Part shown: positions 1 to 64,000 of the stretch, one piece after another
Layout of the letters: each line of letters begins with the position of its first letter
Position numbering within the stretch: the first letter of the stretch is position 1
NCBI RefSeq assembly: GCF_964188315.1
Contig: NC_135667.1
Coordinates: 16,306,001 to 16,370,000, forward strand
DNA from: Podarcis muralis
Taxonomy: Eukaryota
DNA length: 64,000 bases
Direction of reading: 5' to 3'
The notes under the pieces: model-generated
What the model saw: the letters and a program-made list of their open reading frames with translations, nothing else
The model's database searches: none
Told to the model about the DNA's origin: nothing
Translations under genes and position numbers: made by a program

Positions 1-12900: not shown

Positions 12901-13732
12901 CACCCATTATCTTCCTGCCATGCTACACTCACTCTTTGCTGCTAGGCTGCACTGCTTTATTGGTATGATCCAGTGAACATAGCAAGCTGCCTTGCGCAGA
13001 GTCCAACCATTTGTCCGTCTAGCTCAGCAATGCCCTGCACCCATTGTTCTTCAGCCTTATATTGTTGGACTACAACTCCCATCGCTCCCAGTCAGCTTAG
13101 CCAGTGGTCAGGGCTGATGGGAATTGTTGTCCAGCTATGACTGGGCACCCAAGGTTGAAGAATGCTGGTCTACACTGCCTGGGAGCAGCCTTCCAGAGTT
13201 TCAGGCAGGGTCCTCCACCAGCTTTACCTGGAGACGCCGGGGATTGAACCCGGGACCTTCCACATGCAAGGCAGGTGTGCTCTACCCCTGGGCTACAGCC
13301 TTCCCCCAGAGCTAATGTACAGGCAGGAGCCAGGATCTTCCCATGTTCTATCACCAGCCCTCTTTCGCCTCCCTAGGAAACTGTCACGTCAAAGTGCCAC
13401 TGAGCTGCCACTCCTGCCTCTGGCCGAGACGGAGAAATTAATTCGCGAGAAAGACGAGGAGGTGAGTCTTTGCACATTTTAAGGCTTTGTGTTTGTGTTT
13501 TCCTTTGGAGTTAGCAGTTGCTAACCCTGTCCGATGTTAGATCCGAGTCCTTCAGCAGCTGCATCTTAGCACTTGGCAAGCGATACAAAAAAGGTGGTCC
13601 ACCCCGAAGGCAAGTGCAACTTCAGCATCTCTCTCGTCTCTCTTTGTCCAGCTCCGTCGGATGCAGGAAATGCTGCAGAAGATGCAGGCACAGATGCTGC
13701 AGAGCAAAGGGGAGCAGTGTGACAACCTCTGA
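6957..13732 (+). CDS. SEPTIN1: Septin-1, 11 coding exons, ~363 aa
   Basis: Exons 6957-6959 (ATG), 7097-7187, 9066-9152, 9257-9380, 10394-10528, 11212-11329, 11785-11886, 11987-12086, 12184-12349, 13377-13461, 13652-13732. All junctions are GT-AG and in frame (1092 nt). The protein begins [40 protein letters not shown] (P-loop), contains DTPG and AKAD-like (GKAD) motifs, and ends [11 protein letters not shown]...[18 protein letters not shown], as in SEPT1. Confidence 0.95.
7660..8020 (-). mobile_element. Probable L1-like LINE 3' fragment, including a (TACA)n tract at ~7700-7733
   Basis: The reverse strand reads ...[17 protein letters not shown] followed by AT-rich sequence and an A-rich tail, resembling squamate L1 ORF2 ends (recalled, not searched). 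Confidence 0.45.
10643..10911 (+). mobile_element. tRNA-headed SINE with MIR/L2-like body and (CTT)n tail
   Basis: Has a gagagccagtgtggtgtaatggttaagagc A-box, a ccgggttcact B-box-like motif, a gggtgaccttgggccagtca core and a CTT-repeat tail. Confidence 0.8.
11345..11515 (+). mobile_element. tRNA-derived SINE (Squam3-like)
   Basis: gtagctcagctggaagagcatctgctttgcatgcagaaggtcccaggttcaatcccc head followed by a non-tRNA body. Related copies occur elsewhere in the window. Confidence 0.75.
13185..13307 (-). mobile_element. tRNA-derived SINE (Squam3-like), antisense
   Basis: Reverse complement of the same head as 11345 (ggggattgaacccgggaccttc on the + strand). Confidence 0.7.
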
Positions 13733-14166
13733 AAGGCAGCAGAGCTCCTTTCCCACAGTGCTATGAGAATCCCAATGGAAAGAGACTTAATTCTGCTTCT
13801 ATATGGCCAAAGCAGGGGGCCACACTGGTAATGGAAATGGAAGAGTTAAGTGTTGGTGGGTATACTATGTATTTGAGAGAGAAAACCCCTGTGGACCTCC
13901 AGATGTTACTGGACTACAACTCCCAACATCCCTGATCTTTGCCCATGCTAGTTGAGGCTGATGGGAGTTGGAGTCCCCTCAATATGCAGAGGGCCACAGG
14001 TCCCCCAACCCTGGCTTAAGAAATTATCACACTGGATAAACTGTCTATCATATATATGTATATATATATCCCTTCTTTCTCCAACCCCCCACCCCTCACC
14101 CCACCATTGTCCACTGACTGTTTTAGTATCTTTCAATAAGACACAATGACTTGACTGCTCAATGGA

Positions 14167-14172
14167 AATAAA
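14167..14172 (+). terminator. Likely SEPTIN1 polyadenylation signal
   Basis: AATAAA ~435 nt after the stop codon. Confidence 0.55.
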
Positions 14173-15185
14173 ATGTATTTTACAAGGCTGAAGACTGGCT
14201 TCCTAACAGATCTCCAAATCATTTGTATGCATCTACTTTCCCACAAACTATCATGCACAAAATATTTATCTCCAAAGAAGCCTGTCATTAAACTGATTCT
14301 CCTCTATGGATTCCTATTTTCACTTCCACTTGATCTATTATTTCTCCAGACAAATTTAACTGTGACAGACAAAAGTACTCAGCAACAAAAGTGCTGCATA
14401 TTATTTGAAATGTGGGCCATGAGGTCGTGTGGATAGCTGAAAAACTGGGCAGCGGATGAGGCCTCAAGGAGACAATACCAAAACAAGTCATTTTTTTCAG
14501 AATAGAAAAATTGTAACTCTTAAGCTCTCAATGTAATGCTGTAACCAAGAAAGCCAATATGGTTGTTGATTGGATGTACAACAACGCAGCCTGAAAAAGA
14601 TATAGTCTCTCAGGAGCTGAAGGCCCTGTACGTATTAAAATGAAAACAGCCACAGTAGACTGAGCAGAGGAAGGACCCTGGCGAGGGTCCCCGCTCCAAC
14701 CATTTCCCTGCTTAAAGGGGCTCCTCAAGCTGCCCTTACACCCATGGGGGGGGGGGAATGCATCTCTTCCACACACACCAATGGACAGTGGGGAAAAAGC
14801 TTGAGGAAAAATCCAGATGCAAAGCAGCCCTGACCTCCCATTTGTCAGTTCAAACAGGCAGCTTCCCACGGCTTCTTTTCTTAAAAAACAAAAACTAAGA
14901 TGGAGGCATCTAACTGGGCTCTAGTCAGGAGGCCAAGTGTGTAGAAGGCCCTTGTCAGTTTCACATCTGAGGTAAAGTCATAATGCCTGCGTAGAGTGAA
15001 GGGCCTTCCCCCACAGACTAGTCACTTTCAATTCCCCTGCCAGATAGGGCTCCCTTCCTCACTGGAGTGAGCATCATCTAAACCTTCAAAAACATAAAAG
15101 GAGAGGGAGGAAATAATGGCAGCACCCTTCCCTCCCCACATCGCTCCCTTTGCATTAGCGCTTTCTAGACTCCTCTCACAAAAGA

Positions 15186-17559
15186 CTACGACAAAGTAGA
15201 GGCCTGCTTTGAGGCGCTGCCCTGCCTGAGCCCTGAAGCCCCAGTGCCATTGGAGTCCCCACAGCTTGTGTCCGGAGGATGGGAGGCTCCCGAAGCCACA
15301 CAAAAGTTTTCTCCCCTCGCTGCTCCGGAAGAAACAGCAGCACCGTCCTGTTGTTTCTCATATTCGGTGTATTTCTTGGATGACCCATAAACTCGCTCAG
15401 CTGGGTATTTGAGGCGGTTCTTCTCTATCTTGTGGAGGGCGGCCGAGGGAAGGTCCACGCGGCACTTGTCCGCCAGAGCCACCAGGTAGATGAGGACATC
15501 GCTGAGCTCGTCGGAGAGGGCTTCGCGCTCGGGCGCTGTCCAGCCCGGGAGACCTTCGGGGGCTTCTTCCCGCCACTGGCTAAAGGGCAACAGGGGAGAA
15601 ACGATGGAGTGAGGAGGGGAAGGAGCTAAGAAGGGATTCGAAGCTTCCAAAGGGAAGTCGTGGTGGTTTGTTGCAGCAAAGCCAACAAAGGCTCTTGGGA
15701 CACCTTAAAGCAGGAGGGAGGCACCTGAGGGCTGACTGCACCCACTAGGCCTCTCTGCCATGCTCTTGGAACTCTGCTTAGGCCTCACCCTCTTCCCCCA
15801 GCCTCCTTGAGAGGTTTTGCCTGGCTCAAATGTGCCCTTGAACACCAACCATGCCTCTTGAAGGGCAGAGAGAGATGCGTGTAGACATGAACCTACGCTA
15901 CGAAGATAAAATTTAGACTGATTGCTCTGCCCCCTTTGTCTCCGGGAAAGGGGAATGCGCCTCTAGGGCTGAAAAGGGGTCCACTTTGCCACCATCTTAA
16001 AGGCTAACAACTTTATTGTGGCGTAAGCTTTCGTCAACTGCAGACCACTCCCTCAGATGCATGCAGTGTTACCCTGAGTGCCCAGTTCTGGGCAATGCCA
16101 CTTAAGAATGATACTGACAATCTGGAACGTGTGCAGAGGACAATCAAGGGTTTGGAAACCAAGCCTTATGAGGAACAGTTGAAGAAGCTGGGTATGTTTA
16201 GCCTGGCAAAGAATCATAGAACTGTAGGGTTGGAAGAGACCCTGAGGGTCATCTAGTCCAACCCCCTTCAATGCAAGAATCTCAGCTAAAGCGTCCATGA
16301 CAGAGGGCCATGCAACCTCTGCTTAAAAACCTCCCAGGAAGGAGAGTCCACAACCTCCAGAGGGAAACCGTTCCACTGAGACTGAGGAGATATGATCGCC
16401 ATCTTCAAATATCTCCAGGGCTGTCCCATGGAAGACGGAGCAAATTGGTTCTCTCCTGCTCTGGAGGACAGGCCTCGAACCAACAGATTCAAGTTACAAG
16501 AAAGATTCTGACTAAACATCAGGAAGAACTTTCTGACAGTAAGAGCTGTTTGACAGTGGAACAGACTACCTCAGGAGGTGGTGCCAGTTGATGGGAGTTG
16601 TAGTCCAACAACCTCTGGAGGGCACCAGCTTGGCAAAAGCTGGATCAGATGATCGCCAAGGACCCTTCTGATTCTATGAAAGCACCTTTAGGCCTCCATC
16701 CTCTCCTTCCCTTCCCTCCCCAAAATACTGCCCGTGGAGGGAGGCCTACTCTGCAATCTCGTCACCCGTACTCACAAGAGCTCCGCCAGCTCCCCAACCT
16801 CCCCGACGAGGGCAAGCAGCAGATTCCGAGGCTGGTGGTACTTCCCCCAGCCACGCTCGGCTGTGAAACCAGACTGGAGTCTTCGGCTGTGGGAGAGACA
16901 AGAGAGGTGAAGAGAGGTTGATGCTGTGTTCAGCAGAGGCTGGTCCATTAGGGCAAAGGAGGCACTGCCCCAGCAGCTTCAGACTTGCTCTTGGCTAGTC
17001 TCCATTTGCCTGCCTCTTTACTTACAACCAGTTGGGATGGCTCCACCTACAGTGGCTCTGGCGCCACCTACTGTTAGTCTCCCCGCCTTCTGCCCTACCA
17101 GTCCCAAACAGCACCAATGACCCCTGTACACTGGTTCAGATTTGGGGGTGGGAAGGAGAGGGTGAAGTTATAATCAACCATAAATGTGGGGCCTGTGAGG
17201 TGGGAAGAGAGAAAGGAGGGTGTCTCACATGTCTTCCAAGGTAGGCTCAGCGCTGAACTGAAAAGCCTCTGCTGAATTTCCGTTCCTGTTCCTCACCAAC
17301 ACCTCATCCATTTCTTCCTCTTTTGCCTTTGGTGAACTGGCCGATGGGAACAATGCCTGGCGAAGGAAGTCACGGTAACTGTGCGCCTTCATTCCAACCA
17401 ACTAGTAAGGATTTTTCCCATCAGTTTGCTATTGGCAGTTTAAAATTGTTGAGATTGGGAGTTGCGAGCTAAACCTGGCAGCTATTTTAAGTCAAGCACT
17501 AATCTATTCCCTGCTGGCCAAAAGCCCCACTTGTCCCCAAAAAGCATAGGCTAAATAAA

Positions 17560-17600
<41 letters not shown>

Positions 17601-18440
17601 GAATATGCTATACTGTACATATATACTTCTATGCATACCCATAGGATATTTCTATCCACAGGATATTCTGGAGATACATATATACACAATAAGGTAAAGG
17701 TACCCCTGCCCGTACGGGCCAGTCTTGCCAGACTCTAGGGTTGTGCGCTCATCTCACTCTATAGGCCGGGAGCCAGCGCTGTCCGAAGACACTTCCGGGT
17801 CACGTGGCCAGCGTGACAAGCTGCATCTGGCGAGCCAGCGCAGCACACGGAACGCCGTTTACCTTCCCGCTAGTAAGTGGTCCCTATTTATCTACTTGCA
17901 CTTAGGGGTGCTTTTGAACTGCTAGGTTGGCAGGCGCTGGGGCCGAACGACGGGAGCGCACCCCGCCGCGGGGATTCGAACCTCCGACCACATGATCGGC
18001 AAGTCCTAGGCACTGAGGTTTTACCCACACCCCCACCCGCGTCCGCATCATACACAATACCGATAAGATATTCTGGATATGCTTCCAGAAACTCTGGAAT
18101 TACAACTCACACAGAAACACAACCCACTCATAGGACATCTCCCGTTTGTTACCTGTGTCCTCCTGGGCATGGTGGCTCCCGCACCAGAATTCTTCAGGTC
18201 ACCAAGCCCATCATCAGCAGAAGGCACAGAACAGCCTGGAGGCAAATGCTTCTGATGCTCAGCCGTGGCCATGTGCAGACGAAGGTCAGAGTAGCCAGCA
18301 GGCATCGTACCCTTGCAGAGCCTGCAGGCTGCTTTGCCATTGTCTCCTGCCACAGGGCAAAGCCAGACCTTCAAATCCTCCTCTTCCTCCCAGTCTCTGC
18401 AATACTTTCCCTCACTGGCAGCCCTCTTTGACGATGTCAT
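15186..18440 (-). CDS. DCTPP1: dCTP pyrophosphatase 1 (MazG-like), with a predicted N-terminal zinc-finger exon
   Basis: Core exons (minus strand) are 17311-17229 (MDEVL...FSAEPTLEDI), 16886-16776 (RRLQSGFTAERGWGKYHQPRNLLLALVGEVGELAELF) and 15579-15186 (QW...ELSDVLIYLVALADKCRVDLP...KKYTE). All junctions are GT-AG and in frame. An upstream acceptor at 17356 and an exon at 18452-18153 (ATG 18440) extend the ORF in frame to 921 nt (~306 aa). The core is certain; the extension is predicted. Confidence 0.9.
16085..16580 (+). mobile_element. Degraded CR1 LINE 3' fragment, with an opposite-strand CR1 tail nested at ~16211-16378
   Basis: Frames give CR1 ORF2 C-terminal motifs (QFWAMPL..D.D.LERVQR; KPYEEQLKKLGMFSLAK; DMIAIFKYLQG; NIRKNFLTVRAV.QWNRLP) with stop codons. 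The run is interrupted by gaatcatagaactgtagggttggaagagaccc..., a reversed CR1 3' end. Confidence 0.8.
17562..17600. repeat. (AAT)n microsatellite
   Basis: Read directly from the sequence. Confidence 0.95.
17692..18045 (-). mobile_element. Sauria-type SINE, antisense, with TSD atacacaata
   Basis: Reverse complement of the 4410 copy. The 10-bp TSD lies at 17682-17691 and 18050-18059. Confidence 0.9.
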
Positions 18441-18452
18441 GATTGACCAGGC
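18153..18452 (-). CDS. Zinc-finger exon (C-x2-C-x13-H-x5-H, hAT-transposase N-terminus-like), predicted first coding exon of a long DCTPP1 isoform
   Basis: Acceptor tctctttcag|GCCTGGTCAATCATG, donor ACACAG|gtaac in phase 0, and no stop codon. Translates to MTSSKRAASEGKYCRDWEEEEDLKVWLCPVAGDNGKAACRLCKGTMPAGYSDLRLHMATAEHQKH... Confidence 0.75.
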
Positions 18453-19349
18453 CTGAAAGAGATATGGGGAGAGAAGCTTGCTGAACAAAGTGGTTGTTAG
18501 CAGCAAAGGATAAAGAATTTAGCCGAAGCTTCTTTCACACCATTTAAAGCCTTGTGATACCACTTTAAGAAGTCATGGCTTCCCCCAAAGAATTATGGGA
18601 GCTGTAGTTTGTTAAGGGTGCTGAGAGTTGTTAGGAGACCCCTATTCCCCTCCAAGTGTTACAATTTCCAGGGTAGTTTAAAGACCAACCCCTCTTCACA
18701 GGGAACTCTGAGAATGGCAACTCCTGTGCCTTTTCCAACATGTGAACACTGTCTGCAGTTTGTATCCACCCAAGTTATATTCAGAGTAGACCCAATGAAA
18801 TTAATGGACCTAAGTCAGCTAGGTCTATTCATTTCAATGGGTCTTCACAGTTGGCTAAATCTCTGGCTGCATTATGCACCGTACATGTAAAACACTTCCC
18901 TCCAAAGAGTCCTGGGAACTTGTAACTTAATTAATCCTCGCTGAGCAACAATTCCACGCACCCTTAACAAACTACACTTCCCAGGATGATTTGGGAGAAG
19001 TCACGTGCTTCAAACTTCTTCCACCTACACAAGACTCTGTGGCTTCTCTGCTGCAGGCGCATAGAGAGTTGTAGATGCATCACATCTGTGTGTGTCCCCC
19101 ACCCAGAATGATAATTTTTTCTAAGCCAATACTCTCCACTGCTGAGCTGCATAAAGTCTGCTTTCAGTAGCACGGCTCACGCCCTGAAAAAATAGAAGTG
19201 AGCGCACATCACTTGAGCATGTGCAGAAGGCTCTTTCCCTCACCCTTAAGAAACCCCCCCCCCCCAGTGTACACACACACCCCTCAGTGTATTCTCTGCA
19301 ACTCTAATGCCCGGCTCTCAACGAAAGCAAAGCAACATACAGAGCCTAC

Positions 19350-19660
19350 CTGGGCTCCAAAGGAAACAGAGCAGGCAGGATGCGACCCCTTCTAACAAGC
19401 CACGCGCGTTTTCCCGGGTTCAGCGCAGGGAAGCCAACCCACCATCGCCACTGAGCTGGGCTCTGATAGGGTACAAAGGGTATGACGAACGCACTTGCGG
19501 CCCAATCAAAGGTGGCTGGTGGAAGGCGAGAGGAATACCGCAACCAATCAAAAGGAGCAGAGGGTCGCGCCCAATCGGAGGAGAGGCAACAAATAGCGAG
19601 TATAGAAGGAAGAGGCGCCGGGATAAAGAGTCATAAATATGCAAAGAAGCGGCCGGCTCA
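19350..19660 (-). promoter_or_regulatory. CpG-rich DCTPP1 promoter and probable non-coding first exon
   Basis: CpG-dense, with CCAAT at 19502, 19544 and 19571, and a minus-strand donor GAGCCCAG|gtaggc at 19350/19349. Confidence 0.55.
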
Positions 19661-20079
19661 AGGAGTTACAGGAAAAGAAACATCCGGACTGGCTTTATAT
19701 ATATCTGCTATATATCGGCCACAACAGTATCATAAAATATCATTAACTAATACTAAATAAGCAAATAAAAATAATATAAATATAAGAAATATAATAGGTT
19801 CAATATTGTGCACGAATACAGGCATATATATGGGAGGAAACTGCGTGAAAGGCGCGGATTCCCCAGTCAGGGAAGATGCAAGAATCCATAAAACTTGCAG
19901 CTGGTCCTTTCTTGCGCATTCTCCTCTCAAATCTGCGTTTTCATTTTAAGGGTTGTTGCGCTGGCCTTAGCCCTAGAAAAATAGAAGTTCCAGCAATTTC
20001 GGGTGCTTCCAGTGGAGAGGGTTTTTCTGCACAGTTCATGTGAGCTGTCTGGATTTTTACAGGGAGCACGGATGATGAC

Positions 20080-20899
20080 CAGGACCGGATTTAGGTTTGA
20101 TGAGGCCCTAAGCTACTGAAGGTAATGGGGCCCTTTATATGTCCAGCTGTCCTTTGTCAACAACAAATTGTTGCTGTTTTTTGTGTTGAATATATGGTAA
20201 TTTATGGACCTAATAGGTATCTAAAGCCATTTGCACATAACAAAATATGTATTTTGTCATAGTAATTGTTGAACTGAAATACAATTAAGAAAGAGAGAGA
20301 AATGAGCAAACGAGTGATATTTTAGGGAGCAGGCTAGCAGGTGGGGCCCATTACTTACATCATAGGAGGCTACACAACACAAAATACTGTTGCTATATGT
20401 GGGTTTTATTTTATTTGTTTTTTATCTTATATTTTGGATATCTGTACATCCAGATTTTTTTCCTTTAAATTTTTTGGGGGGCCCCAATAGAGTGGGGCCG
20501 TAAACTACAGTGGTGCCTCGCAAGACGAAATTAATTTGTTCTGCGAGTTTTGTCGTCTTGCGATTTTTTTCGTCTTGCGAAGCACGGTGTCGGGAAAGTT
20601 TTGGAAAAGCTTCAAAAATCACCAAAGTCTTTAAAAACCTCAAAAAAGGCTACCACACCGCGTTCTATGAGTTGCTCCTCAAAGTCAAGTCGCAACTGTA
20701 TTAACGGTGTTAAGAAAAAGGAAACAAACTTGCAAGACGTTTCCGTCTTGCGAAGCAAGCCCATAGGGAAAATTGTCTTGCGAAGCAGCTCAAAAAACAA
20801 AAAAACCCTTTCGTCTAGTGAGTTTTTTGTCTTGCGAGGCATTCGTCTTGCGAGGTACCACTGTATTGCTTGTTTAGCTTATATGTAAATCCGGCACTG
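20080..20899. mobile_element. Non-autonomous hAT element with 8-bp TSD
   Basis: TIRs caggaccggattta / taaatccggcactg (12 of 14 match). TSD atgatgac at 20072-20079 and 20900-20907. Confidence 0.9.
20508..20863. mobile_element. Tc1/mariner MITE nested in the hAT element
   Basis: TIRs cagtggtgcctcgcaagacgaa / ttcgtcttgcgaggtaccactg, with TA on both sides. Confidence 0.9.
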
Positions 20900-21574
20900 A
20901 TGATGACGATGATGCACCTATCATCCTGTACGGCTCCCATAACTACCCCCTCCCTATTCTGTTTTCTTTTTAACAAATGCTGGAAATAGTATTTTAATGA
21001 AAAGACCGTCACCATGTTGCCAGTGGTGCAGATGTTCTGTTGCGTTATTTTCCAATACTTCTAAAAGGCTGCTCATGCGATTGCTGATCCTTTCAATGGA
21101 GCTTTGCCTACTTTGGCCCTGATATGATACAGCTGTGCAGGAGAGGTTATTTATACAAGGGAAAAACAAGGGTCCAAAGTGCCAAAAGCAATCATCGTGG
21201 TCCTAATCCCACCCCTCATTGTACAGCCTCCCACCCCTCAGGAATTCAGGAAATTTCTCTTGTGCAACCAGTTAGACAAGCGAAAAAGTTGCAGAGAGAC
21301 ATTTTGGAGCCTGGCTAGTCAGGTAAGCAACCAACATTGCCTCTTTTAAACTAGCTACATCTGGGATGCCCACAGAACTTTAGATTCTAGGGGGAATCCT
21401 AGAACTGCCTTGTCTGGTCTAGTTACTGTGGTTTAACAGTTGGTTTTTTCATTATTGGTTCACACTTTGTTGGGTTTGGGGAGAAATGTATTGCTTTAAT
21501 ACGTTGCTTTTTTAAAGGCTCCCTTTTTATGCTCTTGGCTTTAAATGCTGGACTCTCACCCTCCCCTTTGCGCG

Positions 21575-21619
<45 letters not shown>

Positions 21620-21658
21620 CTAGTACTAGCAGCAGGTAAAAGTTAGAATAATCACATC

Positions 21659-21804
21659 CAGTGCTTTTTTTCCTTTAAAAAATGTTTAGGGGTACTCTCA
21701 TTTTCCTACTCATATTGAAATACTGCCCCTCAATGAAGCCAAACTTAGATTCACAAAATGTTTAGGGGTATGCGTACCCCTGCATCCTCCCCAAAAAAGC
21801 ACTG
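21659..21804. mobile_element. hAT MITE
   Basis: TIRs cagtgctttttt / aaaaaagcactg. TSD atcacatc / accacatc (7 of 8 match). Confidence 0.75.
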
Positions 21805-21917
21805 ACCACATCCTTCCATTAAAAAATAAGTGAGCCTAATGAGGAAAAGTTGGATTTTAACCTCTGTTCTGCAGGGCTCTTTGCTTAGGCAGTCCAGTTT
21901 CTCTCCCCCCCCCCCAC

Positions 21918-21966
<49 letters not shown>

Positions 21967-23327
21967 ACACACCTCTGCCCTAGTACACAGTACTTTTTAG
22001 AGGTAACCTCAGCTGGGACTTTGGGCAAAGTGATGCTACCACTTTGAGTGCCTCAAGGCTGTTGTCAGTATTTTGCAGGAATTATTCACACAACAATTGA
22101 CTTTAATAGTAATAAAGAAAAACCTGGGCTGCTTGGGATTTGGAAAGTAATGGGGAAATGTGTTCCAAAACGTGAGCTGAATGAATGATTACAGGAAAGA
22201 AATGGAAATACCCTGCAAATAATTTTGGGGTGAATGTAGGATGAATGGTCCTTGTCAGAGAACGCCTGCATAGTAAACAAATCAGAACAGATGCTCACAA
22301 AAGATTGGCCATAGTTTAACCACTGTGTAAACTTTGTGTACAGACCAGCAGGAGAGCTGGGCTGGTTGTTAAGTAAGAAAGAAAGCAGGCAGGTGGGGGC
22401 TGGCAGTGTCCTGCTCCCCCTGAAAAACCAGGGCAGGGGTGTCAACTTGAAGAAAATATTGGCGAGCAGGTAAGCCCTGACCCATATAGTCAGTCACAAG
22501 AAGCAGCTTACACACATCATTTGAATGGCAATTCACATTAACTTTTGGGCAGTTGGCCCCCTCAATTATTTTATTGGGGGGGCCCTGGGAGTTGGCTGCT
22601 ATGAACCAGGGTGAGCCTTGCTTCCTTTCCTTTTACTAACAGCATACCACGAGTAAAAAAAACAAGGGGGTGAGTATAACAATCCCCAAAACAGTTCAAT
22701 GAGAACTGAATATGCTTGGCAGCCTCAGAATGTTGGGAAACTTTTGTAAGGGTGGGACAGATTGCTGGTTGGGGGGGGGCAGCGCAGAGAATAGACTGGC
22801 ATATCCTGCAAAAGGGTGTTGCTGGCTAGCACCCTGTACAAGAGGACACTACCCAGAAGGTCCCGTTAGCATTTCTTCCTTTTTCCCCCCAACAGGGTTT
22901 TTTAATTGAACCCATTATATTTCTACATTAACATAAAAAAATGAAAGGGGGGGGGGAGAAAATAAAAATTGTCCAGTTTACTGGTGTGATATTATTGTTT
23001 CTTCTGGTGTATAGGGGAGAAATTGGGGCGCAGAAGCTGGAGCTAGCTTATAGGTGAGTCCCACTTCAAATAATCTGAAAAGCACCTATATCTAGAAAAT
23101 GGTCAGCTGTCAGACTGTGGCCCCTTTGTCCAAGTAGAGAGACGGTCATTTGCAGTCACCAGCAACACGGACCCAAACATTATCACATTCCAGATTTTCT
23201 GAGTTTTTAGGTAGTCATAGGAAGATAACCAAATTTAGCATCCTTCTCCTCCCACTAGGGAGAGCTGCCATCAGGCAAAGGGTAGCAATTCCCACCCCTC
23301 ATTCCTACCCCTAGGTGACACCATTAG

Positions 23328-26217
<2,890 letters not shown>

Positions 26218-26316
26218 GTCCTTAGGATGGGAGACCCAGACAAGCGGCCTTGCCAGGTGGCGGGAGATTTGGTGTTGGTGGGTATGTGGTAGAGGGTGGG
26301 TAGCACCAATTGTGTA

Positions 26317-26547
26317 CAGTGGTACCGTACCTCGGGTTAAGAACTTAATTCGTTCTGGAGGTCTGTTCTTAACCTGAAACTGTTCTTAACCTGAAGCACC
26401 ACTTTAGCTGATGGGCCCTCCTGCTGCCACCGCGCTGCCGGAGCACAATTTCTGTTCTCATCCTGAAGCAAAGTTCTTAACCCAAGGTAATATTTCTGGG
26501 TTAGCAGAGTCTATAACCTGAAGCGTATGTAACCCGAGGTACCACTG
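26317..26547. mobile_element. Tc1/mariner MITE in the QPRT 3' region
   Basis: TIRs cagtggtacc... / ...aacccgaggtaccactg with TA flanks. Nearly identical to 40292-40517. Confidence 0.9.
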
Positions 26548-27964
26548 TACAAGGTTTGCCAGGTACAAACCTGTGCCATAGCTGCACTTTTGGAAGGTCC
26601 AAAATTACAGGCACAGGGTGTTTTGTTCCAATGTGTCAAGCACAGTGGCTGCATCGGCTCTTGCAGAAGGATCCCAGGAGGTGATCTCTAGGGGTTCGGC
26701 TGTGACACTCCCTAAAAAAATGGGTGGGATCTTCTCCTGTTGTGTTTGCTCAGCTCTTGCTGCAGGCCGTTTTGGTAAGCTAGCCAAGTAAATATTCATC
26801 TTTTTTTAAAGCCAGACTGTGGAAGCCTGAGGCCTTCCAGGTGACATTAGGACTCCAACTCCCATCACCCCATATCATTTGCCATACTGGCTGGGGTTGA
26901 TGGGATTTGGAGTCCAAGAACAGCTGCAGGGCCACAGGTTCCCCAACACCTTCAATATTTCTGTTCCTTGAATGTCTTCAGGATGCTCCCGCCCCCCCCC
27001 CCTCAAGCAGCACCACATCTATTGCAAGAGACCATTCCCCCCTCCAAACTCTCTGCCTCTTGAGTCGAAGTAAACGTAGCTGAATGACTTTTAGTTGATT
27101 TAATCAATGGATTTAAATTTGTCTATGGGTGAAAGCAATTGCCCTGAAGCAAGAAGCAGACCTTTATTGCCTTAAAATCATTTGTGTGTGGATTCGTGTA
27201 GTGTAGCTACGGGTGGACTTCTCCTTCCCCCACCCTCTTAGCTAAGGAGGAAAGTTCAATTTTAAGGCAATGCTGGCCACCTGCAGTTTTTATACATTAA
27301 GAGATGAGGAAATGGCAGCTGTTGTATCTGTTGTATGCTTTCTCTTCCCATGAGGCCTTGATTCAACTTGACACCTGCACAGCCCCTCCCCAACCAAAAA
27401 GCCTCGTTTGAATAGCTGCTGCCTCTTCCCACATTCCATCTTTTAAGATTCTTCCCAGAGGCAGGCAGCATGGCTGCGCCCAGCCTCCCTTTCTTAGCTT
27501 GCTCCATAGCCCCAAAGAGTTCTAAGAAACTCAAACGCTTCCTCTTTGCTTTGTGACATGTTGCTTCACCTAATAATGGTAACCCCCTGCCCCCCCAGTA
27601 TGGATTCTAGAAAGTATTAAAAAATATTGGCCGGTATTCAGCTGAGTGCTGCTCATAATTGACAGCCTCTGAAATTTGCAAACCAGAGGCAGCAATCTTC
27701 ATCGCATTTACCCAGGAATTGGTCCCACTAAATTCAATAGGAGTTACTTCTAAGTAGACCGGGTTAGGATTACACTGTTCATTAAGTCCAGTGGATCTGC
27801 TATGAGTAAAATGTCATTGAATACCACCCATTATATTTATATCTGCTGCTCAATTAATTAAGTGGTTTTTATTGATTTAGGCCTAATCTGTTATTTTTCA
27901 TCAAACTTGTTATATAATGTCCACCACTCCTGTTTTTATATTGTGATGGCCTATGGTTAAATGC

Positions 27965-27970
27965 AATAAA
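27965..27970 (+). terminator. Candidate QPRT polyadenylation signal
   Basis: First AATAAA I found downstream of the QPRT stop, facing the MYL11 signal on the opposite strand. Confidence 0.4.
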
Positions 27971-28190
27971 TATGGAACACATACTTAATAATTAACTTTT
28001 TTTAGTGTGTTAATCTAATGGACTGACTAAACCCAGCATCCCTAACATGAGCAGAAATATAAATTGGTTTTTAAAAAAGAAGAAGATGTACCCACTGCAT
28101 GAATCCATTCCAGGAGTATTTGAATTTCAAACTGAGAGAAGTCAAAGAGACTGTAACCACAGGGGCGTTAGAAACAGAGGTGTCCTCATC

Positions 28191-28196
28191 TTTATT
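28191..28196 (-). terminator. Likely MYL11 polyadenylation signal
   Basis: tttatt on the + strand equals AATAAA on the - strand, ~240 nt after the stop codon. Confidence 0.6.
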
Positions 28197-28436
28197 AAGA
28201 CATTGTACGGAGGAAGGTCCCGGTTAGGTTAAGACAAGTTGAAGTGGGCACGGCTTTGGCTTTGGGGGGTATAGTTTTCCTCCCCAGATAATAATACTAA
28301 TAAATAACAGGTTTGACGTGTGTATTGCTGGGTTACAAAAGTGTGTGGATCGTCTGGGACCAGTGTAAGGTAAACTCCCCGGCCTGGGGGTGTTTGGGTG
28401 GATTCCCCCACAAAGCAAGGGTGGGGAAACCAGGGC

Positions 28437-31400
28437 TTATTCCCCTTCCTTGTCCTCTCCGTGTGTGATGACGTAGCAAATGTTCTTGTAGTCAACGTTG
28501 CCAGCTACATCTGGAGGGAAGGCGTGCCACATGTTCTTGATCTGAAAGAGGCAGAGAGGCCAAAATGAGAAGTTGCCCGATTCCTGATTCGGTTTCCCTT
28601 CCCAGGAAGCTAAAAAAAAGGTATACAGTACTCCCAAGTCAGTAAATGCATTGGTGTTATTTTCAATACAGATGTCTGAAAAGTTGGAGGGGCGGATGGG
28701 CATTCAGAAGCAGAGAAGCTGCTTGATGTCAATAACAGATTCACGATTTTACAAAGTTTTCCGCAGAACTGCAATGGCTGCTTCCATTTCCCCTCTGCCA
28801 ACCTCACCACCTCACTCTCAACTTAGTTCCGTCCTGCAATGGAATTGTAGCATTTAAACCATTGAATCACGGCACAGGCACACTGTTCTGTCCTAGGAGA
28901 GCCAGCATTTAACATTCCAGTGGCTGAGTATTTCCCTTCCTATCCAGATGAACATGAAGGCTACGACCCTAAATCCAGAAAGGACAGATAAACAGGAGTC
29001 AAGGGCAAGTCTATATAAAAGCTGCCCTTTCTGGCTGGGTGGTGTGTGGATGTGGGCTGTGAGATTATTTCGCAGTGACAGGAAAACACAATGCAAATTC
29101 TCAGAAGCCTTTCATGATGCCTTGATGTATTAACCATTAGCTTGGCAGATGAGTGGAGTGCGCAGAAGTGTACCCTTTTGTGTTTTTGGGGAAAGAGTAG
29201 CTCACAGGTGAAGAAAAATTGGTATGAAGGGGACAAGGGGGGAGCATAAAGGTGAGAAAAAGGACTGGATGTTCTGCATGATGCAAGGAAGTTCTCTTAC
29301 CTCTTCTGGGGTGAACCGGTCGCACTGGGTGGTCAGGAGTTCTTCCAAGCTGCAATGAAGCAAAGAGAGTAAGATGTTTGAGAGGGATTCCCAGGTAAGT
29401 GTGAGTCCTTTTTTAGGTGGTCTTCAAGCACTCCAGCCTCTTATTATGGAGAAGATCTGCTTCCCTGTCCCCTCCCAGTTTCACATAAGCTGAAAGCCCT
29501 CCCTGGTGGAAATATTTTTGCTTGGAAGAATGCTTTGTTCCACACACAAACATACATACAAAAGGCAACTGTTTCATAGGCAACAGAACCCTACATTTGA
29601 ATTCCATCATTGGAAGAACTTTAACCCTGCAACAGCATGCATTTAAAATTGCTATAACTCTTCCCAGGGCACTGTCATTTTATGAAAAAGGCCATGAAGC
29701 ACTAAGAAAAATCTCAAAGTCATCAGCAACGGTGGTTTGGTGAGGGTTCTGAATCCTCACAGACCTTACAGCTGCCAGAATGATTTCTGAAAGGAAGTCA
29801 TGACTATTAAACTAGTGTAAAATGAATTATATAAGTTTGTAGGATAGACAGCCAACATATCATCATCATCATTATCATCATCTGAGATGCAGCAGGATGG
29901 TTCAGACATAACAGCCTATACATGATGTCAGGTCCAAGTCCCAAGAGTGCATACTTCTTCCTCTCCAACCACAACTTGCTTTCAAATCTGAACAGACAAA
30001 CTATGGTTTGCATTTGCTTTCTAAACCACAATTGGAAATCATATTAGGAACCACATTCTGAAGTAGATTTGGAGGGCAAACACAAAACTTAAGCAAACGG
30101 GGGTTTGTTTGATCAGGTGAGTTGGGAAGGAAATGTGAGTGTGTTGGGGAGCACATGAACCCAGTGACAGCCAAGCAATGGTTTGGTGTCGCATGTTAAC
30201 CAGCGCAGCACATCTAAGGAAAGTGGTTTGTGGGGCAGATACTCACAACTGCTTCTTGACAGTGCCCTTGCCCTCAGGGTCCAGGATTTTGAAGGCGCCA
30301 ATGATTACGTCCTCGGGATCAGCACCTGGTGGGAGAAGAGGAGCCACAGTGAGATCTTGTCATCAAGCAGAGAAGAAGGAGAGATAGAACAGGGAAATAA
30401 CTTACCCTTCAGCTTCTCACCAAACATGGTGAGGAAGACAGTGAAGTTGATGGGGCCGCTGGCCTCCTTGATCATGGCATCCAGCTCCTCATTCTTCACG
30501 TTCAGGCGCCCTGCAGAGATGGGAAGGGCAGGATTATCAGCTGGGGGTGGCTTTTGAGAGTTCCATCAACAGCCAAGCTTTGCTTTCCTTCCTGCCCACC
30601 CTGCCACACTCTTTCAAGACTCCCTTTTTTCTTACCCATAGCAGCGAATGTATCTCTCAGGTCTTCCTTGTCAATGATGCCATCTCTGTTCTGGTCAATG
30701 ACAGTGAAGGCCTAGAAAGTGGGAGAGAAGCAAACATTGTGGGATTGCCGGCAATTCACCTCCAGCATTCCACCCTATCTCCCGACAAAAATGAATGTAG
30801 GATTTGTAGGGTAACTCTCCTTTGTAACAACTGTTGGATCTCGAATCTGTCCGCTCTCAAAAGGATTTCTAAAATGCGTGAACACACAGATCTGCACTGA
30901 AATTTCCAGTTCCAAAACTATATATAATACATACATGTAACTCAGCTTTAATTTAAATGGTGAGATATTGCTGGTCCTCTAAAGACCTGTTTGCACATGC
31001 ATGTTCAGCGCTTGATTCCTGCTACCTCAACTGACAGTTCTGCAGTTCTGAATAAAACACTACAGTTCAACCACCAGAGAAGAAAATGTCATACCACCTC
31101 AGAACCTGAAACACAAAACTTTTCAGGGAGTCGATTCGTAACACTCCGCTGGCAGTGACCATGTCACAAGACATGAACTTGTTTGTGTGACTGGGTTATA
31201 AGTTCATCAGTGGATGTGAGTGCAGTAGTTTTTACTGGAACCACAGATTGCTTTGTTGCTACACAATACCTATCCATTAGCAAAAGGAAGATCGCACACA
31301 CTCATGCCTGTGTTGACAGTACACATTTCAAGACCTTGGTTTCATCATGTAAATGTCCATGGCAAGGTGAACATACACCAGCCTTGAATGAACTTCCTTT

Positions 31401-34400
31401 GAAGGTTAATTTTGACTTCTGGGAAGAATATTAAAAGGAGTGTTCTGACTTATGATTTTTGCTTGAATCCAAAGTTGTGGCTATGGGATAAACAAGACCC
31501 TCTTGGAGTGTCAGTGCTGTGAACCTCTCCATCGTAGGCTCAGATTATATATATGTGTAAATAAACCCTAAATCCTAAAGACACCACCGTCTCTGCTGTG
31601 CCACATTTCCAAAAGGAAACCTGAACCCTGGGTGCCTGGAACCCCTGGAATCTCACACCACTCCGAGATTGGGGTGGCGTCTAACAAAACGTTGGCTGTG
31701 GCTGGTGGGAGTTGTACAACCTATGGGGGGCACAAGGCTACTGGCCAACAGAATGGAATACCGGTATGTTTGTGGCTTCTAACAATCGAAAAAGCTGCTG
31801 CAATGCAAGGGAGAATCAAATCCAGTCTTTATTGTTACAATCAATGGCCAGCATTGTTCAAAGAAGAATGAAACATTAACCTGGGGTCATCAAGCATTGG
31901 GCAAAAAACAGTAGTTATAGCCGCCCACTATATAATTTACTCAAGGAGGTTGCCAGACGTCTTATCTCTGGAATTTTAATGAGCTGACAGGACGGTTAAA
32001 GTTAAAGGAGTTCCAGAAAACGTGACCCAGGTTGGACCCCAAATCTCTTCACCCTCTTCCAGTCGTCTTCTATTGATGCTTATATCTAGCAATGCATTGT
32101 GGGATTGGAGAAAGACCAGCTTCCAGCACAGCACGATCCCGTTGGGCCTCTCCTCCCCCTCCTCACTTCTCTGCAGCTGTGCCCTAGAGACACCTGTCAC
32201 TTGATACCCCTCCGAGTCTCTACCAGGAATGGGAACAATCTTCTTCTGTCTCATATTAAACCCAGGGCCCCTCCCTAAGGGGACAGATGGAACATTCCAG
32301 AGGAGCTGTTGATGAGATCTCTGGAGGATAGCAGGGAGGGGAGGGGAGCTCACTCCTTCCTTGGCTCAGTCACTATTATCCTCTGGGGCTGTGTGGCGTG
32401 TCTCTTTCCCGTAAAAAAACATGGAACAACCCCCAACCCACCCGAGCTACAGTGAATGCAGAATGGAGAGGCAGAGGAGCTCCCAACACACTCTTCATTT
32501 TAAAGGCAATAATTACAATTGTGTGGTGGTAGTAATTGCCTCATCTCAGCACCTCAGCTTTGTCACTTGAGTGCTGGGGGCGAACAATCTTTTTGTATAA
32601 AAGCTGAACGTGCAGTCCTCCAAAATGGTACTCACTGAGGGGAGAAACTCTTAGCTACTCTTGGGCAGGTGTGGAGAGAGACAACGTAGCTGCCACTGCC
32701 ATAGGACAATGGAACCCAAAAAATACACCATAGCATAAGGCTGGCTATATAATTTTCCCTTATATCAAGTCAGGCCATTGAGCCACCTTAGCCAAGAGTT
32801 GCTGTTCCAACTGGAGGTGTTTCCAGACAACCTGTTTATTGAGCATTCACCCCTAATTTGTTTACAGGGAGATTAGACAAAGCTGGCTATTCAAGAAGCA
32901 TTCGTTCTGAATAGTTTGCGGGGAGTAAATGTCACCTCATACTTTCCAGTCCAGTCTCCCATCACAGTCGCAGGGTTGTTTTGAGGATAAACTGGGAGAT
33001 GGAGGCGGGTTGGGGAACAGCCATTATCGCTACCCCAAGCTGCTTAGAGGGAGGTGGTCTAGAAAGGTCATCGACAATAAATGGCCCGGCGGCCAAGGAT
33101 CAGTTCTTTTCACCAAATGTATTGATTGAAAGTGGGTTGTCATCAAAAAAGTAAAAAAGCTGAAAATGCTCATTGACCAGGATGGAGGAAAGAGAAAGGA
33201 ACAAGACTGATGGAACTCCCCAGACAGATGGAATGATAATTATTTTCCTGTTGCTCTTTTGATTTCTTTTCTCCAAATGTGAGATCTAGATGAAGGGTTT
33301 TCAGCCTTTGCAATTTTTGCTTTCATTGAGTCTGGAGCCCCACAGCTCCTCTTTCAGGCCAGTCACCCAGAATCCATCTCCAAAGATTTCCTTGTAAGGA
33401 GCTGCCGCCTGCTTCTCTGTCCAAGCGCAGATGTCACCTACCTTCTTGGTCCTCCCTCACCCAAAATAGACACTGCTGCGTCTCAAGGGTCTCAGAAAGG
33501 AAACACCGCCATTCTTGGGGTGGGGGTGGGGTGTCGAGGGGCAGCAGCGACGGCTGCGAAAGGGCAAGGGAGATCCTCTTCAAAATGGAGGGGAAGAATC
33601 TCATCCATGGGGGGGGGGGCGAGCTTCACATGGAAAGCTCTCACCGCCACCACCGCCACCACACCAGCTTCCAAGTGGAATGAACCTGGCTGGCTACTAG
33701 GAGACAGAGGGCTACTTAAATGGTGTGTAGAGGGAGAGGAAGGGGGTAGATCCACCTCAAAAAGGGTGGTGTTGAACACCTTCCAAGGCTGCAACCCTGC
33801 ACATGCTTACTTGCTCGCTGTGGGGCTTCCTTCTGAATAAACATGCCTAGGGTTGTACTGCACAACTAACTAGGTGGTGTTTGATAGTTTCAGCTCCTCT
33901 GAGGTTCTGTATCCTACAGACACCAAGGAACTTGCTTAGGATAACTTGGCCAAATTATAGCACCCATGGATTCCTTCTTCCGTTCTCCCTCCTTTAGGAA
34001 ACCCTCTAGAACTTGTAGATGTCTGCCGTTCTCAACATCTGATGAATCCTGAACAGTGAAAGGGCTAAAGTGAAGCTTGAGAAGGGAAATTAGTGAGGTC
34101 TGGGCCTCCATGTATGAAACTGGGTGGACAGAAGCTGCTCCATTTTAAAAGGTTTGATTCTATCCAATCAATCTGCCACAGATGTGTTACTTTTAAATAA
34201 TCCACAGATGAAAATTCTGGACTCTGTAGATTTCTTACGGTCAGAACATCCTTCCGCATAGCTTACTTAGGTTCTTTTCCCAATCGGGTGGTCCTCAAAA
34301 TTAAATTTCTATCCTGTTCCAAGGAGGTGATCTATAGGTTTGAGTCTGTTATTATCAGGATTATTAATAACTTTTGTATCCTTCTGATTTCTGGATGAGA

Positions 34401-37186
34401 CTTACATGCCCACAATAAAGCAGCTTCTCTCCAAACACTGAGTCTGTAATCCCGCTTTACCTTGGAGTTCAGTCCCATTAAACTCTATGGGACTTACTTC
34501 TGAGTAGATATTTATAGGATTACACCGTTGCTGTGTACACACCATACATTTAAAGCACATTTAAAGCATGCCCCACCCAATGAATCCTGGGAACTGTAGT
34601 CACCTTCATTTCTAGTACCTTGAAAAAAACATCCTTTCTGTCAATGACTTTCTCAAACATCTTCAATGAATAGTTCCAGGTAAGCTTTAAGAGCACCATA
34701 CATTACATTTCCCAGCAAGCTGCACAGTTCCCATTTTCTCCTCTTCCATTTCTTCTTAGTTTCTTACCTCTTTGAACTCCTGGATTTGTGTTTGGTCAAA
34801 CATGGAGAATACATTGGAGCTTCCTCCTTCGGCTGCTGCCCTTCTCTTTGCCTTTTTGGGTGCCTGTAATGGGTTAAAATGGGAAATCAGACCACTAAGT
34901 ACATGACCACCCGAAATGCTTATTAAGGATAGGGGACAGGGGCCGCACTTTCTGCAGGTTTCTAGAGTGTGAAATGTTGCGAGCTTGCTGAACATAGTTA
35001 AGGGGGTGGGGAGGGAAATGAAATAATTTTATACATTTCTGTCCGGGTAGGAGGGAAATGTCTGGAAGCAGTTTCTGCTCATTTTTATTTTTTTATTATT
35101 ACAGAGGGTGGGGGTTATTTTTTCAGATTCAAAACAGGATGCTACCAAACTTTCCACAGACATGGGGAGCAGGATGAAGGCCCAGGAGATTCCAAAATGC
35201 TTGGTTATGGTAGCAAAGGTTTTAAAAACTGGGAGGAAAAGAAGATCCTTTGACGAACAAACTCAGAACTTTAGATAGTGTTTGCGAAATGGCAGGAACA
35301 ACAAATGCTGCTTCAGGTGGAGGAGCTGTAATATATCATATTCAAGGTATTTCCTCAAAATCTTCAACGTATTAGTCTGAGATGCGTTTGTGAGAGTGAG
35401 TGACAGAGAGAGAGATGTGTTCAGCAAATGTAAACTAGCCTTGTGTGTCCTGCAGAAATTGCCTACATATTCTAGCTTCCAAAAATGCTTTTTATAGGTT
35501 TTGACGACTAAATAAATGAACGCTGATGAGGTTCTGGAAGATTCCGCAGATGCGGGAGAAACCGCAAAAGGCCCCAATGAAAGAGGGTTCCAGTTATTGG
35601 AATTTATCAAAGTTCACAAACTAGGCCTCCTCCTTGGAGGTTGGTTGGAGCATGAGGTTAAATGGAGCTCTAAGGAGTGTTGGCAAGGCGTACACAATTC
35701 CTTCTGAACACTCCTGCAATATATTGGTCTGGCTGATCGGATATGAACAGGGTGCACTTTGGCCTCATAAGAGATCGAAGGCAGCAAAGGAGTTTGAGCA
35801 ATAGCTGAGCTGGGTGGCAGGGTTGAGGTTTACCTAGGTAAGTGTATATGTCAAAGGATTCGGGAAATCTCTAACATACCACAGAAGATGGAGCTGACAC
35901 ACACACACAGAGACAATTAAGTTGTATCTCTTCGACTGCCACCCTATATACAATTACTTGGGTGTAAGCCCCACTGAAATCACTGGGGCTTACTTCCGGG
36001 CAGTCATACATAGGATTTCTCAGCGAATACCAATAGATGAGCCATTGATGGATTGAACAGCCAAGGGCGGCAATGGGTTATTTTTGCCTGCAATGTGTGT
36101 GAGGGGTTGCTTGGCTCGCTTGCGTGAGCAATCTGGAGTGATTGCTTCCTAAGCAGGTTTTGCAGTACACTGGCTCTCTTGTGCTAGTGACAGCCTGTGA
36201 CTTGGATCTCAAAATATGAGGGGTGTGTGTGTGTGTATTGGTGAAGTGACAAGCCACACAAGAGACTCTGAGGGCAAAAAGAAGAAAAAGCATACTCCTT
36301 GTGCTTCTTTGTTCCAAAACCAAAACTGTTCCACGGTATCCCTTGATTCCAGCTCCTTTGCTTTGGATTTTGTGGCGCCGCCAGGAATATGACTCCTGAA
36401 GCTTTTGTCTGCTCAGCAACCGCTCAGCTGCTCTTTACACACACACACACACACACACACTCTCTCTCTCTCTATTCAATATGGGGTCCAACTAATTCCC
36501 AGCTGAGTAAACTGTTCTACTGCATTATTCAAGAAAAAAGAGCATGATATGGTTATTCAGGGCCTGAAAGGATTCCCTGGTGAATTTAAAGGTGCCTAGC
36601 TCAGCAAAGGAAATAAGATCTTAAGGAAGGCTAGCCAGAAAGCAAGGAAGGATGTGAAATAATCCTATTTAACATGACATTCTGCATGCGGTTTAGGCTT
36701 CATCTTTCCCTTCCCCTCGTCAAAAGCTGTTCTTCCCAGCTGCTATCTGGCATCCCACCTCATTCAACTACCCCCAATCTCTCCTCGATTGCTCCGAGGT
36801 ATTCCCTGAACACACACATCTCTTCTGCACAGACAATAAAATGTTTAAGTGGAAAGAAACTGAAACGGAGAGATGAGACAGAGAAAGAGAGTAGTGAAGA
36901 AACCGATGAAAGGAGAAATAGGTAAGAGAAAGACCTGTATAGCACTGTTTTGGCAATGAAATAAAATTTTAGAAAATTGGTAAGGGGATTCCTCTGTCCC
37001 CCACTCTCCAACACCCAACCTCTTGGGTGTTCAGTTATGTATTTCATCTACATAACCTGAATGACCTAGTCTTCCCCTCCTATTTGAAAGAAAAGAGCTG
37101 CAGATTGATCAACCCACGTTCCATTTTATTTCCACTTTGTACATTTCCACTAGATTGAACCAGGGCACCTGCACCCCACTTACCAT
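28437..37186 (-). CDS. MYL11: Myosin regulatory light chain 11 (fast skeletal MLC2, MYLPF), 170 aa
   Basis: Exons 37186-37184 (ATG|gtaagt), 34863-34768, 30711-30636, 30510-30406, 30325-30247, 29349-29301 and 28541-28437 (513 nt). Protein [51 protein letters not shown] (EF hand) ... [17 protein letters not shown]. Confidence 0.96.
31087..31686 (+). mobile_element. Probable solo LTR in MYL11 intron 2
   Basis: TG...CA termini (tgtcatacc ... gtctaaca), a TATA-like tatatatat followed by AATAAA (~31559), and imperfect aaaa/aaac flanks. The left boundary is uncertain. Confidence 0.45.
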
Positions 37187-37269
37187 TTTGGTTTCTCAGC
37201 GGACAGGCAGGTGGGCAAACAGCAGCTGTGGGTGCGGTGGGGATGTCCCAAGGGCCAGAAGGATGAGCA

Positions 37270-37345
37270 GCCTAGACACAGGCTGTGAATTCCCCTGGGG
37301 TTATATAGACTCCCCTGGCGGGAGGCGGGGCAGCTAACTATAGCC
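37270..37345 (-). promoter_or_regulatory. MYL11 core promoter
   Basis: TATATAA on the minus strand at 37307-37301, a GC box (gggaggcgggg) and a MEF2-like CTAACTATAG at 37334-37343, ~115-155 nt upstream of the ATG exon. Confidence 0.65.
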
Positions 37346-39879
37346 ACATCTTCAAGTTTGGCTCCAGAGCTGGGGGTGGGGGGTAACCAAAGTCCAGAAA
37401 TAGACTCCAGAGGAACGCAAACGGGCCAACTCCTTTCTTGGAGAAGGGAAAAAGCATACTGGGGTTTTGACAGTTCCTGCCCCAGAAATCTTGCTATCAC
37501 AGGGGTTCGTGGTAGTACCCCACCTTCTCCCAGAGTAGGTCCTGCGTCTACCCAGTTTGGTGTCAGGGTGAACCTCTGGCTCTGGCTTAGGGCTCCACTG
37601 ATCTTTTGCCAGGACTCAAAAGCTTCAACTGGGGTTATTTGTGACTTGCATCATCAATTTGCATTATAAGGTATGAGAGGGCAGGTCGCCGCCACGAGGT
37701 GTTTACAATCTAAAGTGTGACTCGGGGGAGACAACCGAGGAAATGGAGAGAAGGGGATTGTGGGGGAAGACAAAGAAGAGAACCGTGCATTTATTTCACC
37801 TGCACACGGTACGTCGGTATAGTTAAGGTGAAGCTATGTATGCCAAAGCCTTTGCAGGAAATTTGTTTTTTTAATTCCTTGTATGAAATTCAGGGATCAG
37901 GGGCTAACTATTTTGTCAGACTTGATATACAAGGATGGCCAATGTGGTACCCTCCAGATTATCCCATAATCCCTAGTCACTGGAAATTGTAGTTAAAACA
38001 TCTGGAAGGCACCACACTGGAAGACACCCACAGTAAGATTTGCACTATCCCATGGGCCTTGAGCTTGGCAGCTACTCTTAAAAGCTCAGCCCCACTCCCT
38101 AGCCCCGGAGGTTCTCTGTGGGACCTCTGTTGCCTGGCCTCCATCATGGGCTGAGAAAATTTCAGCTCCTCACTCCCATTTCCTTGCCTCAGAGGTCCTC
38201 AATATCCGCCTTCTTCCCTTTGGCCCTCTCCCTACCCTTCCTCCCAGCCAAGGGTATCCAATGTCCCTGAGAAAATTTCCTTTTTGGGATTGTGGGACCC
38301 AGCTGTCGCTTGCAAGGCACCCAGGCTGGAGTAGAGGCTCCTAAAGATAGCAATCTTGAGCTTCCTCCCCACTCCACTGCGGACAAAGCTACGGGAGGCC
38401 CTGTCCATTCATCCCCCTACTTCACCCACTTATTCCTAGTTATTTCCCCTCAAAAGAGCCCCAGTTATAGCCCCAGCATGTGCTGTAAGGGCAGAGAGAG
38501 GGAGAATGTGAGAGAAGGAAAATGGAAGGGTGAAAGCCGTGAGTACCTGCAACTCTTCAAAGATCAGCTTGATTGCTAGAACAGGGACTGGGAACTAGAG
38601 ATCCCAAGGGCAAAATGCAGACCTTGGGTACCACAGCTGCACATTTGGAGGCAAGGGGTGTGTGAAGAGGGTGCTGTAACCACAGAAACAACTTGGATAC
38701 AGCTTTTTTTTTTTTTTTTTTAGGAGGGGGATCCCTTCCTTAGTAGCCCTCCTGTCAACAAATTGGTGACCATGGAGACCTTCTGATTTAAAAGCGGACA
38801 GAATAATTGACCAGATTTCCAACATCAGTAGGGACATGGGCCCATGTAATGTTACCTTCCCACCTTTCACTGCAAACTTGCAGAACACAGCATGAAGTAA
38901 GGAAAAGGAACAACTCAGCAGCAAAGTGATGGAATACAGTGATAGAGCACTAGTATCTTCCCAGTTCCTGGGAAAGTTGCACGTGGATGAGAAAGACAGA
39001 GGACCTCTCCAGATGTCTTTTAAAAGTTGTAAATTCGTGATTATTTGAGCTCACAATGGTAGTGGGGAGGTTCTGCATGATCCCACTTTCAATACTATTT
39101 ATGCCTGCAAAAGTTTTGGGGGCGGACATGCTGTTTTCTTTCCAATCAGTGAGTGTCCTGTAGACTCTTGCTGAAAAGAGTAACTTTTCATACCACAGAT
39201 ATTCCAGGGTGGATGGAAGGCTGCTTGCCCCACTTTTTTGTACTACGGCACAAGAAAGCCTTCCCAGGTGGCAATGATAAGGTCTCTTTCAGGAAGCATT
39301 GCAAAACTAATACAGTGGAATAGTCTGCAGACTGTCTAGCAGATTGGGGTATGAATTTGCCACTCCCTTTCAGGACCTTTCCAGACTGGTGGTTCGTTTT
39401 TCGCATTCCGAAACATGTCATGTAAACTCATCGCTAACACAATTATTGCATCAATGACGTGTTTCAGAATGCAACAGACAGACAGTCTGGAAGGGTCCTG
39501 AAAGAGAGAGCGGTAAATGGGGGTGGTGCAAGGGGAGAGACATAAAAACGCAGAAAAACACGGAGAGAAGGAACAAAGACAAAAGAAAGAAAAGGAGGTG
39601 GCGGCGGAGAAGATTTGAGTGAGACATACCAGTGGGTCAGGTGGGTGGAGGGTGAGAATTGACATTTTTGCTAAGGTGTAGAAAAGCGCAAGAAGGGAAG
39701 AGCCCATCAGCTCAGCTCAGGGTAACCTGACCTACTAAGGCCTTTTGCAGCTATCCGTGCTGAGCTGACACATCCTCCTCCTGGACACATACCCAAAATG
39801 GAAGGTGATATTCTGTTAGCTTGGAGTCATACCTTCTGTACTTCCAGCCTGGAAATAAAGCGCAAGGGTCCTGGCACCC

Positions 39880-40080
39880 TGGAGTGTAAGAAGCTGTCTT
39901 ATTCCAAGCTAGACTGTTGGTCCATCTAGCTCAGGGTCATCCACACTAATTGGCAGCAGCTCTCCAGGGTTTGGGGCAGGAAGTCTTTTCTCAGACTGAC
40001 TCAAGAGATGCTGAGGATTGAACCTGGGACCTTCTGAATGCAAAGCACATGCTCTACCACTGAGCTACAGCCCTTCCCTT
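39880..40080 (-). mobile_element. tRNA-derived SINE (Squam3-like), antisense
   Basis: gaggattgaacctgggaccttctgaatgcaaagcacatgctctaccactgagctacag is the reverse complement of the SINE head. Confidence 0.75.
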
Positions 40081-40291
40081 GAGCACACATGCCACCTGAA
40101 GACTCTGTAATTTACAGTGGCAAGGCCTGCCTGCAATTGGTGCAGCTTTTCCTAACAATGTGGAAATTGATACCATGGAATTCCTTCCTAGCACACAGCT
40201 GTTGAAAGGTAATGAAACTTGCCAGGGAAAAAGGATAAACTTTATAACTTGGTTAATGTAAATCTGTACATATCTAAAATCAGTCGGATAA

Positions 40292-40517
40292 CAGTGGTAC
40301 CTCAGGTTAAGTACTTAATTCGTTCTGGAGGTCCGTTCTTAACCTGAAGCTGTTCTTAACCTGAAGCACCACTTTAGCTAATGGGGCCTCCTGCTGCCGC
40401 CGCGCTGCCACAGCACGATTTCTGTTCTCATCCTGAAGCAAAGTTCTTAACCCGAGGTACTATTTCTGGGTTAGCGGAGTCTGTAACCTGAAGCGTATGT
40501 AACCCGAGGTACCACTG
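40292..40517. mobile_element. Tc1/mariner MITE
   Basis: Same family as 26317-26547. TIR cagtggtacctc / gaggtaccactg followed by TA. Confidence 0.88.
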
Positions 40518-40977
40518 TATATTAAAAATGGCGGGGAGGAGACCAACACTGATCTGTTTTTTTAAAAAAAAAATAATCTTGTTCGTCAGATAAGGTGGCC
40601 ATGTGTCTCTCTTTGCAGAGGATAGTCCTCTGTAGGACTGCCTGCTCAAAATCTAGTTTAAATATGAAAGAAGCCCAAGAAGGGAGAAGAGGGTTCTTGA
40701 AGTTGCTCATGAACAGTTAGCACCTGAAGAACAAAGCACAGGTCACCTGGTCAGTCTTCCCCACTATGGTGAGATGCATCAGACATGTATTTAAATTATA
40801 AAACTTCCTAAATTTGCATCTCTCTCTATAAAGTAGTATATGCAGATTTTTATGTAAATCTTTGCCTTCTTTTCATGATGCATTTCCTCTTTTTAAAGGA
40901 ACTTGTAGGTGGCTACTTTCTATTCAGCTTAAAAAGGCTCCCAGCACAGATAAGACCTGGGAATCCTTGCCTCTAGT

Positions 40978-41343
40978 AAAAGGTAAAGGACCCCTGGACA
41001 GTTCAGTCTAGTCAAAGGTGACTTTGGGGTTGCTGCACTCATCTTGCTTTCTGGCTGAGACGGTCGGCGTTTGTCCGCAGACGGCTTTCCAGGTCATGTG
41101 GCCAGCATGACTAAACCACTTCTGGCGCAACGGAACACCGTGACGGGAGCCAGAGCGCATGGAAACGTTGTTTACCTTCCCGTTGCAGTGGTACCTATTT
41201 ATCTACTTGCACTGGCGTGCTTTTGAACTGCTAGGTTGGCAGGAGCTGGGACAGAGCGCCCTGCCGTGAGGATTCGAACCGCCAACCTTCTGATCGGTAA
41301 GCCCAAGAGGCTCAGTGGTTTAGACCACAGCGCCACCCGCATC
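40978..41343 (-). mobile_element. Sauria-type SINE, antisense
   Basis: aaaggtaaaggacccct tail through to the ...agaccacagcgccacccgc head on the + strand. Same subfamily as the 527 copy. Confidence 0.85.
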
Positions 41344-41351
41344 GTCTAGGA

Positions 41352-41559
41352 CAGGGGTCTGCAACCTTTAAGACAAAAAGAGCCACTTGGACCGAAGAAA
41401 AAACAACTGGGAGCCGCAAAACCATTGCGACATTTAAAACAGTGGGGAGTGTCGGGGCACACAATGTGCCTCCTCCCCTCGCTAGTATCCGCCCCGGAGC
41501 CGCGGCAAAGGTGTAAAAGAGCCACATGCGGCTCCGGAGCTGCGGGTTGCTGACCCCTG
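41352..41559. mobile_element. hAT/Charlie-like MITE
   Basis: TIRs caggggtctgcaacc / ggttgctgacccctg. The TSD is degenerate. Confidence 0.6.
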
Positions 41560-42149
41560 GTAGGGGTTGCCAACATTTTCAGACCCCAGGGCACATTTGG
41601 ACTTTTGATCACTCACTTTGGATTTGGGTAAAAGTCAGATCCAGTGTAAAGGCTGAAAGAGAAAGTGGGAAAGGGTGTCTGTCACTTCCAGCTGTCTCCT
41701 TCAGCCCAATGTGCTTTTCCAAGGAATGCACACCGCAGGCTCACCACAGGGGCAGCAATTCTCTTTTTGAAGTCAGCCCAAATCCATAACTATCCTGTCA
41801 TTTCTTATGCAGTGAGGTATTTCGATGCACTTCCCCTCAAAACCAGCTTCAATCCGAATTAAGATGCATAATGAGTGACCTCACTGCGTTTCAAGCCAGC
41901 ACAGTGTGCACAACTATCACGTGAGTGCAAAGGATGCTGGGACTTTGGTCAAGTTCTTGACATAGCCGGTCGAGGCAGCATCTCTTGAAATTCTATTCCC
42001 GTTAGGGCCCCTCCTTGCCTTTCAATTGACAATCTGAGCTCCAATCATAACCTTCGTAGCCCCATCAATCACTCTCTTCCCCGCCCCCACAATTCATTTC
42101 GTTCTTGGTCGTTGGCTCTGACTCTCGCCTGTCTGACTCAATTTTTAAA

Positions 42150-43049
42150 TGTGACTGGCCTAGGGAAATGTCAATTAAAAATCGAAACACCATTCTTATT
42201 GGCTACTCTGGTAACACCTCACAAGCCGACAAGAAAGGTCTCTTGCCTTTCGCTGGACTGGGCAACGTCAGAAACGTTCGCGCCCACATTTTCACATCCT
42301 GGAGTTCCATTGGTTCAGGATCACGCTACTCAAAAAAGCTGACAGCTTCGGCTGCCGCTTTATTTGACGACAGCCGCCGCTTTTACTTCCCCGTTAACCG
42401 CCTATAAACATCACGTGCGTTGGTCTTTGCAGGGTTAAATTCCGCTCTCGCTGGTGATTGGACAATCCTTGCCGGTTCTTCTTCCTGTTGGCTGGTGGGC
42501 TCTTTAAGCACGCCTCTCCCCCGCCCTTTCCTTCAAATACTTTAGCCAGCTCTGTCCCGATTGGTTGAGCTTCGCCGGCCTCCCGCCTAAGAAAACGGAT
42601 TTCTGGTTTTGGGTCTATGTCTCTGATTGGCAAGTACTCCCCCGCCCTTCCTCATTTTGATCGACATCTCCTACTTCCCTTTAAGGATTGGCTGCGCACC
42701 ATAGCCCGCTCTATTCGATTGGTTTGCCCTTCGAGGAGCCCCTCCCTCATCTCCAGGCCCTCCCCACCCCTTTCTGTTCCACTTGTGCTCCATTTCAGTG
42801 ATTGGCTAAAGTCGTTTTCCTCCTTGACTCTCATTGGCTGAACTCCGGCCTAGCCTGTCTGGAGATGCGCGCGCAGCCTGGGGTGGTTGCCTCTCCTACT
42901 GCTGCTGCTACTACCAGGGCAGGGGGGAGCGCGAGGCTCTGTGCTTCCTCCTTCTCCTTCCCCACCCTCCCCTTACCACAGCTCAGGCTTTGGCTGGGTG
43001 ACTAGGGCGCATTCCCCCCCCTGTTGGGGGGGAGGGGGCCATTGTTGTT
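42150..43049 (+). promoter_or_regulatory. CpG-island promoter of TBC1D10B with a dense CCAAT-box array
   Basis: CpG-rich, with nine ATTGG pentamers between 42198 and 42837 and CACGTG at ~42412, directly upstream of the ATG at 43050. Confidence 0.75.
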
Positions 43050-46000
43050 ATGGAGACTGGTTCTGGGGACCCTCCATCACCCCCACCGAGGTATAATGCT
43101 CCTCACTCAGTGCTCCATGCCCTCAAGAAGGTGAGCCCGGCTCCTGGGGCTGTAGGGGTGCCTGCAGACAACATGACAGCTTCACCCCTGGCAACAGACA
43201 ATGCAGTAACAATGGAAGCCGTGGAAGCAGACCTGCCAACCAGCGCTACAACAGCAGCACCTTGCATTCCTACAGAAGCAACTTTAACCAAGATCACCGT
43301 AGAGATGTCTCTCATGGCTGTGGCCAACGATAACGGGACCATGGCCTTTCCTGCACAGGTGGCATCGGATGCCGTCGTTACGGACGTAATTCCGGTAGGC
43401 GACAAATCTTTCGCAGAGACGGTACCTGTGACCAATTCGGTGGATCCTGTGCCAGCCGTGGCAACAGTAAATGGAATGTCGGTGATGTCGTCCGATGATG
43501 TTGGGATGGTGTCACCAGCTGTGGCTTTGCCTAAAGAGACCATGGTGAAATCTCTCCCAGTTCCACCAGAATCGCCCACAGTGGTAGTGGTAGCGCCTAG
43601 CCCTGTGACGCCTCCTGAGAAGACTTCACCGACCACTTCGGAGGGCTTGGCACCTCACGATCTCTCCACTCCACAACTGCCCCAGGACATGGGTTCCCAG
43701 TCCAGTCTCGGAACCCCGGCACCCAGGGCTCCTCCAGCTCCTGACACATTGAGCTACTTGGATTCTGTCAGCCTCATGTCAGGCACCATGGAGTCACTGC
43801 CCGGCTCTGGATTCCTTGATGATGCTAGCTCCATGGGTTCAGATTCTGAGATCAATGGATTGGCATACCGGAGGACCGACAAATATGGCTTCCTAGGGGG
43901 CAGCCAATATGTTGGTTCAGTGTAAGTATTGGCACCAAGGTGATGAGTTTCCCATGCTGCGGGGAAGGGAGGGAGGGGAGATGTTAGTCTTTTATACAGG
44001 ACAAACAAGTTCAGCAAGATATCCAGTGATGACCACAATTCCAACTCTGGCTAGGGTGCTGGGAAAAGAATATATGATGTTCTTCCCCTAGGGGGCGCAA
44101 GCTGTCATCTTGGAAAAGTTGGGTTGTGGGGAGAATCCTAGGGATGAGAGGGATCCTTGCCTAGATTGGTACCCTGACAGCATAGGTATAACCTAAGGCA
44201 TCGCCCACAGATGCTCGTCCATCAGACTTTGTGAATGGTATCTCTCTAGTTTGGGGAGTGCTTGCTCTAATCTTTGACTTTTGGGGAATATGAGATTTTG
44301 GTTTTATTGGTTGACGTTTGGAACAGAATGTGCAGTCATTCCTCTTTAAGAAAAATCCTTATTTTTCCCCTCTAAACCTACTTCATCATCCTGTGCTTGG
44401 CATACAGCAAAGGAACAAAAAGCACTTGAGTTTCTGCAAAGAGGTGAAATACATTGATTCTCCTCTAGGCAGGAGGACAGTGTGGAGTTCAGAGGCTTCC
44501 TGATGCTCTGTAAAACAGTTGTATGAATTGGGGTGGGCGGGCTGCTGATCATGACTGTTTTGGAACTGCCTTAATTGTCTTCCTAAACCCTAGAGCTATC
44601 TCTTCAGCATGATCCTTCAATTAGATCAAGTGACTCATTTCTCCATCCAAATATGACTTGGGATTTAATCTCTGCCCTTTCCACCATAACTCTGTTTTTT
44701 CTCTTCAGCTTGGATGCTCCCCTCATTGGCCTGAAATTCAAACCATCTCTCTGGATGTGTTGTTTCACTACATGCTCTTTTGTCTTGTGACTGACCACCT
44801 TTCTTTCGTGCATGCCAGTCAGTCTTTGTCCCAAACACGGGAAGTGTTGTTGTAACATTAGTCTCAGTAGTGTGAATTTAAACTATCACATCTATTATAT
44901 TTCAGTTGTGTATTACTCTATATCCCCCAAAACCTTGGTTTGCCTCTTACTCCAGTTGCCATCGCCTCTAAATGGCCATTCCATGCATTTGTGGTGTGGT
45001 GGGAGACAAAGTTGCTCAGGGAATTCACTGTCCCAGGATGTTAGCAGGTCAAAGGTTAGACATTTTTCATATAGGATCTCTACATCTGTAGTTGCTAACT
45101 ATAGCCAAAGGAAACAATCACCTGCTCACTTGTCAGTCTTCTAACAGCTAGGAGGGAATGAGATGATGAATTGACTGATTACTGCCTTGTTGCTTTCTGG
45201 CAGTGTTAGAAATTAGCCAGGCAGGCACTAGGCATGTTTTGCAACTGACATGGGCTCAGTTGCGACCACATGGAGATCTCTGGATGCCAGGTTGGTAACT
45301 GACATCTCCATCTGGCTGGCCCCTCCACCTTTCTTACGCAGGTAAGCAGAACAGTTTCTTTATTGCATTTATATCTTGTCTTTTTCTCCAAGGAGTACAT
45401 GGTTCACCCACCTCCTCCGCCAATCCCTATAACAACCGTGTGAGGTAGGTTAAGAGGCTGTGACTGGCCCCAGGTCACCTAGGAAGCTTCATGACTGAGT
45501 GGGGTTTTGAACCCTGATCTTCCAGGTCCTAGCCCAACACTCTTAACCACTACACTGGCTTCCGTGAGTACTTCTGTTATTGGGCAGCTATATAAATTAA
45601 ATAGGTAAATAAATATGGGGAAAGCAAAACGTCACTTTGAGAAGGATATGAAATATTTCCCCTGAAGCTTGAATTTGTTTATTCTGTATTGTTTTATTTG
45701 ATGTTTTAATGTGCCGTAAACCACTTTGAGATTTTCTCTTTAAAATATAAAGTGGTGTAGAAATGAAATTAACAGAAATAATAATAATAAAGACTTCTTT
45801 GGGGGGGGTTGGGAATGGTGCCTAGACATACCATTGTGGCAACTGCAACCCAGGTTTAAGATGCCATTTGGCGATTAGCTTATATATCTGAGTTTCTAAC
45901 ACCGCTTCCTTGCTCCTCCTGGAGATGAGATGCAGGAATGGATGGACCACATTCAACTTGCCCTGTGTGCTCTTAATTGTCTTCAGACTCTCAATAAAGT

Positions 46001-49000
46001 GTATACAGCTGTGGCTGTTGAAGAGATATTCTGGGAAGAGTGCTTGGCTTTTGTTTCCTTATTTTGAAGAGCACCATTCCCCCAGTCCTCAGTTACAAGC
46101 AGCTTCTTCTAAAAGAGTTTGTCATCTACATGGGGCGAGGAAAGAAAGTGAATTAGTGCTCAGGTGATTTGTGCTGTGTGGACTGACCGATATGCTGTTG
46201 CTTTTGAAGAGCTTTTGAGCTGTTATCTATTGGAAGGTGTTTCCCCTCTTCCTCTCCATGCCAGTGTATCACTCTACCCAGACTTGTTGCCTGTTCTGGC
46301 TCTGAAAAGCTGGGAGATTCTGGGTGGGTTCAAAAGCTGACCTTTCAGGACCCGTAACTGTACAGCGGCGGTTGCCTGTGGCCTTCAGTCATGCAGTTAA
46401 GCACACTGGAAGTTTGTCTCACTACCCTGGATTCCTGAGCATAGTAATGCCAAGTGCCACTGACTGATGGATGTCTAGGGAGGTCTTTTAGCTCAAAGAC
46501 TTACCTAGCCCCCTAATCAGGTGCCACTAAAGGGTGTGGAGGAGGAAGCATTGCCTCTCCCCGGTTGCCCTGGTTTCACATGGGAGTGTGGAATAATGTG
46601 TATGGCATGTGGAACATTGTGTATTTAGAAAGTGACGTACCTGTAAACAGCCACTAACACAGGATTTGGCAGCCACCCCTAATCCTAAGAATTTTAGTTT
46701 TCTTTTAAAGAGAAAGGAAGTCTGCTGAGCTCATGTTTGATGAGGAAAACCTCATCGGAGGCCAGCCCTCTTCTCCCCCGCTAGTTTTCAACATGATATT
46801 AGACTTCCCACAAGCATCTGTTTGGCCACTTTGAGAATAGGACGCTGAATTAGAGGAGCCTTTGGCCAGATCCTTTTTTACATAGCACCTAAGGCCCTTT
46901 GTTTCCAATAGCTGGCTGGTCAAATACCCCCAGAGGGCAAGGTGGTGCTGACAGGCTTTCTCCCTATTGTTTGTCTCTAGCAATTGGAAGTATTCACTTT
47001 CTGAAAATGGGGGCGGGGCTTGGGGAGGTTCTGTTGTAAGCTGTCTAATCGCTGGAATTTTCAGCAATGCGTTGGATCCATTTTTAAAGTCTTCTTACAA
47101 GATGCAAGGATGTGGCAGGAAGAAACAGTTCCCAGTTTTGCCCACAAGAAAAGTTAGATGCAAATTAAATATGAAAACTAGTTTATGCTGGCAGTCCTAA
47201 TTTGCAGGATTGATTTCAGTTGTGGAATGCCCTTTTTAGTTGATAGTTCTGACAAGTGCAAATTCCTAGTGGTTTTGCAGTCTGCTGACCGTCAGCTTGT
47301 TCGTCTGCAGAATATGAGTTCCTAACGAGGCCTGTCTGTGTTAAGGATTAGTGGGGTGTTGTTTCGTTTCAGCTGGGGAATGCATGTAGGTGGCAGCAGC
47401 CTGGGGGGTTGCTTTCTTTGCTTGGCGGGTGTGGGACCAATTGCCTGAAGTTTCTCTTATTGGATGCAGATAAGCTGCTGTTCCTGCTCAGCCATCTGTA
47501 CCACCTTCTGTCATCTTTTGGCCGATGCTGGAACCTGTGAGGAAAGCCAGTTATTGAGGAAGAACGACTGACAAAGTAAACAGTAGTCAGTAGAAACAGA
47601 ACTATGGGTATCGGCAGCCAACAGGGTTAGAGCAGAAAAAAATGGAACCTGGGATATTGGGAGCTGAGCCGAGACAGTATTCAGGATTTGTTGTTTTGTG
47701 TTTGGTTTTCTTCCCTGCCTTATCCACATTGGTTAAAATATATCTCTTTTGATTTGTCTTAGGCTATGAAATGCAGAGGGACACGGGTGGCGCTGTGGGT
47801 AAAAGCCTCAGCACCTAGGGCTTGCCGATCGAAAGGTCAGCGGTTCGAATCCCCGCAGCGGGGTGCGCTCCTGCTGCTCGGTCCCAGCGCCTGCCAACCT
47901 AGCAGTTCGAAAGCACCCTCGGGTGCAAGTAGATAAATAGGGACCGCTTACTGGCGGGAAGGTAAACGGCGTTTCCGTGAGCGGCTCTGGCTTGCCAGAG
48001 CAGTGATGTCACGCTGGCCACGTGACCCAGAAGTGTCTCCGGACAGCGCTGGCCCCCGGCCTCTTGAGTGAGATGGGCGCACAACCCTAGAGTCTGTCAA
48101 GACTGGCCCGTACGGGCAGGGGTACCTTTACCTTTTACCTACGAAATGCAGGTTCCTCTAGCGAATTTTGGAGTGAAGTAGAGCTTTTGACTCATGGCTT
48201 GAGTACAGGGTGTGTAGGCAGCTCTGGTTCAAACTGCTGCTCAGCCACAACACTCCCCTGGGTGACCTTGGACAAGTCACTCACAGAATTGTTGTGAAGA
48301 TCAAATAAACCCCACATGTGCTGCTCTAAGTTCCATGGAAGGAAGACCAGGATAGAAATGGGGCATAGGGATGTTGGCTAAGCCCAGGGCTGCACCCACC
48401 CCAATGCGCTGTAGGAAGTGAGTGGAGGTCCCTGGCTTCTCTGCGCGTGGGCTAAAGCCTTATAGTGCTGGAGGCTTGTAGGCTGCCTTGCAGAGAAGTG
48501 GAGCCCCACAAAAGCACCAGCCACTGGTTTCCTCCGATGGGTGTGGCCGTGGGAGAAAACTGCTGTTCCTTCCCCACCAAACTCCTTCCCTGGCTTTTTT
48601 CAATTAAGCAGCCCCACCACTTCCTGTTTGGCAAACCACACTTCCTGTTTCTTGCTGGGTTCTGTTAAAGGGAGCCCTGCCCAGATCCTTCTGTATGTTC
48701 GCCTTCCTTAAGGCCTCTTAAACTGATGCAGGGTAAGGAGTGGAAGCAAGTGAAATTAGGCACCTCGCTATTCTCCCCCTCCCTTCCCCAATACAAGGAG
48801 AAGCTTGAGTTGTCTTTTTTCTTTATTTTGTGGGTTTGTATTTTGATTTTTTTTTTTAAAAAAAGGACAAGTTTGAATTGCCTGTTGCCCCGCGGCCCAG
48901 CTAACTGTGAATCACATCACGATTAGCTGAAGGGCTTCTTACTTTCACTCATGCTTATCGGAGTTATCCCCGGATACTCTTTGAAGTTTTCTTTTGTGGG

Positions 49001-52000
49001 GGAGGAGTGAGGAAAGCTGAATACATTGTGAATCTTGCATGTGCTTGTAGTCATGTAGTACACGGTTGGTGAGCCCGGAGGCAGGAATGGATAGTGGGAA
49101 ACCACAGACGCTCTGACTGGAACCTTACCCTGTAACATTTTCTCAGGTTACGCAGGAGGAAACTGCTCCATTTCTCAATGCCCTCCCACACTCTCCTTGG
49201 TGGCCACAAACCAAGAGCAATGAGTTTGACGGAACGAAAGCTCAGTCTAGGATTTTCCCATGTGTTGAGTAGAAATTACAAAGATGGTATGTTCAGGGTA
49301 GCAAGTAGAGGGTGGCTGGCTCAGAAAGTGTTTGTTACCTGCCTGGAGGGCTTGTCCTGCCAATCCCTTTTCCTAGAAGGGTCTGGAAGAGGGGGACTCG
49401 CAGGGACCATGAAGCTGGGGAGCAAGAGAAGGACACTGGGCTGGGGGAGTTTGGTGCCGTCCCAGTGGTCCCACCTCCCCAGTGCAGCTGCATAATCTGC
49501 ATTTTTCAAAAAAGGAATTTGTAGTTGTGTCCTTTTGAAAGCTCAGAAGCTGGCCAAGAGGCTGAGGGTACCAGTATATTGCATAGCCCTTTAGCTCTTT
49601 CCATGAATGTTGTGTACTTCTTGCAAAATGAGCATAATAGGCATGTATGAAACTCATTTGGCACTGAGTAGAACTGACAACCTGTTTCTCCTTAGCTCAG
49701 TATCTGCTTCCTTATCCTTTCTTCTTCTTCTTCTTCTTCTTCTTTCCCTGCAGTGAAAGCGCCATCCCAGTGGACGTGGCCAGGCAGAGGGAACTCAAAT
49801 GGCTGGACATGTTTTCCCACTGGGACAAATGGCTGTCACGCAGATTCCAAAAGGTAAGCAGAGATCAGCTTCTGAGTACCACCTTCCCGACTGTGTAGAG
49901 GGAAAGACTCCAACTGGGATCTGAGCTTTCCTTTCTTACTGAATTTTTTAATTCCTCCATCTCATTTGCAGGTTAAATTGCGCTGCCGGAAGGGGATCCC
50001 TTCTTCTCTCCGTGCCAAAGCGTGGCAACTTCTCTCAAATAGCAAGGAGCTTCTGGATCAGAATCCAGGGAAATTTGAGGTATTTCCAAGTACCTTGTCT
50101 TGGCTGCTATGCTGATGGGAGGGTGACGTCAGGCTCTCTGTTGGGAAAAGAAGAGAGAACAAGTTTTCAGCCTTTCTCCCTCTCCATTTTGTTTTGTTTT
50201 GTTTCTTGTCTGCTTTTTTCTTAGGAATTGGAACGCCAGCCTGGAGATCCCAAATGGCTAGATGTGATTGAAAAAGACCTACACAGGCAATTCCCTTTCC
50301 ACGAGATGTTTGCAGCTCGGGGAGGCCACGGGTGAGAGAACGGAAGACGGGTGGCAGGGAATGGTTTTGCTACAGTGGCCAAAAGGAGTGTCATCTAGGG
50401 TTGGGAGGTCTCCATGCTTCTCTTGTGCACCTCCAACTCTTAGGATTGCGCTTCCTCCCTGTGTACTTGAACAATTTGCCCTCTAAGGAGCCTTAGAGGT
50501 ATTGCTTCATCCCTTCCTCTCCAGCTCCCTGTGCTGGGTGCGGACGATGGGAGTTGTAGCCCACCAGGTTGGGAAAGACTGTCAGCACTCACTCAGGTTT
50601 CAGCATTCTTCCTTCTCCTGCATCCCTTCCATCTCCCACCAGAAGTAGCACAGCCCATTGGTGGTCAGACATTCATGTCTCCCACTCTCTTTTGCCTGTC
50701 CCAGGAGCATTATAGCCTGTGCTTTCCATTGGAGGCCCAGCCCTTATTTGCGGCCTAGTCTTGAGTTAGCAGTGGCACTGCCTAGAGGCCAAAGACCTAC
50801 GTCACACCTTCCAATCCTTCCCTGAGCCTGCTGGGTCCCATTTTGAATCTGATGCCCCTTCAAGGCTAGGAGAGAGGTTCTGGATCCCTGGTCCTCACCC
50901 TTCTCTTCCGTCGCAGGCAGCAGGACCTCTACCGCATTCTGAAGGCCTACACCATCTACCGGCCAGAAGAAGGCTACTGCCAGGCACAGGCACCCGTGGC
51001 CGCGGTTTTGCTGATGCATATGCCTGCAGAGGTGAGGAGCTCCTTCATGACACTGTGTGACAGAGGGAGGGACAGCGGACACCTTGAGAATGTGGGTTCT
51101 CTGAAAAAGAAAAGGCTGGGATGTGGTGGATGAGGTTTGGGAGGAGCCGAAGTTTGTATATGCTGGGAAGAATCTTCAGCAGGGTAAGTGGGAGAGTGGA
51201 GAGCATCCTGACTCCAAAACTCTTGGGGTCTTGGTGTTGGTAAGGAGAGGGTCTTTTACACCAGGCCTACCCAGTGGTTCCTTCTCTGCTAGAAACCATT
51301 CTTTGTGCTGCTGAGGCAGTGGGCAGGGGAGCCGGCACCTTGCTCCATGCTCTCAGAGACACCTAAGAAAAGCCCTGCTGGGTCAGACCAGAGGCTTGTC
51401 TGGCCCAGAATGCTGTTCTCAGCTGCAGCCTTTTTTTCTATATGACACTGAGCATGTGCAGTGGGCTTGTTTGTTAAATTGATGATTACATCCACATCCC
51501 TTCTTTTCCCCAAGGAGCACAAGCTGATGGGGAGGCCTCCTCCCACTCCTCATTTTATCCTCACAGCAAGTAGGCTAGGCCGAGAGCTGATGACGGCCAG
51601 GCCGAGGTCACCCGGCTGAGTGGGGATTTGAACCCTGGACTCCCAGGTTCTTGCCCAGCATTTTAATCGCCAAACCAAACAGATGCCTCAGAGCCTCCAA
51701 ACTCAAACTCTAGTCTTGCAGCAATCTTTATGACTGCGCACAGGCCCTCAAGGCATGTCTACCAGGAGATAAGGGTCTGTTGGGCACTCTCTCAACCCCA
51801 CCCCCCTCTGGCAACCCTGCCACTTTTCGGCCCTGTTACTTAGTCTCAGGCCAGTTGTCAACACCCTTACATTGCCCAACGTAGAAATATAGCCATGGTA
51901 TTTCAGCAGGATTTATAAGGCCCACAGCAATCCATCGGTAGTGCCTTGTTTATTCATCTCCAGTGGAAGTCAAGGGCTGTAGCTCAGCAGCTGAGCACCT

Positions 52001-52709
52001 GCTTTGCATGCAGAAGGTCGCAGGTTGAATCCTTGACTCCTCAAGGTAGGCCTGGGAAATACTCCCTTCCTGCAGCCATGCAGAGCCACTGCCGGTCAGC
52101 GTAGATAATGCTGTGCTAGATAGACCAATGGTCCGACCCAATATAACGCAGCTTCCTTTGTTCTTCTTTTTGGACGTTGGTTGCTTGTGTGCCACCTGCA
52201 CAGTACTGCAAAGGATATATGGCAGCCAGAACAGAGGAGGTAACTCTCTGAGCTGTCCTTCCTGAATGCACTAGTAGGGGTTTATTGCATGCAATGAACT
52301 AGTGGAAGGACTGCCTTAGCCTGGAGGGTATGACTGCCCAGGTTATCAGTGTTGAGAGTTTCTGTTTCTCTGTCTCTTCAGCAAGCTTTCTGGTGCCTGG
52401 TGCAAATCTGTGAGAAATACCTCCCTGGCTATTACAGCGCTGGACTGGTGAGTACGGCTGTGGTCCTGTGAGGAAGGGCAGTAGGTCCAGGGCATTTCCA
52501 CAGAGCTTCTTTACGGGGAAATGTCTTCTGCACTCTTCAAAAAACACACACTAATGAATAGACGTTTCCCCCCACTACTACTTCACTGGAATGTCTGCTT
52601 AGCAGTGTCCTGCAAGAACCGCCCAGTATCTTCCTGTTCTCTACTTTTCTGGAGAGGAATGAGACTTGCCCTCCTGGGAAAGGACGGGAGGCTTGTAGTC
52701 TGGTAACAT

Positions 52710-52751
<42 letters not shown>

Positions 52752-55700
52752 TGCATAATTATACACCTGCCTGCTCTTTCCTCACTTTCATTTCCCTGTT
52801 AGGGCCAGTTTATCGGACTAGCTTTTTAAGGGTTTGTTTTCCAACCTGTTTCACTTCTCCCTTCATCCTTCCTCCAGTCAAACCTGGAACTTGCCCTCCC
52901 ACCCCCTGCCACCACGGATCACCGGTCCGGAGAGCGAGCTCACCTTGGGCTCAAGTCGCCGACTTCTTCTTTTCCCAGCCCATTACAATGGGCTGAATTA
53001 TAATTTTAACTGGGCAGCGAGTGCCGTTTTAGAAGAGGTGTTCCCTTCAGTGGTGGAAATACAACTTCTCTGATCTTGCCTGTCGTGATGTGTGTGCATC
53101 CTCTCGAAACAAAGGAAAGATGCCCTTTCCCCTTTGGAACTGTTTTTATTATTATTATTATTCAGCTGCGTGTATATGCAGGGAGAGTTGCTTTTTAAAA
53201 ATGTGTGCAATTAAGCAACACATTTCTTTAAACCAGGTGACTGCTTAAAAGTGGGCCCACAGTGGAAAAAATATCAGGGTGAAAGAGAGTTAAAAGTGAA
53301 TTAAATCATATGAACAACAGAGCTAAAGAGGAATCAGTGGCTAACTGTATGTCTTGAGTCTTTCGTTACCCCATCCCACTAGAGCAGGGGTGACTAACCC
53401 CAGGCGCTCTAGCTTGCTGTTGGACTACATCTCCCACCTCTCCTGACCATTGGCCATGTTGAGTGGTGCTGATGGGAACTGGATCTCCAGCAGCATCTTG
53501 GGGGGGGGGGCACAGATTTCCCATCCCTGTTTTATATGGACAGAGACTGTGCTTTTAAACAACTGCCAAGCAGGCAAAAATCAACAGGTGAAGGGCCCTG
53601 GCTTGGTGGTAGAACACCTTCTTTGCTAGCAGAAGGTCCCAGGTATAATCCCCTGGTATCTCCAGGTGGGGCTGGGAGGGACGCCTGCTTGAATCCTGGC
53701 AACCTACTGTAGGCAGGACTAAGCCAGATGGGCTCAGTTAAAGGCAGATTCCTATGTTTGTTTCATGCTGGGGGAAGCTTTATTTCTGCCTTATATACAG
53801 CCATTAGTCACAGAACATTTATCCATTAAAAATATGGCAATTCTTCTAGCTCCATGCAGCCTTAAGCTGTGGTCCATGGGACCACTTCAGGCCTGCCTAG
53901 TTACTGTCTCTGACTTTCCTGTCCCTCTGTACTTCTCTGCTGCTTTCAGACCTGATAACTACTTTCAGGGTCTGAAATCAGGCCTCTCAGGCTGCTTTTT
54001 GGCTTCTTTGTTCTCCCATGTGTGTTGAATCAAAGGTGAACTGTTCCAGAGGCTCTGCAGACACCATCTTGGTAGTCAAGATAATCCTGCAAATAATTGG
54101 TAGTTGTTGTAGCAGCAGCAGCAGCAGCAGTGAGCTCATATACGTATATATTCATTTGCTTTGATACAGGCTAATTGGCTTCATTATCTGTGGGCTTGGG
54201 GTTCTGGGCTCTGAGCCCAGAAAGGGGAACCAGCTGTGAGATTTTGGTATTTGCCATGATGGAGCCACGATGGGAAGTCATGGCCAGAGTGACAAATGCT
54301 GCTTTGTGTATAAAGGTTGTATAAACCTTTGCTTGGGTGTGGACAAGCCACCTCCTTCCTGCCGTGTCTGCATCTGTAAAGGCTGGGAGACCTGGCTAGC
54401 TGATTTGCTAAAGTCTACACCTTTCTTTTAATAAAGCACTCTGGGATCTTTTACCATCCTTCTTTGGTATTCCTCAGGGTGGATTTGATTTAAATCAAAT
54501 CGATTTAAACCACACTTTAAATCACTAGTCAGTAAGATTTGATTTAAATCACTAGTTAGTAAGACTTGATTTAAATCATAATTTACAGAAAGACTCATTC
54601 TTGCTGGTATGATCTTAATATTTACAACAAGATGAAGGTTTCATTTTTGGAATAATAAATTTTCAGAGTAGTTTTTACAGTTATATCAAAAATTACTGAT
54701 TTGGTTATACTATTAGAAATACGTTGACAGATAATTATGAAATTATTGTGAGGTTTAATAAGTTAACTGTTTATATTTGGACAACTTTTCTGCTGTACTT
54801 TATTGGAAGGAGAAAATCATTTCCTTAATAACAATTTAAACAATTTTTTAAACTAAACAATAACATTATAGCATAAGTATCCATGTTTGTTAACTGATGT
54901 GGTTAAACGGGTTTTTTTTTAAACACCTTAGACTGAGTTTTAGCACGCATGAAAAACTTAAAACAAATCCTTATTTCCTGATGAATAGCCTTTGGGCTAT
55001 AATGTAACTTAAATAGAAAACTATCTTTAGAAGGATTTTTCCTCCAAAAGCAATTTATTTTAAAAATCCAATTTAAATAAATTTAAATTTAAAAAATCCA
55101 ATTTAAATAAAAAACAACCATGATTTTCAATTATTTTTATCCACCTTGGTATTCCTGCACCCAACCACTCCCACAAGCCCTCCTTTGGGCTGGTACAGCA
55201 GGATACAATGAAAAGGAGAAAGGTGAAAATAGCGGGGAGGGGAAATACAGGGTTGGTGATTCCCCTTCCTCCCAGTGCTCCTCTCATCCCAGAGGTTTCT
55301 TGTGCTTCCTGCGCAGGAGGCGATTCAGTTGGACGGGGAGATCTTCTTTGCCCTGCTGCGCCGAGCGTCTCCCATTGCCTACCGCCACCTGAAAAGGTAC
55401 AAGGTCGACCCCATCTTGTACATGACGGAGTGGTTCATGTGCATCTTCTCCCGGACCTTGCCCTGGTGCTCTGTGCTACGCGTCTGGGACATGTTCTTCT
55501 GTGAAGGTGAGGCTTCTTCCTTGGTCCTCACTCGCTTTCTCACTGCCAGGCCTTGGGTGTCTTGATTACATAGTGTCTGCATCCCCCCCCCCCCCTTAAG
55601 CCGACCCAATCAGGAGGGAAAGATACAAGAACAACGGCACTTTCTGCTATAAATTGGATCCTCTCCTTTGGCTTTTCTTTTGAACTGCCTTTCCATCACT

Positions 55701-57896
55701 GAATCAGAAGGGTGACTCCTGAGCCCTTGCTTACCTGGTTATTACAAACTCCACTTGTGTAGTCTCCTTTTTTAAAAAGCTTATCCCCATCTCGCAGAGG
55801 ATGATGGGATTCCTGGCCTCATACGACAGGCATCCCCAAATGCGACCTTCCAAATGTTTTGGGACTGCAACTCCCATCATCCCTAGCTAACAGAACCAGT
55901 GGTCAGGGATGATGGGAATTATAGTCCCAAAACATCTGGAGGGCTGAGTTTGGGGGTGCCTGTCATACAATGTGTCAAGCTCCTTCCTTCCCCCACACCC
56001 CCAACCACTGAGTGATCCTTCTCTCCCACTTGCAGGGGTGAAGATAATCTTCCGTGTGGGTCTAGTGCTGCTCCGGAACACGCTGGGCTCAGTAGACAAG
56101 CTGCGCTCCTGCCAAGGCATGTACGAGACGATGGAGAAACTAAGGAACCTGCCTGTTGATACCATGCAAGAGAACTTCCTTGTCCAGGAGGTGAGAAACA
56201 GGTCGTAAGGGCAGAGTTCTAAGCGGAGAACAAGGAGTCTTGGATTCTGCACCAAGGATGAGTTACTGCATGATATCCGTCAGGCAGAAAGCTAGTTGGG
56301 AAAGTAGTCAGGATGCACAGGGCAGGGGAAGGCAGAAGGCAGATTGGGGTCAATTGTTTGATTTCTAGATGATCTGCAAATCTGCCCTCCTCTGGTGTAG
56401 AGAATGCAAATTATCAAAGGGATATCAGCTTTAAAGAAGGGACGATCCACAGTGTCCATATTTATTCAAATAAACATGAACTGAAGATACAAATGCACTC
56501 AAAATCCTAAAGTAAGATAATTGAGGAAGGGAGCTTAAATGAGCTCATAAAAGTAGACTGTCTCCAGATTTGGTGGAAAGTGCTTTAAGAAATCTGCTAA
56601 TCACATGCTTCCAGTGACAAATTACATGGAGTTCAGGTTTTGGGGAGGGTGGGTAGGCTGCTTCTCCCTCAACTTTTAAAATGGTTTTGATTTTATTTTT
56701 TTCATACAACCAAAATCTGCCTGGGCAGGCTGTGAGTTGGGAGTGGAGGAAGGGCAAACGGGGAGGTTCTGCCTAACCCTTCCCCTTCATGTTTGTCAGT
56801 ATCTAATCGCCCTCCACCAGGCCCTTTTTTGCCTGCACATGGGTAAAGTCCCGGATCCTGGTATTCCCCCAAATGCAGATTATAAGGTGGCATGGCGGAA
56901 GTTGATTGGACCATAGCGGAAAAGGTTAAGCAGCCTTTCTCTGCTTTCCCAGGCTGATTTGAAAGCGAGAGAGAGAGAAACCACAGAGGGAAGAAACCAG
57001 GAACTCCACATGGCAAGTGGTTTCCATTGCAGCTGTGACGTAGCCTTGCCCAGGCCCTGCCTTTGTTTTGTGTGGGCCGGGAGATGTTACACATACGAGG
57101 GGGCTGCTGAGACAGGGGTGGATGCTGAGTGTGGCGGATATTGGTGAAAGATGCCACGTGGCTATTCCTCTTGCGCTTGCTTTTGTCCCAGGTGATTAAC
57201 CTCCCGGTGACGGAAGCTCTTGTGGAGCGGGAGAACGCCACACAGCTGAAGAAATGGCGGGAGACGCGGGGAGAGCTGCAGTACAAGCCCTCCCGCCGGT
57301 TGCATGGCTCGCGGGCCATCCATGAGGAAAGCCACCGCATGAACCCGCCCTTGAGCGCCAGCGCCAGCCTTTTGAGCCTCACCGGCCTGAGGCAGAGGGT
57401 TGCCATTGGCAGTACCAGCGGCCCCTCCTTCTCCCCAGCGCACACGGTGGGCTCCTTGGCCGTGTCGGCTGTCCCCACTCCGGCTCCTCCCGCCGCCCAG
57501 AGCCAGGTGGTGGTGTCCGAAGGCCTCCACGCGGCCTTGCCGTCCCCGACCGGGAACAACATGCCGCTCGGGGGCCCCCCCAGGAAAGCGGGGGGCAGCA
57601 GCAAGGAGGAGAGGCGGAAAGAGAAGGAGCGCGAGAGGCAGGAGAAGCTGGAGAAGGAGCGGCAGAAGCAGGAGAAGGAGCGGGAGCGGAAGCTGCAGAA
57701 GGAGCGGGAGAAGCAGGAGAAGGAGCGGGAGAAGAAGCAGCAGAGGGAGCGAGCCAAAGAGGAGGCCAAGCTAAAGAAGGAGAGGAAGTTGTCGCTGAGG
57801 AAAAAGGAACCCAAGTCAGCCCCTCCGCCGCCCGCTGAGGAGGGGAAGGAGGGGGGATCCTCAGGGGCGTCCGTGGTACAAAGCACACACTTTTGA
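43050..57896 (+). CDS. TBC1D10B: TBC1 domain family member 10B (Rab GAP), ~805 aa
   Basis: Exons 43050-43921, 49754-49853, 49972-50079, 50225-50331, 50917-51031, 52382-52447, 55317-55506, 56036-56190 and 57192-57896 (2418 nt, all GT-AG). Contains [18 protein letters not shown] (R finger) and YCQAQ (Q finger), with a long low-complexity N-terminus and a K/E/R coiled-coil tail. Adjacent and divergent to MYL11, as in mammals. Confidence 0.95.
45410..45560 (-). mobile_element. MIR/L2-type SINE remnant
   Basis: caacaaccgtgtgaggtagg...gactggccccaggtcacc...ggggttttgaaccctgatcttccagg...cttaaccactacac is the reverse of the 10643-type head and core. Confidence 0.6.
47778..48138 (+). mobile_element. 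Sauria-type SINE with ~13-bp TSD
   Basis: Nearly identical to the 4410 copy. Flanks are ctatgaaatgcag and ctacgaaatgcag. Confidence 0.9.
51973..52160 (+). mobile_element. tRNA-derived SINE (Squam3-like)
   Basis: gggctgtagctcagcagctgagcacctgctttgcatgcagaaggtcgcaggttgaatcc head with the same body as 11345. Confidence 0.75.
52711..52746. repeat. (CAG)12 trinucleotide repeat in TBC1D10B intron 6
   Basis: Read directly from the sequence; lies between exons 52447 and 55317. Confidence 0.95.
53592..53760 (+). mobile_element. tRNA-derived SINE (Squam3-like), degenerate
   Basis: gcttggtggtagaacaccttctttgctagcagaaggtcccaggtataatcccctgg... is similar to the other copies. Confidence 0.6.
54475..55148. 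mobile_element. AT-rich non-autonomous hAT element with perfect 8-bp TSD
   Basis: TIRs cagggtggat / atccaccttg. TSD gtattcct at 54467-54474 and 55149-55156. Multiple subterminal gatttaaatc repeats. Confidence 0.88.
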
Positions 57897-60825
57897 GTAG
57901 GGCTGGGGGGCCACACGGGCCCCGACGACTCCCTCCCGTCAGCCAAGGACCAAGGTGGTGGCTGCCACCCAGAGACTTGTTGTGGTAGGGGGACCCAGAG
58001 GGCAGGAGGAGCTGTGCCAAGGCGAGGGATAGCTGCCATGCACTGAACCACACAACTTCGGGCCGCGGTTGGGTAGTGGAATACTTAACGGAGGTCCATG
58101 TTTTTACCTCCCTTTGCGTGCCTGAGGTGGATGTGGCTCCCTTCCCCCTCCCCTTCCCCTCTCGTTAATGAATAGGGCCAAAACAAGATGGCGGCTGTGC
58201 TCTGCGTGGCTACGGAAAATGGCCGCCCACTGCTGTTTTTGTCGCAGCCGACAGGAGCAGCTGCATCACTCTGCTCCCCTACCAAAAGGTTGGGAATCTT
58301 AACCTAGGAGGTAACCGTATTATTAATAATAACTCCTGACATCCCAATTTCAAGTACTGTATATAGAATCCTCTCTCCTTAAAGCTATCTAACCACTCCA
58401 GGCTTACAAACACCACCTCCAGAGAGGCTGGTTTCGAGAACAAGGTATTGTCTTCCCGCCAATATATTAACAAATGTTTCTTCCATTGTGGGTTGGCCCT
58501 CATAACATTGCTATATATATATATTTCCCTCGGCTCCACCCCAGACCTGACTTTCTCCCATATAAGAAATCCCTCCTTCCTTTGGCTACCTGGCCCCCAT
58601 GCATGGTTACCCACAGGCTACGATAGTTGCCTTATTTGCTGGCGGTGTCTCTGTTCTTTGAAAGCTGCACGGCAGCCTGAAATTTAATCATGGTGGCTTT
58701 AGCCAACATGGAGCTGCAGCAAAGAGGAAAGCTGAACCTGTTGGATTGCTCCCTCGCATACCGTGAATTGAGACAGGAAGCCTTTCTGTGAATGCGAGTC
58801 TGAGTGTGTGTATGTGTACGTGTACTGGGGGTGGGGAGCTGGCTACCCTGCTACCCAGAAACTCAGCCATTTGGCTGCTCCTATGCAAAGATTTCTTAGC
58901 AGTGGTCAGGAAAAAAAAAAGTTGGTGCCTATATGTGTCTGTTGAGATTTCTTGAGCAGAAAGGAGAAAAGAGATTGGAGATTCCCCCTTTGGTGATATG
59001 CACTTGAGAAAGGTTTTTGGTCTTCAGCAATTTCTTGTCCTTCAGTATTTATCTTCTGGCACAAACATTCCTGTTTGCTGCCTCCAGACAGTGAGGGAGG
59101 CAGCCAGGTTTCTAGGGAGCTTCTGCCAACAAGGTGTGTGTGTGGGGGGGACTGTGTTGTACACTGTTCCTCTCCAAGCACCGGTACCCATATCAGTCCT
59201 TTTACAACATATTTGGAAATATTTGCCCTTGTTTTAGTAGCATACACCCAGCACCAGTCATTTGCTGGATACAAAGGACGCGTCTCCACAATACATTTAA
59301 GCCAGTGGACCATTAGTTTTGATTTCTCCGGGCTCTCTTGAAGAGCCCTTTCCCAAGTTCCCAGGTGTTTGGTATGAAAACTCCCATGATCCCCTGCCCA
59401 GCATGGCAGTCAGAGGCGGTACAGTACCCTAACATTTATTGAGAGACCAGCAGCAGGAAGAAGGCTGGCTTAGGGTCAGGTAAAAGAATTGTCATTTGGG
59501 GAACAGGCTGAGAATGCTTTCATATTTTGAACCCCCACAGTCCCTTCATAAAATTTGAGGCACGGCGGTTTAAAACAGGTTTTAAAATGCTTTTAGTTTG
59601 TTAATATAGTACATGCCCCCAAGTTGCATGCTTTATTCCTCTGTCCCTCAGCGGAAAGCAAATTGGTTCCTTTAAAATACTGTAACACGAATGATTTTTC
59701 TCGATGTGTTTTCGTTATGCAACCACAAACCCTTTTAACGTTCCTACACACTGGCATTAGCTAGCTAGGCCTTCCTTTGATAGCAGTGCAGAATGCAGCC
59801 GGTCAGATCCTTGGCTTTTATTCCATGCAGCTTAGCGAGACCTGGGATGCTGATATCTACAGTACCTTAGCAGAGCCTGGGCGGGTCAGAATTTTAGAAA
59901 TGTTGTGGGAAGAAGGGTCTCTGCAACAGGGAGAGAGAACTCTTGCTGCCTTGGAGGTCAGGCTGGGTTAGAAGTGGACTGAATCGATTTGGGCAACTTT
60001 GGACTTGTGCATCTTCATAACTCTCCCTGTTGCCCCTTCTGCTTTCACCTTCTGCAGCATCGCTCTCCGCCTTAGGTCACATTTTTCTGCAGTTGTGAAT
60101 AGCTCGAAAATCATGAAGCTGTTTCAGAATCTCGCTTCCCAGAACACGCCTGCCCTAAATGGCAGCTTCTAGACTCCACAATCCCATCTATGAGCCAGCG
60201 AAAAAGCTCCATTAGTCCATCCTCATTTCTGTATATAACTTTTCTCTATAACACATATATTATATATATGTTTCAGTATTGTAATTATGTATACAGAACC
60301 TTGAGGTTATTATTTTTTTGACCTTGTGCTCTTATTTAATGGGACAGACACTGGAAAAATTAGGAATTCATTTTCTCCCCTTGCCTTTTAATTTTTTTAT
60401 TAGTTTTTTTTTTTACCACTACTGCTAATCAGGAAGAGAAGAAAATTGGAAGTTTACAGCTGACATCTCTTTAATGTCCTCCTTGTTAATAATGTCTTTT
60501 TGTTCGTGCCTCGTTCTTACTGGATTTCCCCCCATTGCTTTGTTTAAAAATGTTAACAAAACAAAATGACAGTCCAGTTTGTCAAGCGTCTTCATTGATT
60601 TTTGATGGTTTGGGCTGTCTTCGGTGGGATTAGAGTATCTGCATCCTTGGAGTAGGGGAAAGTTTTCTTTGCTGAAGGGTACACAGTGTGCGGGTGCTAC
60701 CTGTGAATCTGATTTAATTCCTGCCTAAACACAGAGCTTCACATTTATCTCTGCTGAAATTTCATTCTGTGAGTTTTGGCCCAAGTCTCCTTCCAATCAA
60801 GATAATCTCTGTCTTCTAAACAAAA

Positions 60826-60972
60826 AAAATTCCTTGCAGTAGCACCTTAAAGACCAACTAAGTTAGTTCTTGGTATGAGCTTTCGTGTGCATGCACACTT
60901 CTTCAGATACCACGAAAGCTCATACCAAGAACTAACTTAGTTGGTCTTTAAGGTGCTACTGGAAGGAATTTT
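60826..60972. repeat. Long near-perfect inverted repeat (~62-bp arms, 23-nt spacer), Penelope-like element remnant
   Basis: Arm 60830-60887 is the reverse complement of 60911-60968 with one mismatch, and flanking aaaa/tttt extend the stem by 4 bp. The arm sequence matches the repeat around 4366-4855. Confidence 0.85.
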
Positions 60973-62085
60973 GTTTTGTTTTGACTATGGCAGACCAACA
61001 CGGCTACCTATCTGTAACTGGTTCTAAGGCATTGGTTATCTCTCGCAGTTTGGTGTCATCTACAGATTTAATGAGTACCTCCCCCCACCCCAGCCTTCAT
61101 CAAATCATTTATTGTTGAACAACACTGGGCCCAAACACAACTGTATAGCACCCAGCTTGTCACTTTGGCTCCATCTGAACTATACGTTTAAAGCAGTGTC
61201 ATACAGCTTTTAAAAACCGTGTCTTCCTCACAAAGAATTCTGGAACATGTAGTCTGTTAAGGATGCTGAGAATTTTTAAGAGGTCCCTATTCCCCTCACA
61301 GAGCTACCATTCCCACAGCGGTTTAATGACCAACCCCTTTTCCCAGGGGACTCTGGGAATTGTAGCTCTGTGAGGGGAATAGGGGTCTTCTAACAACTCT
61401 CAATACGCTGAACAAACTACAGGATCCTTTGAGGAGAAGAGAGGACTCTTTGAAGTGAGATCACCATGGTACTTAAAAGATAAGTGCAGATAGGACATTT
61501 TCTCTTTAAGGTTGACCAGGAGCCACTGATGAGCACTCCTTGGCTGCAATCCCTCACTAGCTACAACTCTTACATCATGGTAGCTCCATCTAGCCCACAT
61601 TTTACTAGTTTGCCAACATGAATTATGTAGGGGGACCTTGATCAGGGAAGAGGAATCTTCAGATGTTGTTGGATTCCAGCTCTCATCAGCTCCACTTTGC
61701 ACTGTCCACAGTAAGGGATGATGGGAAGATTTATTCCAGCATCAGCTGCCGGGTCAAATATTCTCTGTCCCAAAACTCTGTGACTTTTGACGTCCCTCTC
61801 AATTCTGCCATGATTGGGGAAGGCTGTTGGTAGTTTTAAGATCAATATGTTTGCCACATTGCAACCAAGAAACTTATGGATGACATACTTGGGGCAGTCC
61901 GGCATAATAGGTGGGACTGAGACAGAGCTTGGACAATGGTTACTTTAGTGGACTTCATGGTGGAATGGAGAATTGAATACTGTCTCCCTTTGTTGGGAAC
62001 AAAGATCCTTTTAGGTTTTAAAGTTGTGCTGGAGGAATGATTTTATGATGAGTCTTGTAGGCAACTACCTGGAAATCATTGATAA

Positions 62086-62087
<2 letters not shown>

Positions 62088-62122
<35 letters not shown>
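62088..62122. repeat. (TG)n microsatellite
   Basis: Read directly from the sequence. Confidence 0.95.
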
Positions 62123-62126
<4 letters not shown>

Positions 62127-62426
62127 GGTGGGTTGGGGAAGATGACGCCATTGGAAGGACCATAGTTTAGAGGTAGAGGCACACTTTGTGTTCAGAAGAG
62201 CCCGTCTCTCCCAGTTAACAGGATCTCTTTACAGTTAATCTGAGGGAAACTTCTGCTTGCGGCCTCTGCTGAGCTACCACTCTCCAGGCAACCCTGGCTT
62301 TGATAGCAGTCAACTTTTAGGCCAGACATGGTGGATACCTGCTGCTTCATTTTTATTGTTACTTTACCATATCGCGATAGTGCTGTTGTGGCACTGCATC
62401 CTTAATGCTAAAGCAAGGGTCCTGAC

Positions 62427-62581
62427 CATAGCTGTCAACCTTCCCTTTTTTTGCAGGAAATTCCCTTATTCCAGCGCCGTTTCCTGGATTGTTAAGATAT
62501 CCCGGATTGTTAGATATCCCATAGACCTTTCCCGGGACAGGTGAGGCTGCTGATCCCTTATTTTCAAATTTGACAGCTATG
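62427..62581. mobile_element. 155-bp hAT MITE with perfect TIR and TSD
   Basis: TIR catagctgtcaa / ttgacagctatg (12 of 12 match). TSD gtcctgac at 62419-62426 and 62582-62589. Confidence 0.9.
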
Positions 62582-62878
62582 GTCCTGACCCACCAGTCAA
62601 AGACCAGAGAGAAGGCCAGTGCTGTTTTCATCACACCACTGAATGCATGGACTAGACCAAATAATGGCAAAGAAGCCAAGCTTTCACTTTGGGGAATGGT
62701 TTTGATTCCACATTCAGGAGGTTGGCGCAGCTGAAGACTCCACCCACAACAAGCGCTCACCAAAATAGACCGTTACTGAGCTCAACCTCCTTTCTCACTA
62801 TATCAGGTATGGCAGCTGCTACTATGATAAACAAAACAATTCTCAAGGCTGGTAGGTTTCTTTGTTTAAAAAAACACA

Positions 62879-62884
62879 TTTATT
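62879..62884 (-). terminator. Likely polyadenylation signal of the PHETA-like gene
   Basis: AATAAA on the minus strand ~170 nt after the stop codon. Confidence 0.55.
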
Positions 62885-63052
62885 AAAATCTCTTGTAGCA
62901 TGTAAAAATCAATGTCAATGTGCTGACATATGTTTCGAAGGCATTAATCAGATACTGGCTCTGCATGACTTTCTTGCCTGAAACCTCATAGATTCTAGAC
63001 TTCCCAAAGCTCACTAGGCACGGTCCAAACGTTTGGTATGGCCTGAATTGCC

Positions 63053-63673
63053 CTACTCAAAATCAATCAAGGACTCATTCCCTGACTGCTGCTTGACTTG
63101 CTTCTCCTGCCACTTCCGCCTCAGCCTCAAAATATCTTCTCCAAATTGCTGGTGGAGCTGGACAAAACCCATGGTTAAGGGACCAGCTTCCACCGCCGGT
63201 TTTGTAGTGGGGAGTTTCAAGTCTCTTGCCAAGTGTCTCGGTTGTCCTTCACATTTGGGAGGTTGCTGGTGCTTCAGCATCTGAAACTGTCCCTCCAGCT
63301 CCGTCACCAAAGCTCGGAGGTAACAGAAGCCTGCCGTACTGAGAGCTCGCACCCAACCCTCCATGGTTTCTTGGCTCTCGGCCGCCATTTTGTAGGATCG
63401 GGCCCCAGGTACGCCATTGGGGTAGGAAATCTCAAAGGTGTGGGGTTCAGATGCAGACTCCTGCAGCTCCACGGTGCAGCCTTCCAGGATGATGAGCCGG
63501 AGAGGACCCCGATCTCCCGATTGGTCTCGGCAGAAGAGGATATTGCCCCAGAGCTCGCACCAGCATGGCCGGTAGGAGGCTGTGCGGATGCTCTTCTTGT
63601 ACAGCAATCCCTGCCGGTCTGGGAGATGCCTCAGGTGGGAAGATGCGAGAGCACTGGAGAGGTGGAGTTTCAT
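63053..63673 (-). CDS. Sesquipedalian/PHETA (IPIP27/FAM109)-family PH-domain adaptor, 206 aa, single coding exon; paralog identity uncertain
   Basis: Acceptor ttttacag at 63687/63686 and Kozak gtccgccATG. The PH domain contains GLLYKK, IILEGCTVEL and AAESQETMEGWVRALS, followed by the helix YLRALVTELEGQF and a C-terminal F&H motif FVQLHQQFGEDI. This matches the recalled Ses1/Ses2 architecture. Confidence 0.88.
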   Translation of the reverse strand: MKLHLSSALASSHLRHLPDRQGLLYKKSIRTASYRPCWCELWGNILFCRDQSGDRGPLRLIILEGCTVELQESASEPHTFEISYPNGVPGARSYKMAAESQETMEGWVRALSTAGFCYLRALVTELEGQFQMLKHQQPPKCEGQPRHLARDLKLPTTKPAVEAGPLTMGFVQLHQQFGEDILRLRRKWQEKQVKQQSGNESLIDFE

Positions 63674-64000
63674 GGCGGACAGAACCCTGTAAAATGAGGG
63701 GTGAAATTATGATGGACGACTGGTGGCGGTGAATGGAACAGGTGGGCATGTCAGGAAAGTACAGGTGATAATGGGCCCAGAAAAGGAGCTGCAGATATAG
63801 AACGGGGGGGGGGGGGGGGGGAGAGAGAGAGAGAGAGAGAAATGAGGGAGAGTGTGGAATAACTTAGGGATGGACTGAAAGGGAATAAGAAAAAATGAAG
63901 CAAAGCACATGAAAAAAGGGATCACGATTTTGAAGGGGAGATGAAAGATCTCTGGCTGTGTACACATCTTACATTTAAAGCGCAAGCGCGCACACACACA

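What the first reader, a model, noticed from the sequence alone, without database searches (positions are those of the whole stretch)
17229..18452. Transposase-like zinc-finger exon spliced in frame onto DCTPP1, predicting a ZnF-dCTPase fusion protein
Seen in the sequence: a stop-free 300-nt exon (18452-18153) has a strong acceptor, an ATG at 18440 (A at -3) and a phase-0 donor. The DCTPP1 exon carrying the canonical ATG (17311) has its own acceptor exactly 45 nt upstream (17356), open in the same frame (ALFPSASSPKAKEEE-MDEVL). Joining them gives one 921-nt ORF of ~306 aa. The added N-terminus reads KYCRDWEEEEDLKVWLCPVAGDNGKAACRLCKGTMPAGYSDLRLHMATAEHQKH, a C-x2-C-x13-H-x5-H finger preceded by W...WL. 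Established knowledge: human DCTPP1 is ~170 aa with no zinc finger, and this finger pattern resembles the N-terminal DNA-binding fingers of hAT-superfamily (ZNF862/KIAA1586-like) transposases. Inference: a captured transposase finger could tether a nucleotide-pool sanitising enzyme (dCTP, 5-methyl-dCTP) to DNA or chromatin. I saw no remaining transposase core or TIRs around the exon, consistent with domestication rather than a fresh insertion. I do not know whether this isoform is already annotated.
Basis: partly seen in the sequence, partly recalled or inferred. Interest (0 to 1): 0.85.

Follow-up and report, generated by a model that had tools for sequence, protein, structure and literature searches.

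The report
Transposon zinc finger fused to lizard DCTPP1
In lizards and snakes the nucleotide-cleaning enzyme DCTPP1 starts with a zinc finger taken from a hAT-type jumping gene; this is the normal form of the protein, it is about as old as squamates, and gene models already show it although no paper in the searched library describes it.

Summary
The 300-nt exon at 18452-18153 is spliced in frame to 17356. RNA contigs from two studies carry this junction at the same depth as the other DCTPP1 junctions.

It is not an extra isoform. NCBI already annotates the fused protein, as plain "dCTP pyrophosphatase 1", in 27 squamate entries covering geckos, skinks, lacertids, anguids, iguanians and snakes. 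These include a Podarcis muralis model whose finger exon is identical to the window. The "canonical" ATG at 17311 exists only in Podarcis. Elsewhere the finger exon supplies the start codon.

A turtle has the same gene neighbours but no finger. The finger is homologous to the N-terminus of hAT-like proteins. Its fold and signature look BED-like, but it falls below Pfam thresholds.

The finger core is under purifying selection (omega 0.15-0.35). The tail of the exon is near neutral, and the enzyme core has omega 0.10. The finger has decayed in snakes, Anolis carolinensis and Hemicordylus.

Non-gecko fingers are net acidic, unlike the basic family at large, which weakens the DNA-tether idea. I found no paper on this. 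It is a new member of the host-transposase fusion genes.

The parts
19396..19560 (-). Candidate DCTPP1 promoter, with three CCAAT boxes (read as GATTGG) and an E2F-like GAACCCGGGAAA motif
   Evidence: The block is conserved with Elgaria, Sceloporus and Tiliqua upstream of their finger exons. A similar CCAAT-box block lies directly in front of the gecko finger exon and of turtle exon 1. No RNA depth was seen here in the four runs laid, so its activity is inferred.
19350..19395 (-). Candidate 3' end of a non-coding exon 1. The exon ends at 19350 and the donor GT is at 19349-19348.
   Evidence: The CAG|GT donor is invariant in the four-lizard alignment. The acceptor in front of the finger exon needs an upstream partner. 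The 5' limit is unknown, and no RNA data confirm this exon.
18153..18452 (-). Transposase-derived exon. Acceptor AG at 18454-18453, ATG at 18440, 96 codons, phase-0 donor GT at 18152-18151.
   Evidence: Sequence. X2 contig 12 covers 18152-18452 joined to 17355-17229 and ends exactly at 18452. The acceptor 11-16 nt before the ATG is conserved in the six non-gecko species examined. The exon is homologous to hAT-like N-termini.
18246..18407 (-). BED-like zinc finger core, residues 12-65. Includes W17 and W26 and the zinc ligands C39 (18326-18324), C42 (18317-18315), H56 (18275-18273) and H62 (18257-18255).
   Evidence: These residues are nearly invariant across 50 family members. The AlphaFold model gives pLDDT 74-84 for residues 11-65, with a helix, three strands and a helix. 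Omega is 0.15-0.35, significantly below 1.
18153..18245 (-). Tail of the captured exon, residues 66-96. This is the first part of a disordered linker.
   Evidence: pLDDT is below 50. Omega is 0.68-0.78 and not distinguishable from 1. It still aligns with the LTDxGF stretch of transposase relatives.
17229..17356 (-). 128-nt DCTPP1 exon. The first 45 nt are read-through linker, the Podarcis-only ATG is at 17311, and an alternative acceptor lies at 17326.
   Evidence: The junctions are supported by RNA contigs. The exon is 128 nt in six of the eight other squamates threaded and 122 and 119 nt in the two snakes. The P. muralis model P0160 (296 aa) lacks ten residues here, which I read as use of the 17326 acceptor. 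Met at this site occurs only in Podarcis.
16776..16886 (-). 111-nt DCTPP1 exon carrying the start of the MazG-like domain
   Evidence: Junctions 16886/17229 and 15579/16776 are seen in contigs. The exon is 111 nt in all nine species threaded.
15186..15579 (-). Last coding exon. It holds the rest of the MazG-like domain plus a 55-residue C-terminal tail seen here only in Podarcis. The stop codon is at 15188-15186.
   Evidence: Pfam MazG-like scores 35.1 bits against a cut-off of 27. It is 93% identical to P. lilfordi DCTPP1. The acidic residues E168, E171, E200 and D203 are invariant across 32 sequences.
17720..18040 (-). tRNA-derived SINE inside the intron between the finger exon and the 128-nt exon. 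It is not part of the mRNA.
   Evidence: Sequence. RNA depth from the whole repeat family is very high on both strands.

Best explanation
This is the squamate form of the DCTPP1 gene.

Shown:
- A hAT-type transposase's first ~96 codons became the first coding exon of DCTPP1. They comprise its start codon, a BED-like C2H2 zinc finger and a short tail.
- This exon is spliced in phase 0 onto the old 5' end of the next exon.
- The product is a finger (residues ~11-65), a ~60-residue disordered linker, and an intact all-alpha MazG-like dCTP pyrophosphatase domain.
- In the window's species (Podarcis muralis, judged by identity to model P0160) this is the predominant mRNA.
- In most squamates it is the only way to start translation, because no other in-frame Met lies before the enzyme domain.
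- The capture dates to about the origin of squamates.

Inferred:
- In most lizards and geckos the finger is kept by selection as a folded zinc module. It most likely recruits the enzyme to a macromolecular partner. By knowledge of the mammalian protein, that enzyme is a tetramer.
- I put nucleic-acid or chromatin binding at roughly 35% for lacertids and higher for geckos. A protein partner or localisation role gets roughly 30%.
- In snakes, Anolis carolinensis and Hemicordylus the finger is decaying, and the exon survives mainly as the start-codon-bearing leader.
For: - Splicing and dominance: junction contigs have depth equal to the other DCTPP1 junctions in two studies, plus one raw read. 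Depth just upstream of 17356 is only 0.5-2. The exon is present in at least 12 RNA-type contig sets.
- Orthology: 27 squamate DCTPP1 proteins carry the N-terminal extension.
- Gene structure: a finger exon of 255-294 nt in phase 0, then 128/122/119 + 111 + ~229 nt, between QPRT and a septin gene, in the eight other squamate loci threaded.
- Outgroups: the turtle has the same gene neighbours and a 21-nt coding exon 1 but no finger within 10 kb either side. The fish DCTPP1 hits are ~150-200 aa and align only over the enzyme part.
- Start codon: Met at 17311 occurs only in Podarcis. The Sceloporus protein has no Met at all downstream of the finger exon.
- Transposase origin: phmmer found 153 relatives at E<=1e-3. 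They include the 687-aa P0270/P0028 (DUF4371), P0051 (hAT dimerisation domain, 29.7 bits against a cut-off of 21.4) and P0011. Similarity covers transposase residues 1-98 only.
- Selection: omega is 0.15-0.35 in the finger core (2dlnL 17-76), 0.68-0.78 in the tail (not significant) and 0.10 in the enzyme core.
- Fold: finger pLDDT is 74-84, the linker 68-125 is disordered, and the helical domain spans 136-246.
- Enzyme: it matches mouse and human DCTPP1 structures at E 1e-46.
Against: - Function of the finger is wholly inferred. No binding data exist.
- Non-gecko fingers are net acidic (-1 to -6), whereas the family mean is +4.4 and only 6% of 189 other fingers are <=0. This argues against classical DNA binding in this lineage.
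- The finger has lost ligands or the Trp motif in all eight snakes, Anolis carolinensis and Hemicordylus, so it is dispensable in some lineages.
- No Pfam family reaches threshold on the window's finger.
- Structure matches to solved structures are weak (Foldseek E >= 0.13 against the PDB).
- The upstream exon that feeds the 18452 acceptor was not seen in RNA.
- dS is near saturation for deep pairs, so omega values are rough.
- X1 and X2 are only guessed to be RNA libraries. Their spliced contigs argue that they are.
Confidence: 0.8

Rival explanations
1. The finger is a sequence-specific DNA-binding domain, as in hAT transposases. It tethers the dCTPase to DNA or chromatin, for example at relics of the cognate transposon or at replication sites. 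There it would clean dCTP and 5-modified dCTP pools locally.
For: - The finger has the BED-type signature and is homologous to transposase N-termini.
- By established knowledge, such N-terminal fingers bind transposon ends, and host-transposase fusions often reuse that binding (Cosby et al. preprint).
- The finger core is under purifying selection.
- Gecko fingers remain basic, at +4 to +6.
- By knowledge of the mammalian enzyme, a tetramer would carry four fingers.
Against: - In the window's lineage and other non-gecko lizards the finger is net acidic. The basic residues of the family consensus (RAHH, KHKK) are replaced.
- The finger is lost functionally in snakes and in A. carolinensis without loss of the gene.
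- There is no direct binding evidence.
Confidence: 0.3
2. The finger is functionally vestigial. The exon is kept only because it carries the start codon and an acceptable N-terminal leader for an otherwise ordinary dCTPase.
For: - Most squamates have no other Met before the enzyme domain, so the open frame must be kept whatever the finger does.
- The exon tail evolves near neutrally.
- The finger is degenerate in snakes, A. carolinensis and Hemicordylus.
- Omega is ~0.6 for the snake pair and ~1 for Sceloporus-Anolis.
Against: - Finger-core omega is 0.15-0.35, with 2dlnL of 17-76 against neutrality, and 0.08 between two geckos. This is much lower than in the tail of the same exon.
- Both Trp residues and all four zinc ligands are intact in every full-length lacertid, phrynosomatid, agamid, anguid, skink and gecko model listed. 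The Lerista model stops before the fourth ligand.
Confidence: 0.2
3. Geckos and all other squamates acquired their DCTPP1 fingers separately, from related hAT elements. Alternatively, one lineage replaced its finger.
For: - The architecture differs. In geckos the finger lies in exon 1, 60-180 nt after the CCAAT promoter and with no acceptor. In the others it is a separate exon with a conserved acceptor.
- Spacing differs: C-x2-C-x16-H-x6-H in geckos against x13/x5 in the others.
- Non-gecko fingers are 45-50% identical to transposase relatives but only 30-35% identical to gecko fingers.
- The ML tree places non-gecko fingers inside a 108-member clade (SH-aLRT 96) that excludes geckos.
Against: - The AU test does not reject one clade (p = 0.27).
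- The gecko stem branch is long.
- Both fingers splice in phase 0 to the same 128-nt exon acceptor.
- No closely related gecko-type finger was found outside gecko DCTPP1.
- Two captures at one gene are less parsimonious than one.
Confidence: 0.3
4. The fused form is a minor alternative isoform or a gene-model artefact, and the short ~170-200 aa DCTPP1 is the main product.
For: - Podarcis has an in-frame Met at 17311 that could start a short protein.
- A few database entries are short: Pogona 143 aa and Varanus 162 aa.
Against: - Junction depth equals that of the other DCTPP1 junctions in two studies.
- There is almost no RNA immediately upstream of 17356.
- The Met is absent outside Podarcis.
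- The short entries look like incomplete models. The Varanus entry starts without a Met.
Confidence: 0.05

Closest known systems
Host-transposase fusion genes formed by exon capture (Cosby et al., bioRxiv 10.1101/2020.05.07.082677); by my own knowledge SETMAR is a classic case with an enzyme partner
   Same: A transposase DNA-binding domain is joined in frame to host exons by splicing. The junction has RNA support, orthologues share gene neighbours, and the captured domain shows dN/dS below 1.
   Different: - The host part is a nucleotide-pool sanitising enzyme, not a KRAB or SCAN type regulatory domain.
- The captured exon also became the only start codon.
- The gene is absent from that catalogue (no DCTPP1 in the text or the 10 supplementary files held).
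- That screen required a Pfam transposase domain, which this finger does not reach.
BED zinc finger (Pfam PF02892), as in hAT transposases and ZBED proteins
   Same: It has two N-terminal aromatic residues followed by C-x2-C-xn-H-x5-H. The predicted fold is a beta hairpin plus a helix. zf-BED is the commonest weak Pfam match among relatives (16 of 50). ZBED2, ZBED3, ZBED4 and RICESLEEPER fingers appear among the weak fold matches.
   Different: All matches are below the Pfam cut-off. The best is the Tiliqua orthologue, at 17.9 bits against 20.6. The window's own finger gives nothing significant. The non-gecko fingers are acidic.
Mammalian DCTPP1 (RS21-C6, XTP3TPA), an all-alpha MazG-like dCTP pyrophosphatase
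   Same: The enzyme domain matches solved mouse and human structures at E 1e-46. The acidic motif residues are invariant. The gene neighbours, QPRT and a septin gene, are conserved among the reptile loci fetched.
   Different: The solved mammalian full-length chains are 170 aa with no finger. The squamate protein has an added ~110-residue N-terminal finger and linker.
LOC114608004 of Podarcis muralis (P0270) and its lacertid orthologues: a 687-aa single-exon hAT-like protein
   Same: Its first ~70 residues are ~50% identical to the DCTPP1 finger. It is present in the same genome.
   Different: It keeps the transposase body (DUF4371, and an RNase-H-like region recorded as a weak hit). It lies at another locus and has no intron after the finger.

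Membership tests
Host-transposase fusion gene | A transposase-derived domain encoded in frame with host-derived protein sequence | tested here: met
   The 921-nt ORF joins the finger to DCTPP1. The finger is homologous to hAT-type proteins at E 1e-8 to 1e-20.
Host-transposase fusion gene | RNA evidence for the fusion junction | tested here: met
   Contigs in X1 and X2 and one raw read in X22 span 18153|17356.
Host-transposase fusion gene | Orthologues with shared gene neighbours, and purifying selection on the captured domain | tested here: met
   Eight other squamate loci have the same exon structure and neighbours. Omega is 0.15-0.35 with 2dlnL 17-76.
Host-transposase fusion gene | The captured domain is recognised by a Pfam transposase-associated model at threshold (the operational criterion of the published screen) | tested here: not met
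   The window's finger has its best Pfam E-value at 0.19. zf-BED is sub-threshold in orthologues.
BED zinc finger (PF02892) | Signature of aromatic residues followed by C-x2-C-xn-H-x3-5-[HC] | tested here: met
   W17, W26, C39, C42, H56 and H62 are present and nearly invariant in the family.
BED zinc finger (PF02892) | Profile match above the curated cut-off | tested here: inconclusive
   16 of 50 relatives match at E<=1, the best at 1.6e-4. The Tiliqua orthologue scores 17.9 bits against a cut-off of 20.6. The window's finger gives no match.
BED zinc finger (PF02892) | Zinc-dependent DNA binding | not testable with these tools
   Only indirect evidence is available: net charge is -1 in Podarcis against a family mean of +4.4.
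DCTPP1 / MazG-like all-alpha NTP pyrophosphatase | MazG-like domain above the Pfam cut-off, with close similarity to solved DCTPP1 structures | tested here: met
   PF12643 scores 35.1 bits against 27 on the last exon alone. The match to 2a3q, 6sqw and 7mu5 is at E 1e-43 to 1e-46.
DCTPP1 / MazG-like all-alpha NTP pyrophosphatase | Conserved acidic metal-binding motif (E-x2-E ... E-x2-D) | tested here: met
   E168, E171, E200 and D203 are invariant in 32 sequences including the Podarcis protein. Their catalytic role is taken from knowledge of the family.
Autonomous hAT transposon | Transposase catalytic core and hAT dimerisation domain at the locus | tested here: not met
   tblastn with four full-length relatives matches only transposase residues 1-98, in this locus and in the other squamate loci.
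Autonomous hAT transposon | Terminal inverted repeats and 8-bp target-site duplication | not tested
   These are not expected to survive since early squamate evolution, so no search was made.

The most novel reading that the evidence does not exclude
DCTPP1 captured a hAT zinc finger twice: once in geckos (inside exon 1) and once in the ancestor of all other squamates (as a separate exon). That would mean repeated selection for a finger-bearing dCTPase. Together with fusions of the same finger family to other small metabolic enzymes in other animals (QPRT in an ascidian, a P5C-reductase-like protein probably in crustaceans, NIF3 in an unidentified source), it would point to a general and so far undescribed role of this finger in targeting metabolic enzymes.
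Probability: 0.25. Interest if true: 0.8.

Novelty: new member of a known kind. Interest (0 to 1): 0.6.

Why it matters
By established knowledge, DCTPP1 controls dCTP and modified-dCTP pools. Work on human cells links it to 5-methyl-dCTP clearance and global DNA methylation (PMC4491611).

An entire order of about 11,000 species makes this enzyme with a transposon-derived zinc finger at its N-terminus. This is a natural experiment on whether pool-sanitising enzymes gain from being targeted to a partner.

Nature has also supplied controls:
- geckos, with a basic finger;
- most lizards, with an acidic but conserved finger;
- snakes, A. carolinensis and Hemicordylus, with a decayed finger.

The case also shows a blind spot in catalogues of transposase-derived genes that rely on Pfam thresholds. 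Finally, it corrects the natural assumption that the long form is a side isoform.

Tried and rejected
- Pfam on the window's finger alone gave nothing significant.
- A profile of 50 fingers against PDB sequences gave only chance-level hits.
- Foldseek against the PDB gave E >= 0.13, mostly U1/matrin-type and BED fingers. Foldseek against Swiss-Prot models gave Su(var)3-7 as best hit at E 8e-3, followed by hAT-derived fingers at E > 0.2. I use these as a hint only.
- Rfam found no RNA family in 15000-23500.
- I expected the CCAAT-rich block at 19350-19700 to be a transcribed first exon. No RNA depth was seen there in four runs, so it remains a candidate supported by conservation only.
- A chance ORF or a repeated transposon fragment is rejected. 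There is a single copy in the window, it is spliced and it has orthologues.
- The finger tree did not resolve one capture from two (AU p = 0.27). A search with the gecko finger found only gecko DCTPP1.
- The locus look-up for Hemicordylus failed.
- Tuatara, dibamids, crocodilians and birds could not be assessed. None appeared among the 120 listed homologues.
- Literature searches for DCTPP1 with transposase, lizard or BED found nothing relevant.
Full report
**Observation**

- a pyrimidine-rich acceptor ending in AG at 18454-18453;
- an exon from 18452 to 18153, with ATG at 18440 (A at -3) and 96 open codons;
- a phase-0 GT donor at 18152-18151;
- a second acceptor that places 17356 as the first base of the next exon, 45 nt upstream of the ATG at 17311 and in the same frame.

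Joining 18440-18153, 17356-17229, 16886-16776 and 15579-15186 gives a 921-nt ORF of 306 aa. The finger exon is single-copy in the window.

**RNA evidence**

I laid two contig sets and two raw RNA-seq runs of the same species on 15000-20400. X1 and X2 each contain a contig that joins 17355/6 to 18152/3 with GT..AG ends. Depths per junction:

| Junction | X1 | X2 |
|---|---|---|
| 18153 to 17356 (finger exon to 128-nt exon) | 29.7 | 121.6 |
| 16776 to 15579 | 27 | 115 |
| 17229 to 16886 | 29.7 | 115 |

- One raw read in X22 also spans the finger junction.
- In the stranded raw runs the finger exon is read on the same strand, and at about the same low depth (1-2), as the DCTPP1 coding exons.
- Depth just upstream of 17356 is only 0.5-2. 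Transcripts therefore do not start there.
- The X2 contig ends exactly at 18452. That fits a splice acceptor with more than one upstream partner.
- The partner was not seen. The region 18453-18980 is repeat-rich, and 19344-19705 had zero depth.
- A second search showed the 300-nt exon in at least 12 RNA-type contig sets from three studies, and partly in two related species.

**It is the normal squamate protein, and it is already annotated**

A full phmmer scan with the 96 residues found 153 relatives. The best hit, P0001, is annotated as "dCTP pyrophosphatase 1" of the skink Tiliqua. It carries the same finger in front of a MazG-like domain.

A search with the Sceloporus protein listed long forms of 236-306 aa, all named dCTP pyrophosphatase 1 or hypothetical protein. 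They come from:
- iguanians: Sceloporus, two Anolis, Pogona, Phrynocephalus;
- an anguid: Elgaria;
- lacertids: Podarcis muralis and P. lilfordi;
- skinks and a cordylid;
- eight snakes;
- six geckos.

A turtle (163 aa) and the fish hits (~150-200 aa, aligning only over the enzyme part) lack the finger.

P. muralis model P0160 has a finger exon identical to the window's. It lacks ten linker residues, which I read as use of an acceptor 30 nt further on, at 17326. Model P0155 is the 306-aa form and is 96% identical in the finger. The window is therefore P. muralis or a very close relative.

An alignment of 27 squamate N-termini shows that the Met encoded at 17311 exists only in the two Podarcis species. 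The others have I, T, V, P, A, R or N there. The Sceloporus protein has no Met anywhere downstream of the finger exon. The finger exon therefore supplies the conserved start codon.

**Gene structure and age**

I threaded nine annotated proteins onto their loci.
- Every squamate has a finger exon with 255-294 coding nt ending in phase 0.
- Exons of 128 nt (122 and 119 in the two snakes), 111 nt and about 229 nt follow.
- The gene always lies between QPRT (head to head) and a septin gene.
- The turtle has the same neighbours. Its first coding exon has only 21 coding nt and is spliced in phase 0 to a 104-nt exon. tblastn finds no finger anywhere in its 22-kb locus.

The ancestral gene thus already had its ATG in a short upstream exon. 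In squamates a transposase-derived exon took over that role.

In the six non-gecko squamates examined, a pyrimidine tract and AG lie 11-16 nt before the ATG. A block about 1 kb further upstream is conserved among four lizards. It holds GATTGG (CCAAT) boxes and an E2F-like GAACCCGGGAAA motif, and it ends in an invariant CAG|GT at 19350|19349. This is my candidate promoter and non-coding exon 1, supported by conservation only.

In geckos the finger coding sequence follows a similar CCAAT promoter directly, with no acceptor in between.

**Origin of the finger**

Relatives include:
- a 687-aa single-exon hAT-like protein conserved in Podarcis and Zootoca (P0270/P0028; DUF4371, with an RNase-H-like region recorded as a weak hit);
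- salamander proteins, one of which (P0051) has the hAT dimerisation domain above the Pfam cut-off.

Similarity covers transposase residues 1-98 only. No other transposase remnant is left in any locus.

Across 50 family members W17, E18, W26, A37, C39, C42, A48, H56 and H62 are nearly invariant. This is the BED-type pattern. zf-BED is the commonest weak Pfam hit (16 of 50) but never reaches the cut-off.

AlphaFold models give a confident small helix / beta-strand / helix module for residues 11-65. They predict a disordered stretch from 68 to 125, the helical enzyme domain at 136-246, and a disordered tail in the Podarcis protein. Fold searches gave only weak matches, enriched for U1/matrin-type and hAT-derived BED-like fingers.

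**Selection**

Codon models on fixed species trees:

| Region | omega | 2dlnL against omega = 1 |
|---|---|---|
| Finger core | 0.15-0.35 | 17-76 |
| Exon tail | 0.68-0.78 | 1.5-2.3, not significant |
| Enzyme core | 0.10 | 177-303 |

Pairwise finger-core values are 0.08 between two geckos, about 0.26 among non-gecko lizards, 0.6 between two snakes and about 1 between Sceloporus and Anolis. dS is close to saturation for deep pairs, so these numbers are approximate.

The residue table agrees.
- Both Trp residues and all four ligands are intact in the lacertid, Sceloporus, agamid, Elgaria, Tiliqua, Logan skink and six gecko models. The Lerista model stops before the fourth ligand.
- All snakes have lost the first Trp motif through a 9-residue deletion, and their fourth ligand varies.
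- Anolis carolinensis has W17L and H62Y.
- Hemicordylus has C39H and H62Q.

**How it probably works**

Shown: the protein is a zinc-finger module on a long flexible linker in front of an intact dCTPase. The enzyme's acidic motif residues are invariant, and it matches solved mouse and human DCTPP1 at E 1e-46.

Inferred: in lineages with an intact finger, the finger targets the enzyme to a partner. By knowledge of the mammalian protein, the enzyme is a tetramer.

Six non-gecko DCTPP1 finger cores, Podarcis included, have net charge -1 to -6. For 189 other family fingers the mean is +4.4 and only 6% are at or below zero. Four of the five gecko fingers are at +4 to +6.

I therefore rate nucleic-acid binding at about one in three for lacertids. 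A protein-partner or localisation role is about as likely. A vestigial leader gets about one in five.

**One capture or two**

Gecko and non-gecko fingers differ in several ways:
- exon architecture;
- ligand spacing;
- sequence: 30-35% identity to each other, while non-gecko fingers are 45-50% identical to transposase relatives.

In the ML tree the non-gecko fingers sit inside a supported clade that excludes geckos. However, the AU test does not reject a single clade (p = 0.27). No gecko-type finger was found elsewhere. The question stays open.

**Novelty**

The fusion is present in public gene models, so the protein as such is not new. I found no paper that mentions it:
- no paper in the library holds both DCTPP1 and lizard;
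- searches with transposase or BED returned nothing relevant;
- the catalogue of tetrapod host-transposase fusions does not contain it in the text or the supplementary files held. Its screen required a Pfam transposase domain.

I file it as a new, order-wide member of the host-transposase fusion genes, with an unusual partner (an enzyme) and an unusual consequence (the captured exon became the start of the protein).

Noticed in passing
window 21140-21363: A ~200-nt non-coding block between QPRT and DCTPP1 is 76-83% identical in all eight other squamates examined, including geckos and snakes. It contains two GGGGTGGGA boxes and TTGGCACTTTGGAC. It gave no hit in the turtle locus and has no Rfam match. 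It is probably a squamate-specific regulatory element.
   Followed up: partly
proteins P0038, P0029/P0010, P0008 (relatives found): The same finger family sits at the N-terminus of other small enzymes. Examples are QPRT in the ascidian Phallusia (413 aa), a protein whose sequence looks like pyrroline-5-carboxylate reductase (P0029, source not recorded; the crab Chionoecetes protein P0010 shares its N-terminal part), and a NIF3 protein with two fingers. QPRT is also the head-to-head neighbour of DCTPP1 in reptiles. This may be coincidence, or recurrent capture of this exon.
   Followed up: partly
L010 6001-8064 (Podarcis muralis, another chromosome): A 687-aa intron-less hAT-like gene (LOC114608004) is at least 90% identical between Podarcis and Zootoca. 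It is a possible domesticated transposase, and it is a close full-length relative of the DCTPP1 finger in the same genome.
   Followed up: partly
window 15186-15350: Podarcis DCTPP1 carries a ~55-residue C-terminal extension after ...KKYTEYEK. The other squamate proteins stop at that point.
   Followed up: no
window 18320 and other sites in 18153-18452: The window's finger has Leu41 next to the zinc ligands (CRLC). The RNA contigs, P0155 and nearly all other lizards have Phe (CRFC). The two P. muralis alleles differ at four residues in 96 codons.
   Followed up: no
window 16086-16628 and 17534-18076: Repeats inside DCTPP1 introns show very high RNA depth on both strands. The first also shows 'opposite strands' joints, as expected of an inverted-repeat element expressed from many copies.
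   Followed up: no
window 17326: An alternative acceptor 30 nt inside the 128-nt exon would explain RefSeq model P0160 (296 aa). Among the joints listed for the four runs, only the 17356 acceptor appeared.
   Followed up: partly
window 23391-23990 (+): A large QPRT coding exon lies head to head with DCTPP1. The order MYLPF-like gene, QPRT, DCTPP1, septin gene is seen in Anolis and the turtle, and the QPRT-DCTPP1-septin part in the other loci fetched.
   Followed up: partly

What the first reader, a model, noticed from the sequence alone, without database searches (positions are those of the whole stretch)
63053..63673. Apparent third PHETA/Sesquipedalian paralog at the MYL11-TBC1D10B locus
Seen in the sequence: an intact 206-aa PH + helix + F&H (FVQLHQQFGEDI, 63166-63131) ORF with Kozak context, splice acceptor and poly(A) signal. 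Established knowledge: humans have two family members, PHETA1 (12q24, near MYL2/SH2B3/ATXN2) and PHETA2 (22q13, beside SEPTIN3). They bind the Lowe-syndrome phosphatase OCRL and INPP5B through the F&H motif. I know of no PHETA gene next to TBC1D10B in human 16p11.2, which is the MYL11/SH2B1/ATXN2L paralogon. Inference: this is a whole-genome-duplication ohnolog retained in reptiles and lost in humans. Its PH domain is divergent (SYRPCWCELWGNILFC versus the recalled YHRRWFVLRGNMLFY).
Basis: partly seen in the sequence, partly recalled or inferred. Interest (0 to 1): 0.7.

Follow-up and report, generated by a model that had tools for sequence, protein, structure and literature searches.

The report
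Third, ancient PHETA gene in lizards
This lizard gene is an intact member of a third, very old branch of the PHETA (Sesquipedalian) family of adaptors for the Lowe-syndrome phosphatase OCRL; sharks, fishes, some amphibians, turtles and lizards keep it, no mammal, bird, crocodilian or frog copy was found, and no searched paper names it.

Summary
Window 63053-63673 (-) is an intact 206-aa ORF with a PH domain (Pfam 4.7e-14), a following helix, a 13-residue F&H motif, a C-terminal LIDFE, an upstream AG and an AATAAA 168 nt after the stop.

- **Annotation:** about 30 squamates and 8 turtles carry orthologs, labelled "sesquipedalian-1-like".
- **Position:** in Podarcis and Pelodiscus the gene lies between CD2BP2 and TBC1D10B.
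- **Tree:** a careful tree places it in a gnathostome-wide clade B (99/97). That clade holds second PHETA genes of sharks, coelacanth, lungfish, bichir, paddlefish, gar, teleosts, a caecilian and a salamander. It is separate from clade A, which holds PHETA1 and PHETA2.
- **Three genes in squamates:** they also have PHETA1, and PHETA2 at the NAGA-SMDT1-NDUFA6 locus.
- **Linkage:** clade B sits beside mylpf in striped bass and beside a light-chain-sized EF-hand gene in a shark. This mirrors MYL2-PHETA1 on human 12q24.
- **Topology tests:** nesting inside amniote PHETA1 (p 0.007) or PHETA2 (p 0.029) is rejected. A position as sister to all of clade A is not rejected (p 0.23).
- **Selection:** dN/dS is 0.2-0.3.
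- **Gaps in distribution:** I found no mammal, bird, crocodilian or frog member.

Zebrafish "pheta2" probably belongs to this clade; I did not test that directly. Expression was not tested. No searched paper describes the lineage.

The parts
63053..63673 (-). Complete coding sequence (206 codons plus TAG) of the clade-B PHETA / 'sesquipedalian-1-like' gene, in one exon
   Evidence: ORF list. 96% identical to the Podarcis raffonei protein P0001. dN/dS 0.28 against P. raffonei and 0.22 against Pelodiscus.
63335..63616 (-). PH domain, residues 20-113
   Evidence: Pfam PF00169, E 4.7e-14. AlphaFold2 strands 20-97 and helix 101-112 with pLDDT about 90. Foldseek matches to GRP1 PH.
63269..63325 (-). 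Helix after the PH domain, residues 117-135. In human PHETA1/2 this region is the predicted coiled coil used for dimerisation.
   Evidence: AlphaFold2 helix 117-135. Family-wide conservation of Y118 and L126. Dimerisation of the human proteins is from PMC3046058.
63131..63169 (-). F&H motif, 13 residues GFVQLHQQFGEDI (169-181): F at position 2, H at 6, F at 9
   Evidence: F170 and H174 invariant in 54 sequences; the motif is intact in 21/21 squamates and 6/6 turtles. Motif requirements are from PMC6743453.
63056..63070 (-). C-terminal LIDFE, residues 202-206, which fits the clathrin-box pattern
   Evidence: L[ILVM][DEN][FLWIM] occurs within the last 14 residues in 18/21 squamates, 6/6 turtles and 12/13 other clade-B proteins. 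It occurs in 0/9 clade A, 0/2 cyclostomes and 0/3 invertebrates.
63687..63688 (-). Putative 3' splice site (AG after a pyrimidine-rich run), 14 nt before the ATG. The 5' exon would lie beyond the end of the window.
   Evidence: Read from the sequence. In-frame TAA at 63709 upstream of it. Not tested with RNA.
62879..62884 (-). AATAAA poly(A) signal, 168 nt after the stop
   Evidence: Pattern search. Not tested with RNA.
50870..57893 (+). Context: 3' part of TBC1D10B, convergent with the PHETA-like gene. Exon ORFs at 50870-51130 and 55260-55562; last-exon ORF 57129-57893.
   Evidence: Pfam RabGAP-TBC 6.9e-10 and 7.9e-19. Colinear at 95% with the P. raffonei locus, whose 805-aa RabGAP-TBC gene ends there.
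28440..34830 (-). Context: MYL11 (skeletal myosin regulatory light chain) exons
   Evidence: Motif hits. Best PDB matches are skeletal RLC / MYL11, E 1e-17.

Best explanation
This is a functional gene with a single coding exon. It encodes a short member of a third, gnathostome-wide lineage of the PHETA/Sesquipedalian family, called clade B here.

Origin (inferred from tree and synteny): the lineage split from the PHETA1+PHETA2 lineage before sharks and bony vertebrates diverged. It stayed in the MYL11 / TBC1D10B / CD2BP2 neighbourhood, the counterpart of the MYL2-PHETA1-SH2B3-ATXN2 neighbourhood. The split most likely arose in the early vertebrate genome duplications. The gene was later lost in mammals, and apparently also in archosaurs and frogs.

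Mechanism (inferred, not shown): the protein works like PHETA1/2.
- The C-terminal F&H helix docks on the ASH-RhoGAP-like domain of the inositol 5-phosphatases OCRL and INPP5B.
- The PH domain and the following helix provide dimerisation and membrane or partner contacts.
- The C-terminal LIDF(E), specific to clade B, binds the clathrin terminal domain, so the adaptor-phosphatase complex is tied directly to clathrin-coated membranes.

The reptile proteins are a trimmed version. They have lost the long linker with the SPKLWP[KR]R motif that other clade-B proteins carry. Squamates have also replaced the two arginines before the invariant Trp of strand beta-2.
For: - Intact ORF, PH domain and predicted fold.
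- Orthologs with an intact frame in about 30 squamates and 8 turtles.
- Purifying selection: dN/dS 0.28 and 0.22. The first 151 residues are identical to P. raffonei although synonymous sites differ by 6%.
- Same slot between CD2BP2 (GYF domain) and TBC1D10B in Podarcis and in the turtle Pelodiscus.
- IQ-TREE with LG+C20 on 57 sequences: vertebrates 100/100, clade A 100/99, gnathostome clade B 99/97 including the window's protein. An all-representatives FastTree gives the same split.
- Named clade-B members: Heterodontus, Carcharodon, Latimeria, Protopterus, Polypterus, Polyodon and sturgeons, Lepisosteus, several teleosts, Rhinatrema, Pleurodeles.
- Gar, bichir and coelacanth each hold one clade-A and one clade-B gene. 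The gar clade-A gene lies beside SH2B3.
- In striped bass the clade-B gene lies 3 kb from mylpf; window MYL11 exons match at 74-83%.
- In Heterodontus a 161-aa EF-hand gene lies 3.4 kb away.
- AU tests reject nesting in amniote PHETA1 (p 0.007) or PHETA2 (p 0.029).
- Squamate PHETA2 exists at NAGA-SMDT1-NDUFA6, and squamate PHETA1 exists.
- Signature columns: the reptile gene shares the two derived clade-B states (L122, aromatic 130) and the C-terminal LIDx tail. It shares none of the clade-A derived states (H35, S54).
- The F&H motif meets the published requirements.
- Human 12q24 gene order MYL2-CUX2-PHETA1-SH2B3-ATXN2 comes from PMC12898128.
Against: - The branch leading to the reptile proteins is long (0.94, plus 0.77 for squamates).
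- The AU test does not reject a tree that joins them to clade A as a whole (delta lnL 8.7, p 0.23). Membership of clade B therefore leans on synteny and on a few signature characters as much as on the tree.
- No neighbours could be seen within 10 kb in the caecilian, bichir, gar or Carcharodon.
- The shark EF-hand neighbour could not be checked at sequence level because no DNA was returned.
- Transcription, splicing, OCRL binding and clathrin binding are all untested.
- The acidic last residue of the clathrin-box pattern is often G or S in other species, and colubroid snakes have eroded the motif.
- Absence from birds, crocodilians and frogs rests on protein databases. It could reflect gaps in GC-rich parts of assemblies.
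Confidence: 0.75

Rival explanations
1. It is an old third lineage, but it arose by a local or segmental duplication before the gnathostome radiation, not by whole-genome duplication. The resemblance between neighbourhoods is partial or coincidental.
For: I verified only a few linked pairs: MYL11 with clade B, SH2B3 with PHETA1, and the 12q24 order from a paper. I made no chromosome-scale paralogon analysis. Lamprey and hagfish proteins join clade B only weakly (90/48), so the timing relative to 1R/2R is open.
Against: The myosin light chain gene and the PHETA gene are each duplicated and remain linked in both copies. ATXN2/ATXN2L and SH2B3/SH2B1 lie on the same two human regions (established knowledge; part of it). 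This is the usual signature of ohnologs.
Confidence: 0.13
2. The sauropsid gene is not orthologous to the fish, shark and amphibian clade B. It is a separate, fast-evolving offshoot near the base of clade A that happens to lie in the MYL11 region.
For: The AU test does not reject reptile gene + clade A as one clade (p 0.23). The stem branch is long. The reptile proteins lack the SPKLWP[KR]R motif of the other clade-B proteins.
Against: The free tree gives 99/97 for clade B and 94/95 for the subclade with sharks and amphibians. Linkage to MYL11 is shared with bass and probably with a shark. The C-terminal LIDx tail is shared and absent from all clade A proteins, and so are derived L122 and aromatic 130. 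No other clade-B gene was found in any reptile, so this reading needs a loss and a gain in the same place.
Confidence: 0.07
3. It is a reptile-specific duplicate or retrocopy of PHETA1 or PHETA2, or one of those genes moved to a new place.
For: PHETA coding sequences lie in a single exon, so a retrocopy would look the same. NCBI names the gene 'sesquipedalian-1-like'.
Against: AU tests reject both placements (p 0.007 and 0.029). PHETA1 and PHETA2 are both present in squamates, PHETA2 at its conserved locus. The gene keeps ancestral states (Q35 in turtles, D54) that all of clade A has changed.
Confidence: 0.03
4. It is an untranscribed or decaying ORF with no function.
For: The PH domain is unusually divergent in squamates.
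Against: The frame is intact in about 40 species spanning more than 250 million years. dN/dS is 0.2-0.3. The PH domain is identical between two lacertids despite 6% synonymous change. The F&H motif is intact in 27/27 reptiles.
Confidence: 0.02

Closest known systems
PHETA1 (Sesquipedalian-1, IPIP27A, FAM109A)
   Same: N-terminal PH domain, following helix, C-terminal F&H helix (F at position 2, H at 6, aromatic at 9, G at 10), coding sequence in one exon, and a location beside a myosin regulatory light chain gene in a paralogous region.
   Different: 38-45% identity. The lizard protein lacks the PPPxPPRR PACSIN2-binding motif and most of the proline-rich linker. It carries a C-terminal LIDFE that PHETA1 lacks. 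It lies beside TBC1D10B/CD2BP2 rather than SH2B3/CUX2. It falls in a separate clade, and the AU test rejects nesting (p 0.007).
PHETA2 (Sesquipedalian-2, IPIP27B, FAM109B)
   Same: Same architecture. Both lack PPPxPPRR. Both carry Cys instead of Arg just before the invariant Trp of strand beta-2 (RCW in Lutra and Crotalus PHETA2, PCW in squamate clade B).
   Different: PHETA2 lies at NAGA-SMDT1-NDUFA6, also in a snake that has the clade-B gene as well. It groups in clade A with PHETA1 (100/99). It has no C-terminal LIDx. The AU test rejects a joint clade (p 0.029).
Fish, shark and amphibian 'sesquipedalian-1-like' genes (clade B), probably including zebrafish pheta2 (zgc:153733)
   Same: Same clade (99/97), same C-terminal LIDF/LIDL tail, same linkage to mylpf/MYL11, no PPPxPPRR.
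   Different: These proteins are 220-330 aa with a long linker holding a conserved SPKLWP[KR]R motif, which the reptile proteins have lost. Their PH domain keeps RRWFVLKGN. I had no zebrafish pheta2 sequence, so its membership is inferred.
APPL1 and Frabin/FGD4 (other F&H-motif partners of OCRL)
   Same: They share the short helical F&H peptide that binds the OCRL ASH-RhoGAP-like domain.
   Different: Their domain architectures are unrelated (BAR-PH-PTB; DH-PH-FYVE), and there is no homology outside the motif.

Membership tests
PHETA / Sesquipedalian family | N-terminal PH domain | tested here: met
   Pfam PF00169, E 4.7e-14. AlphaFold2 PH fold with pLDDT about 90. Foldseek match to GRP1 PH, E 6e-8.
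PHETA / Sesquipedalian family | Full-length sequence homology to Sesquipedalian proteins, beyond the generic PH domain | tested here: met
   Hits named sesquipedalian at E 1e-30 (sharks) to 1e-131. The alignment covers the PH domain, the helix and the F&H motif. The protein lies inside the vertebrate PHETA clade, 100/100.
PHETA / Sesquipedalian family | [quoted passage not shown] | tested here: met
   GFVQLHQQFGEDI lies in predicted helix 170-195. The criteria are from PMC6743453.
PHETA / Sesquipedalian family | Physical binding to the ASH-RhoGAP-like domain of OCRL or INPP5B | not testable with these tools
   Needs a pull-down or co-IP with F170A/H174A mutants and the OCRL W739A control.
PHETA1 orthologs | PPPxPPRR PACSIN2-binding motif and a location beside SH2B3/CUX2 | tested here: not met
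   No such motif in the 206 aa. The neighbours are TBC1D10B and CD2BP2. AU p 0.007.
PHETA2 orthologs | Location at NAGA-SMDT1-NDUFA6 and grouping with mammalian Sesquipedalian-2 | tested here: not met
   A separate PHETA2 sits at that locus in Crotalus. AU p 0.029.
Clade B ('third PHETA lineage', defined here) | Groups with the second PHETA gene of sharks, ray-finned and lobe-finned fishes and amphibians | tested here: met
   99/97 in IQ-TREE. Caveat: the alternative that joins it to clade A as a whole is not rejected (p 0.23).
Clade B ('third PHETA lineage', defined here) | Linkage to MYL11/mylpf | tested here: met
   The window holds MYL11 28 kb away. In bass, mylpf lies 3 kb away. In a shark, an EF-hand gene of 161 aa lies 3.4 kb away, not verified by sequence.
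Clade B ('third PHETA lineage', defined here) | LIDF/LIDL at the extreme C-terminus | tested here: met
   36 of 40 clade-B proteins have it, against 0 of 14 others.
Clathrin-box proteins | L-hydrophobic-x-hydrophobic-[DE] in a disordered region (pattern from established knowledge, recalled) | tested here: met
   LIDFE lies in the disordered tail, pLDDT below 50.
Clathrin-box proteins | Physical binding to the clathrin heavy-chain terminal domain | not testable with these tools
2R ohnologs | The paralogs lie in paralogous chromosome regions that trace to one pre-duplication region | tested here: inconclusive
   The MYL2/MYL11 and PHETA1/clade-B pairs are linked. Both clades are present in sharks and bony vertebrates. 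I made no chromosome-scale or amphioxus comparison.

The most novel reading that the evidence does not exclude
Jawed vertebrates ancestrally had three PHETA adaptors, not two. The third ('PHETA3') is marked by its own C-terminal clathrin box and lies beside MYL11. It gives OCRL, and above all INPP5B (which has no clathrin-binding motif of its own), a direct link to clathrin coats. Mammals lost it. Zebrafish 'pheta2', used with pheta1 to model human PHETA1/2 deficiency, is this gene and has no human ortholog. True PHETA2 is then absent from zebrafish.
Probability: 0.45. Interest if true: 0.6.

Novelty: new member of a known kind. Interest (0 to 1): 0.45.

Why it matters
PHETA1 and PHETA2 are treated as the complete vertebrate set of PH-domain adaptors for OCRL, the Lowe-syndrome / Dent-2 phosphatase, and for INPP5B. 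The zebrafish study of the family searched for further paralogs and reported none. It also noted that zebrafish pheta2 shares no synteny with human PHETA2 (PMC7272357).

A third lineage as old as jawed vertebrates, with its own clathrin-box tail, would explain that missing synteny. The zebrafish double knock-out would then remove PHETA1 and a gene that humans lack, not PHETA1 and PHETA2. This matters when the renal and craniofacial phenotypes are carried over to patients.

It also offers a natural experiment. One can ask how OCRL and INPP5B are coupled to clathrin in animals that keep or lack this adaptor. In evolutionary terms it is an ordinary case of differential ohnolog loss.

Tried and rejected
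- **Expression:** Transcription, the splice acceptor and the poly(A) site stay untested.
- **Synteny in large genomes:** the caecilian, bichir, gar and Carcharodon clade-B genes have no called neighbour within the 10-kb flanks. The coelacanth protein is not on record.
- **Profile-based word search:** it returned almost only fish PHETA1 in its 120 listed rows and gave no tetrapod PHETA1/2. The exhaustive representative search solved this.
- **Apparent mammalian hits to the turtle query** (rabbit, golden mole): inspection showed short PHETA1 proteins with PPPxPPRR, not clade B.
- **Catfish 'sesquipedalian-1-like' P0355:** I first took it for clade B. It is an extra clade-A copy beside a DDR kinase.
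- **Zebrafish pheta2:** I had no sequence. Paper searches for its neighbours (mylpfa) found nothing.
- **Literature:** Pirruccello et al. 2011 is not held. Searches for PHETA3, FAM109C and 'sesquipedalian-1-like' returned no paper.
- **NCBIfam:** no hit, as expected for a library of bacterial and archaeal proteins.
- **Spliced neighbours:** MYL11, TBC1D10B and the septin were searched exon by exon, by reference.
- **Human DNA:** none was searched or fetched.
Full report
**1. Observation**

Window 63053-63673 on the minus strand is an ATG-to-TAG ORF of 206 codons.
- Pfam finds a PH domain at residues 20-113 (E 4.7e-14).
- An AlphaFold2 model, built on a 54-sequence alignment, has mean pLDDT 73, and about 90 over the PH core. 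It shows a seven-stranded PH fold with its capping helix, a second helix at 117-135, a disordered stretch at 140-165, a helix at 170-195 and a disordered tail.
- Foldseek's best PDB matches are GRP1 and cytohesin PH domains.
- The start context is tccgccATGa. An in-frame TAA lies 12 codons upstream. An AG preceded by a pyrimidine-rich run lies 14 nt before the ATG. AATAAA lies 168 nt after the stop.

Whether the AG and the poly(A) signal are used could not be tested.

- MYL11 exons at about 28.4-34.8 kb (-). The best PDB matches are skeletal myosin regulatory light chain / MYL11.
- RabGAP-TBC exons at 50.9 and 55.3 kb (+).
- A septin exon at 9.0 kb.

These spliced genes were searched exon by exon, by reference.

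**2. What the gene is**

The word-index protein search returns about 30 squamate proteins at 55-96% identity. The best is Podarcis raffonei at 96%. It also returns turtle proteins at 52-53%. Nearly all are named "sesquipedalian-1-like" by NCBI. A turtle query adds five more turtles but no bird or crocodilian.

The window is colinear with the P. raffonei locus at 92-95% nucleotide identity, so it comes from a closely related lacertid. In P. raffonei and in the turtle Pelodiscus, the gene sits between CD2BP2 (GYF domain) and the 3' end of TBC1D10B, convergent with the latter. The position is therefore at least as old as the split between turtles and squamates.

The gene is under purifying selection.
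- Against P. raffonei there are 8 synonymous and 8 non-synonymous differences, dN/dS 0.28. All amino-acid changes fall after residue 151.
- Against Pelodiscus dN/dS is 0.22, with dS saturated.

**3. Place in the family**

I ran an exhaustive HMMER search of 1.84 billion cluster representatives with a family profile. I judged it justified because the claim rests on which relatives exist. It gave 150 representatives.

A FastTree of these and a careful IQ-TREE (LG+C20+F+G4, 57 sequences, invertebrate outgroup) agree.
- Vertebrate proteins form one clade (100/100), which splits in two.
- Clade A (100/99) holds PHETA1 of sharks, chimaera, coelacanth, gar, bichir, zebrafish, frogs, turtles, crocodile, Rhineura and mammals. 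It also holds Sesquipedalian-2 of platypus, otter and Crotalus.
- Clade B (99/97) holds the window's protein with the other squamates and turtles.
- Cluster look-ups name the other clade-B members: two sharks (Heterodontus, Carcharodon), a caecilian, a salamander, a second coelacanth gene, lungfish, a second bichir gene, paddlefish and sturgeons, a second gar gene, and teleosts (cod relatives, striped bass, sea bass, medaka, a killifish relative).
- Lamprey and hagfish join clade B only weakly (90/48).

Both clades contain sharks and bony vertebrates, so the split predates crown gnathostomes.

**4.

- Forcing the ten reptile proteins into one clade with amniote PHETA1 costs 40.3 log-likelihood units (p-AU 0.007).
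- Forcing them together with the three PHETA2 proteins costs 39.9 units (p-AU 0.029).
- Squamates also have the other two genes. Rhineura has sesquipedalian-1 (P0163). Crotalus adamanteus has sesquipedalian-2 (P0267), flanked by NAGA (melibiase domains) and NDUFA6 (Complex1_LYR). Its model is fused to SMDT1 (DDDD domain). These are exactly the neighbours of human PHETA2 given in PMC7272357.

The gene is therefore a third paralog, not a moved PHETA1 or PHETA2.

One caveat remains. A tree that joins the reptile proteins to clade A as a whole is not rejected (delta lnL 8.7, p-AU 0.23). The reptile stem branch is long (0.94). Even in that tree the gene would be an old third lineage, but its orthology to the fish and shark clade B would then rest on other evidence.

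**5. Evidence independent of the tree**

(a) Synteny.
- In striped bass the clade-B gene lies 3 kb upstream of a 170-aa EF-hand gene. Its exons match the window's MYL11 exons at 74-83% identity, including the C-terminal exon.
- In the shark Heterodontus a 161-aa EF-hand gene lies 3.4 kb from the clade-B gene. No DNA was returned, so its identity is unverified.
- The gar clade-A gene lies beside SH2B3.
- Human 12q24 reads MYL2-CUX2-PHETA1-SH2B3-ATXN2 (PMC12898128).

Both PHETA lineages thus sit beside paralogous myosin light chain genes. This is the expected signature of ohnologs.

(b) C-terminal tail. A LIDF/LIDL tail occurs in 18/21 squamates, 6/6 turtles and 12/13 other clade-B proteins. It occurs in none of 9 clade-A, 2 cyclostome or 3 invertebrate proteins.

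(c) Signature columns. Among the eight columns that separate clade A from the non-reptile clade B, the reptile proteins carry the two derived clade-B states (L122, aromatic 130). They carry none of the derived clade-A states (H35, S54). The two columns where they agree with clade A hold ancestral states.

**6. Likely mechanism (inferred)**

Published work defines the F&H motif as a 13-residue helix. F at position 2 and H at position 6 are indispensable, and position 9 holds a bulky hydrophobic residue (PMC6743453). GFVQLHQQFGEDI meets all three and lies in a predicted helix. The motif is intact in 27 of 27 reptile orthologs.

- By homology, the protein should bind the ASH-RhoGAP-like domain of OCRL and INPP5B. 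In human PHETA1, F224A abolishes this binding (PMC3046058).
- The helix after the PH domain matches the predicted coiled coil through which the human proteins form homo- and heterodimers.
- The C-terminal LIDFE fits the clathrin-box pattern L-hydrophobic-x-hydrophobic-[DE] (recalled knowledge) and lies in a disordered tail.
- INPP5B lacks clathrin binding (PMC3046058). An adaptor with its own clathrin box could therefore give INPP5B access to coated membranes. This is speculation.

The last acidic residue of the pattern is not conserved across species, and colubroid snakes have degraded the motif.

**7. Divergence of the reptile proteins**

- Other clade-B proteins are 220-330 aa and carry a conserved SPKLWP[KR]R motif in a long linker. 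Turtles and squamates have lost the motif and most of the linker.
- In the PH domain, the sauropsid stem changed WFVL to WCEL.
- Squamates also replaced the two arginines before the invariant Trp; 19 of 21 have Cys or Tyr at the second one.
- In the HMMER alignment to cytohesin, that second arginine matches the beta-2 arginine I recall as essential for phosphoinositide binding in GRP1.
- PHETA2 of otter and rattlesnake also has Cys there. The change is therefore compatible with a working OCRL adaptor and need not mean a new function.

**8. Distribution and loss**

I found no clade-B protein from a mammal, bird, crocodilian or frog, either among the named clade-B representatives or in the two word searches. 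Mammalian hits to the turtle query proved to be short PHETA1 proteins.

- Loss in mammals agrees with the well-annotated human and mouse gene sets (established knowledge).
- For archosaurs and frogs, absence from protein databases is weaker evidence.
- I searched no human or other mammalian DNA for remnants.

**9. Zebrafish**

PMC7272357 reports the following:
- exactly two zebrafish genes;
- pheta1 lies beside sh2b3;
- pheta2 (chr3:32.82 Mb) is more divergent, lacks PPPxPPRR and shares no synteny with human PHETA2;
- a search for further paralogs found none.

In my tree zebrafish Pheta1 (P0059, 256 aa) is in clade A. Every ray-finned lineage I sampled has a clade-B gene. The extra clade-A copy of catfish keeps PPPVPPRR, so it is not of the Pheta2 type. 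I infer, at roughly 85%, that zebrafish pheta2 is a clade-B gene and not the ortholog of human PHETA2. I had no zebrafish Pheta2 sequence, so this is untested.

**10. Novelty and verdict**

Gene models exist under an uninformative automatic name. One turtle ortholog is mislabelled "sperm-associated antigen 8". No paper in the searched library mentions PHETA3, FAM109C or "sesquipedalian-1-like", and the family literature speaks of two vertebrate members.

The finding is a new, unrecognised subfamily of a known family. It is an ordinary pattern of differential ohnolog loss. It does bear on how a zebrafish disease model is read, and it points to a testable clathrin link. Interest is moderate.

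Two earlier notes of this scan on the same window were used. One flagged the LIDFE ending, and I tested its conservation. The other, on DCTPP1, served only as a landmark.

Noticed in passing
window 60243-60356; L002:13225-13329: A 116-bp non-coding stretch between the PHETA-like gene and the 3' end of TBC1D10B is 79% identical between this lizard and the turtle Pelodiscus. It may be a conserved regulatory or 3'-UTR element.
   Followed up: no
window 527-878, 4405-4768, 17692-18044, 40981-41338, 47778-48140: An interspersed repeat of about 360 bp with at least five copies in the window. Copies are 72-94% identical to copies in the Podarcis raffonei locus.
   Followed up: no
P0253, P0220, P0227, P0340, P0249, P0188 (clade-B proteins of shark, gar, teleosts, salamander): A conserved linker motif, SPKLWP[KR]R (SPKMWAKR in the salamander), marks non-reptile clade-B proteins. 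It is absent from clade A and from turtles and squamates. Its partner is unknown.
   Followed up: partly
P0021, P0022, P0025, P0028, P0030, P0034, P0351 (colubroid snakes): The C-terminal LIDF/LIDL is degraded in advanced snakes (SLMHF, SLMPFE, NSMHFK), while Python keeps SLIHFE. The clathrin-box-like tail is therefore not under uniform constraint.
   Followed up: partly
L009 (Crotalus adamanteus), gene 10001-21349: The 'sesquipedalian-2' model P0267 carries a DDDD (SMDT1/EMRE) domain and a frame-shifted-looking C-terminus. It looks like a read-through fusion of PHETA2 with SMDT1 in the annotation.
   Followed up: no
L007/L008 (Clarias gariepinus), gene 10001-10747: Catfishes have an extra clade-A PHETA copy (P0355, with PPPVPPRR) beside a discoidin-domain receptor kinase gene. 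It is probably a teleost-duplication copy of pheta1.
   Followed up: partly
P0031 (Platysternon megacephalum): The turtle ortholog of this gene is named 'sperm-associated antigen 8' in NCBI and UniRef, an evident mislabel.
   Followed up: no
window 9020-9360 (+): Septin exons with the GESGLGKST and DTPGFGD motifs (Pfam Septin 6e-7), presumably SEPTIN1. The window thus holds septin, DCTPP1, MYL11, TBC1D10B and the PHETA-like gene.
   Followed up: partly
window 63800-63835 (-): A (CT)n run followed by about 17 C lies just upstream of the gene, inside the presumed last intron.
   Followed up: no
P0049, P0050, P0051 (invertebrate Sesquipedalian proteins): Invertebrate family members carry an internal SLIDF / LIDI just after the coiled-coil helix. 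A clathrin-box-like motif may therefore be ancestral to the family and merely relocated or retained in clade B.
   Followed up: no
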